Shown here: positions 1-64,000 of the stretch, in pieces | How the letters are laid out: every line of letters starts with the position of its first letter | How positions within the stretch are numbered: the stretch's first letter is position 1 | DNA from: Patescibacteria group bacterium | GTDB taxonomy: Bacteria > Patescibacteriota > Patescibacteriia > UBA1558 > GWA2-36-10 | Length of the DNA stretch: 64,000 nt | Reading direction: 5' to 3' | NCBI GenBank assembly: GCA_041650755.1 | Contig: JBAZKN010000001.1 | Location: forward strand, 136,080 to 200,079 | Program-made: the position numbers and the translations under genes | The notes under the pieces: model-generated | Database searches by the model: none | Told to the model about the DNA's origin: nothing | The model's input: only the letters and a program-made list of their open reading frames with translations

Positions 1-1
1 T

Positions 2-1051
2 TATCTGACAGACTTATTCCAGCCTATTATCAAAGCCATCGAAACAATCAGTGGCCATAAATATGAGGATAACTTAAAAGCTTTTCGAGTAATTGCCGAC
101 CATATTCGCAGCGCTGTTTTTATCATGGGTGACGACAAGGGTTTTGGGCCGTCAAACAAAGACCATGGCTATGTTTTACGTCGTTTGATCAGGCGCGCTA
201 TACGTTTTGGAAAAAACATTGATATTAATCACAACTTTACTCAAGATTTATCTAAGGTTATCATTGAACATTACCAAGATGACTACCCGGAGCTAAAAGC
301 CAACCAAGTATTTATTTTGGAAGAGGTAGATAAAGAGGAAACTAAGTTTAATCTCACCCTAAACAAAGGCTTAAGGCAGCTGGAAAAAGTGCTCAAAGCC
401 AATCAGCTATCAGAGAAGACGGCTTTTGAACTCTATACTACTTATGGTTTTCCTTTGGAAATGACCTTGGAGCTAGCCGCAGAAAAAGGCCTCAAATTAT
501 CCAAAGAAAAATATCAAATTGAATTCAAAAAACATCAAGATTTATCTCGAACTGCTTCAGCTGGCATGTTTAAGGGCGGGCTAGCCGACGATAAGGAAAC
601 CACCAAAAAACACCATACTGCTGCCCATCTTATGCTGCAAGCCCTTCGCCAGGTACTCAATGACAGTGTCCGACAAAAAGGCAGCAATATCAATGCCGAA
701 CGCATTCGCTTTGATTTTTCTTATCCGGAAAAAATGACGCCCGAGCAGATTAAAAAAGTAGAGAACATAGTCAACCAACAAATCCAAAAAAAACTGCCGG
801 TCACTTGGCAGGAAATGACTTTGGCTGAGGCCAAACAATACGGTGCCGTAGGATCTTTTGAACATAAATACGGTGATAAAGTAAAGGTGTATACAATTGG
901 CGACCCTTCGCTAGCTTCAGAGCCTGCTTTTAGTCGGGAGATATGCGGCGGACCTCACGTAGAAAATACCAGCGAGCTGGGGCATTTTAAAATATTAAAA
1001 GAGGAATCATCTTCTGCCGGAGTGCGTAGAATCAAAGCAATTTTGGAATAG
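2..1051 (+). CDS. alaS: alanyl-tRNA synthetase, 3' portion (5' end outside window); ends without a long C-Ala domain
   Basis: Open frame from window edge; motifs FRVIADHIRSAVF, editing-domain HxxxH (HHTAAHLM) and CGGPH. Confidence 0.85.
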   Translation, partial: YLTDLFQPIIKAIETISGHKYEDNLKAFRVIADHIRSAVFIMGDDKGFGPSNKDHGYVLRRLIRRAIRFGKNIDINHNFTQDLSKVIIEHYQDDYPELKANQVFILEEVDKEETKFNLTLNKGLRQLEKVLKANQLSEKTAFELYTTYGFPLEMTLELAAEKGLKLSKEKYQIEFKKHQDLSRTASAGMFKGGLADDKETTKKHHTAAHLMLQALRQVLNDSVRQKGSNINAERIRFDFSYPEKMTPEQIKKVENIVNQQIQKKLPVTWQEMTLAEAKQYGAVGSFEHKYGDKVKVYTIGDPSLASEPAFSREICGGPHVENTSELGHFKILKEESSSAGVRRIKAILE

Positions 1052-1062
1052 CTGTTTGTCAT

Positions 1063-1135
1063 TGCGAGTCCCGTGAAAAGGGACGCGGCAATCCACAATT
1101 TTTGGATTGTTTCGCTACGCTCGCAATGACATGAA
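1063..1135. other. Structured intergenic element: 11-bp perfect outer stem (GTCATTGCGAG/CTCGCAATGAC) enclosing two inner hairpins
   Basis: Inverted repeats read directly between alaS stop and hpf start; not tRNA-like. Confidence 0.5.
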
Positions 1136-1174
1136 TAAAAATAATAAAATATAATTAATTTAATTTCTAACAGG

Positions 1175-1537
1175 ATGAATATTCAAATTTACAAAAACAA
1201 TTTTGATTTAACCGACCCTTTTAAGCAATATTTGGAAGAAAAATTCAGCGCCCTAAGCAAATATCACGAAAATATCCTTTCTTTTAAAGTAGAGCTCAAT
1301 CGGGATCAAAAACATAACAAGGGAGACGTTTTTACTATTGAGGCTCATCTGCAGCTGCCGCATCACAAAAGCTTAATAGTCAGAGAAAAGCACATTGATG
1401 CCCGAGCAGCGGTTGATATTGCCCAAGAAAAATTGGCCAGACAATTATTAAAAATAAAAGATAAGCAAAACAGTCGAATTAAAAAAACATCTAGACTATT
1501 AAGATCAATGCGATTTTGGAATAAAAATCAGGAATAA
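1175..1537 (+). CDS. hpf: ribosome hibernation promoting factor / RaiA family
   Basis: MNIQIYKNNFDLTDP...KY N-terminus and size typical of HPF/YfiA; AGGA RBS upstream. Confidence 0.75.
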   Translation: MNIQIYKNNFDLTDPFKQYLEEKFSALSKYHENILSFKVELNRDQKHNKGDVFTIEAHLQLPHHKSLIVREKHIDARAAVDIAQEKLARQLLKIKDKQNSRIKKTSRLLRSMRFWNKNQE

Positions 1538-1541
1538 ATTT

Positions 1542-4313
1542 ATGGGAATTTTGCAGAAGATATTTGGCGATGCCAATCAAAAATACATCGACAGCCTCAA
1601 GCCTCTAGTCAAACAAATCAATGACCTGGAGCCGACTTTGGAAAAATTATCCGATCAGGAGCTCAAAGAAAAAAGCTTGGCTCTAAAAGCAGAGGTACAG
1701 GCCGGTAAAAATCTGGATGATGTCCTGGTGTCGGCTTTTGCTTTGGTTCGAGAAGCAGCCAAACGCACCCTCAAACTGCGCCATTTTGATGTCCAACTTC
1801 TTGGTGGCATAGTATTGCATCGCGGCCAGATTGCTGAAATGAAAACCGGTGAAGGCAAAACCTTGACTGCGCCACTGGCCCTTTATCTCAATGCTTTGTC
1901 AGGCAAAGGCGCTCACTTAGTAACAGTTAATGACTATTTGGCTAAGCGCGACGCTACTTGGATGGGCCAAATTTATCATTTTTTGGGCTTAACAACGGCC
2001 GCCATCCAGCACGAGGCTTCTTTTATCTATGATCCGACTCATACTGGCGAACAAAAAGATGAATTGCGTGATCGGGGCGTCAAAGTAGTCATGGATTATC
2101 TACGGCCAGTCACTCGCCAAGAAGCCTATAGCGCTGATATTACCTATGGCACCAACAATGAGTTTGGTTTTGACTATTTGCGCGACAATATGGCTCAAGA
2201 TGCTACTTATCAAGTGCAGCGCGGTTTGCACTATGCCATTGTCGATGAAGTGGATAGCATTTTGATTGATGAAGCTCGGACGCCTTTGATTATTTCTGCG
2301 CCAGCCGAAGAATCAACCAGTCGCTATCAACAATTTGCTCTACTAATAAGCAATCTGCAAGAAAATACCGATTATAATATTGATGAAAAAATGAAGGCCG
2401 CCACCCTGACTGAAGAGGGCATCAAAAAGATGGAAAAGCTCCTGGGTGTCGATAATATTTATGAAAGCCACGGCTTGGACATAGTCCATCATCTTGAGCA
2501 GGCCTTGCGAGCCAAGACTTTGTTCATTCGCGATCGCGACTATATCGTACGCGATAACGAAGTAATCATCATCGATGAATTTACCGGCCGGATGATGCCC
2601 GGGCGCAGATACAGTGAAGGCTTGCATCAGGCTATTGAGGCCAAAGAAAATGTGGAAGTGCAAAGAGAAAGTATGACTTTAGCTACCATTACTTTCCAGA
2701 ATTATTTTAGGATGTATGAAAAACTTGCTGGTATGACTGGTACAGCGGCTACTGAAGCCGAGGAAATGGCCAAAATTTATAATTTAGATGTCACTGTCGT
2801 CCCAACCAACAAGCCATTTATCAGGGCCGATCTAAAAGACAGAGTCTATAAAAATGAACGCGGCAAATACAAAGCCATTGTCCAAGAAATAGAAACTTTG
2901 CACAAAAAAGGTCAGCCGGTTTTGGTTGGCACTATTTCCATAGAAAAAAATGAGCTCCTGGGCTCATACTTAGAAAAGGCCGGTATACCTTTCCAACTCT
3001 TGAATGCAAAATTCCACGAAAAAGAAGCTGAAATCATCGCTCAAGCCGGCCGCAAAGGAGCAGTCACCATTGCCACCAATATGGCTGGACGTGGCGTTGA
3101 CATCATCTTAGGCGGTGCACCGTTTAATCAAGCTTCCTACGAGGAAATAAAGGCTTTAGGCGGCCTGCATATCCTGGGCACCGAGCGACATGAGTCACGT
3201 CGCATTGATAATCAGCTAAGAGGTCGAGCTGGCCGTCAAGGCGATCCGGGCTCTTCTCAATTTTATATTTCCATGGAAGATGACCTGATGCGCATATTTG
3301 GTTCGGAACGCATGAAAGGCATGATGGAGCGCCTGGGCGTACCAGATGACATGCCAATAGAAAATCAGCTGATTTCCAATTCCATTGAATCTGCCCAAAA
3401 GAAAGTGGAGGGCCATAACTTTGATATCCGCAAACACTTAGTAGAGTATGATGATGTTATTAATAAACACCGTCAGGTAATCTACAAACTGCGGCAAAAT
3501 ATCCTGGATATTTTTAGGGAAAAATCCGATAAGCCTGCCGAACAATCAAGCCAGGACATTATTCTTGATTATGTAAACCAGGAAATTCAAAATGTGATTT
3601 CTTTTCACACTTTGAGTCAAAAAAATGTCGGTGATTTTAATCCCAAAGAAATCATTGAAACTATAAAATCTATTTTCCCTTTGAGCACGGATGAGGAAAA
3701 CAAAGTCCTAGAGCTTTTGGATAATAACAAAAAAAATAATTCACATGCTGAGCGCAGCGAAGTGATTGATTATCTGGACAGTCTGGCTAAAAATAAATAT
3801 GAAATTTTAGAAAAAGAAATAAATAGCCAGGTGACTTTGGAAAACTCAGCTTGGACGCCGATGCAGATGATCGAACGCGGGATTATGCTGCGCAGCATCG
3901 ACACGCTCTGGGTGGAGCATCTGACCTCTATGGACAAACTGCGCACCGGCATCGGTCTGCAAGGCTATGGCCAGCGCGATCCGCTGGTAGAGTACAAGCG
4001 CGAGGCTTTTGGCTTATTTAATACTTTGATGGCTGCCATTCGCCAGCAAATAGTCTATTCTGTGTACAAGATTGGCATTGCCCGCAAAATGGCCGCTCCT
4101 GGACAACAAAGACAGCGCCAGTTTACTGAGCAAAAAGCCGGCTTCCAGCCATTCCAAAAAGAAGTAAAGGACAGAGAGCAGGCTAATCAAATATTGCCAT
4201 CGAAGCCCAGAGATGCTTCTGGGCACAAGATAGGCCGCAATGATCCTTGTCCTTGTGGAGCTAAGACAAAAGACGGTATGCCAATAAAATATAAGAATTG
4301 CCATGGAAAATAA
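1542..4313 (+). CDS. secA: preprotein translocase ATPase SecA
   Basis: 923 aa, DEAD-like motor motifs, C-terminal zinc-binding CPCGAK...C. Confidence 0.95.
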   Translation: MGILQKIFGDANQKYIDSLKPLVKQINDLEPTLEKLSDQELKEKSLALKAEVQAGKNLDDVLVSAFALVREAAKRTLKLRHFDVQLLGGIVLHRGQIAEMKTGEGKTLTAPLALYLNALSGKGAHLVTVNDYLAKRDATWMGQIYHFLGLTTAAIQHEASFIYDPTHTGEQKDELRDRGVKVVMDYLRPVTRQEAYSADITYGTNNEFGFDYLRDNMAQDATYQVQRGLHYAIVDEVDSILIDEARTPLIISAPAEESTSRYQQFALLISNLQENTDYNIDEKMKAATLTEEGIKKMEKLLGVDNIYESHGLDIVHHLEQALRAKTLFIRDRDYIVRDNEVIIIDEFTGRMMPGRRYSEGLHQAIEAKENVEVQRESMTLATITFQNYFRMYEKLAGMTGTAATEAEEMAKIYNLDVTVVPTNKPFIRADLKDRVYKNERGKYKAIVQEIETLHKKGQPVLVGTISIEKNELLGSYLEKAGIPFQLLNAKFHEKEAEIIAQAGRKGAVTIATNMAGRGVDIILGGAPFNQASYEEIKALGGLHILGTERHESRRIDNQLRGRAGRQGDPGSSQFYISMEDDLMRIFGSERMKGMMERLGVPDDMPIENQLISNSIESAQKKVEGHNFDIRKHLVEYDDVINKHRQVIYKLRQNILDIFREKSDKPAEQSSQDIILDYVNQEIQNVISFHTLSQKNVGDFNPKEIIETIKSIFPLSTDEENKVLELLDNNKKNNSHAERSEVIDYLDSLAKNKYEILEKEINSQVTLENSAWTPMQMIERGIMLRSIDTLWVEHLTSMDKLRTGIGLQGYGQRDPLVEYKREAFGLFNTLMAAIRQQIVYSVYKIGIARKMAAPGQQRQRQFTEQKAGFQPFQKEVKDREQANQILPSKPRDASGHKIGRNDPCPCGAKTKDGMPIKYKNCHGK

Positions 4314-4318
4314 AAATA

Positions 4319-5056
4319 ATGGAAATAATTGAAACGAAATCATTTAAACTTGCCAGTTTTTCAAAGGGTGATAAAAATTCATCTAAGTTAGCTATTCTAT
4401 TGCCAGGCAGACTCGATACCAAAGATTATATTAATTTCATAAGCCATGCCAATCTACTCTCTAATCATGGTTATTATGTACTAGCCATAGATCCCCCCGG
4501 CACTTGGCAAAGCCCCGGTTCAATTGAATTATTCACTACTACAAATTACATAAGAGCCATAAACGAATTGATAGACTATTTTGGCAATAGGCCAACTTTA
4601 TTATTGGGCCACAGCCGTGGCGCTGCAACCGCTATCCTTGTGAGTGACAATCCATCGGTATTGGGCGTAATTGCAATCATGGCAAATTTTGGCAGTCCGA
4701 CTAATCCCAAACGGGATTCTTTAAAAAAAGGTTTTGAACAGACCTATAGGGATATGCCTCCTGGTAATATCAAAAGCAAAGATCAGATGGAATTCGCCTT
4801 GCCAATTGCTTATTGGGAAGACGGAAAACATTATGATGTAAAGAACTCGTTGATTCATTGTGCAAAACCAAAATTAATAATCTATGGTACAAATGATAAG
4901 TTTACACCTACTCAAGAAGTAGAGGAATTGTACAAAATAATCCCCCAACCAAAAATGTTAAAGAAAATTTATTCCGTTCATGATTACAGATACTCTGTAA
5001 AAGCAATAAAAGAAATTGAAGGTGACATAAATCAATTTTTGAAAAAGTATTTATAA
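4319..5056 (+). CDS. alpha/beta-fold hydrolase
   Basis: GHSRG nucleophile elbow (GxSxG); start placed at MEIIET after secA stop. Confidence 0.6.
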   Translation: MEIIETKSFKLASFSKGDKNSSKLAILLPGRLDTKDYINFISHANLLSNHGYYVLAIDPPGTWQSPGSIELFTTTNYIRAINELIDYFGNRPTLLLGHSRGAATAILVSDNPSVLGVIAIMANFGSPTNPKRDSLKKGFEQTYRDMPPGNIKSKDQMEFALPIAYWEDGKHYDVKNSLIHCAKPKLIIYGTNDKFTPTQEVEELYKIIPQPKMLKKIYSVHDYRYSVKAIKEIEGDINQFLKKYL

Positions 5057-5062
5057 AATTTT

Positions 5063-5515
5063 TTGTATATGGAACAAGAAATCAAGAAAAAAGTTGGTGT
5101 TGGATTCGGAATAATGATTATGAAGGATGGAAAAATGCTTCTCGGAAAAAGGCATGTTGATCCTGAAAAGGCTGATTCCGAATTACGTGGGGAGGGAACC
5201 TGGACCATGCCCGGTGGCAAATTGGAATATGGTGAGTCGTTTGAAGAAGGCGCTAGACGCGAGCTTAAGGAAGAAACCGACCTGGACTTAATAGATGCAA
5301 AAATCATTTGTGTAAATAATGACAAAAATGACTTTGCGCATTTTGTCACCATTGGATTATTTTCTGATAATTTCAGCGGAGAACCAAAGGTAATGGAGCC
5401 AGATGAAATTGTTGAATGGAAATGGTTTAAGCTTGATGATCTGCCGACACCAATGTATTTTCCCAGCGCAAAAATAATAAAAAACTATCAAAAAAAATCG
5501 TTCTATATCAAATAG
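5063..5515 (+). CDS. NUDIX hydrolase
   Basis: Nudix box GGKLEYGESFEEGARRELKEETDL. Confidence 0.8.
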   Translation: MYMEQEIKKKVGVGFGIMIMKDGKMLLGKRHVDPEKADSELRGEGTWTMPGGKLEYGESFEEGARRELKEETDLDLIDAKIICVNNDKNDFAHFVTIGLFSDNFSGEPKVMEPDEIVEWKWFKLDDLPTPMYFPSAKIIKNYQKKSFYIK

Positions 5516-5537
5516 AATCTCTGTTAGACATATCATT

Positions 5538-6362
5538 ATGACCAATAAATTTGAGGATATAAAAAATAAACCAGAATTTCCGCCTGATTTATTTGACAAT
5601 CATGATGTTGTCGCACTAGCTGAAAATGCGCATGGAGAGCACGATGAAACAATATTAAAATTTCTAGATCAATTTATAGACCAAATCAATGAAATTTTTA
5701 TTGAATTGCCAATAGATTATCAGCAATCCATCGATGCTTACCTTAAAGATGGGCAGATTGATCAGGCCTTAGAAGAATTATTCGCTGGTGCAGAAAAAGA
5801 GGGAAAAAATATTAGAGGATTATTATTGATTATAGATAAAATAAAACAAGCGAAAAAATCAGTCATTTGTTTTGACTCTGCCAAAAACCCTCAAGGAGCA
5901 TACAAAAATCCCTCCAGCTATGGTCGATATTTTTTAGCCGGTGAATCTAGAGATGAGGATATGTTTGGTTTAATTATTGATAGAATAAAAATTAAACCTG
6001 GCAAATATTTGCTAATTGGTGGAGCAAACCATTATCAACCTGGGAAACATCAAAGAAGCGGTGAGGATACCTTGGGACAAAGATTGGCTGATAAATTAGG
6101 GGATAAATATAGGGGCATTTTCATGGAAAATAAAGAACCACAATTTACAGCACCGGAACAAGAAACAAAAATCATTAACGGCAAGTTGTGCCGCAAAGTT
6201 TTTAGCGGCTATACTGTCAGGCAGTATTTTTCCCATGAAACTCCGGAAGCAGGTCCTGGCCCGGGCTGGGATACTCGTTGGGACATATTAAAAGAGCATG
6301 GTGTCGATGAACCATCAGAATTGCCGGATGATCCTTATTATACTTGGGAACCAATAGAATAA
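5538..6362 (+). CDS. hypothetical protein (274 aa), no recognisable motif
   Basis: ORF only. Confidence 0.4.
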   Translation: MTNKFEDIKNKPEFPPDLFDNHDVVALAENAHGEHDETILKFLDQFIDQINEIFIELPIDYQQSIDAYLKDGQIDQALEELFAGAEKEGKNIRGLLLIIDKIKQAKKSVICFDSAKNPQGAYKNPSSYGRYFLAGESRDEDMFGLIIDRIKIKPGKYLLIGGANHYQPGKHQRSGEDTLGQRLADKLGDKYRGIFMENKEPQFTAPEQETKIINGKLCRKVFSGYTVRQYFSHETPEAGPGPGWDTRWDILKEHGVDEPSELPDDPYYTWEPIE

Positions 6363-6363
6363 A

Positions 6364-7038
6364 ATGAAAAAAATATTGTCCATCAAAAAGCCAATTTATG
6401 CGTTCATTGACGCTTCTAATTTGTTTTATGACGGCGAAAAAAGTTTGGGTTGGAAAATAGACTATAAAAAACTAGCCGATTATCTAAAAGATAAGTACAA
6501 AGTTAGAAGGATATATTATTATGGTGGCATTGAAATTCATAATTATCGATATTCTTCTCTGGATTATAAACCAATAGATTTGTCCCGGCTGATAACCCAC
6601 TTGGAAGATATGCTTCGTAATGATAGATTGAGCGAAACGGAAATACTCATACTGGGTATACATATAAAAAGAGCTAAATTTTATAAAAGATTAGGGGAAT
6701 TTGGCTATAATCTTCAATTAAAGCCAGTCAAAATTTATCACGACGAAAACGGCAACACTGTAAAAAAGGCCAATTGTGATGTTGATATGACGTTTGATTT
6801 AATGAAATATCTGAGCAAATATAGTGGCGTAGTTGTTTTATCCGGTGACGGTGATTTTGTCCCTGTGTTAAGTTATTTAAAACACAAAGGTAGGTCCGTG
6901 ACTATTCTAGCAAGACCAGAACGTACAGCAAAGGAAATTAAAAAATTAGCTGGCAGTAATTTTAGAGATTTCCATTATTTACGGGAAATATTAAAATATG
7001 ATAATAAATCTACAAATAAAAGAAAAGGACCCGTTTAG
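6364..7038 (+). CDS. NYN/LabA-like (PIN-like) domain protein
   Basis: IDASNL near N-terminus and SGDGDF acidic motif typical of NYN/DUF88. Confidence 0.6.
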   Translation: MKKILSIKKPIYAFIDASNLFYDGEKSLGWKIDYKKLADYLKDKYKVRRIYYYGGIEIHNYRYSSLDYKPIDLSRLITHLEDMLRNDRLSETEILILGIHIKRAKFYKRLGEFGYNLQLKPVKIYHDENGNTVKKANCDVDMTFDLMKYLSKYSGVVVLSGDGDFVPVLSYLKHKGRSVTILARPERTAKEIKKLAGSNFRDFHYLREILKYDNKSTNKRKGPV

Positions 7039-7114
7039 GATCCCTCTCATGTTTAGTGTTACTATATTAGCATAATTATAAAAAATAGTCAATGGTTATC
7101 CACAACCACTATAT

Positions 7115-8062
7115 ATGCCGACTAAAATTCTAAAATTCCGAGATTATTTAGTGCCCTTAATATTATCCGGTGAAAAGGATGTCACCTGGCGATTATTTGA
7201 TGATAAAAATTTACAGGCTGGTGATGAAATTGATTTAATCAACTGGAATAATGGGGAAAAATTTGCCACCGGCATCATATTGAAAATCAGAGAAAAAAAA
7301 TTAAACGAAATAGAGGATAATGATTTTCAAGGACACGAAAAATTTACTGATAAAGAAGCCATGCTCAAGACTTATCAGACCTACTATGGTGATAAAGTAA
7401 ACTGGGACACGGTCGTTAAAATAATAAAATTTAAAATCATAGATAATAATATCCGTTTGCAAGATACCTATAACAAAATTGCTGTGCGTTGGCACGCTGA
7501 TCACAGCAATGATGATTGGTGGGTAAAAGGTGTAAATAAATTTATTAATTACTGTAAAAAGGGGGCGTTAATTCTAGATGCTGGTTGTGGCGCCGGAACT
7601 AAATCTAAATATTTAACACAGCATGGCTTAAAGGTAATTGGCATTGATTTTGCCGAGAAAATGATTGCAATAGCGAAACGCGAAGTTCCCAATGCTAATT
7701 TTTTTACATTAGACATAAATAATGTTGATAAACTAGACTATTTATTTGATGGTATTTTTTTACAAGCTGTAATTATTCACTTCCCCAAAAACGAAATTAC
7801 TAATTCATTGAAAAAATTAGCCAGTAAATTAAAGAGATCTGGATTTATATACATAACTGTCAAGGAAAAAAAAATTAATGGGGTTGACCAGGAAATATTA
7901 AAAGAAAACGATTATGGCTATACCCATGAACGCTTTTTCTCTTATTTTACTACTGATGAAATTCGCACCTTTCTATTAAATAGCGGTTTTGAGGTGGTCT
8001 ATGAAAAAGTCATACCAAGCGGCAAAACCAGATGGATACAAATAATGGGAAAAAAGATTTAA
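7115..8062 (+). CDS. ASCH (PUA-like) domain fused to class I SAM-dependent methyltransferase
   Basis: N-terminal ASCH-like region; LDAGCGAG motif I and acidic motif II downstream. Confidence 0.6.
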   Translation: MPTKILKFRDYLVPLILSGEKDVTWRLFDDKNLQAGDEIDLINWNNGEKFATGIILKIREKKLNEIEDNDFQGHEKFTDKEAMLKTYQTYYGDKVNWDTVVKIIKFKIIDNNIRLQDTYNKIAVRWHADHSNDDWWVKGVNKFINYCKKGALILDAGCGAGTKSKYLTQHGLKVIGIDFAEKMIAIAKREVPNANFFTLDINNVDKLDYLFDGIFLQAVIIHFPKNEITNSLKKLASKLKRSGFIYITVKEKKINGVDQEILKENDYGYTHERFFSYFTTDEIRTFLLNSGFEVVYEKVIPSGKTRWIQIMGKKI

Positions 8063-8064
8063 AA

Positions 8065-8529
8065 ATGCCTAATAAAAAACCAAAAATCGTAGCGGTTTCC
8101 GGAGGCTTTGACCCGGTCCATATCGGCCATGTTAGATTGTTTACGGCCGCTAAAAAGTTGGCTGATAAATTAGTAGTTATTTTAAATAATGACAATTGGC
8201 TAAAAAAGAAAAAGGGTTATGTCTTTATGCATGAAAAAGAACGTAAAGAAATAATAGAGGCTTTTACGGTCGTAGATAAAGTCGTTATCACTAAACACCC
8301 CAAAAATCCCAAAGACATGAGTGTCTGCACGGCCTTACGCCAAGTCAAGCCAGATATCTTTGCCAACGGCGGCGATAGAAAATTAAATAACATACCAGAG
8401 GTGGCGACCTGCCGCAAAATAAATTGTAAAATGGTTTTTAATGTTGGCAAAGGTGGTAAAGTCCAGTCCAGCTCTTGGCTAGTCGATCAACAACTGCAGC
8501 GCAAAAATCACCGTCATGCCAAAAAATAA
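8065..8529 (+). CDS. HIGH-motif cytidylyl/adenylyltransferase (TagD/RfaE-II-like nucleotidyltransferase)
   Basis: VAVSGGFDPVHIGH motif; start at MPNKKPK just after upstream stop. Confidence 0.65.
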   Translation: MPNKKPKIVAVSGGFDPVHIGHVRLFTAAKKLADKLVVILNNDNWLKKKKGYVFMHEKERKEIIEAFTVVDKVVITKHPKNPKDMSVCTALRQVKPDIFANGGDRKLNNIPEVATCRKINCKMVFNVGKGGKVQSSSWLVDQQLQRKNHRHAKK

Positions 8530-9130
8530 CGAGCCACTGGTTGATATCAGGAAATATTGCCCGGGAATAAAAATCTCTTTGGATAAATACCGGCGAAAGA
8601 AAGAAAAAACAGCTTATGTGCGCTTGACAATAGCCAAAAAGGTAAATCAAGCACAGAAGTTATTGCCCAAAGGCTACCACTTTATGATCAGAGATGCTTG
8701 GCGATCGGTGGCTGTCCAAAAAAAGATTCACCAAAATTTCATTGCTCTTTTTAAAGGAAAGTATCCGCGTTGGCCACAAACTAAAATAGTCAGAGAAGTC
8801 AATAAATTTGTGGCTCCTTGGCAGGGCAAAATGGCTTCCGGACATTTGACCGGCGGGGCAGTAGATATCCGCATCGTTGATGCTCGTGGCCGGTGTCTGC
8901 CCATGAATTATCGGCAAATATCCTATCATGATAATGCTTCACCAAAAAGCCAAAATCTGCCAACCTATATTAGAAAAAATCGCGAATTACTGTTCAGGGT
9001 CTTAAGTAGAGTTGATTTTCATAATAATCCGCGGGAATATTGGCACTGGTCTTGGGGAGACTACTACTGGGCCAAAAATAAAAAGAAAAAAATAATTTAC
9101 AAAATAATATGGCCAGAGAAATCGAGGTAA
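8516..9130 (+). CDS. D-Ala-D-Ala dipeptidase-like M15 peptidase (VanX/DdpX family)
   Basis: SGHLTGGAVD (SxHxxGxAxD) and EYWHW motifs. Confidence 0.6.
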   Translation: MPKNNEPLVDIRKYCPGIKISLDKYRRKKEKTAYVRLTIAKKVNQAQKLLPKGYHFMIRDAWRSVAVQKKIHQNFIALFKGKYPRWPQTKIVREVNKFVAPWQGKMASGHLTGGAVDIRIVDARGRCLPMNYRQISYHDNASPKSQNLPTYIRKNRELLFRVLSRVDFHNNPREYWHWSWGDYYWAKNKKKKIIYKIIWPEKSR

Positions 9131-9672
9131 AAGCTAGAGTAAAAGACTTTGATCAAGTAATTGCTAAATTGCGTGATCTTGGCTGTGAAATAACAGAGCC
9201 GATTATTCAAGACGATAAGATATTTGTTCATAAAGATTATGGTGATTATGTGAAACTGCATATTGGCTCAAATGTTTTAAGAATACGCACCGTTAACAAT
9301 GAAAAATCTTTTTTTACATTAAAACAATCTGTAAAAAATGAGCTTGACTGCATAGAAAAACAGACCGAAGTAGCTAAGCCCCAAGAAATGCACGATGCCT
9401 TAATAATGATGGGCTATGAAAACGTTGTTTCAGTTTATAAGAAAAGACAGAAAATAAAATATCAAGACTACACCATATGCCTTGACCAGGTCAGGGATTT
9501 GGGAAATTTTATTGAAGTGGAAAGATTATTTGAAGATGATAAAGAGGCGAGTGGAATACAAGAAGAAATATTTGAGTTTTTAGAAACTCTAGGCGTTGAA
9601 GAGCAAGACAGAGTAACACACGGCTATGATACTTTAATGTATTTAAAATTAAACAATAAAATTAACAATTAA
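9109..9672 (+). CDS. CYTH domain protein (class IV adenylate cyclase / triphosphate tunnel metalloenzyme)
   Basis: N-terminal EIEVKARV (ExExK) signature. Confidence 0.65.
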   Translation: MAREIEVKARVKDFDQVIAKLRDLGCEITEPIIQDDKIFVHKDYGDYVKLHIGSNVLRIRTVNNEKSFFTLKQSVKNELDCIEKQTEVAKPQEMHDALIMMGYENVVSVYKKRQKIKYQDYTICLDQVRDLGNFIEVERLFEDDKEASGIQEEIFEFLETLGVEEQDRVTHGYDTLMYLKLNNKINN

Positions 9673-9685
9673 TCAATTAACCATT

Positions 9686-10081
9686 ATGTCGTATCAAAAA
9701 AACATTTTAGAAGCAACCAAAAATAACACAAACTTTCGCACAGTATTATTTACCGGCAAAAAAAGCCAACTAGTCGTGATGGACATTAAACCGGGCGAGG
9801 AGATTGGTTTGGAAACCCATGACAATGTAGAACAAACTCTTTTTTTCTTGACTGGTACAGGGAAAGCCGTTCTAAACGGCCAAGAATCAGTGGTCAATGC
9901 CGGCGATGCAGTGATAGTCACGCCTGGCACAGCCCACAATTTTATCAACACCGGCACGGAAACTTTGAAAGTTTATACTATTTACGCTCCAGCTAATCAT
10001 ATTGATGGTCGCATACACAAGACTCCGGCCGATGCTCAGGCTGATGAAGAGGATGAAGACTTTGGACACGGTGTGAAGTAA
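9686..10081 (+). CDS. cupin domain protein
   Basis: G(x)5HxH..E and GxxxH cupin motifs (GLETHDN, PGTAHNF). Confidence 0.6.
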   Translation: MSYQKNILEATKNNTNFRTVLFTGKKSQLVVMDIKPGEEIGLETHDNVEQTLFFLTGTGKAVLNGQESVVNAGDAVIVTPGTAHNFINTGTETLKVYTIYAPANHIDGRIHKTPADAQADEEDEDFGHGVK

Positions 10082-10085
10082 AAAA

Positions 10086-11579
10086 ATGCCCAGCAATTTT
10101 GAACAACCTAGAGAAGATAAGACGCCTTTTCATGAACAGCCGGAAACTATCCAGTCTGGTTCAAAATTTGATATTCTGAAATTGGGACGACCAAAATCCG
10201 TACAAGCGATAGACCAGGGGGAAATCAGAGAATTTGAACAAGCGTCTTTTGCTGTTACTGAATATTTTGTTGACAATGAAAAATATCTTGCCGAAGCTAC
10301 GGAGCTAAAAACATTTTTCCAGACCATCCAAGCTGAACTAGGCGAAACCATACCGACAACCTGGTTTGTGATTGGCCACCCGTCTGATCCAAAACGGAAA
10401 GGTGTTTCTTTGTATGCTATCCAGGATTTGGAACAATTTCAGGCTGAAGAGGGAGTGAAAACTTTACCAGAACTAAATCAAACCGAATTTTCTAAAAGTT
10501 TTTTGGAAAAACTTTTAGATATCCAACAGAAAATTTATCAACTACTTGAAAAGTTGGCCAAAGAAAATGACTTACCGATTGACAAACTTGATCCAGGGGC
10601 TTTGGACCCCAAGAGATTTAAAGAAGAGGTTGTTTATTCTCCGGATAGTGAAAATTTAGTGATTGCTAATTTATTTAATATTGATGCCAAAACCATCAAA
10701 GAAATTATCGGCAGTAAGGCTAAATTTGAAGGCACAAAATTATCCCAATTAAAATTAATAAAATTATTGGGCCTAGGCAGCATCGCAGAAAAAATAGATT
10801 GGTTTCTGGAAAGAAGCGCTGTTTTAGAATTTACTAAAAATAAACGTGCCCACAATCATCTCAATAAAGAAAAAATGCAAGCTCTTGGGCAAGAAGGCAA
10901 AAAGGCAATGGCCTTAACTTTTGATGATGGTCCCAATGAACAAACTGCCGAATTGCTGGACATTTTAAAGGCTGAAGGCGTCAAAGCTACATTCTTTTTA
11001 ACTGGTTCGATGATACCAGGACGAGAAGCTCTGGTGAAGCGTATGGTAGAGGAGGGCCACGAGGTTGGTGTACATGAATGGGGACACTTGACGCCCGACA
11101 TTAGTAAACTATTTACCGATCCAAAAAATTATGCAAAGGGGCGCTTTGTCGGCCCGAGGCCAGATTTGGGCGATATTCAAAAAACTTGCAACTTAATAGA
11201 ACAAATTACTGGTCAAAGGCCTACTATGGGTAGACTAGCCGGCGCGCATGGTACTTTAGATAGCTGGCGAGAATATGAACACATGGATTTAGATATTATT
11301 AACGCTCAAGCCTGGGACATCATGACTATGTTGCCACGTCGCAGATTAACTGCTAATATGCTGCTAAAAGCTGCCCTCTTGGGCAATAAACATGGCCAAA
11401 TCAGACTTTTTCATATTGGCTGCATGAAAGATAATAGCGAACCCCTAAGCCCAGACGAAATAAAGCGTGAAAAAGGCGAAGTTTATCCGCCAGAGGAAAC
11501 GGTAAAAATGATCCGAGAATACATCGAACGCAGCCGCCAGCAAGGATATGATTTTGTTGACTTAAGTGAAAATATATAA
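10086..11579 (+). CDS. two-domain protein: unknown N-terminal ~270 aa plus C-terminal NodB-type polysaccharide deacetylase
   Basis: TFDDGP, HEWGH motifs in C-terminal half. Confidence 0.65.
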   Translation: MPSNFEQPREDKTPFHEQPETIQSGSKFDILKLGRPKSVQAIDQGEIREFEQASFAVTEYFVDNEKYLAEATELKTFFQTIQAELGETIPTTWFVIGHPSDPKRKGVSLYAIQDLEQFQAEEGVKTLPELNQTEFSKSFLEKLLDIQQKIYQLLEKLAKENDLPIDKLDPGALDPKRFKEEVVYSPDSENLVIANLFNIDAKTIKEIIGSKAKFEGTKLSQLKLIKLLGLGSIAEKIDWFLERSAVLEFTKNKRAHNHLNKEKMQALGQEGKKAMALTFDDGPNEQTAELLDILKAEGVKATFFLTGSMIPGREALVKRMVEEGHEVGVHEWGHLTPDISKLFTDPKNYAKGRFVGPRPDLGDIQKTCNLIEQITGQRPTMGRLAGAHGTLDSWREYEHMDLDIINAQAWDIMTMLPRRRLTANMLLKAALLGNKHGQIRLFHIGCMKDNSEPLSPDEIKREKGEVYPPEETVKMIREYIERSRQQGYDFVDLSENI

Positions 11580-11581
11580 AA

Positions 11582-12691
11582 ATGTTCTACCAAAAAATAA
11601 TTCGGCCGATACTTTTTTTATTGTCCGCTGAAACGGCACACAACTTTACTATTGATTGTTTGCGTCTGTTTAACCGAAGTAAAATTTTATATAATTTTTT
11701 ATTTAAACTTTTAAATTATACTTCGCCGCGCCTAAAACAAAATTTGTTCGGCCAATATTTCCGAACTCCTTTGGGTTTGACTGCCGGCCTGGACAAAAAT
11801 GCCACCGTACCCAATGTCTGGTCAGCTTTTGATTTTGGCTTTACGGAAATTGGCTCAGTGACAGCCGTTGCCCAGCAAGGCAATCCTAAACCTCGCTTAT
11901 GGAGATTAAAAAAGGATTCGGCTCTGGTAGTTAATTATGGCCTGTCTAGTTTGGGCGCTGCCAAAATAGCCGAGCGTTTAAAAACCAGCCAAAAATATTA
12001 CAAAAACCGGGGAGTCAAAGTGATCAGTATAGCCAAAACTAGCTCTGTGCCCCCAGAGCAGGCGGCCGAGGATTATGCACAAAGTTTTGCTCTCCTGGCA
12101 CCGCTGGCTGATATTATCACCATCAATCTCAGCTGTCCGAATGTATCCGGTTTTTTGGGTTTGCAAAAAAAAGAATTATTGGAACCAGTCTTAAAAAAAA
12201 TTACCTCAATCAACAAAAAACAAAAACCCCTTTGGCTAAAGATCGGCCAGGATTTAAATAAACAAGAGCTGGATGATATTATTTATTTGGTAAAAAAATA
12301 CAGGATCGCTGCTATTATAGCGACCAATTTAGCCAAAGATAAAACTAAGCTCAATCTAATATCCGCCGCCAAAAATAATCCCGGCGGTATTTCCGGCCGG
12401 CCCATATCAGCTAGAGCCAACCAAATTATCGCTTATTTATATAAAAACAGCGACCACCAATACAAAATCATAGGCTGCGGCGGCATATTTTCAGGTAAGG
12501 ACGCTTATGATAAGATAAGAGCTGGCGCTGATTTATTACTATTAGCTACTGGTTTTATTTATGGCGGGCCAAATAGTATAAAAAAGATGAATCAAGACCT
12601 GGATAAATTGATTTCTCAAGATAATTTCTCTAACATTAGCCAAATAATCGGCATAAATGCACGCCAATATGAATTGGACGAGCGATCATAA
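11582..12691 (+). CDS. pyrD: dihydroorotate dehydrogenase (quinone), class 2
   Basis: NLSCPNV, GGISGRP, GCGGI motifs; N-terminal membrane-association helix. Confidence 0.85.
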   Translation: MFYQKIIRPILFLLSAETAHNFTIDCLRLFNRSKILYNFLFKLLNYTSPRLKQNLFGQYFRTPLGLTAGLDKNATVPNVWSAFDFGFTEIGSVTAVAQQGNPKPRLWRLKKDSALVVNYGLSSLGAAKIAERLKTSQKYYKNRGVKVISIAKTSSVPPEQAAEDYAQSFALLAPLADIITINLSCPNVSGFLGLQKKELLEPVLKKITSINKKQKPLWLKIGQDLNKQELDDIIYLVKKYRIAAIIATNLAKDKTKLNLISAAKNNPGGISGRPISARANQIIAYLYKNSDHQYKIIGCGGIFSGKDAYDKIRAGADLLLLATGFIYGGPNSIKKMNQDLDKLISQDNFSNISQIIGINARQYELDERS

Positions 12692-14192
12692 ACAATATTA
12701 CAATTATCGAATTTTGGAAATAATTCCGGGATTTTTGGTTTGGCTGACTTTTATTGGCTGCATACTATTGGCGCTTTTAAACCCGATTTGGGGAATTTAT
12801 TTGATTATCGCCTTTGACATTTATTGGGTACTGCGTATTTTATACATGATGCTCTTTTTATTAATCTCTTGGAGCAAATACCGACGGGCCATAAAAATTG
12901 ACTGGTGGTCAAAATTGCAGACCGATTATCCGCAGTGGTCGGAATATTATCATTTGATTTTTTTACCAACTGCCGGCGAGCCGTTGGAAATAGTGGATAA
13001 TACTTTTCATAACTTGAGCCAGATCAAATATAATACAAAAAAAATGATCATTATCCTGGCCGGCGAAGGGCGCTATCAAGATCACTTCATGCCCATTGCC
13101 CAAAGTATTGTGGAAAAATACCAACAATATTTTCATAAAATCATTATCACTGTGCATCCTGACAATATCCCTGGCGAAGTCAAGGGTAAGGGTTCAAATC
13201 TTTATCATGCCGGTCATGAAGTCAAGCGCTATGTAGATGAAAATAAACTGGATTATAAAAAATTAATTGTCTCCAGCTTCGACATTGATACCGTGACGCA
13301 TCCGGACTATTTCAGCTTCTTGACTTATAAATTTATCAGCACGCCCGACCCTCACCACGCCAGTTTTCAGCCAATGGCTTTTTATAATAATAATGTTTGG
13401 GAATCAGATATCATTACCCGAGTAGTAGCTAATTCCACTACTTTTTGGCTGATGACTGATTTAGCTAGACCCAGCCGCTTATTTACTTTTTCCTCACACA
13501 GCATGAGCTGGCAGGCTCTGGTTGATATTGGCTTTTGGCAAAATAATATCGTGACAGAAGATTCGAGAATATTCTTACAATGCTTGATACACTATGACGG
13601 AAATTATCGGGTCGAGCCAATGCATATACCGGTATCAATGAACACCGTATATGTCGGCGACTTATGGCGCAGCTTGAAAAATCAATACAAACAAATGCGG
13701 CGCTGGGCATATGGAGTAGAGCATTTTCCCTACATGGTCTGGCACTTTCGTAAAAGTAAAAGTATACCCACATCTGTCAAGGTGCGCTATACTTGGAACC
13801 AAACTGAAGGCGTCTATTCTTGGGCTACGGCGCCGGTCATTATCACTATCATGGGCTGGCTACCATTGAAAATGGCCGAACACTTGTCCCTAACTACGGT
13901 GGTGGCTCAAAACGCGCCGCTATTACTCGAAGGGCTGATGCGTTTTGGCATGATAGGCATTTTAGCTGTTGCGACCATGGGGGTTGTTATCTTACCGCCC
14001 ATGCCCGTACAGCTCAAAAATAATAAACTAGCCAAATATTATCGCTATCCGCTGATGTTTTTGCAATGGATTATTATACCATTTACCATGATTGCTTTTG
14101 GCTCTATACCGGCTATTGATGCCCAGACCAGGCTGATGATGGGTAAATACTTGGGTTTTTGGGTAACGGAAAAAAAGAAAGTTCAAATTTAA
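12657..14192 (+). CDS. membrane-embedded processive family-2 glycosyltransferase (cellulose/chitin synthase-like)
   Basis: QMRRW (QxxRW) motif, DxD-like motifs, multiple TM helices; true start probably a downstream Met. Confidence 0.6.
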   Translation: MHANMNWTSDHKQYYNYRILEIIPGFLVWLTFIGCILLALLNPIWGIYLIIAFDIYWVLRILYMMLFLLISWSKYRRAIKIDWWSKLQTDYPQWSEYYHLIFLPTAGEPLEIVDNTFHNLSQIKYNTKKMIIILAGEGRYQDHFMPIAQSIVEKYQQYFHKIIITVHPDNIPGEVKGKGSNLYHAGHEVKRYVDENKLDYKKLIVSSFDIDTVTHPDYFSFLTYKFISTPDPHHASFQPMAFYNNNVWESDIITRVVANSTTFWLMTDLARPSRLFTFSSHSMSWQALVDIGFWQNNIVTEDSRIFLQCLIHYDGNYRVEPMHIPVSMNTVYVGDLWRSLKNQYKQMRRWAYGVEHFPYMVWHFRKSKSIPTSVKVRYTWNQTEGVYSWATAPVIITIMGWLPLKMAEHLSLTTVVAQNAPLLLEGLMRFGMIGILAVATMGVVILPPMPVQLKNNKLAKYYRYPLMFLQWIIIPFTMIAFGSIPAIDAQTRLMMGKYLGFWVTEKKKVQI

Positions 14193-14210
14193 AAATTAAT
14201 TTTTAAAAAT

Positions 14211-15761
14211 ATGCAAAAGAAGATCTTTCTCCTGGCTAGCGCTTGCCTGCTAATAAGCCTTTGGGCGCATCAAGCACAGGCTCAAGTATTCACTATTATT
14301 GATCCAGAACCAATCAAAAACAGCTATGCTGGCAGCGTTATTTTGGTTGATAATGGCTTTGATAAGCAATATTGGTACATCAGCCCCAAAGCTGAACGCT
14401 ATTCTCTGGACGAAGTAGAGGATTTGCAAAAAATCACTGCCACCTGGCAAGCCAAAGTGACTACTGCACAATTAAATAAGCTGGCTACCAGCCCCAGCAG
14501 TGAAAAAGTTGATTATAATTTGGCGCACAGCCTGCAAGGAAAATTTTTGCAAGCCCCGGATAAAAAAATATGGTACCTCAACCCAATTGATGACATCCGT
14601 TATCAAATCACCTTGGATAACCAGGGTCTGGATGCTCTGAAAAATTTAGCTCTGGATTTTTCTGCTGACCGGCTAGTAGTCCTGCCCCAAGCTAGCGATG
14701 ATAATTTTGTCGCCAGTACCTCCACGCCAAATTTTAATCTTTATTGGCAGGTACGTGATATTTTAAAACGTGATTTTTACAAAGCTACTCAGCTGAATGA
14801 CAAAAACTTATTTTATGGTTCACTGGAAGGATTGGCGGCTGCTAGCGAAGATCCTTATACTCAATTTTTTACTCCGCAAGATAAAAAATCATTTGATGAT
14901 ACTTTGGCTAGTGCAGTTGAGGGGATTGGCGCTCAAGTAGATATCAAAAACGGACTTTTGACTATTATCAGCCCTTTAGATGATTCGCCCGCTCAAAAAG
15001 CAGGACTTTTACCCAATGACCAGGTCCTAATGGTCAATGGTACTGATATTAGCGGCTACACTCTTGATCAAGGAGTCAATCTGATCAAAGGCAAGGCCGG
15101 TACGCCTGTCACTTTAAAGATTTATCGACCAAATAATAAAACTACCTTTGAAGTCACGATTATCCGAGCCAGGATAAATCTAATAAATGTTTCAGCCAGT
15201 CAGCTATCTGATAATATTGGCTATATAAAAATAAACATGTTCACCCAAAATTTATTAGCTGAATTTAATCAAGTCAAAAATATAGCCATTAATAAAAACA
15301 CCAGAGGACTGGTCATTGATCTGCGCAACAACCCCGGCGGCTATACCGATAGCGCTTTGGCTTTAGCTGACCTATGGCTACCTCGAGGCAAATTAATCAT
15401 GCAGGAAAAATTTCCTGATTATACTAGCCAATATTATGCCGAAATAGACCCTAGCATCAATCTGCCAACTGTTATTTTGATAAATAATGGCACAGCTTCA
15501 GCTTCGGAAATATTTACTTCTGCTTTACGTGAAAATAATATTGCCAAAACCGTCGGCCAAACTAGCTTTGGCAAAGGCACTGGCCAAAGCATGACTTCTT
15601 TTACAGATGGCTCAGCTTTGAAGTATACTATCTTTGAGTGGCTGACGCCTAGCGGACGCTCGGTATCAAATACCGGCCTAAAACCAGATTATGAAATCGG
15701 TAATTTACTCGATAGCGCTACCGACAATCAATTAAATAAAGCTTTAGAATTATTGAAATAA
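14211..15761 (+). CDS. secreted carboxyl-terminal processing (S41) protease with PDZ domain and N-terminal extension
   Basis: Signal peptide; PDZ GLLPNDQVLMVNG; S41 motifs LVIDLRNNPGG and SASASE. Confidence 0.7.
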   Translation: MQKKIFLLASACLLISLWAHQAQAQVFTIIDPEPIKNSYAGSVILVDNGFDKQYWYISPKAERYSLDEVEDLQKITATWQAKVTTAQLNKLATSPSSEKVDYNLAHSLQGKFLQAPDKKIWYLNPIDDIRYQITLDNQGLDALKNLALDFSADRLVVLPQASDDNFVASTSTPNFNLYWQVRDILKRDFYKATQLNDKNLFYGSLEGLAAASEDPYTQFFTPQDKKSFDDTLASAVEGIGAQVDIKNGLLTIISPLDDSPAQKAGLLPNDQVLMVNGTDISGYTLDQGVNLIKGKAGTPVTLKIYRPNNKTTFEVTIIRARINLINVSASQLSDNIGYIKINMFTQNLLAEFNQVKNIAINKNTRGLVIDLRNNPGGYTDSALALADLWLPRGKLIMQEKFPDYTSQYYAEIDPSINLPTVILINNGTASASEIFTSALRENNIAKTVGQTSFGKGTGQSMTSFTDGSALKYTIFEWLTPSGRSVSNTGLKPDYEIGNLLDSATDNQLNKALELLK

Positions 15762-15766
15762 AAAAT

Positions 15767-16072
15767 ATGGGAAATCCAAACGAACAATTTCACCCCACTG
15801 CCGAAACTGGCCAGGACGGTAAATCAAAAAATATCGGCACGAATCAGCTGCGTTTAGATATGGCTGAAGGGCGTTTAGCTGAAGTAGAGGCCTATCTAGA
15901 CCATCGACATCAAAACCCAACACCAAACCAAAATGAACGATGGTGGGAAGGCATGATGGTCATTTTGTATCATAAATATGAAGACAGGGGTGATGCCGAT
16001 TCTCTACAACGTATAATGGATAAATTACCGGAAAACATTCAGGTTGCCTTGCAAAAACACGACGAACAATAA
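15767..16072 (+). CDS. hypothetical protein
   Basis: ORF only. Confidence 0.35.
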   Translation: MGNPNEQFHPTAETGQDGKSKNIGTNQLRLDMAEGRLAEVEAYLDHRHQNPTPNQNERWWEGMMVILYHKYEDRGDADSLQRIMDKLPENIQVALQKHDEQ

Positions 16073-16081
16073 ACAATCAGC

Positions 16082-16999
16082 TTATTTAGAAAAATAATGA
16101 CCGTAGCCGCGGACAAATTCTGCGGCAGTCATTATTTTTTTATTGGCCGGCTGCAGAGAAATGATTTCCAAAGCACCTGCTCCAGTACCAATATATAGCT
16201 TTCCCTCCCGAATCAAAACTTCTTGGGCGGCTAGATTTATGCTTGCCAGCCTAGCTTGGATTATTTTTAGCTCCAAATTATTTAATCTGGTATAACTAGT
16301 CGGCCAAACCCGAAAAGCCCTGATCTGATTCAAAATTTCCGTGGCTGGTTTGTGCCAATCTATTTCACCTTGTTCTTTGTTAATCAACTTACAAAAAGTA
16401 GCTTGGCTATCATCTTGGGCAGTAGCCGGCAAAACACCAGCCAAATATTTGATGATATTATCAGACAATAATTTTGCCCCAAGTGCTGCCAAGCGCTCGC
16501 TCAAGCTTAGATAATCATCATTGGGTTCTATCTTCAATTTTATTTGAGCTAAAATCGGACCATGATCCATTTGTGCATCAAGCTGCATCAAGCTTACACC
16601 GGTTTCTGATAAACCCTGCCGCAAGGCAGTCTGAATGGGCGATGGGCCACGCAAGGCAGGCAATATCGAGGGGTGAATGTTGATAGTCGGCCTAGCCGAT
16701 AAATCAAGCACCGCTTGTTTGATAATTTTTCCATAAGCCACAACCACAAAAGTGGCCGGTAGATATTTCTTTAGTTCAGACACAAAATCATCATCCAATT
16801 TTAGTGGGCTAATAACGGGCAATTGATGTTTTTGAGCAAATTGTTTTATTGGCGAAGACTTGGGTTGCCGATTACGCCCGGCTGGCTTATCAGCTTGGGT
16901 AACTACGGCTGCCACCAAACCCAAAGAAAACAAGCTCTCAATGCTGGGCAGGGAAAATTGGGGCGTGCCCCAAAAGATAATTTTTTTATTTTCCTCCAT
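16082..16999 (-). CDS. fmt: methionyl-tRNA formyltransferase
   Basis: IIFWGTPQFS N-terminus, formyltransferase core, downstream of def. Confidence 0.85.
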   Translation of the reverse strand: MEENKKIIFWGTPQFSLPSIESLFSLGLVAAVVTQADKPAGRNRQPKSSPIKQFAQKHQLPVISPLKLDDDFVSELKKYLPATFVVVAYGKIIKQAVLDLSARPTINIHPSILPALRGPSPIQTALRQGLSETGVSLMQLDAQMDHGPILAQIKLKIEPNDDYLSLSERLAALGAKLLSDNIIKYLAGVLPATAQDDSQATFCKLINKEQGEIDWHKPATEILNQIRAFRVWPTSYTRLNNLELKIIQARLASINLAAQEVLIREGKLYIGTGAGALEIISLQPANKKIMTAAEFVRGYGHYFSK

Positions 17000-17477
17000 T
17001 TCTTAAAGTTGCTAAAATATCTGCGCCCCGGCTGATCTTTTCTGCGCGATCAATAAATAAAATACCAGACAGATGATCGATCTCATGCTGCAGAATTACT
17101 GCATCCAAGCCGCTAAATTTTTCTTTGTAAATTTTGCCCTTGATGTCCTGATACTTCAGGTGGATTTTCTTTGGCCTGCGCACCCAGCCAAAAATTTCCG
17201 GTAAAGACAAGCAGCCCTCTTCATTTAGTTTTTTATCTTTGGAGGAAAAGGTGATCTCCGGATTAATATAAGCTTTGTAGCCCCGACCATTTTCATTGCC
17301 AATGACCACTATGCTTTGGCTGACATTTACTTGTGGAGCAGCCAAACCAATGCCGTCATCCCGGTACATAATTTCAGCCATTTGTTCAACGAGTTTTTCT
17401 AAAGCAGCATCAAACACCAAGACTGGCTTGGCAATTTTTCTTAATATTGAATCGGGATATTTGATTATTTTTAACAT
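16986..17477 (-). CDS. def: peptide deformylase
   Basis: GIGLAAPQ, EGCLS, HEIDHL motifs. Confidence 0.9.
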   Translation of the reverse strand: MLKIIKYPDSILRKIAKPVLVFDAALEKLVEQMAEIMYRDDGIGLAAPQVNVSQSIVVIGNENGRGYKAYINPEITFSSKDKKLNEEGCLSLPEIFGWVRRPKKIHLKYQDIKGKIYKEKFSGLDAVILQHEIDHLSGILFIDRAEKISRGADILATLRNGGK

Positions 17478-17496
17478 ATAACATATTATAATAATT

Positions 17497-17525
17497 TATT
17501 TACTTTTTGTCAAATACATAGTAAT
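17497..17525 (+). promoter_or_regulatory. sigma70-like promoter TTGTCA-17-TATAAT
   Basis: Read directly in def/17542 divergent spacer. Confidence 0.5.
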
Positions 17526-17541
17526 TTGCTATAATAAATTT

Positions 17542-17811
17542 ATGCAAAAAATAGGAGACATTTTTTCCCAAAAAAAGACCATCAAGCCGCCGGCTTATGA
17601 GTGGCAGGATTTGGCTTTGAAGATTATCCATGATCTAGCTGTGCCAAATTTCAAACGCAGTGCAGTTTTTAAAGTTTGCAAAGAAAATCCGCGCGCCTTT
17701 GTAGAAAAATGCTTTGACGAAACTAAGGAATTAGCTCACAGCGGTGAATCGTGGCGCTACTTTTTTAAATTAATTGACCAGGGCAATAGCAAAACTTATG
17801 AAAAGAAATAA
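17542..17811 (+). CDS. hypothetical protein
   Basis: ORF only. Confidence 0.35.
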   Translation: MQKIGDIFSQKKTIKPPAYEWQDLALKIIHDLAVPNFKRSAVFKVCKENPRAFVEKCFDETKELAHSGESWRYFFKLIDQGNSKTYEKK

Positions 17812-18010
17812 AATTTGGATCCTAGTATTACTAGCTTTATTTTTAGCCGGCTGCCAAAAATCAAATTCTATTCAGACAGGCGAAAGACAGAACGATGGTG
17901 AAAGGTATATTAATATGAATCAATATCAATTTTATATGGATAGTATCGACAAGGCTAAAAATGCTCGTGAACAATTGGAAAATATAAGTACTGACGTCAA
18001 CCAAGAATAA
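17798..18010 (+). CDS. small lipoprotein
   Basis: MKRNKIWILVLLALFLAGC lipobox. Confidence 0.5.
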   Translation: MKRNKIWILVLLALFLAGCQKSNSIQTGERQNDGERYINMNQYQFYMDSIDKAKNAREQLENISTDVNQE

Positions 18011-18048
18011 AATAGCAGGGTGAAACGCCCCGTTATTTTTTATAAACA
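18011..18048. terminator. bidirectional intrinsic terminator (GGGTG-AAA-CGCCC hairpin + T-run)
   Basis: Hairpin plus TTATTTTTT between convergent genes. Confidence 0.45.
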
Positions 18049-18065
18049 AATTTTATTTACAAATT

Positions 18066-18854
18066 CTATCTTATCTTAAATTGCTCCACTAGATAGCCGA
18101 TACCAAAAGGGGCCTGATAACTAAGCTTGACTGGAGTATAATCCAACTCTTTGATGGTGCTTAATAATATTAAGATTGAACGCCAGGCGCATTCACCGGC
18201 TTCTTTTACCAGCTCACTGTCGAGCTTGATAAGGCCCTCTAGATCTCTATTAGCCAGTAAATTAATAATTTTTTGATCAAACTCCTGACCGCGCGGAGAA
18301 AATCCAGCCGGCGAATCCTGATGCAAACGATGCGATAAATCGCCAGAAGCAACCAGGGCTACTCGTTGCCCATAGCTATCAATTTGCTCTTTGATGATTT
18401 CACCGAATTTAAGATGCACCTCCGGAGTCAAAGTAGAATAGTTGATGACCACAATCTTTACTTGAGGCAGATGCTGGGTCAGATAATACAAAGGTACGCC
18501 GCTGCTATACGTCACCTGCTCTTCAGCATTCAAATTGACCGGCAAGGCTGTCTCGCAGGCCTCTTTTATTTTGTAACCTAGCGATATCTCATTTTTAAAC
18601 TCTAAGTTGGTAACCAAATCGCCAAATCTTTTGAAATTTACTTTAAGCATTGGCCGCTGGTTTATAGTAAAGGTCTCACCTGGAGTGTTGGCGTGTGATG
18701 ACAATAAAATTATTATTTCTGGCTTAGCAACATAAAGCTCGGCCTCCAAAAAACGGTAAGCTTCTACGGTTTCTTTTAAATGTTGGAGATTGTCTTGTCC
18801 CACCTCTGGTATAAGCAGAGGAGCATGGGGGACTAGACAAGCAAAAGTAATCAT
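18066..18854 (-). CDS. LigB-family class III extradiol dioxygenase-like (YgiD/DODA-like)
   Basis: N-terminal VPHAPLL...SSHA and SGDLSH patterns. Confidence 0.5.
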   Translation of the reverse strand: MITFACLVPHAPLLIPEVGQDNLQHLKETVEAYRFLEAELYVAKPEIIILLSSHANTPGETFTINQRPMLKVNFKRFGDLVTNLEFKNEISLGYKIKEACETALPVNLNAEEQVTYSSGVPLYYLTQHLPQVKIVVINYSTLTPEVHLKFGEIIKEQIDSYGQRVALVASGDLSHRLHQDSPAGFSPRGQEFDQKIINLLANRDLEGLIKLDSELVKEAGECAWRSILILLSTIKELDYTPVKLSYQAPFGIGYLVEQFKIR

Positions 18855-18857
18855 ATT

Positions 18858-20312
18858 TTATAGACTTATAGGCTGATCAGCTTCATGTAAATTTAAAACT
18901 CTGTCAGAGACTACTTTTATATTGGCCCAGCTATAGCCAAGCTTTTTGAAAGTAGCCTCATCGGCAATGTGGCGACGCATACCGTTACTAATGACATAAA
19001 CCATGGGATTGGCCTTAGTCATGATTAAATTACCATCTTTCAACAAAATTGGTAAACCATTATTATATTTATCTAGGGCGGTTGGTGTAGCTACAGTAAT
19101 TTTCATATTAGGAAAGTTGATGCTAAGAATATTGGGATCGACTATCGGATATTTGATGTTATCCTTGATATAATATACGCCCTTAGATTTGCTATCTCTG
19201 ACCAGCTTCTCAAATGGATCGTGATTTTCTTTGGTCAAACTCGGACCATCACTGATTTCTGCCAAATCGGCAGCCGTGACTTCAATAATTTCATCTACGC
19301 TAAAGCCCAGCTGACGAAAGACCTCTTGGCTGGCAATCAGACGCTTTTGCAGACCATCTATCAAATAGCGCTGACCATCTGAACCCTGTAAAATAGAATA
19401 GTTTGGATATTTTATTACTGGGCCGGAAGTATATTTACTGATTTCACTAGCCTCGACAGACTGCACTTTCTTGATATCAAAACGCGATACCAGAGCAGTC
19501 AAACTATCAAACAGCCATCGTTTTTTATCATAAATTAAATAAATTGAATTCGTGTCATTGCCGTCTGCCGCCTTAACCAAAGAGCCGTCGGGTATTATGC
19601 CGCGGATTATAGAAGCCAGCGCACCGCCAAAGCTATATCGTTGCCAGATAGAGGAAAACAATTTATTACCGTGCAAGTGCGGAGTATAAACATACATGGC
19701 TGCTGTAATGCGATTGACTGGCACTACTGTCTGCCCATCAATAGTAGAAGCTATGCCTGGCTTATAGGGGCGTGATTCAATATTATCTATATAATCTCTA
19801 AATTGCAGAGCAGCCGCTCGAACCTGTTTGCCAAAACCCTGCCAAGCAGGATTGCAGGCCTGACCATCAAAACAATAATAACCCATGGCATAATCAAGTG
19901 CTCGCTGATCCAATTCAGACTTCTCTATCAACCCCTGTTCTTTTTGTAATGTAGTCAACAAAAACCTAGGATTAATCCTTGCCTCATAAGCAGCATTATA
20001 AATAATCTCAGCAGCCGTACGGGCTCTAGTGTATTGTAGCTTGATAGCGTCATCCGTGCTAATCGGCTCGCCGGGACCAGGATTGTAGCCGGAATATATA
20101 TAAACCTGCAAATAACTATTTTTGGACTGCAAAAAGCTTTGGATTTCAGCCATTGACATAGAGTCATAATCTTGCGCTTCTTCGTCGGACAATAAATTAT
20201 TGTAATCGACAGTGGTGGTGCTAGTATCAGTTTGCGCTAAAATTGGCTGCAAATTGAGGGCAAAAGGCAAGCAAAAGATAATGATGATTATTTTTATATA
20301 AAACTTAAACAT
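18858..20312 (-). CDS. secreted hypothetical protein (484 aa)
   Basis: Hydrophobic signal peptide; no recognised catalytic motif. Confidence 0.45.
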   Translation of the reverse strand: MFKFYIKIIIIIFCLPFALNLQPILAQTDTSTTTVDYNNLLSDEEAQDYDSMSMAEIQSFLQSKNSYLQVYIYSGYNPGPGEPISTDDAIKLQYTRARTAAEIIYNAAYEARINPRFLLTTLQKEQGLIEKSELDQRALDYAMGYYCFDGQACNPAWQGFGKQVRAAALQFRDYIDNIESRPYKPGIASTIDGQTVVPVNRITAAMYVYTPHLHGNKLFSSIWQRYSFGGALASIIRGIIPDGSLVKAADGNDTNSIYLIYDKKRWLFDSLTALVSRFDIKKVQSVEASEISKYTSGPVIKYPNYSILQGSDGQRYLIDGLQKRLIASQEVFRQLGFSVDEIIEVTAADLAEISDGPSLTKENHDPFEKLVRDSKSKGVYYIKDNIKYPIVDPNILSINFPNMKITVATPTALDKYNNGLPILLKDGNLIMTKANPMVYVISNGMRRHIADEATFKKLGYSWANIKVVSDRVLNLHEADQPISL

Positions 20313-20451
20313 AAATATGTAAAAATATTTTTTAGTGCTTATATTATAGCAAAAACTGACAAAAAATGGAAAATTTTATCCACATTCAAAAACAGCGACT
20401 AATTATTGATTTCTGGTTGCCTTATTGGCCTTTTTAAGATAAAATCAAGTC

Positions 20452-21003
20452 ATGGATAGACCCCGATTATTCATTGGTATCCCTATAGACAGGTCTTTAG
20501 CCAAAAAATTGATGGCTGATTTATCTGGGTTTGCTTTGCCCTGGCCAAAACTCAAGACCGTCCTACCAGAACAAATGCATTTGACCCTCAAATTCTTGGG
20601 GGAAACACCCTTAGAGCAACTACCCCAGATTATCTCTGTTTTAGATAATTTAAAAAACAAGACAGGACCCTTAGATTTAATCATAGACCGGGCTATCACC
20701 ATCAGTCCCCAGCACCCAAAAGTTATTGCCTTGAGTTTAGAAAAGAATCCTAGGCTAGAGAAATTACAGCAGAGGATTGAACAAACTCTATGGCAAGCGG
20801 GTTTAGCTGACAAGGAAATGCGCAAAGCTCTGCCCCACCTGACTCTGGCCAGAATAAAACAGGCGACCAGGATAGAGGAGCTCAAAATTTTAAACACTTG
20901 GCTAGTAAAAAAGCTAATTACCGTAAATTATTTTGAGCTGATAGAAAGTGTATTATTACCGCGTGGACCGCAATATACCACCCTGCAAACTTTTGACTTA
21001 TGA
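20452..21003 (+). CDS. thpR: RNA 2',3'-cyclic phosphodiesterase (2H phosphoesterase LigT/ThpR)
   Basis: Two HxT/S motifs: HLTLKFLG and HLTLAR. Confidence 0.75.
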   Translation: MDRPRLFIGIPIDRSLAKKLMADLSGFALPWPKLKTVLPEQMHLTLKFLGETPLEQLPQIISVLDNLKNKTGPLDLIIDRAITISPQHPKVIALSLEKNPRLEKLQQRIEQTLWQAGLADKEMRKALPHLTLARIKQATRIEELKILNTWLVKKLITVNYFELIESVLLPRGPQYTTLQTFDL

Positions 21004-21749
21004 TAAAGGAGTATCACATTTTAGGAATCAAAATACAAAGCATACCAGAACACCTGATCAAAGAATTATTGCGTTCTTTTTTAAATTCTGACCAGCAAAA
21101 TCAGATTGTCACCGTCAATCCTGAATTTGTCGTAGCCGCCCAGAAAAATAAAAAGTTTGCCAGCGTGATCAATGAAGCCAGTCTAGCCACAATCGATGGT
21201 ACCGGATTAGTCCAAGCCCTGCAAATATTGGGCTACAAAGTATCGCTAGATGATCGTCTGACTGGAGTAAAATTAATGGAAAAACTGCTGGAAATTGCCC
21301 AGCACGACCAGCTCAAAGTCCTATTTTGTTTATACCATCATGGCCTGACTTCGCATCATGCTTTGGCCGCCAAATTAAAAGATAAATATCCCAAACTGAA
21401 TTTTTATCTAGCCGATGAAAATAATTGCCTGACTATCACCGACGTCAAACAGCCGGATATTATATTTTCTACTCTGGGTGCGCCACGACAAGATGTCTGG
21501 CTGGCCGAAAATATCCACAAAATGCCCAGTGTCAAAATAGCTGTCGGCGTAGGCGGAGCAGTGGACTTTTTGTCCGGAGCCATCAGGCGAGCACCAAAAA
21601 TATTCCGCTCCTTGGGCCTAGAATGGTTATGGCGCTTGTTTCGCCAGCCTCGCAGGCTGCCCCGCATCTGGCGAGCAATCATTATTTTTTATGCTTTAGT
21701 TTTAAAATATAAATGGCAAAACAAAAATTATGCCCAAAGTAAGAACTAG
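21000..21749 (+). CDS. WecB/TagA/CpsF-family glycosyltransferase (GT26)
   Basis: VNPEF and DGTGL motifs. Confidence 0.7.
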   Translation: MIKEYHILGIKIQSIPEHLIKELLRSFLNSDQQNQIVTVNPEFVVAAQKNKKFASVINEASLATIDGTGLVQALQILGYKVSLDDRLTGVKLMEKLLEIAQHDQLKVLFCLYHHGLTSHHALAAKLKDKYPKLNFYLADENNCLTITDVKQPDIIFSTLGAPRQDVWLAENIHKMPSVKIAVGVGGAVDFLSGAIRRAPKIFRSLGLEWLWRLFRQPRRLPRIWRAIIIFYALVLKYKWQNKNYAQSKN

Positions 21750-23202
21750 ATTCGCGCCCAGTCCAACCGGCTCCCTACATATTGGCGGCTTACGCACCGC
21801 ATTATTTGACTATCTGCTGGCCAAAAAACACAGAGGTAATTTTATCTTGAGGATAGAGGACACAGATCAAACGCGAGAAATAAAAGGAGCCACAGAAGAG
21901 CTAATCAGCGTCCTAAATAAAGTTGGACTAAATCCCGACGAGGGAGTAGTACTTGATAAAAACCAAAAGCTTCACGATTTTGGCAAATGCGGCCCCTATA
22001 CCCAGTCCCAACGCTTAAGCCTTTATCGGACAGCTGCTGAAAAATTGGTGGAGCAGAATCAAGCCTATTATTGTTTTTGTTCTAACGAACGTCTGGCTAA
22101 ATTGCGCGAAGAACAGCAGGCCAAAAAACAAGTGCCAAAATATGACGGCCATTGTCGAAATTTAAGCAAAGACGAGGCTCTGAAAAAAATAAAAAATGGC
22201 CAGGCGGCTGTTGTCAGATTTAAGATACCTGAATATACTCTGGTTGAAGCTACCGACCTGGTTTATGGAGATATCAAAGTCAAGTCGGAAGATTTGGATG
22301 ATTTTGTGATTTTAAAATCTGACGGCTTTCCTACTTATCATCTAGCCCATGTGGTGGATGATTCGGCTATGAAAATATCTCACGTGATCAGAGGCGAGGA
22401 ATGGCTGCCTTCGCTCCCGAAACATGTTTTACTATTCCAAGCCTTGGGCTATGACTTGCCTATCTTTGTGCATCTGCCCCTAATACTCAATCCTGACAAA
22501 TCAAAATTATCCAAGCGCCAAGGCGACGTGGCCGCCGAAGATTTTCTAGCCAAAGGATATTTGCCTGAAGCACTGCTAAACTATATTGCGCTTCTTGGCT
22601 GGAATCCTGGCACTGACCAAGAAATATTTTCCCTGGATCAATTGATTAAAAGTTTCTCTTTGGAAAAAATAAATAAATCTGGAGCAATTTTTGACAGCCA
22701 AAAATTACAATGGCTAAACGCCCATTATATAAAAAATATAATTGCGGCAAATAAAAAACGTTATCGCGATTTAATAGAGGAGACTAAAAAGTTTTTACCT
22801 GGACATGAAGACAAAGCAGAGGACATGCTTAAGCTTTTCGGTGGCCGACTAAACTATCTGGCCGAAATCAAAGATTTAAGCGGTTTTATTTTTGCTTTGC
22901 CAGACTACCCAAAGGGTCTGTTGATTTTCAAAAAGAGCGACCGAACAAAAACCAAACAAGGTCTAGAATCTGCCAAAAAACTGCTAGAAGGCCTAAAAGA
23001 CAAGGATTGGACTATTGCCGGCCTTAATAAGGCCTTGGAGAACCTCGTTAAAGCCCAAAATCTGGCTCCTGGCGATGTTTTCTGGCCTATTAGGGTATCT
23101 CTTTCCGGCCTGGAAAAAAGCCCTTCTCCGGCTGAAATATTGGCAGTTCTTGGAAAAGAGGAGAGTTTGAAAAGGATTGAACAAGGTTTAACAAAATTAT
23201 AA
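21730..23202 (+). CDS. gltX: glutamyl-tRNA synthetase
   Basis: PSPTGSLHIGGLRTAL HIGH region and KLSKRQG. Confidence 0.9.
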   Translation: MPKVRTRFAPSPTGSLHIGGLRTALFDYLLAKKHRGNFILRIEDTDQTREIKGATEELISVLNKVGLNPDEGVVLDKNQKLHDFGKCGPYTQSQRLSLYRTAAEKLVEQNQAYYCFCSNERLAKLREEQQAKKQVPKYDGHCRNLSKDEALKKIKNGQAAVVRFKIPEYTLVEATDLVYGDIKVKSEDLDDFVILKSDGFPTYHLAHVVDDSAMKISHVIRGEEWLPSLPKHVLLFQALGYDLPIFVHLPLILNPDKSKLSKRQGDVAAEDFLAKGYLPEALLNYIALLGWNPGTDQEIFSLDQLIKSFSLEKINKSGAIFDSQKLQWLNAHYIKNIIAANKKRYRDLIEETKKFLPGHEDKAEDMLKLFGGRLNYLAEIKDLSGFIFALPDYPKGLLIFKKSDRTKTKQGLESAKKLLEGLKDKDWTIAGLNKALENLVKAQNLAPGDVFWPIRVSLSGLEKSPSPAEILAVLGKEESLKRIEQGLTKL

Positions 23203-23206
23203 ATTA

Positions 23207-23235
23207 ATTTGCAAAAAAAGTTTAAATATGCTATA
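23207..23235 (+). promoter_or_regulatory. sigma70-like promoter TTGCAA-17-TATAAT
   Basis: Read directly upstream of 23264 gene. Confidence 0.5.
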
Positions 23236-23263
23236 ATTATACATTAAGCAAATCTATCTATGC

Positions 23264-24532
23264 TTGTCAATCATGCTTGTCCAAAAACCAAAACAAAATA
23301 GAATAAAATATCTTATCATAAGCTCATTTGTTTTGGGCTTTGTTTTTTTTGTCGGGCATGCCCTAGCCGTAGAGTACACTCTGGATAATCTAGACAATGT
23401 GGAAACCTGGCGTATCAATCAAGATATAAACGATAAGCGCTCTCAAATTCAGGATCTGAATAAACAAGTGGAAATCTACCAAAAAAATATTCAGGCCAAA
23501 CAAAAAGAAATATCCAATCTATCCAGCCAGCTTAGCATTCTTAATAATAATATAGCTAAGATAAACTTAGAAATAAAAACTGCTGAATTAGAGATAGAGA
23601 CCACCAACTTAAAAATAGAAAATGTTCAGCTAAAAATTCAGGCTAAAGAAAGGGAAATATCTGATCAAAAAGAAACGGTAGCTGAAATCCTGCGCACCTT
23701 ACACCGACAACAGCAGCAGAGCAGCGTGATTGAGGTGCTCTTGCTCAACGACAACTTCAGCGGCTTTATGGCCGAGCTCGATAATCTGGAAAAAATACAA
23801 AGTTCGGTAGTCAATCAAGTCAATGACCTAAAAAATATCAAATTGGCCATGACCCAGGATCAGGCGTCTTTGGAGGACAATAAAGATGAGCTGGCTGCTT
23901 TACAAAATATTTTAGAAAATAAAAAAGGCTCTTTAAGCGAGCAAAAAACCGCCAAGGCTTCTATCATCAAGGTGACGCAAGGGCAGGAAAGCAAATTTCA
24001 AACCATGCTTGAACAGGCTAAAAAAGAGCAGGAACAAATTAATAGCGACATTATCTATTTGGAAAAAATTGCTCGCGAAAAACTCAATCGTCAATTACAG
24101 CAAAATCAAGCTGCCGAATCTACCCCGGGCCTGATGTGGCCGGTCAGCTCTCGAGTGATCACTGCCTATTTTCATGATCCCGATTATCCCTATCGTTATA
24201 TTTTTGAACATCCGGCTATTGATATCGCCACTGCCCAGGGCACGGCTGTCAAAGCAGCTGAAACCGGCTATGTAGCCAAAGTCAAAAATGGAGGCAAAAC
24301 TGGCTATAGCTATATCATGATAGTCCATGCCAACAATCTATCCACTGTCTATGGCCATGTCAACCAAATAAATATCAGCGAAGGCCAATTTGTCAGTAAA
24401 GGACAGGTGATTGCTTATTCGGGCGGTATGCCGGGTACTAGTGGCGCCGGGCCATTTTCTACTGGACCGCATCTGCACTTAGAGATTCGCTTAAACGGCC
24501 TGCCAGTCAATCCACTAAACTATTTGCCCTAA
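23264..24532 (+). CDS. coiled-coil M23 family metallopeptidase (EnvC-like murein hydrolase activator)
   Basis: N-terminal TM, long coiled coil, C-terminal M23 motif GPHLHLEIR. Confidence 0.7.
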   Translation: MSIMLVQKPKQNRIKYLIISSFVLGFVFFVGHALAVEYTLDNLDNVETWRINQDINDKRSQIQDLNKQVEIYQKNIQAKQKEISNLSSQLSILNNNIAKINLEIKTAELEIETTNLKIENVQLKIQAKEREISDQKETVAEILRTLHRQQQQSSVIEVLLLNDNFSGFMAELDNLEKIQSSVVNQVNDLKNIKLAMTQDQASLEDNKDELAALQNILENKKGSLSEQKTAKASIIKVTQGQESKFQTMLEQAKKEQEQINSDIIYLEKIAREKLNRQLQQNQAAESTPGLMWPVSSRVITAYFHDPDYPYRYIFEHPAIDIATAQGTAVKAAETGYVAKVKNGGKTGYSYIMIVHANNLSTVYGHVNQINISEGQFVSKGQVIAYSGGMPGTSGAGPFSTGPHLHLEIRLNGLPVNPLNYLP

Positions 24533-24551
24533 TTACCCCAAAAAGTTTATT

Positions 24552-24586
24552 TTTCCCTCTCGATTATTGAGAGGGATTTTTGTAAC
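24552..24586 (+). terminator. intrinsic terminator CCCTCTCG-ATTATT-GAGAGGG + T-run
   Basis: Hairpin followed by ATTTTTG after M23 gene. Confidence 0.55.
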
Positions 24587-24860
24587 AAAAAAACGGAGGG
24601 TGCCGTCTAAAGGCCGAAACCTTCACGTACACCCCCCTTAGAGCTTGCTCACACGGACCGATCCCGGCCACAACGTGCCTTGTAGGCATTCGTGCTGCTG
24701 AAACAGCGAGAGGCGTGCCAGCCACTAGGTGGGGGCTTCCCCTGTGTTTCACGACAGCTTGCGTGAACTGGGATCTTCTCCGTGACCCTCCGTGGAGAGC
24801 AGGCAAGCTCTGGAACAATTGGATGAGCTGGGTTTTGGGGCAAATCCAGACCATCACAAA
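24583..24860 (-). ncRNA. GC-rich structured ncRNA candidate (~270 nt), family unresolved (RNase P RNA / 6S / SRP RNA are candidates)
   Basis: ~60% GC block in AT-rich intergenic DNA; 9-bp terminal helix ACGGAGGGT/ACCCTCCGT enclosing ~200 nt of nested hairpins; U7 tract on minus strand after the 3' helix strand; overlapping minus ORFs lack coding signal. Confidence 0.55.
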
Positions 24861-24911
24861 AATAGCCTATCATATATGATATATTTTGTCAACACCTTTT
24901 TGTTTTATTAT

Positions 24912-24945
24912 ATTAAAATAAAAATTGGCTAATATTAGCCAATTT
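24912..24945. terminator. bidirectional terminator: A-run, palindrome TTGGCTAATATTAGCCAA, T-run
   Basis: Perfect 18-bp palindrome flanked by AAAAA and TTTTT; same palindrome recurs at 43334-43351. Confidence 0.5.
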
Positions 24946-25004
24946 TTATATATAACATCTGCAAGGTGGCCACAACCTCGCAGGTGCCCTAATTTTTAAA
25001 CAAA

Positions 25005-25240
25005 AAGAAAAAAGGCTCGGGGTAGGACGGGGTCCAACCCACGAGCCCGGATGGTCGCCTCGACGGAGCCAGGCTTCATGGCCCTACGGCCTCGAATGCG
25101 CCTGAACGGCGCTGGTCATCGAGCATCCAACGGGGATGCGGCCCGAGAGTCGTTCTCATCGGGATCTTGGCTCCAAGTAGGCGCCACCCTCGCCGGGACA
25201 GGGACGTGATACAGGAGCACCAGTCTAGGCCAGGCAATAG
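25005..25240 (-). ncRNA. second GC-rich structured ncRNA candidate (~235 nt) with own promoter and terminator, family unresolved
   Basis: Minus-strand TTGACA-15/16-TATTAT promoter at 25244-25270; multiple GC hairpins; 3' hairpin GGCUCG...CGAGCC followed by UUUUUUCUUUUU. Confidence 0.55.
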
Positions 25241-25243
25241 GTA

Positions 25244-25270
25244 TAATATCATATATAAAAAAATTGTCAA
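25244..25270 (-). promoter_or_regulatory. sigma70-like promoter (minus) TTGACA-15/16-TATTAT driving ncRNA candidate
   Basis: Read directly. Confidence 0.5.
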
Positions 25271-25327
25271 TACTAAAAAACAGCCTGTGGATAAAGGCAA
25301 AAAAATATTTTTTAAAAATAATATGTT

Positions 25328-26284
25328 TTATTGTCTCAAAGGATGAAATTTGGTATGAATTTTTTCAGCATACTTATCAGAGGCATGCACATAGCGAGTA
25401 GTGGTGTCTAGCGACTCATGCCCCAAAAGTATTTGGATAGCAGCCGGATTAGCGCCATTTTCTGCCAAATAAGTCGCAAAGCCATGGCGCAGTGAGTGAG
25501 CGGAAATAGGTATATTGATGCCCAAGAGCTCGCGATAGCGCTTTATCTTGTATTGTAAATAATTAGGCGAGATCCTTTTGGCGCGCTCTGGATTATTACG
25601 ACCGCGATAAGGCACAAACATAAAGGGCGAATTGTCTGTCCGAGTATTGAGATAATTGTGCAAATATTTGATCGAGCGAGGAGTCAGATAAACAAAGCGT
25701 TGTTTTTTTCCCTTACCCATGATATAGATGCGGCCCGAAGCATCTAGCTGTTCTCGGCGCAAGGATAATAATTCGGAAATACGCATGCCAGTAGCAAACA
25801 AGGTCTCAAGCATGGCCCGATTGCGCAACTTGATGTTCTTATCAGTTTCAAATTTTTCTGGTGCTTCGATAATTCTGATGAGCTCGTTCATTTCTGGCAC
25901 TTGGCCGTGTTTTTTTTCGGTCTTTAGGAGCTTGACGGCATCGGCCGAGATCGGTGTTTTATAATCCATGTCCAATAAAAATTTCAAATAGGAACGCAGA
26001 GCGGATAATATTCGATTGATACTAAAACTGGATAATTTCTTACCACCCAAGACTTTGGCGGCTGTCTTACGCGAAGTAGAGGAGAGATAGGCCTTAAACT
26101 TGATTAAAGACCTTTTATCAAGATTTTTGAAATCCGTCTTAATATCTTCGTTCAAAAAATCTTCAAAAGTTTTCAAGTCCCGTTCATAATTATAAACCGT
26201 CTCTAAAGAGTAGTTATTGGATTGAATATTTTCCAAATATTCATCCAAGAGGGGGAGATAGTGCTTGAGTTTGCTTTTTGCCAT
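25328..26284 (-). CDS. tyrosine site-specific recombinase XerC/XerD family
   Basis: LRHGFATYL and GHESLDTTTRYVH catalytic motifs. Confidence 0.85.
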   Translation of the reverse strand: MAKSKLKHYLPLLDEYLENIQSNNYSLETVYNYERDLKTFEDFLNEDIKTDFKNLDKRSLIKFKAYLSSTSRKTAAKVLGGKKLSSFSINRILSALRSYLKFLLDMDYKTPISADAVKLLKTEKKHGQVPEMNELIRIIEAPEKFETDKNIKLRNRAMLETLFATGMRISELLSLRREQLDASGRIYIMGKGKKQRFVYLTPRSIKYLHNYLNTRTDNSPFMFVPYRGRNNPERAKRISPNYLQYKIKRYRELLGINIPISAHSLRHGFATYLAENGANPAAIQILLGHESLDTTTRYVHASDKYAEKIHTKFHPLRQ

Positions 26285-26407
26285 AAATACATTATACCTT
26301 GGGGATTTGGCCTTGTCAAATTGAGTGTAAGAGATATTATACTCAATTCAATACATACGTAAATAAGAGCTTGCTTGGCCCGCACATACTGCCCTCTACC
26401 GATTTTA

Positions 26408-27241
26408 TCACTTAAAAAAGATTTTATCGGCAAACCTAACATCAATATAACTGATATCTGTGCCACTAATGTTCCCTGCTGTCAGGACATTATAAAGATT
26501 ATCCATCTGCTGGGCTATATCCCCCTGACCATCCAACTTTACATAATAACCTCGGTCGGTCTGCAGCTCCAGCTGACGCCAATCATCTGTAATGACTATG
26601 CCCAACAAAGCGGCCCTGGAGGCAATTTTTGCCTGCCAAATCTCAGAAATGCTCTGAATAGCCATTAGTTCGTCAGACCTAAAAACGTCTTGATTTTCGG
26701 CTGGTTTATAACTGCGCCGGTCATCTAAAACTAAATGCTTATTATCATTGGCCTCTATTTGGCGATTTAAGGCCCCTTTGGCGTCCATTAGGTAATATGT
26801 ACCATCTTTCTGCCAAATAAATTGAGAAGTTTTTTCTTTGAGCACAATCTCCAGACTATTGGGAAATTTTTTCTTGACTGTGACTGCACTAAGATTATAT
26901 TGCTGACCCAAAGCATCGGCCAACGCATCACTAGATGCTAAAAAATAATTATCATTCTTAAAAATAAGATATTTATGAGTATGCAGCTTGCTGGCCACCA
27001 ATAATTTGACTTCCTGCGGGTCAATATCCTGATTGCCGGAAACATTTATATTTTTAATCTGTAAAAATGGCAATTGAAAAATACTTTGCCCCAATAATAA
27101 AATTGCGATCAGCCAGATAATTCTAATCAGGCGCTGTCGCCGTTTTTTTTGATATTCACCATAATAACTGCCATATAGGCGTTGCGGCCTATTGGGCACG
27201 TGGCGCTGCCAATTTTTATGAGTTTTAATCCGGCCAATCAT
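26408..27241 (-). CDS. ftsQ: cell division protein FtsQ/DivIB-like (POTRA)
   Basis: N-terminal TM then INVSGN POTRA start. Confidence 0.55.
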   Translation of the reverse strand: MIGRIKTHKNWQRHVPNRPQRLYGSYYGEYQKKRRQRLIRIIWLIAILLLGQSIFQLPFLQIKNINVSGNQDIDPQEVKLLVASKLHTHKYLIFKNDNYFLASSDALADALGQQYNLSAVTVKKKFPNSLEIVLKEKTSQFIWQKDGTYYLMDAKGALNRQIEANDNKHLVLDDRRSYKPAENQDVFRSDELMAIQSISEIWQAKIASRAALLGIVITDDWRQLELQTDRGYYVKLDGQGDIAQQMDNLYNVLTAGNISGTDISYIDVRFADKIFFK

Positions 27242-27289
27242 ACTCTCTCCTCCACCAGAGCATTAGATATTATGTGTCGTATTATATTA

Positions 27290-28402
27290 CTAAATTATTA
27301 TCCGCTCAATATTTTGATTTAGTCTGGCAACAATTTCATAATTAATAGTTTGCGCCCAGACAGCCAGCTCTTCAGCGCTAATTCTATCCTTGCCAAAACC
27401 GCCCAGTAGCACCACCTCTTCCCCCAAGGTCAGATCCAGATCAATCGGCACTTCAACCATCATCAGGTTCATGCAAATATTGCCGCGCACCGGATAACGC
27501 TTGTCTCTGATCAGAACTTGGCCATGATTTGACAGCAGGCGGCTATAGCCCTCATAATATCCGACTGGCAAAACTGCCAACTGACAATCCTGCTCACAAA
27601 ACCAGGTACGATTATAGCCCACGCTTTCGCCAGCTCTTATCTTTTTTAGCTGAATTATTTTGGTAGTCCAAGCCAAAACTGGCCGCAAATCTATGCCTAA
27701 GTCTTGTCCGCGCTTTCTAGTCGGCTCTGATGGCCACAGCCCATATAGCGATAAACCCAGACGGATGATATCCATCTGCGCCTCTCTTAGGCTGACGGCC
27801 GCGGCTGAACAGGCAATGTGCCGTTTTACTTGGGGAAAATTCTTGGCCAAATCTGCTAGAGCTCTCACCTGCTCTTTAGAAAAATGCAAGTCTTCTGATT
27901 CTGATTCTGCCAGATGACTATAAATACTAAACAATTTTAAATTGGCTTGCTGTAAAACAAAATTGATTAGTTCTTCCGCCTCCTCTAGCCTTACCCCCAA
28001 GCGGGACGTGCCGGTATCAATCTTTATATTCACGGTCAAGGTCTGACCCAATAAGCTAGCCTGTGCCTGCAAGTACTGAGCAGTTGCCAAATCATAAATC
28101 GGCAAATAAATATTTTTGGCAATAGCTACTCGGACAGGTTCCGGATCAGCTACAAAATAGCTCAAAACCATGATTGGTTTTTTGGTCAAAACTCGAACTT
28201 GTAGAGCTTCGTCAAAATTCACCACCAAGAAACCTCTACAATCTTCTGCATAGTTTAAAATACTCACTACTTCTTTGAGGCCGTGCCCATAGGCGTTACT
28301 TTTGACTACCGGCCAAAACTGGCTATGGGGCGCTATATTTTTAAATTGCTGTAAATTGTGTAGTAAGCTCTGTTTGTTTATCTGCAAGCGGCTAGCGGAC
28401 AT
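27290..28402 (-). CDS. alr: alanine racemase
   Basis: PLP-lysine motif VVKSNAYGHG. Confidence 0.85.
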   Translation of the reverse strand: MSASRLQINKQSLLHNLQQFKNIAPHSQFWPVVKSNAYGHGLKEVVSILNYAEDCRGFLVVNFDEALQVRVLTKKPIMVLSYFVADPEPVRVAIAKNIYLPIYDLATAQYLQAQASLLGQTLTVNIKIDTGTSRLGVRLEEAEELINFVLQQANLKLFSIYSHLAESESEDLHFSKEQVRALADLAKNFPQVKRHIACSAAAVSLREAQMDIIRLGLSLYGLWPSEPTRKRGQDLGIDLRPVLAWTTKIIQLKKIRAGESVGYNRTWFCEQDCQLAVLPVGYYEGYSRLLSNHGQVLIRDKRYPVRGNICMNLMMVEVPIDLDLTLGEEVVLLGGFGKDRISAEELAVWAQTINYEIVARLNQNIERIII

Positions 28403-29646
28403 TATTTTTTCTTTATTTCAGTAAAATGCAGATAGGATTTTAAAACTTTAGGCATGCGTATTGAGCCTTCTTTGGTTTGATAATTTTCCATCAAGGCAAT
28501 TATAGTCCTGCCCATAGCCATAGCTGTACCATTGAGCGTATGGCAATAATCTTTTTTATCGCCGTTTTTGTACTTGATGTTGAGCCGGCGACTCTGATAA
28601 TCGGTGGTATTGGAACAAGAGGTTATCTCTCGATAACAATTTTGTCCGGGCAACCAGGCCTCGATATCATATTTTTTGGCAGCCACCGGACCCAAATCAC
28701 CGCTGCAGATATTGACCACATGATAAGGCAGATCCAGCTCCTGATAAATCTCCTCCTCAATGGATAACAATTCTTGGTGCATCTCCTCGCTCTCCTCCGG
28801 CTTCACTAAAGCTACCATTTCTATTTTATCAAATTGATGACCGCGCAAGATGCCTTTGGTGTCTTTGCCATAGCTACCAGCCTCCCGACGAAAACAGGTG
28901 GAAAAGGCAAAATATTTTTTGGGCTTGCTAAGATCTAAAACCTGATTGGCATGATAGCTAATCAAAGGTACTTCAGCGGTGCCAATCAAATACAAGTCGT
29001 CCTCGCCGGGATTGACTTTATAGATCTCGTTTTTCTCTGCTGGGAAAAAACCCGTACCAAACATGGCCGGCTCTTTGACCAGTTGCGGGACGCTCAAGGC
29101 TTTGAATCCTTTTTTTATTAATTTATTGAAAAGATAATGAATCAAAGCCATTTCTAATTCCACCAGCTCATTTTTTAAATACCAGAATCTGGCTCCGGAA
29201 ACTTGCGCGCCCTGCTCAATATCAAGCAAATCAAGGCTGGTCCCCAGCTCCACATGATCTAAGGCGGGAAATCCTAAGTTTGTCATTTCGCCGACAATCC
29301 GCTCTACTTTATTATCTGCTTCAGAGGCGCCAATCGGCGTATCATGGCTATTGATATTTGGCAATTGATAAAGCAAAGCATTGAGCTCGTCTTCGACCAC
29401 TTTGAGATCTAATTCTAAATTTTTTATCTCATCCCCTACTGCTCTAAATTTGGCTATCAGGTCGGGAGTCGGCTTGGCCTTGGAACCGCTCTTGAGCTGG
29501 CGTCGTTTTTCTTCTATTGCCTGAAGCAAATCTTTTTGGCGTTCATATAATGCCAGTAGCTGATCAATATCAACCTTGAAACCGCGGCTGGCTGTATTTT
29601 TCTTTACTAAATCTATGTTGTCTTTAACAAATTTTATATCTAGCAT
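28402..29646 (-). CDS. serS: seryl-tRNA synthetase
   Basis: N-terminal coiled coil, class II aaRS motifs. Confidence 0.9.
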   Translation of the reverse strand: MLDIKFVKDNIDLVKKNTASRGFKVDIDQLLALYERQKDLLQAIEEKRRQLKSGSKAKPTPDLIAKFRAVGDEIKNLELDLKVVEDELNALLYQLPNINSHDTPIGASEADNKVERIVGEMTNLGFPALDHVELGTSLDLLDIEQGAQVSGARFWYLKNELVELEMALIHYLFNKLIKKGFKALSVPQLVKEPAMFGTGFFPAEKNEIYKVNPGEDDLYLIGTAEVPLISYHANQVLDLSKPKKYFAFSTCFRREAGSYGKDTKGILRGHQFDKIEMVALVKPEESEEMHQELLSIEEEIYQELDLPYHVVNICSGDLGPVAAKKYDIEAWLPGQNCYREITSCSNTTDYQSRRLNIKYKNGDKKDYCHTLNGTAMAMGRTIIALMENYQTKEGSIRMPKVLKSYLHFTEIKKK

Positions 29647-29650
29647 ATAT

Positions 29651-31144
29651 TTATTTACCTTTTGGTCTCATGGTGGGAAATAAAATTACTTCTTTGACAT
29701 TTTCCTGGTCGGTCAAAAGCATTACCAAGCGGTCAATGCCTAGGCCCAGGCCAGCTGTCGGCGGCATGCCGTGCTTTAAGGCTTCAACAAAATCGGCATC
29801 AGCACCAAAGGCCTCATCGTCCCCTGCTTTGCGCAAACGGGATTGCTCTTTGAATCTGGCTTCCTGATCCATAGGATCATTGAGCTCGGAAAAAGCGTTG
29901 CAAATTTCCGCTCCTTTGACCACCAGCTGAAACCTTTCTACATAATTCTGTCTATCGGGCAAGCGCTTGGCTAGCGGCGACAACTCCAATGGATGATTGA
30001 TAATAAAGGTGGGTTTGACAATATTTTTGCGTACAAATTTTTTGTACAATTCGTCCAAAAGCTTTCCCCTGCCCCAAGATTTGTCCACGGCAATTTGCGC
30101 TTGTTTGGCTAACTTTTGCAGGGTTTCATAGCTGGATTTATCAATGTCGTGTTTAATGGCTTGGTTGAGCGCTTGTCTGAAATCAAGGCGCGGATAGGGC
30201 GGCTTGAAATCCAAAACATCGTGGCCGTTTTTTATCTTTAAGCTACCATGATTTATATTTTTGACCAGCCAAGACAAATATTTTTCTATAAAGGTCATCA
30301 AAAACTGATAATCCTTGTAGGCCCAATAAGCCTCTACTTGGGTAAACTCTGGATTATGTTGATGATCTATGCCCTCATTACGAAAACATCTGCCCAATTC
30401 ATAAACCTGTTCATAGCCACCAATTATTAAGCGCTTCAAATAAAGCTCTGGTGCAACCCGCAAATATAGATCCATCTTGAGAGTCTGATGATGAGTGACA
30501 AATGGTTTGGCAGCCGCCCCACCGGCTACAGTCTGCAAAATCGGAGTGTCCACTTCGATAAAACCCTGCTCATCAAACCATTGGCGCGTAAGTTTTATAA
30601 TTTGGCTGCGCTGCAAAAAAACTTTTTTAATAGCTGGATTAACCAAAATATCCAGGTGCCGCTTGCGATAACGCAGATCAGCATCTTTGAGGCCATAATA
30701 TTCGTCTGGCAAAGACAACAAAGTTTTTGCCAAAATCTTTATTGATACGGCCATCAGCGTAGGCTCTTTGGTCTTAGTCAAAAAAGCTGTACCAGATAAT
30801 TCTACGAAATCCCCCTGATCAAAATTATTTTTAAACAAACTATAATTTTTTTCACCCACCACATCTTTGCGCAACCAAATCTGAACCTTACCATTAGCAT
30901 CGCTTAGGTGCATAAAGCAAGAACCACCCTGTAACCTGATACTCAACAACCGGCCATGCAAAATTACTTTTTTCTTATTTTTCAATAACTGCTTAAATTG
31001 GGACAAAAAATCCGCTGTACTCAAACTAGGCTTAGTTTGACTGGGATAAGGATCGACTTTAGCTAAACGCAAATTTTTGAGCTTACTGGCACGCTGTTGG
31101 TATTCATCGTTGATATCAAGCGCTGGTTTGGCTTTGGATTGCAT
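29651..31144 (-). CDS. lysS: lysyl-tRNA synthetase (class II)
   Basis: OB-fold N-term, ELGRCFRNEGID, GLGIDRL motifs. Confidence 0.9.
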   Translation of the reverse strand: MQSKAKPALDINDEYQQRASKLKNLRLAKVDPYPSQTKPSLSTADFLSQFKQLLKNKKKVILHGRLLSIRLQGGSCFMHLSDANGKVQIWLRKDVVGEKNYSLFKNNFDQGDFVELSGTAFLTKTKEPTLMAVSIKILAKTLLSLPDEYYGLKDADLRYRKRHLDILVNPAIKKVFLQRSQIIKLTRQWFDEQGFIEVDTPILQTVAGGAAAKPFVTHHQTLKMDLYLRVAPELYLKRLIIGGYEQVYELGRCFRNEGIDHQHNPEFTQVEAYWAYKDYQFLMTFIEKYLSWLVKNINHGSLKIKNGHDVLDFKPPYPRLDFRQALNQAIKHDIDKSSYETLQKLAKQAQIAVDKSWGRGKLLDELYKKFVRKNIVKPTFIINHPLELSPLAKRLPDRQNYVERFQLVVKGAEICNAFSELNDPMDQEARFKEQSRLRKAGDDEAFGADADFVEALKHGMPPTAGLGLGIDRLVMLLTDQENVKEVILFPTMRPKGK

Positions 31145-31255
31145 AATTTCACAAATAAAATAATTTATAGCTTTGGCTAAGTTAACTTAATCATAACTAA
31201 TTTTAGCCCAAAAAGCAAGAAAAAATCCTTATTTTACCGATCTAGCCAAGGCAGA

Positions 31256-32062
31256 TTAACCAACTTTTGGCAAGCTTTGGCCTCTGAATTTCCATAAGTA
31301 TTTGGCAAAGCTGACAATGTGGTGGCGAGCAGATTTATTGAATAAACTTTTGGGTAAATTATCAGCAGCTGACTGACGGCGATGCAGGTGGATCACTTCT
31401 GCCCGGCCTATGTAGGCCACTTTATAACCAGCCTGCCAAAAACGCCGCGACCAATCCAGATCTTCCATATACATAAAATATCGTTCATCAAGCAAACCAA
31501 CCCTATCCAATGCTTGCCTACGAATAAGTAAACAGGCGCCAAACAAAGCTGGCACAAAAACGTTTTGCAGGTGATCAAGGTCTTTCATTAAATATTTGTC
31601 CAGCCAGATTTGACCGCCAGATCTTTCACCAAAAGGAGTACGGCGGTAAATAGGTAAGCGCCAATCCGGAAAAGTAGTGCAAGAATATTGAATGCTCTTA
31701 TCGGCATTGACTAAACGTGGACCGGATAAACCCACTTCCGGATGCTGCTCCAGATAATCATACATGGTTTGAATAGCTGGCGATAAAAAAGCCAAATCGG
31801 GATTGCATAATAAAATATATTTCCCCTGGGCTCTCTTCATGCCTAGATTATTACCATAAGCAAAACCGCCGTTAAACTGGCTTTGAATAAATTTGACTTG
31901 GGGAAATTGCTTGGCCACAATCTCTGCCAAACCATCGTATGAAGCATTATCTACCACGATTACTTCAAAATCATAGGGCAGGTGTAGATCAAATAAATTA
32001 TCCAATAGCTCCTTGGTCAGATTTTTATTGCGATAATTCAAAATAATAATTGACAAATCCAT
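31256..32062 (-). CDS. family 2 glycosyltransferase
   Basis: IIILNYRN...VVDNASYDG GT-A signature. Confidence 0.7.
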   Translation of the reverse strand: MDLSIIILNYRNKNLTKELLDNLFDLHLPYDFEVIVVDNASYDGLAEIVAKQFPQVKFIQSQFNGGFAYGNNLGMKRAQGKYILLCNPDLAFLSPAIQTMYDYLEQHPEVGLSGPRLVNADKSIQYSCTTFPDWRLPIYRRTPFGERSGGQIWLDKYLMKDLDHLQNVFVPALFGACLLIRRQALDRVGLLDERYFMYMEDLDWSRRFWQAGYKVAYIGRAEVIHLHRRQSAADNLPKSLFNKSARHHIVSFAKYLWKFRGQSLPKVG

Positions 32063-32065
32063 AAT

Positions 32066-33061
32066 TTATCTAAACCATTGATAAATATCGCCGGCCTTGA
32101 GGCGGCTATATTTATGAATAAAGCGTCTTTTTTTGGTCATAATCGGTATCAGCCTGATAAATTCACCTAAACCCGTTAAAGTACTGGGCTCAAAAATCAA
32201 CAAATAAATAAACTTCTTTATTTCATACCAGGCTATCTGCCAAAAATCTCGCCAGTTGTTCCGGCAAAAAGAATTTTTGTATAATAGGCAAAAATGATTG
32301 CGATAAGACATTTTGCTGGCCAAACCCCGATACTGCCGGCGCTGCCTCAGCGATTGCCGACCAGACAAGCTGCGATGATGGTAAGCCTTGGTTTTTGGTT
32401 CAAGCCAATTTTCCCAAGCCGCAAGAAGCAAGCGCCAAGCCAAATCAACATCTTCTTTGTAAGCAAAAAAATCTTCATCAAAATATTCTGACTCATTATG
32501 CCCGCGTACCCACTTCACGCTCTCTAGAGCCTGCCGGCGATAAAGCGTGGCCACAGCAGATAAACCAAACACTGCCTGCCTGGGTACTTCCCTATCCTCT
32601 TCTCCTTGGGCAATATCTTTGGCTTCGCGTTGACGATTTATTTTTAATCCCAAGGAATCTATAATATTTGTCTTTTTGTGCTCGGCAAAATCCCAATGCA
32701 AAACTTTGCCGGCCACACTGGCAGCCTCGCTGTGTTGATCCAAAAACTTGACCAAAGTCTGTATATAGTCCGGCTCCAAAATCACATCCTGGTTTAAGAC
32801 CAAAACATAATCTGATTTTGACCACTTGATCAAGAGATTGTGCCCTTTGGCAAAACCCAAATTTTGCTTTTGTTTTATAATAGTAGCTTGAGGGAAATAT
32901 TCCTCCACCACAGCCACCGAATTATCATAAGAAGCATTATCCAAAACCAACAATTCCCAATCTTTATAAATCTGATCGTGCAAACTATTTAAAAGCATGG
33001 GCAAATATTTGGCGCCGTTCCAGGTCAATAAACTAATGGTTAATTTTGACTTATCACTCAT
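32066..33061 (-). CDS. family 2 glycosyltransferase
   Basis: SLLTWNG...LDNASYDNS. Confidence 0.7.
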   Translation of the reverse strand: MSDKSKLTISLLTWNGAKYLPMLLNSLHDQIYKDWELLVLDNASYDNSVAVVEEYFPQATIIKQKQNLGFAKGHNLLIKWSKSDYVLVLNQDVILEPDYIQTLVKFLDQHSEAASVAGKVLHWDFAEHKKTNIIDSLGLKINRQREAKDIAQGEEDREVPRQAVFGLSAVATLYRRQALESVKWVRGHNESEYFDEDFFAYKEDVDLAWRLLLAAWENWLEPKTKAYHHRSLSGRQSLRQRRQYRGLASKMSYRNHFCLLYKNSFCRNNWRDFWQIAWYEIKKFIYLLIFEPSTLTGLGEFIRLIPIMTKKRRFIHKYSRLKAGDIYQWFR

Positions 33062-34500
33062 ATAGCTGCTGTTTGATTACTTGGCCCCCGACCAATTATC
33101 ACCGTTATAAGCATCAAGATGCCCAAGCCTAAGGGGTGGTTTAAATATGGGCTAAAAACATGGATTAAAACAAGCCCAAATAAAACAGCCAAACATACCA
33201 AATAATCCAAATTTTGTTTAATTATAGCATAAGCTCGCCAGTATATTAAAATCAGCCACCACAATACCCCAAAGACCAGGATAATACCGCCCTTAATAAA
33301 CATATCCAGCCAACCCCACTCAAAAGCATGGGTAGTGGTGATGCCGCTGGGGTTAGCGGCGTTTTTTATTCTGGGATCGCTAGAATAATAAGTCAAACTA
33401 TAGCCAAAACCATGGCCAAAAACCGGTGCCTGAGAAATCGCCTTAAGCATTGGCGAAAGCAATGCCTGACGACTAGAAATGCCCGGCTCTTGACCTGAAA
33501 AAGAACGGAACCCAAAAATATTGACTGTATGATACTTTGGCACATTGTACAAAAGTAAAACAAGACTGAAGCTAATAATCGCCACCAAAACCACCACTCG
33601 CCAAAACCGGCCAGTCAATATTTTTTTGTTAAACAGCAAAATATTAATAAACAAAAACACAAAAGCAGCCGCTCCACCCAGCCAAAAACTGCGCGACAGA
33701 CTAAGCAGCAAAGCAGCGGAAAATAAGACCAAATAAAATATGTTTTTTATTCTGCCGGGAAAATTGATTTCCTGCCACCAAACCAGTAGCCACGCCAAAA
33801 TAAGATATATTTGCGACTGACTAAAAATACGATAAAAATTATCCGGTAAGGGAGTGATCTCGCCCCAACGTGTATCACGCAGCCATTTATAAAAATCTAT
33901 CAGCTGGATATAATTGCCTTGAGAAAAAACATAAAAAACCATCAAAGTCTTGACTGCCAAAAAAGCCGACGTAATTTTCAACAAACGCCAAATATCAGCC
34001 TTGTATCGGCTATCATATACCTGCCACCAGATCGGCAGATATAATAAATAAAAATAAGCGTTGGCATCATATAAAATATTTGGCAGCGGCCGTTGGTAAT
34101 AGAAAGCCAACAATATGTCAGCTAATATAATAACAAAAAATATTAATAAGCCATACCAAATTTTACGATCCTTAATAATTTTTAAGGTAAATTTCCGGCT
34201 AAGCAAATTAATCGAAAACCAAAGCAAAATTACTAGCCAGATCACTAAGCGCAAATTAAAAAATCCATAACTAAAACTATGCCCCATTGCCCCCCAAACT
34301 AGCTCTATCAAAGGCAAATATAGGGCATAAATTGCTTTTCTGTTTATCAGATAAAAAGTCAGGCCAACTAGCAACAATAAAATAATAATATTCAAAAACG
34401 GCCAGTGCCAAGCCGGGACGGTCAATAATTCCAAGGCCAGTAGAGACAAAAAAATCTTAATGCTAGAAGGCAGTCGGTTTATTCTTGAAAGCCAAAACAT
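33058..34500 (-). CDS. polytopic membrane protein, O-antigen polymerase/ligase (Wzy)-like
   Basis: ~10+ TM helices, embedded between GT genes. Confidence 0.5.
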   Translation of the reverse strand: MFWLSRINRLPSSIKIFLSLLALELLTVPAWHWPFLNIIILLLLVGLTFYLINRKAIYALYLPLIELVWGAMGHSFSYGFFNLRLVIWLVILLWFSINLLSRKFTLKIIKDRKIWYGLLIFFVIILADILLAFYYQRPLPNILYDANAYFYLLYLPIWWQVYDSRYKADIWRLLKITSAFLAVKTLMVFYVFSQGNYIQLIDFYKWLRDTRWGEITPLPDNFYRIFSQSQIYLILAWLLVWWQEINFPGRIKNIFYLVLFSAALLLSLSRSFWLGGAAAFVFLFINILLFNKKILTGRFWRVVVLVAIISFSLVLLLYNVPKYHTVNIFGFRSFSGQEPGISSRQALLSPMLKAISQAPVFGHGFGYSLTYYSSDPRIKNAANPSGITTTHAFEWGWLDMFIKGGIILVFGVLWWLILIYWRAYAIIKQNLDYLVCLAVLFGLVLIHVFSPYLNHPLGLGILMLITVIIGRGPSNQTAAI

Positions 34501-35338
34501 AAATAATAGTTAAGCATAAATTGATTGGCACCAGCAAAGTAAGTACCAGAGCCTGATACCAGGGCCTATTTTTCCAAAAATAATAAACTAGGCTGCGGTC
34601 AAAAATCCATTGCTTGCCCAAAGAGTTTGCCAATTTGAAACTGGCGCCACCATGATGGATGATCTGCAGTTGCGGCACGTATCTGATGTCAAGGCCCGCT
34701 TTTTTTACTCGATAGCACAAATCAACTTCTTCAAACCAGACAAAAAAATGCTCATCAAACAACCCGATTTTATCAAATAAATCTCGCCGGCAGATCATAG
34801 CCGCGCCCATAATCTGATCCACTGATTGCTCACGACTATAGTCAAAGTCAGCTGCCAAATAATTGGCTAAATATTTGTGCTGGGGCAGGATATTTTTTAA
34901 TTTAAATAAAATCAAAATCTGCGACTTGAGATCAGGCAAGCGACGGATGGAGGCTTGCGGGGAACCATCCGGATTCAATAACTTTGGCCCCAATAAAGAA
35001 ACTTCCGAGTGCTCCTGAAAATACTTTAAAACACCGGGGAAAAAATTTGGCATAAGCTCTGTGTCTGGATTCAACAAGCAAATAATCTCACCGGCCGCTT
35101 GCTTAATGGCTAGATTAGTAGCTTTGGCAAAACCACAATTTTTATCCAAACCGACAAATTTGACATCGGGGAAATCCATCATCAGCATCTCTGCCAGATT
35201 ATCCCGAGAATCATTGTCCACTACAATAATTTCTATATTGATGCCGTCCGAATAAGCCAAAATACTTTTTAGGCATTGCTCTACCAAGCGGCGCACCCGC
35301 CAATTGACGATAATAACGGAAATTTCTGGCTTCAGCAT
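34463..35338 (-). CDS. family 2 glycosyltransferase
   Basis: VIIVNWRV...VVDNDSRDN. Confidence 0.7.
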   Translation of the reverse strand: MLKPEISVIIVNWRVRRLVEQCLKSILAYSDGINIEIIVVDNDSRDNLAEMLMMDFPDVKFVGLDKNCGFAKATNLAIKQAAGEIICLLNPDTELMPNFFPGVLKYFQEHSEVSLLGPKLLNPDGSPQASIRRLPDLKSQILILFKLKNILPQHKYLANYLAADFDYSREQSVDQIMGAAMICRRDLFDKIGLFDEHFFVWFEEVDLCYRVKKAGLDIRYVPQLQIIHHGGASFKLANSLGKQWIFDRSLVYYFWKNRPWYQALVLTLLVPINLCLTIIYVLAFKNKPTAF

Positions 35339-35342
35339 AAAA

Positions 35343-36512
35343 CTAATTTAATTTATTATTAATCAGCTCCAGCATCTTATTGACAGTATTGAGCCAAGAA
35401 TATTTTTTGACAAAATCTTGACGAGCTGCCTCTTGCTGAGGGTCATCAGCCTGCAGGGCTTCATTTACCAATTTATTAAATTCTTCATAGGTTTTGCCTA
35501 CTTTGATGATTTTATCCAAATTTTCCGTGCCAACATTGGCGGTAGACACCACCGGCTTGCCGCAGGCCAAATACTCATATATTTTCATGGGATTGGTGCT
35601 GGCAGAAAAATCGCTGCTCTTATGGGGCACAATGCCCAGATCAAACTGTTGGATATACATCGGAGCTTCGGCATAGGTTTTGTAACCCAAAAAATGAACA
35701 TTGGCATAGTTTGCCAATCTAGTCCTAGACGGATCCTGCTCGTCCCAAACCGGGCCGACCATAACAATTGATTTGTCTGGATTATTTTTAGCCAAAAATT
35801 CAACTAAGTCCAGATCAACTTTTTCCTGAATAACCCCGATATAGCCAATAATCGGCTTTTTGATGTCGGCGATGTCGCGATTCAGCAAAGCAAAATTTTG
35901 ATTATAGTGCAAAAGATCTACTCCATTTGGTATCCAATAAACATTTGCTTGGTCTTCAAAAAAATTAAGCAAATTTTTGGATACCGTAAAAATCAGGTCT
36001 GCTTGGCTTTTGATTATTTCATAGGACCTTTTCAGGCGCTCCTGCTGTTTTTGATAAGAGGAATGCAAAAGCCAGTTGTCCACTGCATCGAAAACTATTA
36101 ATTTCTGGCCCATTTTTTGCCAATAAGGGGCAATAAAAGGGAAAAATGACCACAAGACATAATCGCCAAAATTAAGCTCTATGGCTAATTTCCTAATCTG
36201 CTTCATGGTCCGATTTGGTCGCCAGAACCAATTAATATCAGTATAAACATACAGCTTTTCTGATACTTTGGTCAGCTTACTGCCCAGACGCCGCCGCACC
36301 ACTTCGCCTTCTTTTAAATTTAAAACTAAGTCTTCCTTGTAGATGCGCAAGGCGCGTTTCATGGTCAGGGGCAAATAATCAATTGCCAAAATTTTGCCAA
36401 TTTCCGGACAAGCTTGCAACTGGCGCAAAACATGATAATTACGATTTGATACGCCCTCCTCCCATTCAGAATAATTGGACATATTAAACATCACCACATC
36501 AAATTGCTTCAT
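35343..36512 (-). CDS. GT4/GT1-family glycosyltransferase
   Basis: C-terminal E..P.KIYEYLACGKPVV motif. Confidence 0.6.
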   Translation of the reverse strand: MKQFDVVMFNMSNYSEWEEGVSNRNYHVLRQLQACPEIGKILAIDYLPLTMKRALRIYKEDLVLNLKEGEVVRRRLGSKLTKVSEKLYVYTDINWFWRPNRTMKQIRKLAIELNFGDYVLWSFFPFIAPYWQKMGQKLIVFDAVDNWLLHSSYQKQQERLKRSYEIIKSQADLIFTVSKNLLNFFEDQANVYWIPNGVDLLHYNQNFALLNRDIADIKKPIIGYIGVIQEKVDLDLVEFLAKNNPDKSIVMVGPVWDEQDPSRTRLANYANVHFLGYKTYAEAPMYIQQFDLGIVPHKSSDFSASTNPMKIYEYLACGKPVVSTANVGTENLDKIIKVGKTYEEFNKLVNEALQADDPQQEAARQDFVKKYSWLNTVNKMLELINNKLN

Positions 36513-36516
36513 ATTT

Positions 36517-37617
36517 TTATAAAATATCTTTTAGTTTTTTACTTTGCTCGACATCGCTCAAAAAATCACGACTGCGCAACCGAGCTTGTTCACCCAATTT
36601 TTTGGCTAGTTCGGCATTGCCCAAAATAGTGGTCAAGGCTAATTTTAACTGGGCCAAGCTATCGCTGTCAACTAGCAGAGCGCTTTGTTTATCAGTCAGA
36701 ATTTCCAGCACTCCTCCGCTCTTACCGGCAATAATCGGCAGGCCATATTGGGCTGCTTCCAAAAAAACCATGCCAAAACCCTCAACATCAGCTGCTCGAT
36801 AGCGGTTGGGCAGAACAAAAATATCAGCCAATCCATAAACTGCTGCTAATGCTTGATCGGAAATTTCACTACAAAAAATTATCTGCTGATCTAATTTTTT
36901 TTGAGCCACTAGCTGCTTCAAACTAGCCAATCCATATCCTTGGCCGACTATCAAATATTTTACATCCGTCCTCTTGAGATCAGCTAGGGCTCTGATCACC
37001 AAATCATGTCCTTTGCGGTAAACCAAGCGCCCGACTGTCAACAAAATTCTATCACTACTTTTAATGTGATATTTTTCTTTTAGCTGACTTTGGAGCTGGA
37101 CATCGGGTTTGGGCAAAACAGCCACACTAGGATAAATGACAATTATTTTTTCTGGTGACAAATTCAAGCCCTGTATTAAACTGGCGGTGTATTTGGTGTT
37201 AACTATTATCTTATCGGCTGCAGCCAAAATACTCTTAGCCAGCTTTGGCTTATGTTTCAAGGCCAAATTGATATCCAGACCATGCAGAGAAACAATATAA
37301 GGAATTTTATAAAGCTTATAAAACATATAAGCTATTGTGCCTAAGGGCAAAATATTGGGTGTAAAAATCTGCTCTATTTTATTCTGGCGGATAATTTTTC
37401 TCAGTCTAAAGAAAGCCAACAGCCAGCTGGGCCAGATCAGATTATCTTTTAGCTGTAGATGAATAATATTGGCTCGACTGACAACCTGGGGATGATCACA
37501 GACTACTAGATAATCCGTGGTAGGAAAATACTTGAATAAATTATAACAATAGCGGGCTACACCGCCGGCAAAAGGATAATATTCATGAGTCAATAACAAA
37601 GTCTTACGCATCCCCAC
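36517..37617 (-). CDS. GT4 family glycosyltransferase
   Basis: YPFAGGVA N-term and EGFGMVFLEA C-term motifs. Confidence 0.7.
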   Translation of the reverse strand: MGMRKTLLLTHEYYPFAGGVARYCYNLFKYFPTTDYLVVCDHPQVVSRANIIHLQLKDNLIWPSWLLAFFRLRKIIRQNKIEQIFTPNILPLGTIAYMFYKLYKIPYIVSLHGLDINLALKHKPKLAKSILAAADKIIVNTKYTASLIQGLNLSPEKIIVIYPSVAVLPKPDVQLQSQLKEKYHIKSSDRILLTVGRLVYRKGHDLVIRALADLKRTDVKYLIVGQGYGLASLKQLVAQKKLDQQIIFCSEISDQALAAVYGLADIFVLPNRYRAADVEGFGMVFLEAAQYGLPIIAGKSGGVLEILTDKQSALLVDSDSLAQLKLALTTILGNAELAKKLGEQARLRSRDFLSDVEQSKKLKDIL

Positions 37618-39052
37618 CCCTCTTTTTTAAAGCCGACTTTAAGTACTGCCAATCGGCCTTACCAATATTGCCAAAAATTATCATTAATAATAGATATGTG
37701 ATAATAGCTAAAGCAATATTTATAAATACTGATACCAGATCGCTCATACTCCAAACAAGTAAGGCCATCAGACCGGCAGCAATAATGCTCAATAATACCG
37801 GCCGCCAAACGGAAAATCCCAATTTTATGACTTGACAGACAGCTGTTAAATTTAAAATGAACAGCAAAATTGTGCTTAGTGAAGAGGCTAGACTGGCACC
37901 TACTGCCCCCCAAGATTTGAGTAAAAACAAATTCAATATAATATTGCTGAGCATGACTAAACCCAAGTTGCGGGTATTGATAATCTGTCGGTCAGTAGCA
38001 TTGAGAAAGTATGACAAGGCAAAATTAACAAACAAAAACGGCAAACTTAAAATCAATATTTGCAAAGGTAAAATAGAATTTAAATAATGAACCGTATAAA
38101 GCTTGGTGATGATCACGCCCCCTAGGCTGGTAATGCCCAAGGCTATCGGCCAAGCTATAAAAGACAAATAGTGTATTGCCTTGGTCAGAGCTTGAGCCAA
38201 GCGATCCTTATCGTTTTGCCAATAATGCGACAAGGCCGGATACAGAGCTGCCACAAAAGCCAGAGGTATAAACTGAAAAGCAAAAGTAATTTTGTAAGCT
38301 ACGCTATAATAACCTAATTGCGTTGCGCCCCGCATACCCTCTAGCAACAAGCTGTCTATATAGGCGTAAATCTTGGCAAAGACAGCCGATAAGGCAAACG
38401 GCCAGGTGATTAAAAAGATTTCCTTAACAAATGGCCTATCCAAATATAGCTTGAGTCGCAGATGATATTTTTTGAATAACAAATAAGCTGAAAAAATAAG
38501 ATTAAAGGTGCTGGCTGATAAAATGACCAGAATAAAAGGATAAAGCTGGCTATTGAAACGCATTACCAGCAAACCGGCAATCATAATAATTAGCTGAAAG
38601 AGCATGGTGCCGATTGACTCATAAAACAAATTCTGTCGGCCACGAATAAAACCGTAAAATGTCAAAGTAAAACTATCAATAATAACTATCAAAGTAGTTA
38701 AATAAATCAACGGTCGCACAATATTATTGGCATACAGTAGCCAATCCAAACCAATAATAATAATTGCCGTCAATAAACCCAGGATTAGTTTCAGAGAAAA
38801 AATTTGGCTGAATAATCTATGCTCATCAATCTGCTTTTTGGCAATTTCTCTGATTAAGACGGCTGACAAGCCAAAATCACTAATCACTGACAACATCATG
38901 GCAAAACTGAGTGCTAGCTGATATTGGCCGTAGTGGGTCGGCCCCAAATGCCTGGCTAGTAAAGTAAAATAAATAAAAGAAAAAAGCTTTTGGATAATCA
39001 AAGCCAATAAGTACCAGGTAGTATTGGAGGTGATTTTTTGACCAGTCACCAT
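37604..39052 (-). CDS. oligosaccharide flippase (Wzx/MOP superfamily)
   Basis: 12-14 TM, polysaccharide biosynthesis protein-like N-terminus. Confidence 0.6.
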   Translation of the reverse strand: MVTGQKITSNTTWYLLALIIQKLFSFIYFTLLARHLGPTHYGQYQLALSFAMMLSVISDFGLSAVLIREIAKKQIDEHRLFSQIFSLKLILGLLTAIIIIGLDWLLYANNIVRPLIYLTTLIVIIDSFTLTFYGFIRGRQNLFYESIGTMLFQLIIMIAGLLVMRFNSQLYPFILVILSASTFNLIFSAYLLFKKYHLRLKLYLDRPFVKEIFLITWPFALSAVFAKIYAYIDSLLLEGMRGATQLGYYSVAYKITFAFQFIPLAFVAALYPALSHYWQNDKDRLAQALTKAIHYLSFIAWPIALGITSLGGVIITKLYTVHYLNSILPLQILILSLPFLFVNFALSYFLNATDRQIINTRNLGLVMLSNIILNLFLLKSWGAVGASLASSLSTILLFILNLTAVCQVIKLGFSVWRPVLLSIIAAGLMALLVWSMSDLVSVFINIALAIITYLLLMIIFGNIGKADWQYLKSALKKRGGDA

Positions 39053-39102
39053 GAGCTCATTATAACAAAATGTTTAGCTTTTTACCATACCCATAAACAC
39101 CA

Positions 39103-39132
39103 AAAAACCCCGTAAAATAAGGGTTTTTTTAT
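39103..39132. terminator. bidirectional intrinsic terminator AAAAAACCC-loop-GGGTTTTTTT
   Basis: Read directly downstream of rpsI. Confidence 0.6.
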
Positions 39133-39175
39133 AAAAAATAAATTTTGCTTTTGGATTTTTTGGATATTTCGCAAA

Positions 39176-39583
39176 CTAGCGTTTGCTCCATTGTGGAGCA
39201 CGGCGGGCTTTTTTCAGACCCGGTTTCTTTCTTTCTTTGATGCGGGAATCTCTAGTCAATAAGCCCTCTTTGCGTAAAGTAGTGCGTAAATTTTCATCCA
39301 TCTCAACTAGAGCTTTGGCAATTGCATGTTTGATGCTATCCACCTGGCCACGAATACCACCGCCCAAAACTCTGATAGAAACAGCTATCTTGTCTTTGCC
39401 TACAGCTCTTAGAGGGTGCAGGATCATTTCTTGCCACTCAAAATAGGGAAAATATTCTTTAAAATCTTTACCGTTGATGGTAATTTTGATCTCATTGACT
39501 TTTTCCGGCAAAAGCCTGGCTCGGGCAATAGCGGCTTTTCTCTTGCCAACAGCGTGGATATATTTGGGGCTTGCGTGTACCAT
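39176..39583 (-). CDS. rpsI: 30S ribosomal protein S9
   Basis: GKRKAAIARARL ... KKARRAPQWSKR. Confidence 0.9.
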   Translation of the reverse strand: MVHASPKYIHAVGKRKAAIARARLLPEKVNEIKITINGKDFKEYFPYFEWQEMILHPLRAVGKDKIAVSIRVLGGGIRGQVDSIKHAIAKALVEMDENLRTTLRKEGLLTRDSRIKERKKPGLKKARRAPQWSKR

Positions 39584-39588
39584 AATAA

Positions 39589-39936
39589 TTAGCTAATAGT
39601 TAATCTTTTTAACATCTTTGGTCTTAATTTGTTTTTGGGCAGCATATTGTATACTGTCTTGCGCAAAACTTCGGCCGGGTTTGAGGCCATCAAGTCTTTT
39701 AGCTTGGTAGTGCGAATACCGCCCGGATACATGGTGGTACGATGATAGACTTTGCTGTCCAATTTGTTTCGAGAAAATTTGAGGCCTTTAATATTGCTTA
39801 CTTCTACATAGTCACCGCAATCAACATGCGACTGGTAACTCGTCTTATTTTTGCCTTGCAATAAAATAGCAATCCGGGAAGCCAGTCTTCCGGCAATTTG
39901 TCCATTAGCATCAATTTGATGTATCTTTCTTTCCAT
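39589..39936 (-). CDS. rplM: 50S ribosomal protein L13 (short form)
   Basis: L13 family N-terminus; position upstream of rpsI. Confidence 0.8.
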   Translation of the reverse strand: MERKIHQIDANGQIAGRLASRIAILLQGKNKTSYQSHVDCGDYVEVSNIKGLKFSRNKLDSKVYHRTTMYPGGIRTTKLKDLMASNPAEVLRKTVYNMLPKNKLRPKMLKRLTIS

Positions 39937-39940
39937 ATAT

Positions 39941-39984
39941 ATTTGCTTATGTCAATAGCTTATAGCATATAGCAATTATGCTTG
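39941..39984. repeat. heptad tandem repeat ((T)ATAWGC / CCATAWG-type) filling rplQ-rplM spacer
   Basis: GCTTATGTCAATAGCTTATAGCATATAGCAATTATGCTTG read directly. Confidence 0.6.
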
Positions 39985-40335
39985 TTAAACTAATTCTATT
40001 TGAGCCAAAGGCGCTCCATCGCCCTGACGCTGATGCATCTTGATAATACGGCAGTAGCCACCTTTGCGATCTTTATATTTAGGCCCCAGAACATCCAAAA
40101 TCTTTTGCACGGCTTTTTTATCATGCAAAAATCTGCCTAATTGCTGCTTGGTGTGGACAGATTTGACTTTGCCTTTGGTTATCAATCTCTCAACTTTTGG
40201 CTTAACAGTTTTAGCTTTGCTTTCAGTAGTCACTACTTTTTCATACAAAATAACCGAAGTGACCAAGTTGTCGAGCAAAGCTCGACGCGGGCCGGTCAAA
40301 CGTCTTAATTTTTTACCTACTTTGCGGTGTCTCAT
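39985..40335 (-). CDS. rplQ: 50S ribosomal protein L17
   Basis: MRHRKVGKKLRRLTGPRRALL. Confidence 0.9.
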   Translation of the reverse strand: MRHRKVGKKLRRLTGPRRALLDNLVTSVILYEKVVTTESKAKTVKPKVERLITKGKVKSVHTKQQLGRFLHDKKAVQKILDVLGPKYKDRKGGYCRIIKMHQRQGDGAPLAQIELV

Positions 40336-40344
40336 GGCAATAAA

Positions 40345-41115
40345 TTATTTAGTCTTTTTAGCGCGAGTGGCTCTTTTCTTGGGAGCGGCCGGAGCTTCGC
40401 TATCAACTGCCGCCTCCTCTGACTTGCTTTCTTCGCCAATCAAAAATTCAAAATGATCTTTCAAAATCTGAGCGGCTCTGGTCACAGCTTGGCGACCATC
40501 AACAGTACCATCAGTCACAATATCCAAAGTTACCTTTTCATAGTTGGTCATTTCGCCGACGCGGACATTGACCATTTCGTAGCCGACGTTTAGTACCGGA
40601 GAAAAGCTGGCGTCAATGGCAATAGTGCCAATGGGCAATTTTGATTTGTCGCCGCGTTGTTCGACAGTCACATAACCCAAGCCCTTATCAACGGTAATTT
40701 CCATATTAAATTTGGCCTGCTTGTCGGTCAAAGTGGCAATCACCAAATCAGTATTGATGATTTCAACAGCTGAATTTTTTTTGATATCAGCTGCTGTCAC
40801 TACTTTTTCACCCTTGGCCTCAATGGTCAAAATGGTTGGCTCATCAGCAAAAAGCTTCAAGCGCAATTTTTTCAAATTCAACATTATTTCCACCAAATCT
40901 TCCTTGACGTGATCAACTGAATCAAATTCATGTTGGGCGCCTTCAATCTTGAAGGAAGTCACGGCTGCTCCGGGCAGAGCCGACAACAATACCCGGCGCA
41001 AAGAATTACCTAAAGTAACGCCAAAACCAGGATAGCAAGGCTCAATCACTACCGTGTAGTGATTATCCCCCTGATCATGGACACTAATTTTTTCTGGTAA
41101 TGTAATTTGGGTCAT
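40345..41115 (-). CDS. rpoA: DNA-directed RNA polymerase alpha subunit, N-terminal domain only (256 aa, no alpha-CTD)
   Basis: alpha-NTD motifs; ends in Lys/Ala-rich tail instead of ~80-aa CTD. Confidence 0.85.
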   Translation of the reverse strand: MTQITLPEKISVHDQGDNHYTVVIEPCYPGFGVTLGNSLRRVLLSALPGAAVTSFKIEGAQHEFDSVDHVKEDLVEIMLNLKKLRLKLFADEPTILTIEAKGEKVVTAADIKKNSAVEIINTDLVIATLTDKQAKFNMEITVDKGLGYVTVEQRGDKSKLPIGTIAIDASFSPVLNVGYEMVNVRVGEMTNYEKVTLDIVTDGTVDGRQAVTRAAQILKDHFEFLIGEESKSEEAAVDSEAPAAPKKRATRAKKTK

Positions 41116-41171
41116 GTTTTTATAAATAAATTTTTATTTTAGTTCCGCTTTCAGCAGAGTAAAATTTAAAA

Positions 41172-41786
41172 TTAACGTGAATAAAAGTCAACAATTAGGT
41201 TGGTAGCGATATTCTTGGGCAAATCGCTGCTATTGGGCAAACTGTTGACGGTGATGCTGAAATTCTTTTTATCCAAAGTCAACCAGCCGGCTGATTCTAC
41301 TTTTTCTATTTTTTCGGCCATATTTTTCCAATAGCCCTTATTGACTTTATTCTCTTTGACTTTGACTACCTGTCCGGGTCTGACTGGAAAAGATGGGACA
41401 TCTACCTTTTTACCATCAATGGTGAAATGGCCATGATTTACCAATTGTCTGGCCAAACGTCTGGTCTGAGCCAGGCCGGAACGGAAAATGACGTTATCCA
41501 AACGGGTTTCTAAATTAATCAAAAGATTTTCACCCACATCGCCGGTCATTTTTTTGGCGCGGTTGAAAGTCAATAAAAATTGTTTTTCCAGCAAACCATA
41601 AATCGCTTTGGCTTTTTGCTTTTCCAAAAGCTGTTTACCATATTCGGAGGTTTTGCTGAATGTTTTTTTTGGTCCGTGGACACCAGCCGGATAATTGCGC
41701 TTGGCTAAAGGAGACTTCAAAGTATCGGCAACGTTTTCTCCGAATCGGCGGCTAGCTTTATGTCTTGGCTCTAGATTTCTACCCAT
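41172..41786 (-). CDS. rpsD: 30S ribosomal protein S4
   Basis: S4 N-terminus and S4 RNA-binding domain. Confidence 0.9.
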   Translation of the reverse strand: MGRNLEPRHKASRRFGENVADTLKSPLAKRNYPAGVHGPKKTFSKTSEYGKQLLEKQKAKAIYGLLEKQFLLTFNRAKKMTGDVGENLLINLETRLDNVIFRSGLAQTRRLARQLVNHGHFTIDGKKVDVPSFPVRPGQVVKVKENKVNKGYWKNMAEKIEKVESAGWLTLDKKNFSITVNSLPNSSDLPKNIATNLIVDFYSR

Positions 41787-41793
41787 ATAAATT

Positions 41794-41856
41794 GCTTATG
41801 GCTTATGGCCTATAGCTTATGGCATATGGCATATGGCCACAGGCTATAAACCATAT
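41794..41856. repeat. heptad tandem repeat (CCATAWG)n in rpsK-rpsD spacer, abutting rpsD start
   Basis: TTATGGC TTATGGC CTATAGC TTATGGC ATATGGC ATATGGC read directly. Confidence 0.65.
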
Positions 41857-41878
41857 GTGTTTAATTATAAAATATTAA

Positions 41879-42262
41879 TTATACCCTTCTAGTTTTCTTA
41901 GGACGACAACCATTATGTGGAATTGGCGTCATATCTTTAATAGAAGTAATAGTCAAACCTTGGCTATGCAAAGCACGAATAGCTGCCTCGCGACCAGCTC
42001 CAACGCCCTTGATAAAAACATCAACCTCGGCCAAACCATAATCTTTGACCTTGTCTATGGCACTTTTCACAATAATACCAGCGGCATAAGGAGTGGCTTT
42101 TTTGGGGCCCTTGAAGCCGTTTAAACCAGCTGAAGACCAAGCCAAAACATTGCCCACCGGATCAGTCAAAGTTACCATGGTATTGTTATAAGTAGCCTGG
42201 ATATGGGCCTGACCTTTTTTGACTATCTTTTTTACTTTCTTTTTAGATTTTACTGCTTTCAT
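41879..42262 (-). CDS. rpsK: 30S ribosomal protein S11
   Basis: S11 family; C-term PKKTRRV. Confidence 0.9.
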
Positions 42263-42274
42263 ATAAACTCTGCT

Positions 42275-42664
42275 TTAGGTTTTTTGAGCGGCTGGCGCCC
42301 GGCCACTGCCCATAGTGACACGCTTGTTACCACGCACAGTGCGAGAATTTGTCTTGGTGCGCTGACCGCGTACTGGCAAACCCTTGGTGTGCCGCACGCC
42401 GCGGTAACACTTGATTTCGCGCAAACGCTTGATGTTGGTCATACGCTCACGGCGCAATTCGCCTTCAACTCGATAATCTTTTTCAATCTTTTGGCGTAAG
42501 CGATTTACTTCCTCTTCAGTAAGATCTTTGACCCTGGTATCGGGATTGATCTTCAGGCTGTGTAATATCTTTTGGGAAGTAGACAGGCCTAAACCATAAA
42601 TATAAGTAAGAGCAATCTCTGCCCGCTTATTGTTTGGTAGGTTGACTCCAGCAATTCTAGCCAT
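42275..42664 (-). CDS. rpsM: 30S ribosomal protein S13
   Basis: [11 protein letters not shown]-terminus. Confidence 0.9.
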
Positions 42665-42711
42665 CTTATTAATTTAATTGATAATTGTTAATTGGTAATT
42701 GATCTATTTTA

Positions 42712-42825
42712 TTAGCCTTGTCTTTGTTTGTGCTTAGGGTTTTTACAAATACAAACTACCCGGTTTTGACGCCGGATTATTTTACAATCTTTGCAAATCT
42801 TTTTTACCGATGACCTAACTTTCAT
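42712..42825 (-). CDS. rpmJ: 50S ribosomal protein L36 (37 aa; below ORF-track cutoff)
   Basis: Manual translation [37 protein letters not shown] with CxxC...CxxxH zinc ribbon. Confidence 0.85.
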
Positions 42826-42867
42826 CTTGTTAGAAATTTACTTATTAAATTTTACTGCTCAAGTAAT

Positions 42868-43104
42868 TTATTGTCTAAATATGATCCGGCCCTTACTCAT
42901 GTCATAGGGGCTCATTTCTACCAGCACTTTATCGCCCGGCAAAATCCTGATCTTATACATGCGCATTTTACCGGAAAGGTGAGCCAAAATTTCGTGGCCG
43001 TTATTTAGAACGACCTTAAAATTTGCATTGGGCAACAGCTCTGTCACCTCGCCATCGATCTCTAAAAAACCCTTTTTATTGACCTTAGCTTGATTTTCCG
43101 CCAT
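42868..43104 (-). CDS. infA: translation initiation factor IF-1
   Basis: S1-like OB fold, 78 aa, canonical IF-1 sequence. Confidence 0.9.
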
Positions 43105-43213
43105 TCTAATAACAAAAAAATGAATTCACTATATAATAATGAAGATTATATAATATTTTGGCTTAAATTACCAAAAAACTCACTATAATTAAATGTTTAA
43201 TTAACGCCCCTAT

Positions 43214-43241
43214 ATTATACAGATTTTTTTCTATTTGTCAA
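43214..43241 (-). promoter_or_regulatory. near-consensus sigma70 promoter TTGACA-16-TATAAT for infA-rpmJ-rpsM operon
   Basis: Read directly on minus strand. Confidence 0.6.
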
Positions 43242-43247
43242 CGATTT

Positions 43248-43303
43248 ATGGCGTATGGCATATAGCTTATGGCATATAGCTTATGGCATATGGACAATGG
43301 GCA
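43248..43303. repeat. heptad tandem repeat (CCATAWG/CTATATG)n immediately upstream of infA promoter -35
   Basis: GGCGTATGGCATATAGCTTATGGCATATAGCTTATGGCATATGGAC read directly. Confidence 0.65.
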
Positions 43304-43329
43304 TTAATTAAATTACGAATTTTGGTTTA

Positions 43330-43356
43330 TATTTTGGCTAATATTAGCCAATAAAT
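43330..43356. terminator. palindrome TTGGCTAATATTAGCCAA (second copy) overlapping murB stop; probable terminator
   Basis: Identical 18-bp palindrome to 24917-24934. Confidence 0.45.
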
Positions 43357-44264
43357 TGTATCTCTTCCTGTAGCTGAATACCATATTTATCCCTAATCTG
43401 CTGCTTGATAAAGCTAATCAGCATAATCACCTGTTCGGCTGTTGCTGTACCGGTATTAATAATATAATTAGCGTGAATTTTGGAAACTTGCGCTCCGCCA
43501 ATCGTATGCCCTTTGAGACCGGCTATATCAATCAAATAAGATGCCGGGATCTTTTTATTTTGTTCAAATTTTTCTATATCTAAACCGCGGTTTTTTAGCT
43601 TAGCCAAATCAACTGTGCTGAATTCAACATTTTTAAACACACAGCCAGCTGATGGCTCTCTGGGCTGAGTACCTTGGCGATATTTTAATCTTTCATTGAC
43701 TAAATTTTTGGCTAGCGTCAAATCCCCTTTTTCCAGCTTTAATTTAGCTTCTATTATTATGGCCTTAATTTCTTTGAAGATACTATGGCGGTAAGTAAAA
43801 TGACAATCGCTGCCCTGACAAATTTTCAGCTGATAATTTTCATCAAAATAAGTGATCTCCTGAACTACATTGGACATAGCCAGGCCATAAGTACCGGCAT
43901 TGCCTCTGATAGCACCACCAACTGTGCCGGGCACGCCAGCTATAAATTCTAAACCCGTCAGACCCTGCTCTAAGGATTTATTTAATAGATAGGCAAGTAA
44001 AACTCCGGCGCCAACCACCACCTCTTGATCATGATACTCTAATTTTTGCAAATCAAGCTTGATAACCAAGCCCCTAAAGCCCTGATCTGAAATTAATAAA
44101 TTACTGCCTCCGCCCAAAGCCAAAATCGGTATTTTCTTGTCTTGGGCAAATTTAACAGCTTCTTGCACTTCTTCTTTGGTCATTGCTACGACAAAATAAT
44201 CTGCCGGGCCGCCAATTTTAAAAGTAGTGTAGTCCTTTATTAATATATTTTGCTTTATTTCCAT
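43344..44264 (-). CDS. murB: UDP-N-acetylenolpyruvoylglucosamine reductase
   Basis: FAD-binding N-term GGGSNLL; MurB C-terminal domain. Confidence 0.85.
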   Translation of the reverse strand: MEIKQNILIKDYTTFKIGGPADYFVVAMTKEEVQEAVKFAQDKKIPILALGGGSNLLISDQGFRGLVIKLDLQKLEYHDQEVVVGAGVLLAYLLNKSLEQGLTGLEFIAGVPGTVGGAIRGNAGTYGLAMSNVVQEITYFDENYQLKICQGSDCHFTYRHSIFKEIKAIIIEAKLKLEKGDLTLAKNLVNERLKYRQGTQPREPSAGCVFKNVEFSTVDLAKLKNRGLDIEKFEQNKKIPASYLIDIAGLKGHTIGGAQVSKIHANYIINTGTATAEQVIMLISFIKQQIRDKYGIQLQEEIQFIG

Positions 44265-44303
44265 ATATTATTTTTTATGACTTTAAACTTGCTAACTTTC
44301 AAA

Positions 44304-45671
44304 CTACTTAGCCAGCTCGCGAGCTAAAGTATCAATATCGCCCGCGCCGATAAACAAAATCACTGCTTTGCTTGGATTAATCTGACGCAAAACTTTTTTG
44401 ATATCAGTAGTTTTTGGCGCATAATTAACCGGCGCATCCTTTATAAGGGCCACCAGATCCTGGCTGGAAACAGCCTCGTGCGCCTTGTCTTCCCGGCCAG
44501 CCACTTGATAAATATCAGTAATCACTACTTGATCTGCTTGCCTAAAACTAGCGGCAAATTCATGGAGCAGTGTCTGGGTGCGATTATGATGATGGGGCTG
44601 AAAAATAGCAATTATTTTTTTATTTGGATAAAATTCTTTTGTTGCTTGGAGTAGTCCCCGTATAGCATCCGGATGATGAGCATAATCAGAAATAATAATA
44701 TTGTTTTTCCATTGACCGACTGGCTCAAATCTGCGCCAGATGCCGCTAAAATCATGCAGGGCATTCCAGATTTGATGCTTGTTGATGCCTAAAGTGTCAG
44801 CCACAGCCACGGCTTGCAGGGCATTGTAAATATTATAGATGCCTGGCACAGCCAAATCAAAATCCGCTAAAAGTTTACGCTGATGATTGACGGAAAAATG
44901 CTGCTGGCCAGCTTGGCTAACTGGCGCTGAAAAATTATAATGAGCCGAATTTTCCCGGCCAACAGTGATGAGCTTGCCCGGCCAAACAATAGAGCGGCTG
45001 TTTTTATCGTCAGCATTTTTGACCAGCCAGCCGCCTTTGGGCAACTTATTGACGAACTTTTGAAAATGCTTTTTGATGTCACTTAAATCCCGAAAATAAT
45101 CCAGGTGATCCTCGGCAATATTGGTCAAAACTATGATCTGGGGATTTATCTCCAGCATATGCGCTTGCCACTCGCAAGCCTCAACCACCAGCCACTCACC
45201 CCTGCCAAAGCGAAAATTACTGCCCCACTGCGGCACCAGGCTGCCGACAATGACCATTGGGTCAAGACCGGCTTTTTCCATGATAAGACCTAGCATAGCT
45301 GTAGTGGTGGTCTTGCCATTAGTGCCGGCAACAGCGATGGTTTTATATTGTTTGCTCAAATAGCCTAAAAATTCAAAATAGCTTAAAACCGGAATTTTAA
45401 GTTTGCGGGCTTTTAAAAACTCCGGATGATCATCGGGCAGAGCTGAAGTATAAACAAACAAATCAATGTCGTTCGTAATATTGCTAGCTTTTTGCTTATA
45501 GTCCACCAGCACTCCCCGCTCTTCCAGTCGCCTGGTCACTTCGGATTTAAACAGATCAGAGCCCAGCACCTGCTTTTGCAATTGCAAAAAATAATAAGCC
45601 AGAGATGACAAACCAATGCCACCAATGCCGGATAGATAAACTTTATTTATTTTTTGGATGTCTAGATTCAT
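44304..45671 (-). CDS. murC: UDP-N-acetylmuramate--L-alanine ligase
   Basis: GIGGIGLS and GTNGKTTTTAM Mur ligase motifs. Confidence 0.9.
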   Translation of the reverse strand: MNLDIQKINKVYLSGIGGIGLSSLAYYFLQLQKQVLGSDLFKSEVTRRLEERGVLVDYKQKASNITNDIDLFVYTSALPDDHPEFLKARKLKIPVLSYFEFLGYLSKQYKTIAVAGTNGKTTTTAMLGLIMEKAGLDPMVIVGSLVPQWGSNFRFGRGEWLVVEACEWQAHMLEINPQIIVLTNIAEDHLDYFRDLSDIKKHFQKFVNKLPKGGWLVKNADDKNSRSIVWPGKLITVGRENSAHYNFSAPVSQAGQQHFSVNHQRKLLADFDLAVPGIYNIYNALQAVAVADTLGINKHQIWNALHDFSGIWRRFEPVGQWKNNIIISDYAHHPDAIRGLLQATKEFYPNKKIIAIFQPHHHNRTQTLLHEFAASFRQADQVVITDIYQVAGREDKAHEAVSSQDLVALIKDAPVNYAPKTTDIKKVLRQINPSKAVILFIGAGDIDTLARELAK

Positions 45672-45731
45672 TTATATGAGCCACACTATAATCATTATAC
45701 TAATATAGTAATAAACAAGCAACCAGAATCA

Positions 45732-46883
45732 TCATAATGATTTTTGGAATAAATTTAAAATTTTATAAGCTACTATTTCCCACGAATAATTATAAAAATT
45801 GCCGTTACCTTTAATATCATTTAATAGTATGGCTTTTTTTATTCCATAAGCCAATTCAGTGGGCGATGCCGATTCAACTACAATGATTTTATTATATTTT
45901 TTTAATACCTCATTAGATCCGACGGATTTGGTTGTTATTATTGTTTTATTTAAAATAGCTGCCTGGATATTAATCATACCAAATGGTTCATATAAGGAGG
46001 GTGAAATAACGATGGAAGATATATTCAGTAACTTAAACATATTAAATTGATTTATGTGGCCAATGAATCGTATCCTGTCATTAAGATTGTTTGTTTCTAT
46101 ACATTTTTTAATTGATTCAAAATATAAAAAATCAAATACCTTGCCGGCAACCAATAAATAAAAATTGATATCTTCTTCTAATAAACTCAAAGATTGAATC
46201 AGATATATCAAACCTTTTTGTGGCACAATTCTACCAGCATAAACCAAAACACAATCCTTAGAATCTATTAAATATTTCTTTTTTAAATAATTTATTTCTG
46301 TTGCGGAGGATATTTTTCTGAAATCTTGAGTATCTATGCCACCACATACTACCTTAATCTTATTGGTTTGAATATTGTAAAATTTCACCAACTCTTCTGC
46401 CATTAAGTTTGACTTGACAAAAACATTAGTACAATAATGTAATAATCTTTTTTCTAAAATAATTAATGGTATATTAACCATTTTTTTAATAAAACCGATC
46501 CTTAAGTCATACCATCTGTAACAATTGGAGATACCTCTAATTGTGCTACGACTAAAATAAAAAAGTGGAGTTTTAATTTTTGTAAAATTTAATAGACCAA
46601 ATTCTAGTGATTGAATATAGATTATGTCATAATTATTTAAATTATTTTTATCGGAAAAATTTTTTAGTTTAAAGTAATAATCAATAATGTCAAGAAATGG
46701 TTTATCTATTTTTGGTAAATAAACAAATTTAATTTTATTATTTAAGATAACACTATCTTCTTTATGTGCGCACACAACTGTCACATTGTGTCCTTTTTTA
46801 AAAAATTCATCTGCCTCTTTATATGCTGAATATCCCAAACCATAACCAGAGCCATAAAAAGAAGTAAAAATAATTATATTCAT
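45732..46883 (-). CDS. GT4-family glycosyltransferase (very AT-rich gene)
   Basis: GT-B two-domain pattern with C-terminal EPFGM motif; ~25% GC. Confidence 0.55.
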   Translation of the reverse strand: MNIIIFTSFYGSGYGLGYSAYKEADEFFKKGHNVTVVCAHKEDSVILNNKIKFVYLPKIDKPFLDIIDYYFKLKNFSDKNNLNNYDIIYIQSLEFGLLNFTKIKTPLFYFSRSTIRGISNCYRWYDLRIGFIKKMVNIPLIILEKRLLHYCTNVFVKSNLMAEELVKFYNIQTNKIKVVCGGIDTQDFRKISSATEINYLKKKYLIDSKDCVLVYAGRIVPQKGLIYLIQSLSLLEEDINFYLLVAGKVFDFLYFESIKKCIETNNLNDRIRFIGHINQFNMFKLLNISSIVISPSLYEPFGMINIQAAILNKTIITTKSVGSNEVLKKYNKIIVVESASPTELAYGIKKAILLNDIKGNGNFYNYSWEIVAYKILNLFQKSL

Positions 46884-47545
46884 TTTTTCATAAAATGATT
46901 AAGCATGTGAATGCGAAGTAGTTCCGCTATTTCGTTTAACTTTTCAATAGATAAATTTTTCTTTTGTAAAGCTTTGGCTGGTTTTAATTCGGGACATTTT
47001 TTAAGAATATTGATCAGCCCTGATTTAAAATTTAAATCAAAATCTCCGTATAAAAACAATACCTCTAATAAAGCAACCTTTAACCAACTTCTATATTTTT
47101 CACGCCAAAAATCATCATTTTTGTTATTTATATACACACCCCTAATACCTTGCGAAAGATCAACTATCCTTTTATAAATGTCTATGGGTTTAGCATCTTT
47201 TATATTTACATTTCGGATCACATCCTCACCCCAAAGCAATTCATTAACTAATTTGATACCAATAAAATATGTCGGCGGACGATAAATATGCCAACGCCTT
47301 ATAAACTCACTGTAAAACACCACATTAATGTCTGTCTTGGTATTTATTTTTCTTGCTTTTATTTTAATCTTTTTTAAAAAATGATGGGGTTCTTCTATGT
47401 CTTTACAAATAAACAAAACATCTATGTCGCTTTTCCCTTCTCTAAACCTATCACTCAAGACACTACCATATATATAGGCTGACTTAATTTCGTGAAAAGC
47501 AACATAATTTTTTTTAAGCTCTTTTTTCAAATTGTTGAGATCCAT
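46880..47545 (-). CDS. Pol-beta superfamily nucleotidyltransferase, ANT/Lnu-like (aminoglycoside/lincosamide nucleotidyltransferase-like)
   Basis: YIYGSVLSD...GKSDIDVLF (GS..D.D) motif; start reassigned to MDLNNL at 47545, 1 nt after upstream stop. Confidence 0.6.
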   Translation of the reverse strand: MDLNNLKKELKKNYVAFHEIKSAYIYGSVLSDRFREGKSDIDVLFICKDIEEPHHFLKKIKIKARKINTKTDINVVFYSEFIRRWHIYRPPTYFIGIKLVNELLWGEDVIRNVNIKDAKPIDIYKRIVDLSQGIRGVYINNKNDDFWREKYRSWLKVALLEVLFLYGDFDLNFKSGLINILKKCPELKPAKALQKKNLSIEKLNEIAELLRIHMLNHFMKK

Positions 47546-47546
47546 A

Positions 47547-48407
47547 TTAAATTTGCTTAAACATAAAATAAATTTTTTTATGTTCTTCTTTATCATTATA
47601 ATAGCTAAGTAGCAGGGGTTTAAATAAAATAAAATATTGTTTTTCCCAAAATTCAACCGTGTCTTTTAACAATTTTTTGTGGGGGTGTTTTTTTATTCTT
47701 TCAATATATATTTTTAAATTGTGAAATTTGTTATTAATAATGCTATCTATAAATTTATAACTTAATCCATTTTTTTCCGCAATAACAATGTTATTATAAG
47801 AATTTTTTACAAAATCCTCTTCGGTGGTCATTATGTCATCAAGCAAGTCCCGCAGTCTTTGGAATTCATTAAAAAATAATTTTGCATTATGTAAATCTTC
47901 GACAGATAGAACGCTGCCAAATTTATTAATTATCTCGTCTACTAGTAAAAAATAATCGCTGGGTCTAATTTCTATTATCTTGCGTAATTTATTTTCAAAA
48001 TTATGGTCTTTTTTAATATGTAAATCTAGTTCCAGTTTAAATAAGCTGGCAATCTCTTTAAATTTTTTATCTGCTTTTTCAAAATTATTTATTTGTTCTT
48101 TAATTTTACTTATTGGCAGGGGATTCTTTTTATATAATTTTTCATCTAAAATATCATCAACATTTCTTATTTTACAATCCATCTCTATTAAATAATAAAT
48201 GTCGGGATAATTTTTTTTAATCTCATTAAGGCTATCGACTAAGGGGGTAATTAGTAGTGAGCTATAATCATAGGGCATATTGGCTCCTAAATAAAAAATC
48301 GCTTTTTTTATGGATCCCCTAACTGTTTTTAAAACCTTATTCAAATTACTTTTATAAATATTATTTTGCGTAACCATGTAACTTAAACGAATTAATTGTT
48401 GATCCAT
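47547..48407 (-). CDS. hypothetical protein (286 aa), translationally coupled to downstream nucleotidyltransferase
   Basis: ORF only; stop 1 nt from NTase start codon. Confidence 0.4.
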   Translation of the reverse strand: MDQQLIRLSYMVTQNNIYKSNLNKVLKTVRGSIKKAIFYLGANMPYDYSSLLITPLVDSLNEIKKNYPDIYYLIEMDCKIRNVDDILDEKLYKKNPLPISKIKEQINNFEKADKKFKEIASLFKLELDLHIKKDHNFENKLRKIIEIRPSDYFLLVDEIINKFGSVLSVEDLHNAKLFFNEFQRLRDLLDDIMTTEEDFVKNSYNNIVIAEKNGLSYKFIDSIINNKFHNLKIYIERIKKHPHKKLLKDTVEFWEKQYFILFKPLLLSYYNDKEEHKKIYFMFKQI

Positions 48408-49218
48408 TTTTGATATATCCTAATTTTTTATTATTATTTTCTTCATAGCTATGAAAATCAGAGCCGCCTGTAAAATACCAATTATTCTTTTGCGCCAGGT
48501 TTTTTAGAATATTGATTTGTTCATCGCTCAATTCTGGATGGTATATTTCTATGCCGTCAAGCCCCAGACCAACTAGCTGCTTTATACTGGTAACGTCCAG
48601 AGGCTTAGCAAACTTATTAACAGGATTAAAAGGATGGGCCAAAATCAAATCCTCAGTTATTTTTCTAAAATTATCTATAATCCACTCAACTTCAACACCA
48701 CCTCGACGCACATAACATGGAGCACCAGGTGCCTGATAGGTATTATAAAATTGTTCCGGTGATTGTCCGCTTATTTTATCTAAATTTTTCGGATTATTAT
48801 ATATATCTAGCGCTATGGTCAATCCGACCGGCTGTTCTTTTTTTATTTTTAACCCATTGTTTACCGTAAAACCATTTTGTTTAAAAAGTTTTTTAGCCAA
48901 TTCAAACTCACTAAATTTTTTCTGTTCAGTAATCTTTTGTTTTTTCTGCAAAATTCCTTTAATCTCAGTAATTTTAAAATTATAAGCTAAGATATGCACT
49001 ACTTTCTGTTTATATAAAGCCATTAATTCCACCCCCGGAATCACTATGATATCCTGGCCTTTTAGATATTTTTTTAATTCAGTAATACCAGCCACCGTAT
49101 CATGATCAGTTAATGAACAATATTTAAGTTTACTCTTTTTTATTAGGGCCGCCAGCTCTGATGTGGTTAGTTTTCCATCTGAATAAATAGAATGAAAATG
49201 TAAATCAATTTTAGACAT
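48361..49218 (-). CDS. PHP-domain phosphoesterase
   Basis: DLHFHSIYSDG and TDHD metal-binding motifs. Confidence 0.7.
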   Translation of the reverse strand: MSKIDLHFHSIYSDGKLTTSELAALIKKSKLKYCSLTDHDTVAGITELKKYLKGQDIIVIPGVELMALYKQKVVHILAYNFKITEIKGILQKKQKITEQKKFSEFELAKKLFKQNGFTVNNGLKIKKEQPVGLTIALDIYNNPKNLDKISGQSPEQFYNTYQAPGAPCYVRRGGVEVEWIIDNFRKITEDLILAHPFNPVNKFAKPLDVTSIKQLVGLGLDGIEIYHPELSDEQINILKNLAQKNNWYFTGGSDFHSYEENNNKKLGYIKNGSTINSFKLHGYAK

Positions 49219-49235
49219 GGTGATTAAATAAAAAG

Positions 49236-50264
49236 TTATTTTTCGTAAGTATTACTTAAAAAAGTCCGCAGACTATCAAGCTCTTCGTTGAGACCATTTC
49301 TTACTCTAATATAAAATTGCTCTTCAGTAGTTGAGTGCTCTTGATTTGGTATATTGTTTAATACTCGCAATCTCCACAAGATTGAATTAACAAGCACTAG
49401 TGTTTCATAAACACTAAGTCGATCTTTAAAATATTTATCTTTTTTAGGAAGTCTTTTTTCATATTCGACAAGAAATTCTTCTCTCTGTTCATCATTAAAA
49501 TTAAGTTTTAGAAATAACTTAGCAATATCCATGGCACTATCCCCGGCAGAGGCCTGCGCCCAATCAATAAAAATAATTTTACCAGAATTCTTTGACCGTA
49601 AGATGTTATTACGATTCAAATCAAAATGAATGAGCGTAAAATTATTATTTTGGAAAGTATCCGCTTTTTCTTCAGCTTCGTTTTTTGCTTGATCAATGGC
49701 TTGCTCAATAAGTGGTGTTATCTCTGGAAAATTTGGTAAAGAAGATAAAGATTCGCGCAATTTATCAATTCCATCATTAAGGCAATCCTTTTGCGTGCCT
49801 TTTTTCCTTTGCGTTAATGGCTTACCATAGGCGTGTAATTCTATTGAATGAATCTTGGCAATAGTTTCTGCTAATTGAGCAATGGTAATTTTATCAAAAA
49901 TATCTATGGGGCTTCCTTCAATTTCTTCCTCAAAAATAATATTAGTCGATTTTAAATATCCCATCAAACGAGGTGTTTCTTCAAAGCCGCGCACACGCAA
50001 TAAACGCAAGGCCACATTTTCATGTTTTGCACGGTCAACGTCCTGTTTTGGATTTTTCCAAACTTTGGCAATTACTCGCTGCTCACTATTTGGCAATTCA
50101 AAAATCAAGGCGGAGCTGCCTTCGGCAAAAGGATGACCACTAAGTAACTTACTTAGGTCTTCCGACGTTAAACCAAGATCATTAATGGTCTTTATTTCAC
50201 TCTCAGTTAGACCTAAATTTTTAACCGAATCTTTTGTTTCTGGTGGTTTATAATACTCGTTCAT
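49236..50264 (-). CDS. APH/choline-kinase-like phosphotransferase (protein-kinase fold)
   Basis: Brenner motif HFDLNRNN and IDW (DFG-equivalent). Confidence 0.6.
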   Translation of the reverse strand: MNEYYKPPETKDSVKNLGLTESEIKTINDLGLTSEDLSKLLSGHPFAEGSSALIFELPNSEQRVIAKVWKNPKQDVDRAKHENVALRLLRVRGFEETPRLMGYLKSTNIIFEEEIEGSPIDIFDKITIAQLAETIAKIHSIELHAYGKPLTQRKKGTQKDCLNDGIDKLRESLSSLPNFPEITPLIEQAIDQAKNEAEEKADTFQNNNFTLIHFDLNRNNILRSKNSGKIIFIDWAQASAGDSAMDIAKLFLKLNFNDEQREEFLVEYEKRLPKKDKYFKDRLSVYETLVLVNSILWRLRVLNNIPNQEHSTTEEQFYIRVRNGLNEELDSLRTFLSNTYEK

Positions 50265-50316
50265 ATCAATGTTTAAAGAACATTTTTTTAGTTTCTGGGT
50301 TCATTTATTATTATAG

Positions 50317-51129
50317 CTATTTTATATCCCTGGTAAAAACACCAGCGCCATACAATTGTTCAACAAGTTCAGTGCGATCAGGATTTAAAACCAACATTTG
50401 TTCGTAAATTTCTTGACCACTCAAGGCTCGCTTCACGCCATGCTTATCATTAATACGGTGCAAAGCATCATAAACATCAGCTAAGGCCAAAACCCTACCA
50501 TACTCTTTTATCAATCCCACTGTGTCCTCTCCGTATTTATGAAGATAATCCGGCAGTTCTGTTGGATATGGTTTAGCTTGAGAAAGATGATGCCGCAACA
50601 CCACTTCAGCAGTAAAGTCAAATTCATCACGTAGTAATTCATAACTTTTTTTCACATGACCCTGAACAAGAGCCGTATCTTGATCAGTCCAACCTTCAGT
50701 TTTTGCCAAAGTAGAAATGGGCACTGCCGCTTTACCAATATCATGCAACAAACCAGCATAAAGCAGAGCCTTTTCATCAATGCCCATGAATTTTGCAATT
50801 TGTCGCGCTATCAAGCCCACCCTAAGAGAATGTTCATACGAACCTTGGTGTTTGACTTTAATAAGATCTAAATAGATTTGGACGGCTTGCCGTTTATCTG
50901 GTCCGATTTGTAGTTCATCCATATCTGCCAAAACACGGTCTTCTAAACTCATACTTGGATCAAAATAAGCCACAAATTCCGGGGTCACCGGTTTATCCTT
51001 AGTCCCAATATCATGAGCCCTTATCATAAGTTCTCTTTGTCCGGCAAAACTTTGCTGATCAAGAGCATCTATGATTGGCTCAACTTGTTTTACTGGCACT
51101 CCAGTATTATGATCAAATGATTCTGTCAT
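50317..51129 (-). CDS. HD-domain phosphohydrolase, HD-GYP-like with degenerate GYP
   Basis: HSLRV...LLHDIGK...RHHL(x5)YP. Confidence 0.6.
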   Translation of the reverse strand: MTESFDHNTGVPVKQVEPIIDALDQQSFAGQRELMIRAHDIGTKDKPVTPEFVAYFDPSMSLEDRVLADMDELQIGPDKRQAVQIYLDLIKVKHQGSYEHSLRVGLIARQIAKFMGIDEKALLYAGLLHDIGKAAVPISTLAKTEGWTDQDTALVQGHVKKSYELLRDEFDFTAEVVLRHHLSQAKPYPTELPDYLHKYGEDTVGLIKEYGRVLALADVYDALHRINDKHGVKRALSGQEIYEQMLVLNPDRTELVEQLYGAGVFTRDIK

Positions 51130-51132
51130 ATT

Positions 51133-51300
51133 TTAACAAATAATTTTCTTAATCACCTTAATATAATTTTCCGTCGCTTGAGGAGGAAATAAATTATGCA
51201 AATTTTCACCCAAAGCTGTCCGCCAAGTATCGTTGACCATCAATTTATAAATATATCGATCCATAATCTGGTGATTGCCCTGACGGACATAGGCGGCCGC
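51133..51300 (-). pseudogene. detached duplicate of murG 3' end (last ~56 codons) with altered tail
   Basis: 146 bp identical to 54589-54734 inside murG; frame continues to stop at 51133. Confidence 0.7.
51155..51300. repeat. 146-bp perfect direct repeat, copy A
   Basis: Exact match to 54589-54734. Confidence 0.85.
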
Positions 51301-51447
51301 TTGCGAATGAACAAAAAAATTAAAAAAATCACGGCCAGCACCAGAATAGAAATTAAAATATAAATTTGCCCTGTATTCATAATGTTTTATTATATTACAA
51401 ACTTTTATTTATAATAACACAATTTTAATATTTTGCTAATTATAATA

Positions 51448-52113
51448 CTACGGATATTTTAAAGATGACACACTGCTAATTATCTGATCAACCAAGGCAT
51501 CAATATCAAAATCTTGCCTTTCGTCAACGCAGGCGGTCTGCTCCGGCTCGAAATAATTTTGACATTGCGGATAGCGTAAGGTAAAAGTGATATTTAAAAG
51601 CTTGCTCTTCCAAGGAGTCGTATATCTATAGCTAGTATACACCGAGCCCACTGCACCCTCGCTAGACATGGCAATACAATAAGTGCGATTATTAATCTTG
51701 CGCTCTATTGTCCTGGCAGCTAAACTGCTGGTCTGGTCAGTAGGCTGACAAGTATACGGCTGATTAATAACGCTGACTATTGGCGGCCAATCTTCAGTAA
51801 AAATATATTTTTTACCCAAATCCTTTGGGTATCTAAAACTAATATTTTTCTCTCGATCAGTATCAGTGTAGCTTAGCCAATTCGTAGGCGTGGTATCCCC
51901 AGGACAAGGCGCAAATTCACAGGCGGGTGGAACGCGACCCACAAATGATCCATCTGGGCACTCCTTGACTTCTGCAGTACAGTACACTTCTTGATTTTTA
52001 GAATTATTTTTGTCGCTTTGATTTATCGGCGGTTTTTTATTTCGCAAAAAATAAAACGCAGCGCTGGCTATCAGGGCCAAAATTATTATAATAATAAATA
52101 TATTGTTTTTCAT
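51448..52113 (-). CDS. secreted/membrane-anchored Cys-rich hypothetical protein
   Basis: N-terminal TM/signal, several CxxC-like pairs. Confidence 0.45.
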   Translation of the reverse strand: MKNNIFIIIIILALIASAAFYFLRNKKPPINQSDKNNSKNQEVYCTAEVKECPDGSFVGRVPPACEFAPCPGDTTPTNWLSYTDTDREKNISFRYPKDLGKKYIFTEDWPPIVSVINQPYTCQPTDQTSSLAARTIERKINNRTYCIAMSSEGAVGSVYTSYRYTTPWKSKLLNITFTLRYPQCQNYFEPEQTACVDERQDFDIDALVDQIISSVSSLKYP

Positions 52114-52130
52114 GTTTTACTTTTAAAATT

Positions 52131-52496
52131 TTATTTATTTCTAATATTTGTCTTGGGAAAATCCAGCAAGCAATCACAGGGCTTTTTCTTGAGAATCTGT
52201 TTTTGTTCGGCAATGGTGTTTAAAAAAACTTTTTGTCCACCCGAGCCAGTGGCTAAGCGCTTGTCCAGTGGGGAGAGATGTTGATATCCTCGTCTCTTAA
52301 ATTCTGTTACCAAGGCTTTGTGTCTCTGATAAAGCGCCTTATTTTTACCAACCCAGCGCAAGGTTTCGGGATGACGCGAATATCCGCCCCTGCCTTTGTG
52401 CTTTGTCAAAATATTCCACAAACCATGCAGCTCGCGGTGTTCAGCCAGCAGATGCTTGCGGCATAACTGTTTTGGGTGAATGTCCCAAACGCGCAT
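52131..52496 (-). CDS. pyrimidine dimer DNA glycosylase (T4 endonuclease V / Pdg family)
   Basis: HLLAEHRELHGLW resembles T4 endoV HLMAEYRELPRVFG active-site region. Confidence 0.55.
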   Translation of the reverse strand: MRVWDIHPKQLCRKHLLAEHRELHGLWNILTKHKGRGGYSRHPETLRWVGKNKALYQRHKALVTEFKRRGYQHLSPLDKRLATGSGGQKVFLNTIAEQKQILKKKPCDCLLDFPKTNIRNK

Positions 52497-52499
52497 GAG

Positions 52500-52874
52500 T
52501 TATTTTATAATTTCTATTTTAAAATATTTTTCTTGAAAATCAATTAATTTTTTGATTTCTTCCACGCTAAAATCCATGCCGTCTGGCGCAAGTACTAGCT
52601 TATCCTCGTTATCATCAAGTCGATGAATTATGGCAATGCATTTACCCGTAAAAGTCGGCAAGGCACGATCAACACCTAAAACATAAACATCAACCGGCTC
52701 GCCATTGCCTGCCTTGGTATCGGGTAAATACCCATAGTTTATGGGATAAACAGTTTCAGGATAATCGGGATGTATGAAGCCAAACGGCCTATCTATAACT
52801 ACTGTTATTTTTTTACCCAAGTATTGGCTATAATCCATTTTAAATTTTAATGATTTTACGCGTGTCTTCAGCAT
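52500..52874 (-). CDS. truncated family I inorganic pyrophosphatase-like protein
   Basis: YPINYGYLPDT...GEPVDVYVLG matches PPase YP.NYG.IP.T..DGDP.DVLV core. Confidence 0.5.
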   Translation of the reverse strand: MLKTRVKSLKFKMDYSQYLGKKITVVIDRPFGFIHPDYPETVYPINYGYLPDTKAGNGEPVDVYVLGVDRALPTFTGKCIAIIHRLDDNEDKLVLAPDGMDFSVEEIKKLIDFQEKYFKIEIIK

Positions 52875-53421
52875 TAGTAAATAAATAAGCTTTTATACCC
52901 AGCTCTTTAGCCGCCTCAACATTCTCCTGCGAATTATCAAAATAAAAACAATCTTCTGGCCGCAAATTATTTTCTGTCAAAATATTCTCATAGGCCTGCT
53001 TGTCTGGTTTGACAAAACCAGTGTTCCAAGAATAATAAACCTTAATAAAAAGCTCATCTAAAAATGGGAGGGTCTTTTTATAATACTCGGCTCGTTCGAC
53101 AAAATTATTGGACAAAACAAATAATCTATAGCCTGCTGCTTTTAATTCTCTGGCTAAGGCCACCATTTCTGTGTTTTCTTTTTCTGCGGAAAACCAAAAA
53201 TCAAAAAATTGTTGTTCGCTCATTTCTAGACCCAATTTTTTTAAATACGGCTGCCAGTACTGAAAACTAATGGCTGTTTTAGAAATACGGGCTTTGGCTA
53301 GGACATCTTTTAGGGCTGGTAAAAATTCTTCGGGGCCGATACCAAGTTCATTGGCAAATCTTTCACTAAGCAGTTGACCCTGAATTAAAATACCATTGAG
53401 ATCAAAAATAATTGTAGTCAT
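52840..53421 (-). CDS. HAD-superfamily hydrolase
   Basis: N-terminal IIFDLNGIL motif I and C-terminal acidic motif. Confidence 0.6.
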   Translation of the reverse strand: MTTIIFDLNGILIQGQLLSERFANELGIGPEEFLPALKDVLAKARISKTAISFQYWQPYLKKLGLEMSEQQFFDFWFSAEKENTEMVALARELKAAGYRLFVLSNNFVERAEYYKKTLPFLDELFIKVYYSWNTGFVKPDKQAYENILTENNLRPEDCFYFDNSQENVEAAKELGIKAYLFTNAEDTRKIIKI

Positions 53422-53425
53422 GTGA

Positions 53426-53887
53426 TTATTTTTTAGGCTTGTCTTTTTCGACTAACTCCAATAGATATTTCAAGATTTCGTAATCCCTAAAATCTTCGTA
53501 CGTAGACCAGTCTATGAAATTATAAGCAGCGAAGCATACGACTAAACAAAAAAAGAAAATTAATAGATCTAATGGCCAACTAATACCCAAAATGTATTTT
53601 GTTATGATTGAAGCCGCAATACCTCCAAATATACCGAGGATTAAACCCAAAAAAAGAGAACCAGCGTTTATTCTATTTTGTTTAATGTCGCTAAAAACAT
53701 TCTGTATCCCCCTACTCTTGATTTCCATTAAATCATGATACTTGTCAATAACACTTCTGCGCTGTTCTAGAGAAAGTTTGCGCCACAAATTATTGTTAGA
53801 CATCTTCAAGGCTTTAGCTAATTGCTTTTGATATTGATATTGTTGATTTTTAGAATGCATAATAATTATTTTACACCCAAAAGTCAA
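53426..53887 (-). CDS. small membrane protein, hypothetical
   Basis: Two predicted TM helices. Confidence 0.4.
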   Translation of the reverse strand: MTFGCKIIIMHSKNQQYQYQKQLAKALKMSNNNLWRKLSLEQRRSVIDKYHDLMEIKSRGIQNVFSDIKQNRINAGSLFLGLILGIFGGIAASIITKYILGISWPLDLLIFFFCLVVCFAAYNFIDWSTYEDFRDYEILKYLLELVEKDKPKK

Positions 53888-53928
53888 AAAACTTTTGAAC
53901 TTTAAACTTGCTAACCTTTTAACTGGTT

Positions 53929-54537
53929 CTATCTATTCTTTGGTGTCCAGACATTTTCCCACCACTCTGAAACTTTACCGGACAGTATAGCTTTGCCCAA
54001 TTTTTTGGCTGACTCGGTTTTTAAATTCTGATACTGCACATTCTCCTTATTATCAGCCCCCTTGCCTGTGAGCCAAATTTCTGCCTCTTTATTGCCTTGA
54101 TGCGCATATTCTTTGAGTAAAAGCATCTGATCAATCAGGTCAGCATCTTTGGCTATGATAGCTACTTGGCTCTGACGAGCTTCATACTCTTCATTCAATT
54201 CATAAAGGTCGGTAAAAGGCAAAGAGCCTAGCTGATCTTTAGCAATTTCTTCTTCAAAAATCTTGACGTATTTTTTGTGCACATAATTATGATCACCGCT
54301 TCTCACTTCTTTGATATCATGAAGCAGACCCATCGTAACTGCTTTATAAGGATCAGAGTTTTCCATCTTGGCCAAAAACCAAGCAATCACTGCCACCCGA
54401 TAAGAGTGTGAAGCAATATTATCAGACAAGTCTTGTGATAAAAGCATCTGCTGGTGAATGCGCGGCAATTTTTTCATTGTGCCAATTTCAAAAAGAAAAT
54501 CGATAATTGTCTTGAGATCTTTTTCTGATGCACTCAT
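53929..54537 (-). CDS. HD-domain 5'-deoxynucleotidase-like (YfbR family)
   Basis: HSYRVAVIAW...LLHDIKEVRSGD. Confidence 0.6.
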   Translation of the reverse strand: MSASEKDLKTIIDFLFEIGTMKKLPRIHQQMLLSQDLSDNIASHSYRVAVIAWFLAKMENSDPYKAVTMGLLHDIKEVRSGDHNYVHKKYVKIFEEEIAKDQLGSLPFTDLYELNEEYEARQSQVAIIAKDADLIDQMLLLKEYAHQGNKEAEIWLTGKGADNKENVQYQNLKTESAKKLGKAILSGKVSEWWENVWTPKNR

Positions 54538-54563
54538 AATTTTACAATAATAATTAAAAATAA

Positions 54564-55583
54564 TTATTTATTAAGTACTGACCTTATTACCTTAATATAA
54601 TTTTCCGTCGCTTGAGGAGGAAATAAATTATGCAAATTTTCACCCAAAGCTGTCCGCCAAGTATCGTTGACCATCAATTTATAAATATATCGATCCATAA
54701 TCTGGTGATTGCCCTGACGGACATAGGCGGCCGCATTGTGTTTGGCAAAAAATTCGGCATTTTTTTCTTGATGGCTGCCGGGGATTGGCACCAATACTAG
54801 AGCCTTGCACAAAGCCGCCGCTTCAGTAATCAAAGACATACCAGCCCGAGAAATAATAATGTCAGCCCTGGCCAAAAGATCCAGCATGCTGCCAGCAACA
54901 AAACGATGCGCTATATAGCCAGGCAGATCCAATCTTTGCTCCCAGTTGTCATTGCCCAAAATATGATGCACTTCATATTTTTCTAAGATTTTTGGGATAA
55001 AGCTGGCTACAAAATCATTTAAACCCCGCGCGCCCAATCCTCCGCCAGTAATAACTACGAGAGGCTTCTCATTGCTAGCAGATTGGCAACGGCGCACTGG
55101 ATTGCCGGTCAAGACTGCTTTTTTTATAGGAAAATATTTTAGCTGCTCGGCAAAAGTCACGGTAACCTTGGTAGCCAAAGTAGCCATAATCTTATTGGCT
55201 AAACCCAATTTGATATCTTGCTGATGAACTACCACTGGCACGCCGCTCAATTTGGCAGCCAGCGCTACCGGAACAGCCACAAAGCTGCCGGCAGTAAGAA
55301 CAATATCAGGCTTAAATTGACGGATTATTTTCAGACTCTGCCAGATGCCAACTTTGGTTTTATATATATCACGAAAATTCTGCCAGCTAAAATAACGCCG
55401 CCACTTGCCAGCGGCAATAGCTCGAAAGGCAATGTTCTGCCGCAAAACTACTTCTTTTTCCGGGCCAGTTTGGCTACCGACAAATAAATACCGGGTCGGC
55501 AATTGTTCGGCAATACTAAGTAATGGACTCACTGAACCTAGTGTCCCGCCGCCAGCTAATATGATGCGCAAATCATCGGTCAT
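54564..55583 (-). CDS. murG: UDP-N-acetylglucosamine--N-acetylmuramyl-(pentapeptide) pyrophosphoryl-undecaprenol N-acetylglucosamine transferase
   Basis: ILAGGGTLGS N-term, GT28 C-terminal domain; dcw context. Confidence 0.85.
   Translation of the reverse strand: MTDDLRIILAGGGTLGSVSPLLSIAEQLPTRYLFVGSQTGPEKEVVLRQNIAFRAIAAGKWRRYFSWQNFRDIYKTKVGIWQSLKIIRQFKPDIVLTAGSFVAVPVALAAKLSGVPVVVHQQDIKLGLANKIMATLATKVTVTFAEQLKYFPIKKAVLTGNPVRRCQSASNEKPLVVITGGGLGARGLNDFVASFIPKILEKYEVHHILGNDNWEQRLDLPGYIAHRFVAGSMLDLLARADIIISRAGMSLITEAAALCKALVLVPIPGSHQEKNAEFFAKHNAAAYVRQGNHQIMDRYIYKLMVNDTWRTALGENLHNLFPPQATENYIKVIRSVLNK
54589..54734. repeat. 146-bp perfect direct repeat, copy B (within murG 3' end)
   Basis: Exact match to 51155-51300. 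Confidence 0.85.
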
Positions 55584-55585
55584 AT

Positions 55586-56740
55586 TTATCTATTGGTAAA
55601 TTTAGATATATTAGCTAGAATCCCCAAACTTAGCAAGGTGACCGTCAGATTTGAGCCACCCAAAGAAATCAAGGGCAAAGGCACGCCGGTCAAAGGCAAA
55701 AGCTGCATCATGCCAGCAATATTTATAAAGACCTGGGCCAGCAGCCAAATGACAATTCCTAGAGCCGTCAATTTAGAAAAATTGTCGGGCGCTTGCTTGA
55801 CCAGCAAAAAACCTCGCCACAGTAAAATCATAAATAGAACTATCAAACCAGTCGTGAAAATAAAACCAACCTCTTCGGCTATAATAGCAAAAATAGAGTC
55901 ATTGGCCGGCATGGGCACATAAGACTTTTGTTTGGACATGCCTAAACCCACTCCAAAAAGCCCGCCTGAGCCAATGGCAATCAAAGACTGCTTGATCTGC
56001 CAGCCAATGCCTCGAGGATCAAAATCTGGATTCAACCAGGCAACAAAGCGGTTCATCCGGTAAGGCGCCATTTTGATCATGGCCGCAAAAGCTATAGCGC
56101 CAGCAGCTACCATAGTCAACAAATGCCGCCAATTTGCGCCAGCCACAAAATACATGCTCAAAGCCACTGCCAAAATAATGCTCAAGGTACCAAAGTCAGG
56201 CTGCTTGATTATTAAGACGCTAATAATGCCGACAATAATTAAAAATGTCCAAGCTATCTTTCTGGTAGCCACTTCGGTCTGTTTATTGTCCAGCCAGCCG
56301 GCTAAAAACAAAATAAATAATAATTTCACCAATTCGCTAGGCTGAAAGGAAATATTGCCAAACACAATCCAAGATTGAGCAGTGCCATATTGGTTGCCAA
56401 AATTAGAGCCGATTACCAAGATCAATAAAATCAAGGACAGGATTAAAAATAATCTGTAAAAACGCTTATAAACCTGATAGTCTATGCGCAAAGCCAAATA
56501 AAATAAAACCAGTCCGGGCAGCAGTCCATGCAAAATCTGCTGTTTCACAAAACGATAGGTGTCATGGTATTGATAAAAAGCCAGAGTAGATGAAGCTGAT
56601 GATAAAAACAAGAGACCCAAAAAAAGCAAAATGCCGATGATAGCTAGCATCAACAAATCTGGCTGATGGCCCAGGCCTCGCTGCGACAAAAATGGCCGCA
56701 AAAACCAATTGGCTAAATTGTGTCTACTTCTTCTGACCAT
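55586..56740 (-). CDS. ftsW: SEDS family peptidoglycan polymerase FtsW/RodA
   Basis: 10-TM SEDS pattern between murD and murG. Confidence 0.8.
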   Translation of the reverse strand: MVRRSRHNLANWFLRPFLSQRGLGHQPDLLMLAIIGILLFLGLLFLSSASSTLAFYQYHDTYRFVKQQILHGLLPGLVLFYLALRIDYQVYKRFYRLFLILSLILLILVIGSNFGNQYGTAQSWIVFGNISFQPSELVKLLFILFLAGWLDNKQTEVATRKIAWTFLIIVGIISVLIIKQPDFGTLSIILAVALSMYFVAGANWRHLLTMVAAGAIAFAAMIKMAPYRMNRFVAWLNPDFDPRGIGWQIKQSLIAIGSGGLFGVGLGMSKQKSYVPMPANDSIFAIIAEEVGFIFTTGLIVLFMILLWRGFLLVKQAPDNFSKLTALGIVIWLLAQVFINIAGMMQLLPLTGVPLPLISLGGSNLTVTLLSLGILANISKFTNR

Positions 56741-58124
56741 GAATTATTCGACTAAAAGTTTTAGCTCGATCAAATTCGTGAATAAACATATTGAAGCTGG
56801 CAGCTGCCGGAGAAAACAAAATACAATTTATACCAGACTGCCGACGAGCTATCTGCCAGGCCTTATCCAGAGATTTGACATCAGCTACAATCTGCTTGAA
56901 TGGATATTTTACTTTTTTCAATTCGCCTAATAATTTTTGGCTGCCGCTGCCTGACAATAAAACCACAAAACTCACCTGTTTTTTGATCTGCCGAGCCAAA
57001 TTTTTATAATCAAGCTCTTTATCCACTCCGCCGGCCAGCAACAAAATTTTCTGTCCGGCCAAAGCTTGGATGGCGGCTATAGCCGCATCCGGAGTAGTCG
57101 AGGTAGCGTCATTGTAGATATTCACGCCTCTCTGTCTGCCTTCATACTGCAGGCGAAAAGGAATGCCGCGAAACTTACCTAAAACTTTAGCGATATTAGC
57201 TGTCGGCACTTTTAGCAATTTAGCCACAGTCACCGCCGCCAAAACATTGGCTATGTTGTGCTGGCCTTTGACTTTCAGCTGGTCAATACCCAAAATATTT
57301 TCAGTATGGCGGCCGTCATTAAAGTAAATCTGCTGATTTTTTAAATACGCTCCCTTGACTTTATTCTGCAGAGAAAACCAATAAACACAAGCTTTGGTTT
57401 TTTTGGCAAAGTTGCGCGTGTGGATATTGTCATAATTTAAAACCACCAGATCAGTCGGCTTTTGCCATTTGGTAATGGCAAATTTAGCCTGCCGATAAGC
57501 GGCCAGATTTTTGTAGCGGTTCAAGTGGTCAACCAAAACATTGGTAACAACCGCTATCTTCGGCGAGACATGGTATTCGTCTAAATTTTCCAGATGCCAG
57601 CTGGATAACTCCAGGACCGGCCAAGTTTTGGCAGATAATCTATCCAAAACAGACAACATGGGCGTGGTGGCAATATTGCCGGCTAAAACATTATTTTTTA
57701 TCTGGCTGCTTAAAAGCTGATGGATTAAGGTAGCGGTGGTGGATTTGCCTCTGGTGCCAGTCACACCCACTACTGGTCCCTTAAACAAGCCAAAAAACAA
57801 AACTGCCTCATTGACAATCGGGGTCTGGTGCTGGCGAGCAATCTGCAAAAATGGTGAATCAGCCGGCACACCCGGATTCTGAACCACCAAATCCTGATCC
57901 AAAAAATCATCTGCCTGATGGCCGGCTAAAGAAAACTTTATCAGTGAAAACCCGGAAACTTTTTTTAATTTGTCTAGGCTGGGTTTTAACTGTGCGCCAG
58001 TTTTGATATCGGTAATAGTCAACCTGGCTCCTCTTTTCAAAAACCATTTAGTTACGGCTACTCCTCCGCCGTGCAGACCCAAGCCCATAATTAATATTTT
58101 TTTGCCCCGAAACTTATTTACCAT
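56724..58124 (-). CDS. murD: UDP-N-acetylmuramoylalanine--D-glutamate ligase
   Basis: GVTGTRGKSTT Mur ligase P-loop; dcw order. Confidence 0.85.
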   Translation of the reverse strand: MVNKFRGKKILIMGLGLHGGGVAVTKWFLKRGARLTITDIKTGAQLKPSLDKLKKVSGFSLIKFSLAGHQADDFLDQDLVVQNPGVPADSPFLQIARQHQTPIVNEAVLFFGLFKGPVVGVTGTRGKSTTATLIHQLLSSQIKNNVLAGNIATTPMLSVLDRLSAKTWPVLELSSWHLENLDEYHVSPKIAVVTNVLVDHLNRYKNLAAYRQAKFAITKWQKPTDLVVLNYDNIHTRNFAKKTKACVYWFSLQNKVKGAYLKNQQIYFNDGRHTENILGIDQLKVKGQHNIANVLAAVTVAKLLKVPTANIAKVLGKFRGIPFRLQYEGRQRGVNIYNDATSTTPDAAIAAIQALAGQKILLLAGGVDKELDYKNLARQIKKQVSFVVLLSGSGSQKLLGELKKVKYPFKQIVADVKSLDKAWQIARRQSGINCILFSPAAASFNMFIHEFDRAKTFSRIIHGQKK

Positions 58125-59170
58125 AAGCGCAAATCAATAATCGCCAAGATTAGTCCGGCTACAGCAAAAACCGCCGAAATAATCCAGAAGCGCATGACTA
58201 CTTTGGTTTCCGGCCAACCTTTGGCTTCAAAATGATGATGGATAGGGGCAGACAAAAACACTTTTTTCTTTCTGATTTTTTTTGATAAAATTTGGATAAT
58301 CACCGACAAAGATTCAACCAGTGGTACAAAAGCTATCAGAATCAATAAAAGCGGGTAGCCAGTCAGCATGGCTACAATGCCCAAAGAAATACCCAAAGAC
58401 ATCGCACCGGTATCACCCATAAAAAATCTAGCTGGATTAATATTAAACCACAAAAAGGCCAATAAGGCTCCGGAAATTGCTCCGCAAAAAGCCGTTAGAT
58501 TATAATTACCTTGGACAAAAGCAATGGTGCCATAAGCGGCAAAAGCAGCCAACATCACGCCGCCGACCAGGCCATCCAAACCATCAGTCTCGTTGACAGA
58601 AAAAGCGGTAGCTACCAAAACAAAAATGAGAAAAGGTATAAACCACCAACCCATGTGCCACAGGCCGACAAAAGGTATACGCACCACTTCCCAATCAAGC
58701 TTAAAATAAAACCACCAAGCGCCAACCAAAGCGACCAGGGTATACATCAATAAGCGGTGTTTGACAGTCAAACCGCCACCTTTGCCGCCGCCTTGTCTCC
58801 TAATGTTGAACCAATCGTCTAGTAAGCCTATCAAGGCTGAAGCCAGTAAAGCCGCCAAAGGTAAATAGGTTTCGCGGCGAGTCACAAAATTTAAGTGAGC
58901 CAAAAGAGAATCTGGCCAAATAAAAGCTACTAGAAAAAATAAAGCCGCCAAGAGCATAACTGTCAGCCAAATAAGCACCCCGCCCATAGTCGGCGTGCCG
59001 GATTTTATTTTGTGCAACTGGGAAAAGATCGGCGTTTGGCCGTCATCGCGGATACTTTTACCTAATTTATATTTATACAAAATATTGGTCCAAATCGGCG
59101 TCAAAGCAAAAGCCAAAGCAAAAGCAATAGTAGACAATGACAAGATTTTGATAATTTCTTTTTCAGGCAT
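58118..59170 (-). CDS. mraY: phospho-N-acetylmuramoyl-pentapeptide transferase
   Basis: MraY polytopic pattern, position upstream of murD. Confidence 0.85.
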   Translation of the reverse strand: MPEKEIIKILSLSTIAFALAFALTPIWTNILYKYKLGKSIRDDGQTPIFSQLHKIKSGTPTMGGVLIWLTVMLLAALFFLVAFIWPDSLLAHLNFVTRRETYLPLAALLASALIGLLDDWFNIRRQGGGKGGGLTVKHRLLMYTLVALVGAWWFYFKLDWEVVRIPFVGLWHMGWWFIPFLIFVLVATAFSVNETDGLDGLVGGVMLAAFAAYGTIAFVQGNYNLTAFCGAISGALLAFLWFNINPARFFMGDTGAMSLGISLGIVAMLTGYPLLLILIAFVPLVESLSVIIQILSKKIRKKKVFLSAPIHHHFEAKGWPETKVVMRFWIISAVFAVAGLILAIIDLRLW

Positions 59171-59537
59171 GAAGGTTATAATTCAAAATATTATATAGGT
59201 AAATAAGCATCATCATCTGTGATAAAAAAATGGTGGCCAGCAGCCAATAGCTCAAAACACTCCGCTTGGCAAACAAAACAACGCTCACGATAAAATTAAC
59301 TATGCTTAAAAATAAAACTGCCAGCGGTATGCCCCAAAGCCAATGCCACGAACCCAGGAGGTCTATGCCAGAATAAATATTATAGTGCAGAGCCGCCAGA
59401 TTAGTGAAAGCCAAATCTTTCAATCTAATAAAAAACAATACCCAAACCATCAGAGTTATAAGAAGCGATAAATTAATCAGCCAGGCCGACCATTTATCTT
59501 TATAAACAACCTTAATTTTAATCCACAGTCTTCTCAT
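59163..59537 (-). CDS. small membrane protein, hypothetical
   Basis: 3 predicted TM helices. Confidence 0.4.
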   Translation of the reverse strand: MRRLWIKIKVVYKDKWSAWLINLSLLITLMVWVLFFIRLKDLAFTNLAALHYNIYSGIDLLGSWHWLWGIPLAVLFLSIVNFIVSVVLFAKRSVLSYWLLATIFLSQMMMLIYLYNILNYNLHA

Positions 59538-59635
59538 TGGATTTTCTAAGATTTATTTTAACACAAAAAAAAACCTTTATCTAGGCCTTTTTTATATAAA
59601 TTGATATTTTATTATGATAAATTTGTCTAAAAAAG

Positions 59636-59869
59636 TCAAGATTTGACTATTTTTACTTCCTTAATGCTGGGCATTTTGGCCTTTAGCTCAGCCTCAATCA
59701 CATATTTGGCAGTAAAATCAGCCAATTGGCAATGGGCACAAGCCCCCTGCAAGACAATGCTGACTATCCCCTTTTTAGCATCATAATCGACTAAATTCAA
59801 ATTACCGCCATCGGCTACCAGCCCGGGGCGGATGCTATCCAAAATTTTCTCTAATTTTTCACGATTCAT
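59636..59869 (-). CDS. NifU/Nfu-like Fe-S cluster domain protein
   Basis: CAHC (CxxC) in 77-aa Nfu-like fold. Confidence 0.6.
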   Translation of the reverse strand: MNREKLEKILDSIRPGLVADGGNLNLVDYDAKKGIVSIVLQGACAHCQLADFTAKYVIEAELKAKMPSIKEVKIVKS

Positions 59870-60273
59870 TTGATTTTCCCCTGTAGTTTGGCAAAAGTCT
59901 GCTCCAAATCATCCTTGGCTGCTTGGCTGCAAGACCAGTGCACCAAGCCATCATCATCCCAACGGGGAATAATGTGCCAATGCACATGATCAACCAATTG
60001 CCCGGCCACCCGACCATTATTTAGCCCCAAATTATAGCCACGAACGCCCAAAATATCAATAATCTGCGGCGCCAACCTATGTACTATCTTAACAAAATCA
60101 GCTGCCTGCTCGTCTGTCAGGCTGGTAAAATCCGCCACATGCTCTTTGGGAATTACCAGGGCATGCCCACGGGTATTGGGGTTGATATCCAAAATAGAAA
60201 TATATTTTTCATCTTCATAGATGATTTTGGCTGGAATTTTTTTGGCAATAATTTGGCAAAAAATGCAATCCAT
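59866..60273 (-). CDS. HIT family hydrolase
   Basis: Histidine triad HVHWHIIPR and N-terminal CIFC. Confidence 0.8.
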   Translation of the reverse strand: MDCIFCQIIAKKIPAKIIYEDEKYISILDINPNTRGHALVIPKEHVADFTSLTDEQAADFVKIVHRLAPQIIDILGVRGYNLGLNNGRVAGQLVDHVHWHIIPRWDDDGLVHWSCSQAAKDDLEQTFAKLQGKIK

Positions 60274-60295
60274 ATGTTTAGCTCGTTAAATAAAT

Positions 60296-61891
60296 TTAAT
60301 TATGAATTTTATATAAGAAAAAGCCGTTGGCGATTTCTATTTTATCTGATAACTGCAGACCGCTTTGCGCAGCCGCTGCCTGCTCGGCAGCCAAAGCGTT
60401 TTGATCTTTATCGCTATAATAATAAATCGGCACTTGTTCTACAATTTTAGCTAAACGCGGCCAAAGTGGCAAATCACCCTGCGGCACTACTACTTTATAA
60501 TAAGGAAAAAATATCTTATCCGCCCGCTCAGTTACTATCACGGATCCTTGGGGCGCTAAATTTTTCACCAAACTAAACTCCTGCCAATAACCAGCTAGAT
60601 ACTGCTGGTGTTTAAATAGGCCATCGTATTTTGCGCCATAAGCCGAATAAAGGGAAAAAGCAGCCAAAATGATAAGCAGCGGCCAGACCAACACTTTTGG
60701 CCAGCGCGCATGCTTTGACCAAACAGACAAAGCATGGGCCGCCCAAGGCAAGAGCAGAATATATAAGGGCAAAAAATAACGCACATAAGAGCTGCTGATA
60801 AAATTCAGATTCTTGACCAAGGGATCTGCCAAATCCCAACTGCCATAAAACAAAAGGATAAAGACAAAAATAATAATGTTTAGCACTAGATAGCCAGACC
60901 ACAATTTTTCCGAGCGGCGATTTTTGAACCAATAAAATAATCCGAACAAAGCCAAAATAATGTAAGGCCAGACCAGTTTGACAAAATATTTGGCAAAATT
61001 ATAAACAATTAATTTGAGATTGAAACCAAACGGAATAAAAATAGCTTTCAGCCAAGCAAAAACATTTGTTTGGCGATCAAGTATCTCGGTCGGCAGAGTC
61101 TTGTCCTGAAAATTGATATAGCCAAAAGAAAAATAGCTGCCATAAACAATTTTATTAAGATACAGACCGGCCAACACAACGGCCGCAAAAACCAGCACAC
61201 TAGAAATCAGCTGCTGTCTGGAAAATTGGCGACGCTGCCAATAAAATAAACAAACAAAGCTAAGCAGCAGCCAAACTAGTTCTGTCGGCCGGCACATAAG
61301 ACTCAAGCTCAAAAACAAGCTAGCTGACCAATAAGACTTTTTGGCAAAAAGAAAAGCGGCCAGCACCACTAAAAAAATAAACAGTATATTGGTCAACATG
61401 GCCAGCTGACTAAAATAAAACCAAGGAGCCAAGGGCCAAAACAATAAGCTGGCAAAAAAAGCTAGCCGTTTATCCTGAAAAACCAGCTCTAATATTTTAT
61501 AGACCAAAAAGACAATAGCGGCTGACAAGAGTGGTGTGAGCAATAAAACGCCAAAAGCGCCAAGTAAAGCAAAAAATAGGGCGAAAATAGCTATATTGGG
61601 CAACCAAGTCATAGGCAATAAAAATCCATCAATCACATTTAAGCTGCGGGTGTGCAAGAGATTATCAGTCGACAGATTCAACGGCTCAAATACTTTGAAG
61701 GTGTGCTCCTCGGCCAAAACTTTTGCTGAAAAATAATTGGCATTGGCATCCGGCCAATTGAAAATCAGCTGCTGTCCGCTACCGGCTTGCCACTGGGGCC
61801 ACCAGACAGTCCAGACTGTCAAACTATAAATAATAGCAAACAACAAACTGCCAACTAAAATAGATAAATTATATTTATTGTTTATTTTCAT
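60296..61891 (-). CDS. large polytopic membrane protein, GT-C-like (ArnT/PMT-type glycosyltransferase candidate)
   Basis: ~12 TM helices, flanked by GT4 genes. Confidence 0.4.
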   Translation of the reverse strand: MKINNKYNLSILVGSLLFAIIYSLTVWTVWWPQWQAGSGQQLIFNWPDANANYFSAKVLAEEHTFKVFEPLNLSTDNLLHTRSLNVIDGFLLPMTWLPNIAIFALFFALLGAFGVLLLTPLLSAAIVFLVYKILELVFQDKRLAFFASLLFWPLAPWFYFSQLAMLTNILFIFLVVLAAFLFAKKSYWSASLFLSLSLMCRPTELVWLLLSFVCLFYWQRRQFSRQQLISSVLVFAAVVLAGLYLNKIVYGSYFSFGYINFQDKTLPTEILDRQTNVFAWLKAIFIPFGFNLKLIVYNFAKYFVKLVWPYIILALFGLFYWFKNRRSEKLWSGYLVLNIIIFVFILLFYGSWDLADPLVKNLNFISSSYVRYFLPLYILLLPWAAHALSVWSKHARWPKVLVWPLLIILAAFSLYSAYGAKYDGLFKHQQYLAGYWQEFSLVKNLAPQGSVIVTERADKIFFPYYKVVVPQGDLPLWPRLAKIVEQVPIYYYSDKDQNALAAEQAAAAQSGLQLSDKIEIANGFFLYKIHN

Positions 61892-63101
61892 TCAATAAAT
61901 CCAAAATTGTTTGAATATAATTTTCTCTGCTGAAGCCAGCCACGCTAGCGCGGCAATTATCTGCCATGAGAGACAGGCGATCGCGCTGAGCATATAAAGA
62001 AATGATTTTTTTGTTCAAAGCGGCAAAATCACCAGCCGGAAAAACCCAGCCATTGACGCCTTCTCTTATCAGCTCGCTCACGCCGCCTATATCGCTAGCC
62101 AAAACCGGCAGACCCATGCCCAAGGCTTCATATATCACGGTGGGCGAATTTTCATAACACAAAGACGGCACCACCAAAATATCCATGCTGCCCAAAAGCT
62201 CCATCAGCTTAGGGTGCGTCATCCAGCCATGAAAAACAATCCGCTTATCAGCTTGAGCGGCTGACTGGGCAGCTACCAAATCAGAACCCACTCCCACGAT
62301 GTGCAGGCGGGCATCCGGCAGCTCTAAAGCACGCCAGGCTTTGATCAATCCCAAGACACCTTTGGCGAGCTGCACTTGACCAAGATATAAAACTTCCAAA
62401 TTGTAGCTGGATTTTTTACTGACCCCAATATCAGCGCCAATCGGGTTGGGTAAAACTATTTTTTTTGATTTGGGGAAAAAATCATATTGCTTATAAAAAT
62501 CCAATAAAAATTTGGATGGTGAAATCACAATCTGGGGCGAAGCAAAAAGTTTGCGCATCAATCGTGGATAGCCAATCGATTTAAAAAATTTATGCTGCCA
62601 GGCATCCTCTGCCCCCTTGATAATCAGGCCGGACGGCGTGACTAGTTGCACGTCGTGCAGGGTATGGATATGAGTGATGTGTAATTTCCTAAATAGCAGT
62701 GGCAACAAAAATCCTAGGCCCATCAAATTATGAGTGATCACTACATCTGGTTTTTCTTCCAATAATATTTTTTTGACTTGAAAATAAGAATGCCAATTGA
62801 AAATATCCAAAAAATGCCAAAGCAAACGCAAAATAGCGGGATATTTATAATCATTCAAATAATAATAAACATTAAAAGGGGTGATCCGATAAACTGAAAC
62901 ACTATTAACTTCGTCTTGCCAAACCAGCTCATTATCAGCCCGGACATCAACGCCGTTGACATTCATTTTTCTGGGCTTAGTGGCAATCACAAAAACATGC
63001 TGCCAGGCGGCTTTCAGGCCCTCGGCTTCAGTGGCAGCTATCATCTCTGCCCCGCCCCTGACCAGCGGCGGATATAAATTACTAATAACAGCAAACTTCA
63101 T
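61875..63101 (-). CDS. GT4 family glycosyltransferase
   Basis: LVRGGAE N-term; ENSPTVIYEALGMGLPV C-term. Confidence 0.7.
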   Translation of the reverse strand: MKFAVISNLYPPLVRGGAEMIAATEAEGLKAAWQHVFVIATKPRKMNVNGVDVRADNELVWQDEVNSVSVYRITPFNVYYYLNDYKYPAILRLLWHFLDIFNWHSYFQVKKILLEEKPDVVITHNLMGLGFLLPLLFRKLHITHIHTLHDVQLVTPSGLIIKGAEDAWQHKFFKSIGYPRLMRKLFASPQIVISPSKFLLDFYKQYDFFPKSKKIVLPNPIGADIGVSKKSSYNLEVLYLGQVQLAKGVLGLIKAWRALELPDARLHIVGVGSDLVAAQSAAQADKRIVFHGWMTHPKLMELLGSMDILVVPSLCYENSPTVIYEALGMGLPVLASDIGGVSELIREGVNGWVFPAGDFAALNKKIISLYAQRDRLSLMADNCRASVAGFSRENYIQTILDLLNENKQ

Positions 63102-63105
63102 CCCG

Positions 63106-64000
63106 TTACAAATTAGTAATCAAATCGTCAAGCTGCCGGCCAATATGCTCCCAAGTATAGCTTTCCAAAACTCGCTGCCGGCCAGCCTGCCCATAAGCTC
63201 TGGCTATCCGCGGATTTTTTAATAAATAATCCAACATATCAGCTAAATTTTGCACGCTACCTGGCTTTACTAGCAGCCCAGTTTCTTTCTTTTTGACCAC
63301 CGACCTGACGCCAGCCAGATCAGAAGCAATCACCGGCACGCCAGATGACATGGCCTCCAAAGCCACTATGCCAAAAGCTTCTGACTTATCTATTGATGGC
63401 AAGACAAATATGTCAGCTAAAGAATAAAGTTTAGGCAAAATATTCTCCTCTACTCGGCCCAGAAAAATAATTTTTTTGCCTAAGCCCAAAGTATCAACCA
63501 GGCTCTGATAGCTGGCCAATAATTCACCGCCCCCCGCAATCAAAACCCGAAAATTATCATTATCGTTTAAGTGGCTGATAGCTTGGATCAAAATATTTAC
63601 TCCTTTAAAATAATGCGGCCTATCCAAAGCTCCTACGAACAAAACAATTTGCTTGTTATACAAATCGTATTTGGTCATCAACTCTTTGTCGCGATAACGT
63701 GGTTTGAAAAGTAAATGATTGACACCGCAAGGAATTTCAGCAAATTTTTCCGGTTCAGCCGCCAGCCTTTCGGCTAAAGTAGAATTTTTGGCATAGTCCC
63801 AAGAAGTGACTATGATCTTATCTGCCTGATCCAAAATCTTTGGCATGATAAAATTGGTGTGCCATTTAAAAACTTTGGACAGCAAACCACTGCCCACCAC
63901 ATCCATATGATAAGTGATGACTAATTTTAAATCTTTGATCTGCTCCAGAAAATAAATAATTTCTGCGCCGCCAAAAAATGGATAATGCAAATGAATCACA
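63106..64000 (-). CDS. GT4 family glycosyltransferase, 5' end beyond window
   Basis: EAFGIVALEAMSSGVPV motif; ORF runs to window edge. Confidence 0.65.
   Translation of the reverse strand, partial: VIHLHYPFFGGAEIIYFLEQIKDLKLVITYHMDVVGSGLLSKVFKWHTNFIMPKILDQADKIIVTSWDYAKNSTLAERLAAEPEKFAEIPCGVNHLLFKPRYRDKELMTKYDLYNKQIVLFVGALDRPHYFKGVNILIQAISHLNDNDNFRVLIAGGGELLASYQSLVDTLGLGKKIIFLGRVEENILPKLYSLADIFVLPSIDKSEAFGIVALEAMSSGVPVIASDLAGVRSVVKKKETGLLVKPGSVQNLADMLDYLLKNPRIARAYGQAGRQRVLESYTWEHIGRQLDDLITNL

Follow-up and report, generated by a model that had tools for sequence, protein, structure and literature searches.

What occupies the long gap between the M23 peptidase gene and xerC? No intergenic region of the window, by which we mean the whole 64-kb stretch of DNA that was analysed, is longer than this gap (24533-25327), and none of the other long ones is GC-rich. 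An earlier note, made from the letters of the DNA, had described in it two blocks of about 60% GC and had read them as structured non-coding RNA loci, one or both of them perhaps housekeeping RNAs. The blocks are there, with a GC content of 0.59 for block 1 (24591-24830) and 0.63 for block 2 (25001-25240), against 0.395 for the whole window. The reading as two structured minus-strand RNA loci, each with a putative promoter and terminator, also stands, whereas the housekeeping identity does not. We call the two RNAs b1 and b2; the features of the locus are collected in Table 1.

The relatives of the window carry the names Patescibacteria, Komeilibacteria or Parcubacteria, and we place the host genome within the Patescibacteria (CPR) as Komeilibacteria-like; these organisms have tiny genomes and largely uncultivated, episymbiotic life styles. 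A metagenome scan with xerC found no relatives closer than those already compared (related loci are labelled L below). Left of ~24.9 kb, 21 of the 25 genes lie on the plus strand, and to the right all 42 lie on the minus strand; GC skew is positive left of the same point and then consistently negative, over the 64-kb window and not a whole chromosome. The gap looks to coincide with this change of strand and skew, as is expected at a replication terminus. On the xerC side, this gene lies upstream of b2 on the same strand, with no terminator between the two; on the other side, the M23 terminator lies directly beyond the 3' end of b1, so that the transcripts of b1 and of the M23 gene need not overlap.

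Table 1. Features in and around the gap between the M23 peptidase gene and xerC (positions in the window)
Feature	Position	Strand	Basis or remark
M23 peptidase gene	23264..24532	+	Pfam Peptidase_M23; convergent with b1
Intrinsic terminator of the M23 gene	24554..24576	+	terminator scan; directly past the b1 3' end
Candidate b1 RNA gene, ~272 nt	24586..24857	-	fold z, homologues, covariation
Putative b1 promoter	24864..24892	-	TTGACA at 24892..24887, 17-nt spacer, extended -10 TGATAGGCT
Palindrome, perfect over 28 bp at 24922-24949 (AAAAATTGGCT AATATT AGCCAATTTTT)	24918..24949		between b1 and b2
Extra GC hairpin, CTGCGAGGTTGTGGCCACCTTGCAG	24959..24983	-	terminator-like site; downstream of the b2 terminator
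Candidate b2 RNA gene, ~229 nt	25008..25236	-	fold z; promoter and terminator signals
Putative b2 promoter	25243..25270	-	TTGACA, 16-nt spacer, TG-n-TATTAT; 11/12 matches plus TG
DnaA box, perfect consensus, TTATCCACA	25286..25294	-	15 nt upstream of the b2 -35
xerC/xerD-type tyrosine recombinase gene	25328..26284	-	Pfam Phage_integrase and SAM-like domain; serS-alr-ftsQ-xerC synteny conserved

Homologues of b1 were recovered in four related genomes, one by nhmmer (L131, E 4e-15) and three as covariance-model matches (L004, 3e-10; L003, 6e-6; L077, 7.5e-5). Comparison of b1 with L131, two sequences, yields ten compensatory pairs. In the alignment of all five sequences, which was fitted to the model, includes L003 and L004 as near-duplicates and aligns L077 at its ends only, 97.7% of the cells of 68 pairs are paired and 35 of the 68 pairs have changed on both sides. 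Sliding the partners as a control leaves about 40% paired and 4-6 double-change pairs, and none of 500 shuffles reaches what was observed. Substitutions that preserve base pairs across species in this way indicate selection on structure. The alignment also includes G-U pairs, and as these would be A-C mismatches on the opposite strand, they support the minus strand for b1; the fold z is -3.91 on the minus strand versus -2.56 on the plus strand. Judged by its pattern of substitution, b1 is a conserved structured RNA of a small family, in which the fold is conserved rather than the sequence. A profile HMM of the five-sequence alignment found no new members, and the b1 model, run with filters off on L132, L133, L137 and L020, returned noise only. 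When b1, b2 and six other gap RNAs were searched with blastn and nhmmer against 138 related loci, the only matches were between b1 and L131 and within two groups of close relatives (L005/L007/L011 and L003/L004).

The promoter proposed for b1 in the earlier note, TTGACA...TAGGCT, is borne out by the sequence, with a 17-nt spacer and a TG. Its -10 hexamer (TAGGCT, 24869..24864, preceded by TG) is weak and was missed by a consensus scan, because it matches TATAAT at only 3 of 6 positions; read by eye, the same layout (TTGACAA-spacer-TGnTAnnnT) also precedes the b1 homologues in L131, L003, L004 and L077. The predicted RNA starts with a 5' hairpin, continues through an AAUUGU linker into a long closing helix (GAGCUUGC/GCAAGCUC, CACGGA/UCCGUG and GAUCCC/GGGAUC) that encloses several inner hairpins, and would end in U7 after a long terminator hairpin, inside which a UUCG-type hairpin is nested. 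Two parts of the closing helix had been noticed before, CACGGA (24652) with TCCGTG (24779) and GATCCC (24660) with GGGATC (24770); both are present, and are kept with compensatory changes in the homologues. The U7 that was said to follow the 3' helix strand on the minus strand is present as well: it comes after a terminator-like site (24608..24591) that is conserved, with covariation, in the homologues. A 9-bp terminal helix, also put forward at that stage, is not conserved. Its two 9-mers, ACGGAGGGT and ACCCTCCGT, do occur, at 24593-24601 and 24785-24793 and not where they had been placed, but, as we read the alignment, the closest homologue, L131, has lost their pairing (CGGAUGGAC versus ACCCUCGUU). 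The conserved fold replaces this helix by a local pairing of ACCCUCC with GGGGGGUG inside the long terminator hairpin.

The structure of b2 is purely a thermodynamic prediction, with a 5' hairpin domain that bears a UCCU loop and a multi-branched centre shut by a long helix. Its fold z is -6.74 on the minus strand versus -3.68 on the plus strand, and none of 200 shuffles was as stable. The two signals claimed for this RNA were found again, the minus-strand promoter (TTGACA-16-TATTAT with TG, 25270..25243) and the terminator, a hairpin (25048..25014) followed by the U-run U6CU5. Promoters near-identical to that of b2 occur in L005, L007, L011 and L131, and all five b2-type promoters have this same perfect DnaA box in the same orientation, 9-15 nt upstream of the -35; L133 has a one-mismatch variant, TTATCCGCA, about 20 nt upstream. 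Across all loci the gap is not enriched in DnaA boxes (0.052 per kb inside versus 0.058 outside), and the box is specific to b2-type promoters. Besides the promoter and the box, b2 has only its 5' ~35 nt in common with L131, L005, L007 and L011; no convincing common fold was found among the b2-type 5' regions, nor, beyond the 5' end, between b2 and the b2-like RNA of L131. A homologue of b2 was not found by blastn or nhmmer among about 130 syntenic loci.

We consider it probable that b2 and b1 are two separate minus-strand sRNA genes with their own promoters and terminators, which would be lineage-specific accessory genes rather than housekeeping ones, set in a hypervariable gap. The transcription of the two RNAs, their ends and their abundance we infer from sequence signals. 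Each RNA, of ~229 nt for b2 and ~272 nt for b1, would be transcribed independently from a sigma-70-type promoter with an extended -10 and would be ended by an intrinsic terminator. As neither has a gene following on its strand, both may act in trans and not as cis-regulators. By analogy, b1 would most plausibly be a structured scaffold or a protein-binding RNA, and it might also base-pair through the C-rich apical loop of its 5' hairpin. Transcription of b2 may be linked to DnaA via the conserved box, and some xerC transcripts may read through into b2. The energy of a full-length duplex between b1 and b2 is no better than that of shuffles.

Over 88 related loci, the length of the xerC/M23 gap ranges from 8 to 1606 nt, and its contents are unrelated promoter-RNA-terminator cassettes, small ORFs or nothing. 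Other RNA cassettes of the gap are RNA-X in L131 (z = -5.5) and those of L132, L134/L136, L137 and L020. The palindrome between b1 and b2 has a conserved core, GGCTAATATTAGCC; at least nine related genomes have this core too, at a distance of 6-34 nt from the xerC stop on its downstream side. A second near-identical copy lies 18 kb away in the window (43336, at the murB end), and similar sites are found elsewhere in the related loci as well. In L131, RNA-X and the b2-like RNA lie between a degenerate copy, which follows xerC, and a perfect one 620 nt further on, and two copies flank a 1.1-kb module in L009; no duplicate flanking b2 or b1 was seen in the window. The right arm decays with no compensating changes, whereas the left arm and the core are kept; a DNA site fits this better than an RNA hairpin would.

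The sites known as dif adjoin single Xer recombinase genes (XerS/difSL, XerH/difH), and IMEX/pdif modules exploit them. The palindrome resembles such sites in its length of ~28 bp and its 11+6+11 geometry, in adjoining a xer gene, in its location at an apparent terminus (by strand pattern and skew, over the 64-kb window only), and in having one conserved and one degenerate arm amid variable flanking content. It differs from them in that it is not single-copy, given the copy at 43336 within the same 64 kb, and in that the window copy is wholly symmetrical, centre included. It is also AT-rich and flanked by runs of A and T, unlike dif, and for this reason could simply be a bidirectional terminator. 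The palindrome may thus serve either to bind a protein, its geometry being dif-like, or to terminate transcription in both directions. The dif reading is weakened by the murB copy and the similar sites, and partly revived by the terminus signature.

Several other explanations of the locus have to be weighed against two independent sRNA genes. One of them takes b2 for mainly the structured, long 3' UTR of xerC, from which an sRNA may be processed, the b2 terminator being that of xerC. Neither a hairpin nor a terminator lies between the xerC stop (25328) and b2, so that b2 could be largely a 3'-UTR product, and relatives that lack a b2-type RNA have the palindrome immediately behind the xerC stop, in the place expected of a terminator. 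This explanation is unlikely, if still deserving of some weight, in view of the near-consensus extended -10 promoter directly upstream of b2, which is conserved in five species together with the DnaA box; it is moreover inapplicable to b1, which three hairpins separate from b2. The two views of b2 are not exclusive, since sRNAs are known that belong to a 3' UTR and yet have an internal promoter. We find it distinctly doubtful that the RNA genes are the cargo of small modules moved by Xer at the 28-bp palindrome, in the manner of IMEX/pdif, although such movement would explain why the gap beside xerC differs in every species. It is supported by the 11+6+11 site, which separates b1 from b2 where gene orientation and GC skew converge, by the pattern of arm conservation, by the recurrence of the site behind the xerC stop (at least nine genomes) and by the bracketing copies in L131 and L009, whereas the site is not unique, b2 and b1 have no flanking duplicate in the window, and convergent, terminus-proximal intergenic regions vary anyway. 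One might speculate, with the same large measure of doubt, that the gap is an Xer-serviced cassette site at a CPR terminus, with the palindrome as a dif-like site at which RNA and small-ORF cassettes are swapped, and with b2-type RNAs wired to DnaA. It would then correspond, on a chromosome, to pdif modules or IMEX elements, with structured RNAs as cargo. That the blocks are decaying foreign GC-rich DNA, functionless, with promoter- and terminator-like strings arisen by chance, is very improbable. Their GC content is high for the host and their turnover between species is fast, but the substitutions in b1 preserve base pairs across species, the promoter architecture is conserved, and the blocks have no similarity to known phages or plasmids and no remnants of protein domains.

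There is hardly any room for the idea that the blocks encode small proteins, on either strand, instead of RNAs. Mechanically called ORFs of 52-97 aa overlap both blocks, and the same gap elsewhere (L010, L014-16, L018, L025, L028, L032 and L033) holds, as read by eye, opposite-strand small ORFs that are preceded by a ribosome-binding site and in some cases are GC-rich. Here, on the other hand, the candidate starts have no visible Shine-Dalgarno sequence, the gene callers of the source assemblies annotated nothing in the blocks, and none of the ORFs in the gap (97, 74, 74, 52 and 54 aa) has a Pfam match. The 97-aa ORF is missing from the b1 homologue in L131, and the gaps in the alignment of the two (4, 1, 16 and 1 nt) are not multiples of three, which is incompatible with a conserved reading frame; it is base pairs, not codons, that the substitutions spare. 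The earlier view that the blocks hold no credible ORF is thus upheld. Scarcely credible, too, is that one or both blocks are housekeeping RNAs (RNase P, SRP, 6S or tmRNA) that in the CPR have diverged too far for the Rfam models. Unusual RNAs can occur in the CPR, high GC content and strong structure are what the blocks have in common with the housekeeping RNAs of AT-rich genomes, and short strings such as UCCGGGCUC recall the CR-I of RNase P. Rfam 15, however, gave no match at the gathering score, either across the whole window or in 17 related loci; when filters were relaxed and E<=10 was allowed over 24400-25450 it left b1 and b2 unmatched, with chance matches to the AT-rich spacer only, and it gave none in the L131 gap at a similarly loose threshold (E<=10 or E<=1). 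For RNase P (RNaseP_bact_a/b), the covariance models lend no support to the RNase P-like strings pointed out before, UCCGGGCUC being a strand of the b2 terminator stem; slow evolution would also be expected of this RNA, yet among about 130 syntenic loci b2 has no blastn or nhmmer homologue, and b1 has only L131 and the remote L003, L004 and L077. The absence of tmRNA signs noted at first sight agrees with ARAGORN, which found 0 tRNA or tmRNA genes in the window, and with the unmatched Rfam tmRNA model. The small and large SRP models gave no match at E<=10, and the string behind the idea of an SRP Alu domain in b2 (GGUGC..CCUGUA) is absent from the b2-type RNAs that L005, L007 and L011 carry. 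The 6S model did not match either, and the predicted minimum-energy and consensus folds are multi-branched, unlike a rod with a central bubble. A cis-regulatory leader or riboswitch was rejected too, b2 being followed by b1, and b1 by the convergent 3' end of the M23 gene. Lastly, the RNAs turn over among species with a xerC 76-92% identical, unrelated sequences stand in their place where xerC is 76-87% identical, and the gap is empty in some relatives, e.g. L006; such turnover and such empty gaps are a misfit for an essential universal RNA at this locus. The suggestion of rnpB, ffs or ssrS is thus not supported. The earlier note would have given up RNA genes if both an Rfam match and covariation had been missing; the former is missing, but the covariation of b1 is clear, so that only half of this was found. 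Novel the RNAs are in the sense of unclassified lineage-specific sRNA families, not in any wider one.

The separate sRNA genes that we favour have counterparts in what is known. Structured ncRNA candidates have been drawn from the long GC-rich intergenic regions of AT-rich genomes by the Breaker laboratory's GC-IGR/DIMPL approach (PMC11109978, PMC8723152). The xerC/M23 gap is like these candidates in its length and GC content within an AT-rich genome, in the stability of the predicted fold and in covariation, and the locus is essentially a hand-made GC-IGR hit. The 50-genome GC-IGR paper mentions neither xer nor M23 nor Patescibacteria, and describes typical sRNAs as having minimal secondary structure. 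In contrast to these, b1 and b2 are heavily structured and yet free-standing. Our search of the literature on ncRNAs of Patescibacteria/CPR and on RNA-guided tyrosine recombinases found nothing relevant.

The locus yields one well-supported new structured RNA family (b1) and one strongly folded orphan RNA (b2), and the convergent arrangement of xerC and the M23 gene is a conserved genomic address at which related species hold different RNA cassettes. It is thereby a convenient entry to the turnover of sRNA repertoires in reduced genomes, and two of its features, the DnaA box of the b2-type promoters and the palindrome with its dif-like form, bear on replication, cell-cycle control and chromosome dimer resolution in CPR. 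If b1 and b2 are ordinary lineage-specific regulators, the gain for catalogues of RNA families is modest.

Among known RNAs, 6S RNA is approached in the abundant-looking promoter, in the size of a few hundred nt and in the closing helix that b1 forms from distant segments; unlike it, b1 and b2 have multi-branched predicted folds, do not match the Rfam 6S model and are not conserved across related species. Free-standing or 3'-UTR sRNA genes with a sigma-70 promoter and an intrinsic terminator are known from DapZ and MicL, and from the staphylococcal RsaE and RNAIII with their C-rich loops. We regard b1 and b2 as new unclassified families of this ordinary kind of sRNA. They differ from typical base-pairing sRNAs in being far longer, more GC-rich and more structured, and in showing no conserved single-stranded seed that we could identify and no sequence homology. 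With the DapZ/MicL and RsaE/RNAIII types they share the cassette of promoter and terminator with no gene downstream, and b2, directly behind a gene with no terminator between, resembles the 3'-UTR type. A further likeness to RsaE and RNAIII is found in the C/U-rich apical loops: that of b2 reads UCCU, and b1 and its homologue in L131 have GCCCC or UCCC in their 5' hairpin.

The gap between xerC and the convergent M23 peptidase gene (24533-25327) probably harbours two independent, lineage-specific genes for trans-acting small RNAs, which we call b1 and b2, within a hypervariable, terminus-proximal region. By crude gene calls, it is the longest intergenic region of the window and the sole GC-rich one. 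No other GC-rich stretch of the 64 kb is as long as either of the two blocks that an earlier note had singled out by composition; their GC content is 0.59 for b1 (24591-24830) and 0.63 for b2 (25001-25240), against 39.5% for the window. The same note saw no credible ORF in them. This stands, because the overlapping ORFs (mechanical ORFs) have no Pfam match and were not called in the source assemblies, a 97-aa ORF over b1 is missing from the b1 homologue of L131 (the related locus with the closest xerC), and the indels of the b1/L131 alignment measure 4, 1, 16 and 1 nt.

Both predicted genes lie on the minus strand, with the promoters and 3' ends that the earlier note had proposed (see the table). 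The b2 promoter scores 11/12 in a consensus scan, and transcription from it would start near 25236. The minus-strand folds are more exceptional than the plus-strand folds for b2 (z = -6.74 versus -3.68) as well as for b1 (z = -3.91 versus -2.56). A leader or riboswitch is ruled out for both RNAs, because no gene lies downstream on their strand.

Coordinates of the features in the window and of the RNA cassettes in related xerC loci
Feature	Location	Strand	Remarks
gltX	left of M23 gene	+	
M23 peptidase gene	23264-24532	+	
b1	~24857-24586	-	
b1 terminator-like site	24608..24591	-	followed by U7
b1 promoter	TTGACA 24892..24887; TG-A-TAGGCT to 24864	-	17-nt spacer
Palindrome	within 24918-24949		between b1 and b2
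GC hairpin CTGCGAGGTTGTGGCCACCTTGCAG	24959-24983	-	without U-run; between b2 terminator and palindrome
b2	~25236-25008	-	
b2 3'-end hairpin	25048..25014	-	GC-rich; followed by U6CU5
b2 promoter	25270..25243	-	TTGACA-16-TATTAT, upstream TG
DnaA box	25286-25294	-	upstream of b2 promoter
xerC	26284-25328	-	then ftsQ-like POTRA gene, alr, serS
Second palindrome copy	43336 (43328-43349)		murB 3' end
RNA-X (other gap RNA of L131)	L131:2846-3135		290 nt, z = -5.5
L132 cassette	L132:1452-1645		190 nt
L134 cassette	L134:~3600-3750		
L136 cassettes	L136:~4130-4260 and ~4900-5030		
L137 cassette	L137:~3540-3840		~300 nt
L020 cassette	L020:4991-5430		~440 nt
L005/L007/L011 cassettes			~150 nt

Known families do not account for these RNAs. 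Rfam 15 gave zero matches at the gathering score over the entire window (1-64000). At E<=10 over 24400-25450, a scan that includes the housekeeping families put forward earlier, it matched neither block and yielded chance matches only, in the AT-rich spacer and the end of the M23 gene. ARAGORN found no tRNA and no tmRNA in the window, in agreement with the lack of tmRNA signs previously noted. Rfam was also blank for 17 related loci, 126 kb of sequence, and for the equivalent gap of L131, and phage and plasmid records showed no similarity to the blocks. Given these blank scans, the strings thought to resemble RNase P RNA are unsupported; one of them, UCCGGGCUC, is a strand of the b2 terminator. 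b1 and b2 are RNA families new to Rfam 15, and they are of a familiar kind, that of orphan bacterial sRNAs seen as GC-rich intergenic islands (PMC11109978).

A homologue of b1 occupies the same position (nhmmer E 4e-15) in L131 (GCA_964591505.1), whose xerC is 92% identical, and RNAalifold on these two sequences alone gives 68 pairs, 10 with compensatory double changes. The covariance model built from them matches gap RNAs in L004 (E 3e-10), L003 (6e-6) and L077 (7.5e-5); with filters off, it found no additional members among the other gap RNAs searched (L132, L133, L137 and L020). The covariation check called for by the earlier note gave 97.7% of cells paired and 35 pairs with both sides changed in the five-sequence alignment, which is model-fitted, with L003 and L004 close to each other in sequence and L077 aligned mostly at its ends. 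When partners were slid by 1-3 columns, these values fell to ~40% and 4-6 pairs, and none of 500 control shuffles reached those observed. On this sequence evidence, b1 represents a genuine family of structured RNAs. Its architecture comprises a 5' hairpin (9/9 pairs covary), an AAUUGU-like linker, a long closing helix (window strands GAGCUUGC/GCAAGCUC, CACGGA/UCCGUG and GAUCCC/GGGAUC), inner hairpins, and a long terminator hairpin with a nested UUCG-type hairpin. The second long-range helix described earlier is thus confirmed, as part of the shared closing helix. The 9-bp helix described with it exists as sequence (24593-24601 / 24785-24793), but as a pairing it is broken in L131, and ACCCUC pairs locally with GGGGGUG in both L131 and the window; we treat it as coincidental. 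By direct reading, all five b1-type genes share the promoter layout TTGACAA, spacer, TGnTAnnnT.

b2 is strongly folded yet fast-evolving, and neither blastn nor nhmmer found a homologue among the related loci. A b2-type promoter, TTGACR-N16-TATTAT or TAGCAT, is near-identical in five species (the window, L131, L005 [= L073], L007 and L011). Each of them also carries, 9-15 nt upstream of its -35 element and always in one orientation, a DnaA box identical to the consensus TTATCCACA; the box of L133, TTATCCGCA, departs from it at one position and lies some 20 nt upstream. The DnaA box, not being generally enriched in the gap, is a property of the b2-type promoter. Its conservation suggests that such promoters would respond to DnaA. 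Two further perfect DnaA boxes are found at 7096 and 20376 of the window. The five RNAs have in common a 5' motif, GGCCU..GA..GGUGC, beyond which no common structure was found, and their bodies differ, being ~150-nt rods in L005, L007 and L011 and multi-branched in the window and L131. As no terminator separates xerC from b2, part of the xerC transcripts probably run on into b2, and b2 may belong to the 3'-UTR type of sRNA while having a promoter of its own.

The comparison covered 69 xerC loci from species-representative genomes and 59 from metagenomes, plus eight contigs (L131-L138) covering seven of the closest xerC proteins. The window itself belongs to a contig of the Patescibacteria (CPR), ENA ERZ27247363 k141_2241731, which was also found in Logan SRR8542065, and the xerC genes closest to its own come from MAGs with the label Komeilibacteria, Parcubacteria or Patescibacteria. 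On the xerC side, the order serS-alr-ftsQ-xerC is stable and the following gene is mostly convergent; the gap itself ranges from 8 to 1606 nt (n = 88 loci), and in 32 of the 88 it has a block that stands out from its locus by high GC. Classified by direct reading, gap contents are GC-rich promoter-RNA-terminator cassettes mutually unrelated by nhmmer, small opposite-strand ORFs with a ribosome-binding site (L010, L014-16, L018, L025, L028, L032, L033), or a terminator alone (L006). None of the cassettes scanned (L005, L007, L011, L020, L131) matched Rfam, and the RNAs of L134 and L136 look homologous by eye, yet have no nhmmer link. L007 has an additional ~160-nt GC-rich element (4991-5149) between xerC and its b2-type RNA, without homologue in the other loci. 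Some of the small ORFs equal the RNA blocks in GC-richness; among them are short membrane proteins, a Cys-rich 47-aa ORF (L025) and, at Magasanikbacteria-type loci, short basic proline-rich peptides.

All that we say on the function of b1 and b2 we infer. The strong GC enrichment, together with the conservation in b1 of pairing rather than sequence, suggests that they would act through shape, for example in protein binding or as scaffolds, more than by simple antisense. Both have C/U-rich apical loops, with UCCU in b2 and, for b1 and its counterpart in L131, GCCCC or UCCC in the 5' hairpin, and base pairing of these loops with purine-rich mRNA sites is possible. Little is known of CPR sRNAs, and a conserved genomic address with changing RNA content is of interest in this respect.

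Left of ~24.9 kb, 21 of 25 genes are on the plus strand, and to the right 42 of 42 are on the minus strand; GC skew is positive before this switch and consistently negative past it. This switch at the xerC/M23 gap is a replication-terminus signature. The stretch that separates b1 from b2 contains a perfect palindrome of 28 bp, AAAAATTGGCT-AATATT-AGCCAATTTTT, with 11+6+11 geometry. Its core, GGCTAATATTAGCC, is found 6-34 nt after the xerC stop in L003, L004, L009, L012, L020, L025, L132, L133 and L137; in L013, L017, L131 (3401-3430) and the window it lies further into the gap. The right arm is variable, with no compensatory changes in the conserved left arm and core, and this pattern speaks for a DNA site over an RNA hairpin; in contrast, the hairpin that follows xerC in Magasanikbacteria-type loci covaries as a terminator would. 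The palindrome may be a dif-like site, an operator or a terminator/REP-like element. A dif-like role is attractive, because the site adjoins a xer gene at the terminus signature, but a near-identical second copy is present at the murB end and similar palindromic sites occur elsewhere in related loci. That the gap is a cassette site serviced by Xer is very unlikely. Near the second copy, three tandem ~14-nt repeats (TATGGCATATAGCT-like, 43245-43300) lie directly upstream of the -35 in the promoter of an infA-containing ribosomal-protein-type operon, and could be an operator or iteron-like repeat.

Follow-up and report, generated by a model that had tools for sequence, protein, structure and literature searches.

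Heptad repeat arrays in the infA-rpsI operon region of a Patescibacteria genome: likely copies of a dispersed intergenic element

Introduction

In a Patescibacteria genome of about 1 Mb, arrays of a 7-nt unit lie at three gene junctions of the ribosomal-protein operon region. Two of these arrays directly precede rpsD and rplM, which encode S4 and L13, and both proteins are autoregulators in model bacteria. Intergenic heptamer repeats, for their part, have been recognised since the STRR elements of cyanobacteria. The locus raises the question of whether the arrays control the synthesis of ribosomal proteins or are intergenic repeats of a more general kind. A first-pass annotation of the window (the whole 64-kb stretch of DNA that was analysed) had pointed out the arrays and offered several readings: operators for S4 or L13, transcription-factor arrays, slippage-prone contingency repeats and RNA processing sites. 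In this study, we refer to the array in the rplQ-rplM spacer as A1, to that in the rpsK-rpsD spacer as A2 and to that upstream of infA as A3.

Results

The arrays and their operon

The gene map agrees with that of the first-pass annotation. On the minus strand, infA (42868-43104), rpmJ (42712-42825), rpsM (42275-42664), rpsK (41879-42262), rpsD (41172-41786), rpoA (40345-41115), rplQ (39985-40335), rplM (39589-39936) and rpsI (39176-39583) form an operon bracketed by a promoter and a terminator. The promoter, directly downstream of A3, is a consensus sigma-70 promoter (43214-43241, minus strand; 12/12 matches) with TTGACA, a 16-nt spacer and TATAAT. After rpsI, an intrinsic-terminator-like hairpin followed by a U-run (39102-39129, minus strand) is probably the operon end. 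Because of the promoter position, A1 and A2 would be transcribed in the polycistronic infA-rpsI mRNA, and A3 would lie upstream of the transcript.

Tandem Repeats Finder located arrays at all three junctions. A2, the best copy, is in the 92-nt rpsK-rpsD spacer (41787-41878, minus strand); its array (41794-41837) has a period of 7, 6.3 copies and 86% matches, with a higher-order 21-nt unit present twice. A3 comprises about 7 heptads (43244-43300, minus strand); its array (43247-43293) has 6.7 copies and a higher-order 14-nt unit (CCATAAGCTATATG) repeated 2.7 times at 100%. In the 48-nt rplQ-rplM spacer (39937-39984, minus strand), A1 is a decayed copy: the program reported only 2.9 copies (39955-39974, score 33), and just 3-4 units are recognisable (CTATATG CTATAAG CTATTGA CATAAGC), the last ending 9 nt from the rplM ATG. 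A1 is a weak array and would not stand alone, and the earlier figure of 5-8 units does not apply to it. Apart from the 14-nt unit of A3, unit matches across the arrays are 77-86%.

With two or fewer mismatches allowed, the two-unit pattern GCWTATGGCWTATRG occurs 14 times in the window, where 1.37 matches are expected, and 0/100 shuffles gave as many as 14; 12 of the 14 are inside A1, A2 and A3. A three-unit scan of the 64-kb window returned nothing comparable outside them. All three have CYATAWG as their unit when read on the gene strand (minus) and are co-oriented. As had been noted, they are non-coding: all are in spacers and none in ORFs. The annotation had seen no further arrays in the window. 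This is correct for the CYATAWG unit, but other heptad families had been missed. A (TCAATTA)4 array in the rpmJ-rpsM spacer (42675-42703, minus strand) stops 10 nt short of the rpsM ATG and is unstructured (fold 0 kcal/mol), and a related AATTAAC/CAATTAA array (9643-9686, plus strand) overlaps the CYTH gene at its end and reaches to the ATG of a cupin gene. Tandem Repeats Finder detected both.

The place of A3, which stops 4 nt short of the -35 hexamer and spans about -38 to -95 of a consensus promoter, suggests a transcription-factor array or a substitute for an UP element, and its perfect 14-nt repeat could be mutable in the manner of a phase-variable contingency repeat. We consider control of the infA promoter by any of these means very improbable. 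RpoA contains PF01000 and PF01193 only; there is no alpha-CTD to read an UP element, as the first-pass annotation had rightly argued, and GC is present in every A3 unit. A 7-bp spacing would set successive protein sites on different helix faces, and a change in copy number would leave the -35/-10 spacing unaltered. Relatives keep the sigma-70 promoter in their murB-infA spacers with unrelated A-tract sequence at the A3 position, and the same element lies inside transcripts elsewhere. The ENA ERZ27247363 and Logan SRR8542065 assemblies are 100% identical, possibly from the same underlying data. For the arrays in general, a phase-variable contingency repeat is not supported: they are outside ORFs and outside the promoter spacer, would alter no reading frame and are imperfect.

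A fourth copy and the architecture of the element

The CCATAWG arrays had been described as confined to translation-gene junctions, which holds inside the window. A fourth copy of the element (L204:5611-5694, about 4.5 kb past the window end; hereafter the L204 copy), however, fills the 84-nt (12-heptad) spacer before an NAD-epimerase gene, a sugar-epimerase gene in a glycosyltransferase cluster. There are at least four copies in about 92 kb of the source genome. Arrays occupy 3 of the 7 spacers of the 3.4-kb operon region versus 0 of 15 elsewhere in the window (hypergeometric P about 0.02, on our own spacer count), and the location of three of the four copies in this one region could reflect selection rather than tolerance.

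The element consists of a 5' arm (GCWTATR)2, a turn (GCCYRTKG), a 3' arm (CYATAWG)4-7, approximately 10 AU-rich nt and the start codon. In A2, the 5' arm CAUAUGGUUUAUAGCC is followed by the turn UGUGG and a 3' arm of CCAUAUG, CCAUAUG, CCAUAAG, CUAUAGG, CCAUAAG and CCAUAAG. Its RNA is predicted to form a hairpin at 41797-41855 (-28.5 kcal/mol, z = -3.3; 1/200 shuffles as good), with the final 10 nt (CAAUUUAU...) before the rpsD AUG unpaired. The L204 copy also has a predicted hairpin (z = -3.5); both hairpins are of roughly 20 bp and leave about 10 AU-rich nt free before the start codon. No hairpin is predicted for A3 (z = +0.8), a 5'-truncated copy in which the 5' arm is missing and the 'turn' motif GCCCATTGTCC is retained, and A1 is unstructured (z = +0.5). 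Folding of the rpsD and rplM leaders, which had been proposed as a check, hence gave a structure for the former only. Because A1 and A3 have no hairpin, a stem-based role cannot cover all copies. The arm-turn-arm layout is common to A2, A3 and the L204 copy in an alignment of these low-complexity arrays that extends beyond the repeat unit. Likeness among such arrays can exaggerate common descent.

The same junctions in relatives

The CYATAWG arrays are absent in 22/22 family-level relatives with the same gene order. The rpsK-rpsD spacers of these relatives are mostly 7-35 nt and the rplQ-rplM spacers mostly 10-22 nt, and their S4 and L13 proteins are highly similar to those encoded here. An autoregulatory operator should be considered at this point, in which S4 would repress translation by binding the array in the rpsD leader, and L13 by binding that in the rplM leader. 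The arrays are directly upstream of both genes. We nevertheless find such operators scarcely credible, since the arrays are absent from all 22 syntenic relatives despite the similarity of the proteins, the same element stands upstream of the infA promoter and the epimerase gene, and the arrays bear no resemblance to an rRNA binding site. In addition, no Rfam ribosomal-protein leader was matched in an E-value scan of 38000-45000 or in a gathering-threshold scan of the whole window.

In several relatives, another heptad hairpin element (AGTAGAA/ACTTTAT) is found at diverse junctions of this operon. Near-identical copies of one alignable element of roughly 90 nt are found in L122, L123 (two copies) and L138, at the rpsK>rpsD, rpsM>rpsK and rpmJ>rpsM junctions. 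A possible TAAT duplication flanking the relatives' element was seen by eye only. No mobilising enzyme was identified for the heptad element. Different heptad families have thus repeatedly occupied one operon across related lineages.

Heptads in Patescibacteria at large

Tandem repeats of the S4-selected relatives most often have a period of 7. In the Patescibacteria loci this period accounts for 40/56 tandem arrays, 38 of these 40 being intergenic, and the control loci had 3 period-7 arrays in 337 kb. Heptad repeats are the dominant tandem-repeat class in the intergenic DNA of the sampled Patescibacteria genomes, as judged from sampled loci. Arrays of the CYATAWG unit sampled elsewhere in Patescibacteria precede rubrerythrin, ribE, rfbD, tgt, rsmH, rpsG, infC and tRNAs. 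According to the first-pass annotation, heptad arrays scattered at random through intergenic DNA would indicate a generic simple-sequence repeat. The dominance of heptads in spacers goes most of the way towards that description, and a tendency towards highly expressed operons remains.

It is possible that each array is an independent neutral microsatellite, arising on the spot by polymerase slippage, which favours 7-nt units in many bacteria, with neither dispersal nor function. The excess of heptamer repeats has been ascribed to slippage (PMC4692102, citing Mrazek 2007), perfect higher-order repeats are present, and the position is not conserved in relatives. We regard this origin as unlikely, because one unit and one arm-turn-arm layout recur at four sites and near-identical 90-nt copies occur at three junctions in relatives. 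The complementary arms of A2 and the L204 copy are unexpected under simple slippage, and the expansions persist in a genome that is ~94% coding.

The distance to start codons raises a further possibility. Five arrays in forward orientation, namely A1, A2, the L204 copy and the two of TCAATTA type, stop 0-11 nt short of a start codon; among the 38 intergenic arrays of the Patescibacteria loci, 17 come to within 17 nt of a start codon or to within 7 nt of the 5' end of a mature tRNA. With an SD-like motif in 5/68 genes, the genome is practically SD-less. The arrays might serve as a platform on which a single-strand RNA-binding protein (footprint ~7 nt), such as a cold-shock protein, ribosomal protein S1 or an S23p-like protein, tunes downstream translation initiation. 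MacGregor proposed such a platform for the TAACTGA repeats, which lie just upstream of start codons including those of S4, L3 and S1 (PMC4679880). This function appears improbable here. In spacers as short as these, any array that fills one must adjoin a start codon, and the stop codon upstream is equally near. As SD sites are wanting in all genes here, the repeats replace none. A single sequence-specific binder would have to accommodate a unit that varies among close relatives (CYATAWG versus ACTTTAT) and within the genome (TCAATTA). Moreover, about 4/14 CYATAWG-unit arrays in Patescibacteria are in reverse orientation, and A3 is upstream of a promoter.

Heptads around PF05635 genes

PF05635 is the "23S rRNA intervening sequence" (IVS) family of Avd-like, pentameric four-helix-bundle proteins, and IVSs without an ORF also exist. 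Heptad repeats were present on both sides of 11/12 PF05635 (S23p/Avd-like) genes from five phyla, 5 of the 12 having been sampled by protein homology alone, blind to repeats. In most of the genes examined, pairing between the flanks is better than in shuffled controls: the flank-to-flank duplex z-scores range from +1.0 to -5.2, with 7/12 at -2.4 or better. Arms of the form GCWTATR...CYATAWG, with the polarity seen in A2, flank these genes in Patescibacteria and in four further phyla. These cassettes are in rRNA, tRNA and ribosomal-protein operons, a Patescibacteria example being rpsG-[S23p]-fusA. The 23S rRNA IVS of Coxiella burnetii has a 28-bp terminal stem, with tandem heptamers in strain-variable number before the S23p ATG, and RNase III cuts it at the first repeat (Warrier 2016, PMC4990558). 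Published cases of RNase III cleavage or excision include others besides Coxiella. A tblastn search with three S23p proteins found no match in the window, L204 and L206 (92 kb of genome), and for this reason the link to IVSs rests on analogy.

Discussion

On balance we favour, by a modest margin over doubt, that A1-A3 and the L204 copy are copies of one lineage-specific, dispersed, slippage-grown intergenic heptad element and are not S4 or L13 operators. The element would lengthen as units of 7, 14 or 21 nt are duplicated by strand slippage; the perfect 14-nt unit of A3 and the doubled 21-nt unit of A2 argue for recent duplication. It would also spread to new stop-to-start spacers. Growth and spread of this kind would make it DNA that is selfish or close to neutral and is tolerated in spacers that can become longer.

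The element is best read, by analogy, as resembling IVS elements without the ORF. A1 and A3 are probably non-functional or nearly so. RNA processing, one of the readings of the first-pass annotation, is by this analogy the most plausible role for the hairpin-forming A2 and does not extend to A1 and A3, which form no hairpin. The A2 stem may act between the cistrons as a site of RNase III-type processing or of stability, as suggested by the heptad stems that bracket S23p/PF05635 genes in IVSs, and it would leave the SD-less, AU-rich rpsD initiation region open.

A broader and rather doubtful reading is that heptad arrays and hairpins in Patescibacteria and many other phyla are ORF-less derivatives or cis-targets of one widespread system, whose autonomous form would be an S23p/PF05635 gene with inverted heptad arms; the arrays in the window would then be miniature copies. 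If this is true, cassettes and miniatures colonise the stop-to-start spacers of highly transcribed operons (rRNA, tRNA, ribosomal protein), and their arms form stems that are RNase III-cleavable, S23p-bound or both. It would account for the long-noted heptamer excess in bacterial intergenic DNA. The heptad bracketing of PF05635 genes in five phyla, together with the RNase III cleavage in Coxiella, is a lead on that excess and also on the role of the uncharacterised S23p family.

For the window itself the result is deflationary: the arrays are a further example of intergenic heptamers, documented here in the alpha-operon region of a Patescibacteria genome, and no new system for controlling ribosomal proteins. 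Tiny genomes that are ~94% coding tolerate or use heptad elements of 50-90 nt between essential co-transcribed translation genes.

The arrays share with the S4 alpha-operon pseudoknot and the L13 leaders a position directly upstream of rpsD and rplM, but they differ in having no Rfam match, no conservation among relatives and the same element at unrelated genes. REP/MITE-like elements are short, non-coding, multi-copy and lineage-specific; they are often hairpins between co-transcribed genes and may influence mRNA processing or stability. As with these, A2, A3 and the L204 copy align beyond the repeat unit, and the relatives' element does so over about 90 nt. Unlike REP/MITE elements, the arms are periodic (7 nt) and slippage-grown, and we identified neither a transposase or RAYT-like gene nor a clear target-site duplication. 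A2 and the L204 copy alone resemble the Coxiella IVS in their terminal inverted repeats of tandem heptamers forming a stem (PMC4990558). In contrast to IVSs, the copies in the window have no loop ORF and are in mRNA spacers rather than in 23S/16S rRNA helices, the window containing no rRNA; two of the four copies (A1 and A3) lack a complementary arm.

Heptamer simple-sequence repeats are over-represented in bacterial intergenic DNA, mostly with four units and often as inverted pairs (Rehm 2015, PMC4692102), and in Nostoc they occur near start codons (bioRxiv 10.1101/2022.06.06.494920). The heptads described here agree with the STRR-type and G-rich repeats of cyanobacteria and Xanthomonas (PMC4692102) in intergenic over-representation, a modal number of about four units, inverted pairs and the turnover of length and sequence between close relatives even at a kept position. 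They differ in units that are AT-rich and partly palindromic (CATATG), without the quadruplex potential of those G-rich units. There are also close parallels with the TAACTGA repeats of marine Beggiatoaceae, some cyanobacteria and Bacteroidetes, in which 2-6 tandem copies are often broken by related heptamers (MacGregor 2015, PMC4679880). Both are tandem 7-nt units, almost all intergenic, mostly forward and a few nucleotides from an RBS-less start codon; both occur inside ribosomal-protein operons, including upstream of S4, and in one lineage with close relatives lacking them (PMC4679880). The unit sequence and the host, a Patescibacteria genome, are different. The Beggiatoaceae sets are nearly all direct, with 1 inverted repeat in 170 (PMC4679880), whereas two of the four copies here and many Patescibacteria arrays are inverted pairs forming hairpins. 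The arrays are tandem, intergenic, dispersed (over about 92 kb) and lineage-specific, as are prokaryotic intergenic heptanucleotide repeats of the STRR/TAACTGA/GGGAATC type, and they belong to this already known class.

Results

Three arrays of a 7-nt unit were found by direct reading and by Tandem Repeats Finder, at the places named in the first-pass annotation. They are A1 in the rplQ-rplM spacer (39937-39984), A2 in the rpsK-rpsD spacer (41787-41878) and A3 upstream of the infA promoter (43244-43300). All of them read CCATAWG/CTATAWG on the minus strand, which is the strand of the infA to rpsI genes. Tandem Repeats Finder assigned A2 a period of 7 with 6.3 copies and 86% matches (41794-41837, minus strand), together with a 21-nt unit present twice. 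A3 contained 6.7 copies (43247-43293, minus strand) and a 14-nt unit repeated 2.7 times at 100%, while only a weak repeat of 2.9 copies was detected in A1 (39955-39974, minus strand). A two-unit pattern with at most two mismatches matched the window 14 times against 1.37 expected, a number reached in none of 100 shuffles, and 12 of these 14 matches fall within the three arrays. Nothing comparable was detected outside them by a three-unit scan of the window. Two heptad arrays with a different unit had been overlooked: (TCAATTA)4 in the rpmJ-rpsM spacer (42675-42703), ending 10 nt before the rpsM ATG, and a related AATTAAC array (9643-9686) that stops at the start codon (ATG) of a cupin gene. 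Both are oriented like their downstream genes. No copy-number polymorphism was observed, as all contigs recovered for the source genome (ENA ERZ27247363 and Logan SRR8542065, perhaps the same data) were identical.

The arrays had been described as occurring only at translation-gene junctions. This does not hold beyond the window, where about 18 kb of the source genome was read (loci L204, past the window end, and L206, before its start); statements on distribution rest on samples. A fourth copy (L204:5611-5694) occupies the entire 84-nt spacer, or 12 heptads, that separates the genes for a family-2 glycosyltransferase and an NAD-epimerase. The roughly 8.4 kb before the window start contained tRNA genes and no array. 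A2, A3 and the fourth copy align in a common layout consisting of a 5' arm (GCTTATAGC...), a turn (GCCYRTKG), a 3' arm (CYATAWG)n, about 10 AU-rich nucleotides and the ATG. The 5' arm has been lost from A3, and A1 is a short, decayed copy. Folding of A2 as RNA predicts an imperfect hairpin stem, about 23 bp long (-28.5 kcal/mol, z = -3.3); the fourth copy folds similarly (z = -3.5), and in both predictions the nucleotides before the start codon stay unpaired. No structure was predicted for A1, A3 or the TCAATTA and AATTAAC arrays; of the two leaders proposed earlier for structure prediction, that of rpsD thus has a predicted hairpin and that of rplM has none.

A separate feature of the source genome is an 830-nt gene-free stretch about 2-3 kb before the window start (L206:6912-7741). 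Consensus promoters lie in it, along with tRNA-like sequences, one of them apparently interrupted by an insertion, and structured GC-rich segments that terminate in U-runs; it may hold small RNA genes.

A consensus scan identified a perfect sigma-70 promoter (TTGACA, 16-nt spacer, TATAAT; 43241-43214, minus strand) upstream of infA, and a terminator-like hairpin lies at the other end of the block (39129-39102, minus strand). Since these two signals bracket the block, A1 and A2 are probably within one polycistronic transcript, with A3 outside it, just upstream of the -35. RpoA (40345-41115; about 256 aa) consists of the N-terminal domains PF01193 and PF01000 and a short Lys/Glu-rich tail; a domain search found no alpha-CTD, in agreement with the annotation. 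In relatives (L123-L143), RpoA homology stops near residue 225-250 and is followed by K/E-rich tails of variable length.

Several readings of the repeats were rejected. The TATAAG/CATAAG units are unlikely to be -10 boxes for leaderless rpsD, rplM or tRNA transcripts: the hexamers lack the T at -7 and stand at no consistent distance from the ATG or the tRNA 5' end, and neither A1 nor A2 gave a promoter in the consensus scan. Shine-Dalgarno-like motifs (GGAG/GAGG/AGGA/AAGG at -18 to -6) precede only 5 of 68 genes, so the genome is essentially devoid of such sites and the repeats would substitute for nothing specific. Start codons in the window lie in A/U-rich sequence, and spacers of only 7-20 nt are common (e.g. 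TAATATG). HutP recognises UAG at a 7-nt period; HutP- or TRAP-like triplet arrays do not fit, because the units are mostly UAAG or UAUG. Mini-ORFs (AUG-CCA-UAA in A2 and A3) are considered incidental, since most Patescibacteria arrays (CTATAAG) have no ATG.

A protein-guided scan yielded 22 relatives with S4 69-81% identical. All of them share the order murB-infA-rpmJ-rpsM-rpsK-rpsD-rpoA-rplQ-rplM-rpsI, and none carries CYATAWG arrays. Spacer lengths in these relatives are mostly 7-35 nt for rpsK-rpsD and 10-22 nt for rplQ-rplM; the infA promoter is kept, and the DNA upstream of it is a different A-tract sequence. No Rfam family was found in the region or the window, including any r-protein leader. 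Together with the absence of arrays from the relatives, this rules out conserved S4 or L13 operators.

A different heptad element, built from (AGTAGAA)n as its 5' arm and (ACTTTAT)n as its 3' arm, is present in several relatives. It is located between rpsK and rpsD in L122 and L123, between rpsM and rpsK in L123 and between rpmJ and rpsM in L138 and L139; a similar element lies between rpmJ and rpsM in L135, and short remnants are present in L133 and L138. Four copies from three junctions in three genomes (L123:4431-4530, L123:4908-5003, L122:366-462 and L138:4086-4179) can be aligned from the stop codon to the ATG, a length of about 90 nt, and fold into hairpins. Covariation gave a single compensatory pair; the copies are too alike for it to test the structure. 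To judge from these alignments, the element clearly duplicates or moves. With no CYATAWG arrays in the relatives and these hairpins at several junctions, the junctions of the infA-rpsI operon are independently filled by different heptad-built elements in related lineages. A possible TAAT duplication was seen by eye at the ends of the AGTAGAA/ACTTTAT element.

Other features of the infA region were also noted. The infA 5' UTR is about 100 nt long (43105-43207). Most relatives have a conserved hairpin and U-run at its 3' end, just before the ATG (e.g. L133:3690-3797, z = -2.3), which looks like an attenuator or terminator and is not clearly present in the window. A motif, TAATATTAGCCAAAA(T/A)AT, lies directly 3' of the murB stop codon in the window (43315-43343) and in the murB-infA spacers of L123, L132-L134 and L143, and also upstream of a tRNA cluster in the source genome (L206:6935-6965).

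A three-unit pattern scan of species-representative genomes returned at least 120 loci from many phyla; among the matches listed, 13 loci were from Patescibacteria and none was from the source genome. The 13 loci contain short CCATAAG/CTATAAG arrays in the spacers before rpsG, infC, rubrerythrin, ribE, rfbD, tgt and rsmH, as well as arrays ending 7 nt before tRNA-Trp and 3 nt before tRNA-Gln, and several are inverted pairs with strong hairpins. Period 7 accounted for 40 of their 56 tandem repeats of at least three copies; these 40 arrays are built from many different units, and 38 of them are intergenic. The S4-selected relatives, a set chosen without regard to repeats, likewise had 7 as their most frequent period; unrelated control loci contained three period-7 arrays in 337 kb. 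Viral contigs gave only 17 array matches, none with an adjacent S23p gene, and there is thus no evidence of phage carriage.

Six loci from the same scan, and hence repeat-selected, hold genes of the S23p family (PF05635): two are from Patescibacteria and the others from Omnitrophota, Nitrospira, Colwellia and Psychrosphaera. In each, GCWTATR/CYATAWG-type arrays flank a PF05635 gene on both sides (L035:2540-2955, L088:3275-3720, L103:60-520, L018:3000-3560, L093:1240-1680 and L025:2150-2710); a second PF05635 gene in L035 has no downstream array. The L035 locus, on a Parcubacteria contig, is rich in small selfish genes, with two identical GIY-YIG-like genes (3102-3452 and 3561-3911) downstream of tRNA-Trp in addition to its two PF05635 genes. 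Against selection bias, five S23p homologues were picked by protein similarity alone. They lie between rpsL-rpsG and fusA (L207:1900-2410), SIMPL and eno (L209:1965-2415), rpmG and tRNA-Trp (L212:1955-2385), and a histidine kinase and a response regulator gene (L215:1955-2390), and before a tRNA (L217:1960-2480). In all five, heptad repeats extend to the S23p ATG and heptad-like repeats follow the stop codon, those downstream in L217 being irregular and nearer a 14-nt spacing.

The flanking arrays are complementary in most of the 11 loci. Flank-to-flank duplex z scores ranged from +1.0 to -5.2 for twelve PF05635 genes (7 of 12 at -2.4 or better) and from -1.1 to -5.2 at the five unbiased loci. 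The cassettes lie inside operons, such as rpsG>fusA, rpmG>tRNA-Trp, tRNA>tRNA and kinase>regulator. In the cassettes of Patescibacteria, GCWTATR lies upstream and CYATAWG downstream, where it extends into the ATG of the next gene; the arm polarity is that of A2. Within the 92 kb read from the source genome, no PF05635 gene was found.

The Logan assembly of SRR8542065 is broken inside rpmJ (window 42713-42742), a few nucleotides from the TCAATTA array, and its contigs L203 and L001 share a 30-nt overlap there. Many PF05635 homologues are carried on very short contigs. The break and these short contigs suggest that heptad arrays fragment short-read assemblies.

Discussion

In this Patescibacteria MAG, the arrays represent one heptad-built element that is dispersed and lineage-specific and belongs to a known class. 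They are neither conserved, nor limited to translation genes, nor known leaders. The observation behind the first-pass annotation was sound, and its interpretation is partly supported.

Expansion by slippage is suggested by the perfect higher-order repeats of 14 and 21 nt, and the arrays may spread between stop-to-start spacers. By analogy with the stems of rRNA intervening sequences (IVS), the A2 hairpin would most likely act as an RNase III-type processing or stability site and leave the AU-rich region around the rpsD start open. A1 and A3 are probably inert relics. The main alternative is a protein with a 7-nt footprint that would bind single-stranded RNA at the arrays and act on translation initiation. 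We consider this improbable: unit sequences vary from genome to genome and also inside one genome, some arrays elsewhere are in reverse orientation, and very short spacers almost force adjacency to start codons.

Three of the four known copies of the dispersed element lie in one operon region. Among spacers no shorter than 30 nt, by our own count, 3 of 7 are occupied there versus 0 of 15 in the rest of the window (P ~0.02). In a rough count for other Patescibacteria, S23p cassettes and solo arrays lie in translation, tRNA or rRNA operons above the typical gene share. On these positions, a preference for highly transcribed operons is plausible.

Intergenic heptamer repeats are an already described class. 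Heptamers are over-represented simple sequence repeats in bacterial intergenic DNA, mostly of four units and sometimes in inverted pairs, and they turn over between close relatives (PMC4692102). In Beggiatoaceae, TAACTGA repeats stand in forward orientation just upstream of start codons without a ribosome-binding site and precede S4, L3 and S1 inside r-protein operons (PMC4679880). Nostoc heptamers lie near start codons and promoters (bioRxiv 10.1101/2022.06.06.494920).

The association with S23p genes is the main source of interest in this case; we found no statement in the literature of a general link between PF05635 genes and flanking heptad arms. PF05635 proteins are similar to Avd, an accessory protein of diversity-generating retroelements (PMC10053308), and rRNA insertions in Patescibacteria occur with such ORFs or without any ORF (bioRxiv 10.1101/2024.02.27.582315). 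In the Coxiella 23S rRNA IVS, a 28-bp terminal inverted repeat forms the stem, two to three strain-variable copies of the tandem heptamer GACAGAT precede the S23p ATG, and RNase III cuts at the first repeat (PMC4990558).

Follow-up and report, generated by a model that had tools for sequence, protein, structure and literature searches.

Closest described systems

Integration hotspots, or 'islets', lie between conserved core genes and are filled by homologous recombination in their flanks. The locus described here—twelve genes between murG and murC in an uncultured Parcubacteria/CPR genome—resembles such sites in that the content of the junction varies across relatives, that its modules form a mosaic with one of atypical composition, and that mobility genes are lacking. 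It differs in that the junction sits inside an essential, normally co-transcribed operon and that one module is bracketed by a 146-nt duplication of the 3' end of the upstream core gene.

A break of the dcw cluster at the same boundary is described for the Neisseriaceae, with the sub-clusters 'ftsW, murG' and 'murC, ddl, ftsQ, ftsA, ftsZ' (PMC9395523), within which gene order is kept as it is here. The two halves of the present cluster, by contrast, are not dispersed: they share one strand, and the 8.9 kb between them hold twelve inserted genes and a recombination scar. The history of the dcw cluster has been reconstructed as one of gene loss and delocalisation with essentially no gene gain (PMC8871954), in contrast to the gain at the present locus.

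Two features are common to our locus and to Campbell-type single-crossover integration, homology-facilitated illegitimate recombination (PMC3240628) and transformation-generated merodiploids (PMC3784515): the inserted DNA is flanked by a direct duplication of the homologous segment, and of its two junctions one is without homology—here a truncated ORF meeting the start of the repeat—while the other falls where the homology ends. As read from the sequence, the present segment differs in being short (146 nt) and in lying at the 3' end of murG, which is essential and is kept intact with a new 8-codon tail.

Part of the insert, a low-GC cassette, is alike to the lic-type phosphocholine locus of Streptococcus pneumoniae in its choline-kinase-like kinase, NTase-fold protein and glycosyltransferase. 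It also resembles many surface-glycan loci in its AT-richness, and one of its copies (L051) is embedded in a glycan locus. In contrast to the lic locus, the cassette adds a PHP and a terpenoid-synthase-fold protein, and its family scores are all far below curated cutoffs.

Organisation of the locus

The window, by which we mean the whole 64-kb stretch of DNA analysed, carries on its minus strand mraY-murD-ftsW-murG, twelve ORFs and murC-murB-infA, followed by ribosomal protein genes (Table 1). Except for the insert, the dcw cluster mraY-murD-ftsW-murG-murC-murB is arranged on one strand as in related Parcubacteria contigs. In relatives, mraY, murD and ftsW are matched full-length at 52-81% identity (tblastn) and murC and murB, likewise full-length, at 58-79%; residues 1-337 of murG align with those of relatives. 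The 8,892 nt from the murG stop to the murC start hold exactly twelve co-oriented ORFs. Since these are also tightly spaced, they are probably read through together with the operon.

Table 1 Features of the murG-murC region in the window, listed in the direction of the minus strand
Feature	Position	Strand	Size	Basis or remark
mraY	58118-59170	-		Pfam Glycos_transf_4/MraY_sig1
murD	56724-58124	-		Pfam Mur_ligase_M/MurD-like_N
ftsW	55586-56740	-		Pfam FTSW_RODA_SPOVE
murG, intact	54564-55583	-	339 aa	Pfam Glyco_transf_28 N- and C-terminal domains
Repeat copy A, inside murG 3' end	54589-54734 exact (54586-54734 for 149 nt)	-	146 nt	Starts at GCGGCCGCC
M1 gene 1, HD_3/YfbR-like phosphohydrolase (HD3)	53929-54537	-	202 aa	Pfam HD_3 3.5e-20, YfbR-like 7e-11
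M1 gene 2, membrane protein of unknown function	53426-53887	-	153 aa from TTG	144 aa as called in L052
M1 gene 3, HAD-superfamily hydrolase	52840-53421	-	193 aa	Pfam Hydrolase 1.3e-14, HAD_2 3e-12
M1 gene 4, short inorganic-pyrophosphatase-like (PPase-like) protein	52500-52874	-	112-124 aa	Pfam Pyrophosphatase 2.6e-9
M1 gene 5, DenV-like pyrimidine-dimer DNA glycosylase	52131-52496	-	121 aa	Pfam Pyr_excise 4.5e-24; PHROG endonuclease V 9e-10
M1 gene 6, signal-anchored, Cys-rich protein of unknown function	51448-52113	-	221 aa	No Pfam, NCBIfam or PHROG match
Truncated ORF, N-terminal membrane anchor MNTGQIYILISILVLAVIFLIFLFIR	51240-51380	-	27 aa (anchor)	Sequence, translation
murG 3' remnant: repeat copy B, own in-frame tail VIKKIIC and stop	51133-51300	-		Exact part 51155-51300 (149-nt match 51152-51300)
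HD270, HD/HDIG (HD-GYP-like) phosphohydrolase	50317-51129	-	270 aa	Pfam HD 8e-18; NCBIfam HDIG
Cassette gene 1, choline-kinase/APH-family (LicA-like) kinase	49236-50264	-	342 aa	Pfam Choline_kinase 1.3e-13, APH 4e-12
Cassette gene 2, PHP-family metal phosphoesterase	48361-49218	-	285 aa	Pfam PHP
Cassette gene 3, all-alpha unannotated protein, class I terpenoid-synthase-like fold, Asp-rich motifs DDILD and DDIMTTEED	47547-48377	-	276 aa	
Cassette gene 4, Pol-beta-fold nucleotidyltransferase (NTase)	46880-47545	-	221 aa (ORF extendable to 47656)	Pfam Polbeta 8e-7, NTP_transf_2 2e-5
Cassette gene 5, GT4-family glycosyltransferase	45732-46883	-	383 aa	Pfam Glycos_transf_1 2.5e-26, Glyco_transf_4
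murC, intact	44304-45671	-		Pfam
murB, intact	43344-44264	-		Pfam

The insert consists of three layers: the six-gene block M1, the HD270 gene and the five-gene low-GC cassette. M1 comprises 3.3 kb of host-like GC, bracketed by a direct repeat of the murG 3' end. Its first gene, HD3, is a core Patescibacteria gene: over 100 CPR proteins match it at 70-84% identity. It is found at quite different sites in other Patescibacteria, and its copy in M1 is the only one detected in the genome. The membrane protein encoded by M1 gene 2 has no match in Pfam, NCBIfam, PHROG or PADLOC, and the 221-aa protein of gene 6 has no family match in Pfam, NCBIfam or PHROG. The HD270 gene combines a normal GC (0.403) with a low GC3 (0.295). 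For the cassette, on the other hand, GC values of 0.258 (GT4), 0.282 (NTase), 0.250 (276-aa protein), 0.322 (PHP) and 0.346 (kinase) stand against 0.406 +/- 0.032 for the background genes (n=55), which corresponds to z-scores of about -2 to -5; the mean over 45732-50264 is 29%, rising through the kinase, and the GT4 gene holds the lowest-GC region of the window. The same gene order recurs at unrelated loci of other CPR contigs (L045/46, L047/48 and L051, partially in L049/50), where the cassette always has a GC of 0.26-0.29 versus 0.31-0.43 in the flanks. Atypical composition together with patchy distribution, as expected of an island, is hence seen for the cassette and for neither M1 nor HD270, and among the three layers only the cassette looks foreign.

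Scans of all twelve insert proteins against Pfam and of ten each against NCBIfam, PHROGs and PADLOC returned no recombinase or transposase, and in the Pfam, NCBIfam and PHROG scans M1 showed no replication or recombination gene. PHROG matches were to generic nucleotide-metabolism enzymes only, which does not mark the insert as a prophage or plasmid remnant. For anti-phage defence, PADLOC gave no system-level match, only weak Cas3-HD (HD-domain) and minimal-NTase matches. The cassette shows neither flanking repeats nor target scars.

The murG-end repeat

The direct repeat of the murG 3' end—146 nt exact, 149 nt at 99%—is the sole sizeable repeat in the window by repeat search and self-BLAST. 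Copy B lies between the 221-aa gene and the HD270 gene, and the stop of the remnant to which it belongs is located 3 nt ahead of the HD270 ATG. The two copies lead into different tails: intact murG ends in the eight codons VIRSVLNK plus stop (tail A), unlike the remnant, in which NY is followed by the nine residues IKVIKKIIC. This length and pattern are those of murG ends in relatives (IKVIEDILS, QVLIKEITK), while the intact murG tail has 10 residues. The truncated ORF is cut where TTCATTCGCAA meets GCGGCCGCC and then continues out of frame into copy B; this junction is the right-hand breakpoint of M1. Formally, the repeat around M1 resembles attL/attR with murG as the gene targeted at its 3' end, but its length greatly exceeds that of typical att cores, and it comes without a recombinase.

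These features bear on a preliminary description of this DNA, whose split of the dcw cluster between murG and murC by about 9 kb is confirmed at 8,892 nt with Pfam-identified genes on either side. It had also placed a core of about 25% GC at 45.7-50.3 kb; a low-GC segment is indeed located there, but with a mean of 29% that grades upward through the kinase. The proposed two parts of the insert give way to three layers with other limits. The duplicated murG 3' fragment that was thought to separate the two parts does exist, but at 51152-51300 and not at 50.3 kb; as about 0.9 kb and one gene lie between it and the 50.3-kb GC boundary, it does not separate the low-GC from the normal-GC part.

The junction in relatives

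Among 14 distinct related Parcubacteria contigs, the gap between murG and murC is at most 32 nt in 11 and is occupied by a single gene in 3, in line with the earlier statement that these genes are normally adjacent or one gene apart. A PPase-like gene 54% identical to M1 gene 4 stands alone between them in L004/L025, and a histidine-phosphatase-like gene is located at the junction in L001/L002. In L053/L054, murG is followed by HD3 and then by a 68%-identical homologue of the 221-aa gene, and L060 carries a 67%-identical HD270 homologue upstream of murC. Different small genes at the same junction in different relatives fit a hotspot. Neighbour-joining (NJ) trees group the window with L001/L002, L060 and L053; no member of this subclade has a 'clean' junction.

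Four of the twelve genes (HD3, 221-aa, PPase-like and HD270) hence have homologues beside murG or murC in relatives and may be partly inherited. The twelve genes are co-oriented, as the preliminary description had it, but they cannot all be called unrelated to the neighbourhood. Likewise, its term 'foreign cargo' suits the five-gene low-GC cassette, but not M1 and HD270 with their host-like composition, their junction homologues and the core gene HD3.

Formation of the insert

In our reading, which we hold with a probability of roughly 0.6, the murG-murC junction is a permissive weak point that was filled in at least three layers, whereby the cassette was acquired horizontally and M1 joined last by recombination at the murG end. 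The stepwise acquisition at a hotspot proposed earlier is partly supported, as build-up at a lineage-specific weak point: the composite insert, the recombination scar, the cassette at unrelated CPR loci and the variable junction genes speak for it, with the reservation that some of the inserted genes may go far back by vertical descent and have been lost or rearranged in other lineages.

Judged from the anatomy of the locus only, the order of events would be as follows. The oldest layer would be HD270, which came to start 3 nt after the stop of the original murG, a state that might be partly common to the sister lineage L060, which also has an HD270 homologue upstream of murC. As a second layer, the self-contained 4.5-kb AT-rich five-gene cassette would have been gained horizontally between HD270 and murC. 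The latest layer, the six host-like genes of M1 (3.3 kb), would then have recombined onto murG with the murG 3' end as homology—by single-crossover integration of a circular intermediate, by homology-facilitated illegitimate recombination with transforming DNA that a close relative supplied, or by a template switch. This last event would have left three marks: the 146-nt exact duplication of the murG end, the new 8-codon murG tail and the truncated membrane-protein ORF at the far junction. No dcw gene would have been destroyed while the junction was filled, and RecA recombination between the repeats could precisely delete M1 again, restoring murG with its original tail.

Possible, though unlikely in our view, is an older origin of most of these genes. 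The ancestor of the subclade (the window, L001/2, L060, L053 and perhaps L004) would have had HD3, the PPase-like, the 221-aa and the HD270 genes between murG and murC, other lineages would have lost or relocated them in genome streamlining, and recent events would be limited to the gain of the low-GC cassette and the rearrangement that formed the repeat. In relatives, the four genes do stand at this junction, next to either murG or murC, their composition is host-like, their identities to the junction homologues (54-84%) are comparable to those of flanking core genes (59-81%), and a clean murG-murC junction is absent from all members of the subclade. However, none of the sampled relatives has more than two of the four at the junction, L001/L002 hold a different gene there, and HD3 is scattered over other loci in Patescibacteria; the exact duplication and the truncated ORF moreover show that at least M1 was joined, or rejoined, by recent recombination.

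A quite improbable alternative is that the chromosome reads murG (with tail B)-HD270 and that M1 is a separate molecule or strain variant, either circular (3,434 bp) or another haplotype, threaded through the 146-nt repeat by the assembler. The repeat exceeds the k-mers used, and two other assemblies (megahit k141, Logan) end exactly at it: in megahit k141, M1 forms a separate 3,570-bp contig with both ends in the repeat, and the HD270-side contig starts at repeat position 6. A chromosome plus a circle would fit the assembly graph equally well. The tandem integration of M1 therefore rests on one 405-kb contig and on synteny in relatives, and the forms may be mixed. Yet M1 bears the only detected genomic copy of the core CPR gene HD3 and no gene for replication or recombination, and adjacency of murG and HD3 occurs naturally in the related L053/L054. 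In L052, a contig of an independent ENA assembly that itself breaks inside the repeat, both novel junctions and the whole of M1 are found at 100% identity, and the side from HD270 to rpoA is reproduced in L058 and L059. The junction of truncated ORF and repeat, which has no exact match among IMG/VR viral contigs, is present in real reads of at least two assemblies; the duplication or a circular junction is therefore physically present and not chimeric.

That the whole 8.9 kb was gained in one step from one donor is disfavoured as extremely improbable: the twelve genes are co-oriented and contiguous and no sampled relative has all of them, but the insert holds three compositional classes and, within it, a murG remnant that has kept a stop of its own and is coupled directly to HD270, the five-gene cassette is found alone elsewhere, homologues of M1 and HD270 genes occur separately in different relatives, and there is no integrase and no boundary repeat around the whole.

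The low-GC cassette

Of the cassette proteins, the kinase has as its best solved homologue 4r77, annotated as choline kinase, in a weak match (E 3e-6). In NCBIfam, the PHP protein matches nucleoside-bisphosphate phosphatase and RNase RNM below cutoff; in the PDB, it matches PHP phosphoesterases at about 1e-12. The NTase is called with the same 221 aa in other genomes. A lic-type phosphocholine pathway (LicA kinase, LicC cytidylyltransferase and LicD transferase) does not fit: the kinase matches Choline_kinase/APH and 4r77 only weakly, no cassette protein matches the LicB, LicC or LicD families, and the NTase matches only Polbeta/NTP_transf_2. In L051, GtrA, an epimerase, a GT2, DUF2304 and another GT2 surround the cassette.

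The 276-aa protein appears to adopt the alpha-helical fold of terpenoid synthases. Across 30 sequences, D74 and D78 of its DDILD motif are invariant and D75 is at least 90% conserved; in the second motif, RDLLDDIM(S/T)xEED, this applies to D177, E186, E187 and D188 (invariant) and to D180 and D181 (at least 90%). This second motif is DTE-like but Asp-ended, whereas class I terpenoid synthases and the prenyltransferase MoeN5 have Glu as the last acidic residue. Identity to these proteins is 4-13% with a Foldseek TM-score of only about 0.3, and no Pfam or PDB sequence match links them to the 276-aa protein. The latter has no match in Pfam, NCBIfam or PHROGs, none of its 38 homologues (0/38) carries a precomputed Pfam domain, and searches of INPHARED phages, PLSDB plasmids and IMG/VR were likewise negative.

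Implications

The 8.9-kb insert is a real layered mosaic, noteworthy for how it formed and not a new kind of genetic element. The most likely role of its cassette is to build or decorate a glycoconjugate or glycolipid of the envelope—a guess drawn from weak family matches, a fold match and one genomic context. The murG step is that of lipid II synthesis. Improbable as we consider it, the cassette might be an undescribed, horizontally mobile CPR pathway, its 276-aa protein representing a new terpenoid-synthase-fold family, that acts on polyprenyl-phosphate- or lipid-linked envelope precursors, its place between murG and murC might be functional through co-expression with peptidoglycan precursor synthesis, and the murG-end repeat might serve as a recombinase-free, RecA-dependent 'attachment' system for a gene block. 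If this were true, a gene block could enter and leave an essential operon through the 146-nt murG-end repeat without inactivating that operon.

Composition of the murG–murC insert

From the murG stop to the murC start, the dcw cluster is extended by 8,892 nt bearing twelve open reading frames, all of the same orientation. The insert is best explained as a mosaic of three layers, built up where the cluster is weak in this lineage: the gene of a 270-residue HD/HDIG protein (HD270), a five-gene cassette of low GC next to murC, and a six-gene block next to murG (M1), which is bracketed by a repeat of the murG 3′ end. The preliminary description had read the insert as a stepwise build-up at a hotspot; this interpretation is partly supported—the composite make-up holds, but the proposed module limits do not. 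Likewise, the observation behind it is confirmed in part, with the coordinates of the murG duplicate and the module boundaries corrected here.

Outside the insert, genes show a GC of 0.406 ± 0.032 (55 genes). The six murG-proximal genes span 0.32–0.45, a range also found among background genes. A low-GC core, previously put at 25%, is real by per-gene GC and sliding profile, but its mean is 29% and GC rises gradually through the kinase gene.

Features of the dcw region, the insert and their surroundings, in window positions where available
Feature	Position	Strand	Description	GC
mraY	58118-59170	minus	Pfam	
murD	56724-58124	minus	Pfam	
ftsW	55586-56740	minus	Pfam	
murG	54564-55583	minus	Pfam	
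Repeat copy A	54589-54734		3′ part of intact murG	
Insert gene 1 (HD3)		minus	HD_3/YfbR-like phosphohydrolase, 202 aa	
Insert gene 2		minus	membrane protein without assigned family, 153 aa	
Insert gene 3		minus	HAD hydrolase, 193 aa	
Insert gene 4		minus	short pyrophosphatase-like protein, 124 aa	
Insert gene 5		minus	DenV-type pyrimidine-dimer glycosylase, 121 aa	
Insert gene 6		minus	signal-anchored Cys-rich protein without assigned family, 221 aa	
Repeat copy B	51155-51300		murG remnant	
Insert gene 7 (HD270)		minus	HD/HDIG protein, 270 aa	0.403 (GC3 0.295)
Insert gene 8 (kinase)		minus	choline-kinase/APH-family kinase, 342 aa	0.346
Insert gene 9 (PHP)		minus	PHP phosphoesterase, 285 aa	0.322
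Insert gene 10 (276-aa gene)	47547-48377	minus	protein without assigned family, 276-286 aa	0.250
Insert gene 11 (NTase)		minus	Pol-beta-fold nucleotidyltransferase, 221-258 aa	0.282
Insert gene 12 (GT4)		minus	GT4 glycosyltransferase, 383 aa	0.258
murC	44304-45671	minus	Pfam	
murB	43344-44264	minus	Pfam	
infA, rpsM	beyond murB	minus	Pfam	
Heptamer array	43246-43300	minus	directly upstream of the promoter before infA	
Sigma70-like promoter	43241→43214		TTGACA-16-TATAAT, perfect, before infA	
Heptamer array	41791-41837	minus	between rpsK and rpsD	
Envelope-glycan genes	34463-39052, 61875-63999	minus	both sides of the dcw/ribosomal region	

The murG–murC junction in related genomes

Relatives were recovered by scanning genomes and metagenomes with murG, and their junctions were scored by tblastn synteny. 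These scans yielded ~20 related contigs with murG identities of 55–70%, and the organism was placed in the Parcubacteria/Patescibacteria. That murG and murC are normally adjacent or one gene apart is borne out in these relatives: the two genes are spaced by ≤32 nt in 11 distinct contigs and by one gene in three others. A histidine-phosphatase-like gene lies between them in L001/L002, and a pyrophosphatase-like gene, 54% identical to that of the window, in the related contigs L004/L025. In L001 and L002, the closest relatives, the intervening gene (11022–11651 and 11010–11657, respectively) is PGAM-like with an RHG motif. Across genomes, the junction repeatedly houses small phosphohydrolases of the histidine-phosphatase, pyrophosphatase-like, HD and HAD types.

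Five related contigs (L007, L010, L028, L031 and L034) carry a type IV pilin-like gene of ~310 aa (N-terminal FTLVELLVVVAIMGILA) between ftsW and murG, located at 5725–6657 in L010. Hence, other dcw junctions of the clade likewise take single genes. The murC–murB gap measures 0.7 kb in L010 and L060.

Neighbor-joining trees group the window with L001/L002, L060 and L053, and within this subclade the murG–murC junction is never clean. In L053/L054, the order mraY-murD-ftsW-murG is followed by homologues of HD3 (84%) and the 221-aa gene (68%), and murC was not found within 9.5 kb. In L060, murC (72%)-murB (79%)-infA is preceded on the upstream side by an HD270 homologue (67%), with one 549-aa gene intervening; murG is absent within 10 kb, and an HD3 homologue follows 8.6 kb farther up. 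HD3 is a core Patescibacteria gene (>100 proteins at 70–84% identity), whose loci vary, e.g., after dnaN or after rpsI. The main rival to a layered mosaic is an ancestral expansion of the junction with subsequent differential loss. It may hold for HD3, the 221-aa gene, the pyrophosphatase-like gene and HD270, which match their junction-located homologues at about the same identity as the flanking core genes do.

A duplicated murG end and a truncated reading frame

The sole sizeable repeat in the 64 kb is a direct repeat of 149 nt, 146 nt of it exact. Copy B falls between the 221-aa gene and HD270, in a gap of 318 nt—the duplicate of the murG 3′ end exists as described earlier, but not at the 50.3-kb compositional boundary where it had been placed. 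Past the shared 146 nt, the intact murG ends with VIRSVLNK and a stop, and the remnant runs on in frame to VIKKIIC and a stop 3 nt ahead of the HD270 ATG. The murG C-termini of relatives consist of NY plus nine residues (IKVIEDILS, QVLIKEITK), a tail whose length and pattern fit that of the remnant, not that of the intact murG. Because of this agreement, the remnant looks like the original murG end, which would formerly have been coupled directly to HD270. Upstream of copy B, a reading frame for a 27-aa membrane anchor is cut at the junction of TTCATTCGCAA and GCGGCCGCC and then continues out of frame into the repeat, which argues that the 3.3-kb six-gene M1 was cut out of some longer stretch and attached at this site.

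An exact match between the two copies implies that the event was very recent and its donor nearly identical, or else that gene conversion took place. Neither the murG tail nor the murG–HD3 spacer of L053 shows convincing similarity to the tail of the intact murG, the L060 sequence at hand holds no murG end upstream of Fic/HD3, and the M1 junction has no match in IMG/VR. A candidate murC 5′ remnant in the HD270–kinase spacer was rejected as unproven, its local alignment score of 25 being reached in 38 of 2000 shuffles and at other window positions.

The region lies on a 405,237-bp contig, which NCBI also lists under a Patescibacteria MAG, and consecutive protein accessions span it. Looking up the exact proteins of murG and the 276-aa gene gave no record, and HD3 and HD270 led to this contig. 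In an independent megahit assembly (k141), M1 stands on a 3,570-bp contig of its own that matches window 54729→51160 at 100% identity and has both ends inside the repeat; the HD270 side terminates a 249,924-bp contig that starts at repeat position 6. A Logan contig also begins inside the repeat. Given these contigs, both novel junctions are real DNA. The assembly graph alone fits a tandem integration and a chromosome accompanied by a separate 3,434-bp M1 circle alike. However, a core gene was detected nowhere but on M1, which bears no replication gene, the murG–HD3 adjacency is natural in L053/L054, and the 405,237-bp contig resolves the region as a tandem. These several points favour tandem integration of M1.

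A low-GC cassette without mobility genes

Wherever its context was recovered, the cassette keeps the order kinase, PHP, 276-aa gene, NTase and GT4 in unrelated neighbourhoods: after ASCH genes (L045/46), after thioredoxin (L047/48) and in a glycan locus among GtrA, epimerase, GT2, DUF2304 and another GT2 (L051). Its GC is 0.26–0.29 in every host versus 0.31–0.43 for the flanks. Judged from sequence, this constant order at unrelated loci and constant low GC mark the cassette as a unit that apparently moves between CPR genomes without a recognisable mobility gene. A partial copy in L049 (338–2674) and L050 retains PHP and the 276-aa gene intact, with NTase truncated to 167 aa, the kinase reduced to its C-terminus and GT4 missing—which suggests that the cassette decays in some hosts. 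Repeats flanking the cassette in the window amount to just a non-significant 9-mer (18% of shuffles), and phage, plasmid and IMG/VR searches with the 276-aa signature protein were empty.

This protein has 38 homologues among 5.8e9 sequences and 31 representative clusters among 1.84e9, and is confidently predicted to adopt a class I terpenoid-synthase-like fold with two conserved Asp-rich motifs. The family (P0001–P0038) is rare, restricted to CPR and without a Pfam model. The best solved homologue of the kinase is 4r77, annotated as choline kinase (E 3e-6), and the PHP protein is similar to PHP phosphoesterases and pAp phosphatases. For the cassette, we infer a function in the synthesis or decoration of an envelope glycoconjugate or glycolipid. 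A literature search turned up no account, for Patescibacteria, of either dcw inserts or genes resembling terpene synthases.

Upstream of the kinase, L045 (~8100–8198) and L047 (~8100–8194), two unrelated CPR genomes, have a promoter-like stretch in common, TTGACAA...ATTTATT[GA]GCATAATATTA. The window's copy lacks this stretch and may rely on read-through from the dcw operon.

Formation of the insert

In the proposed course, HD270 would first have come to lie behind the original murG end, a state partly common to L060. The AT-rich cassette would then have been gained horizontally between HD270 and murC. Latest, M1 would have joined by recombination with the murG 3′ end as homology, leaving as traces the exact 146-nt duplication, the new murG tail and the truncated reading frame. 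Candidate mechanisms for this last step are single-crossover circle integration, homology-facilitated illegitimate recombination (defined in PMC3240628), transformation-linked duplication (PMC3784515) and a template switch.

By the tests run, the insert belongs to none of the integrase-type islands, prophages, plasmid remnants or defence systems: with Pfam, NCBIfam, PHROGs and PADLOC, it gave no hit for an integrase, a transposase, a structural gene of phages or a defence system. A tRNA-targeted island is ruled out, as the 64-kb window holds no tRNA or tmRNA. Rfam (E ≤ 0.1, 42–60.5 kb) returned nothing but one chance-level sRNA match outside the insert, and within the insert neither meaningful tandem repeats nor a clear operon boundary (promoter/terminator scan) were seen. 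A TATAAT ~25 nt upstream of murC was dropped as a promoter for its poor −35 element.

The surrounding region

Among the flanking glycan genes are those for several glycosyltransferases of the GT4 and GT2 types and for a Polysacc_synt/MatE flippase-like protein; the surroundings of the dcw region as a whole are devoted to the cell envelope. Besides the murG duplicate, whole-window self-BLAST shows as sole other repeat two arrays of the heptamer GCCATA[AT] (~six copies, 14-nt period, TATGGCATATAGCT). They may serve the ribosomal-protein operon as an operator or UP-like element.

Comparison with known loci and outlook

Variable islets between core genes, kept by flanking homology, are of a known kind; the present locus clearly belongs among them, if as a somewhat unusual case. 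Three traits set it apart: it sits inside an essential operon, carries a legible scar and has a mobile cassette that lacks mobility genes and contains an unannotated fold family.

The dcw cluster is held to be very stable and to change by loss and delocalisation, not gain (PMC8871954). In Neisseriaceae, a break between murG and murC is known, with the sub-clusters 'ftsW, murG' and 'murC, ddl...' persisting (PMC9395523).

The locus overturns no current idea; it documents a case well but introduces no new principle. It shows that in ultra-small CPR genomes the dcw operon can absorb ~9 kb between murG and murC with all essential genes intact, and the way one block entered can still be read from its scar, a gene end in duplicate and a truncated reading frame. 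The rare, conserved cassette with its unannotated terpenoid-synthase-fold family offers a concrete target for the envelope biochemistry of CPR bacteria.
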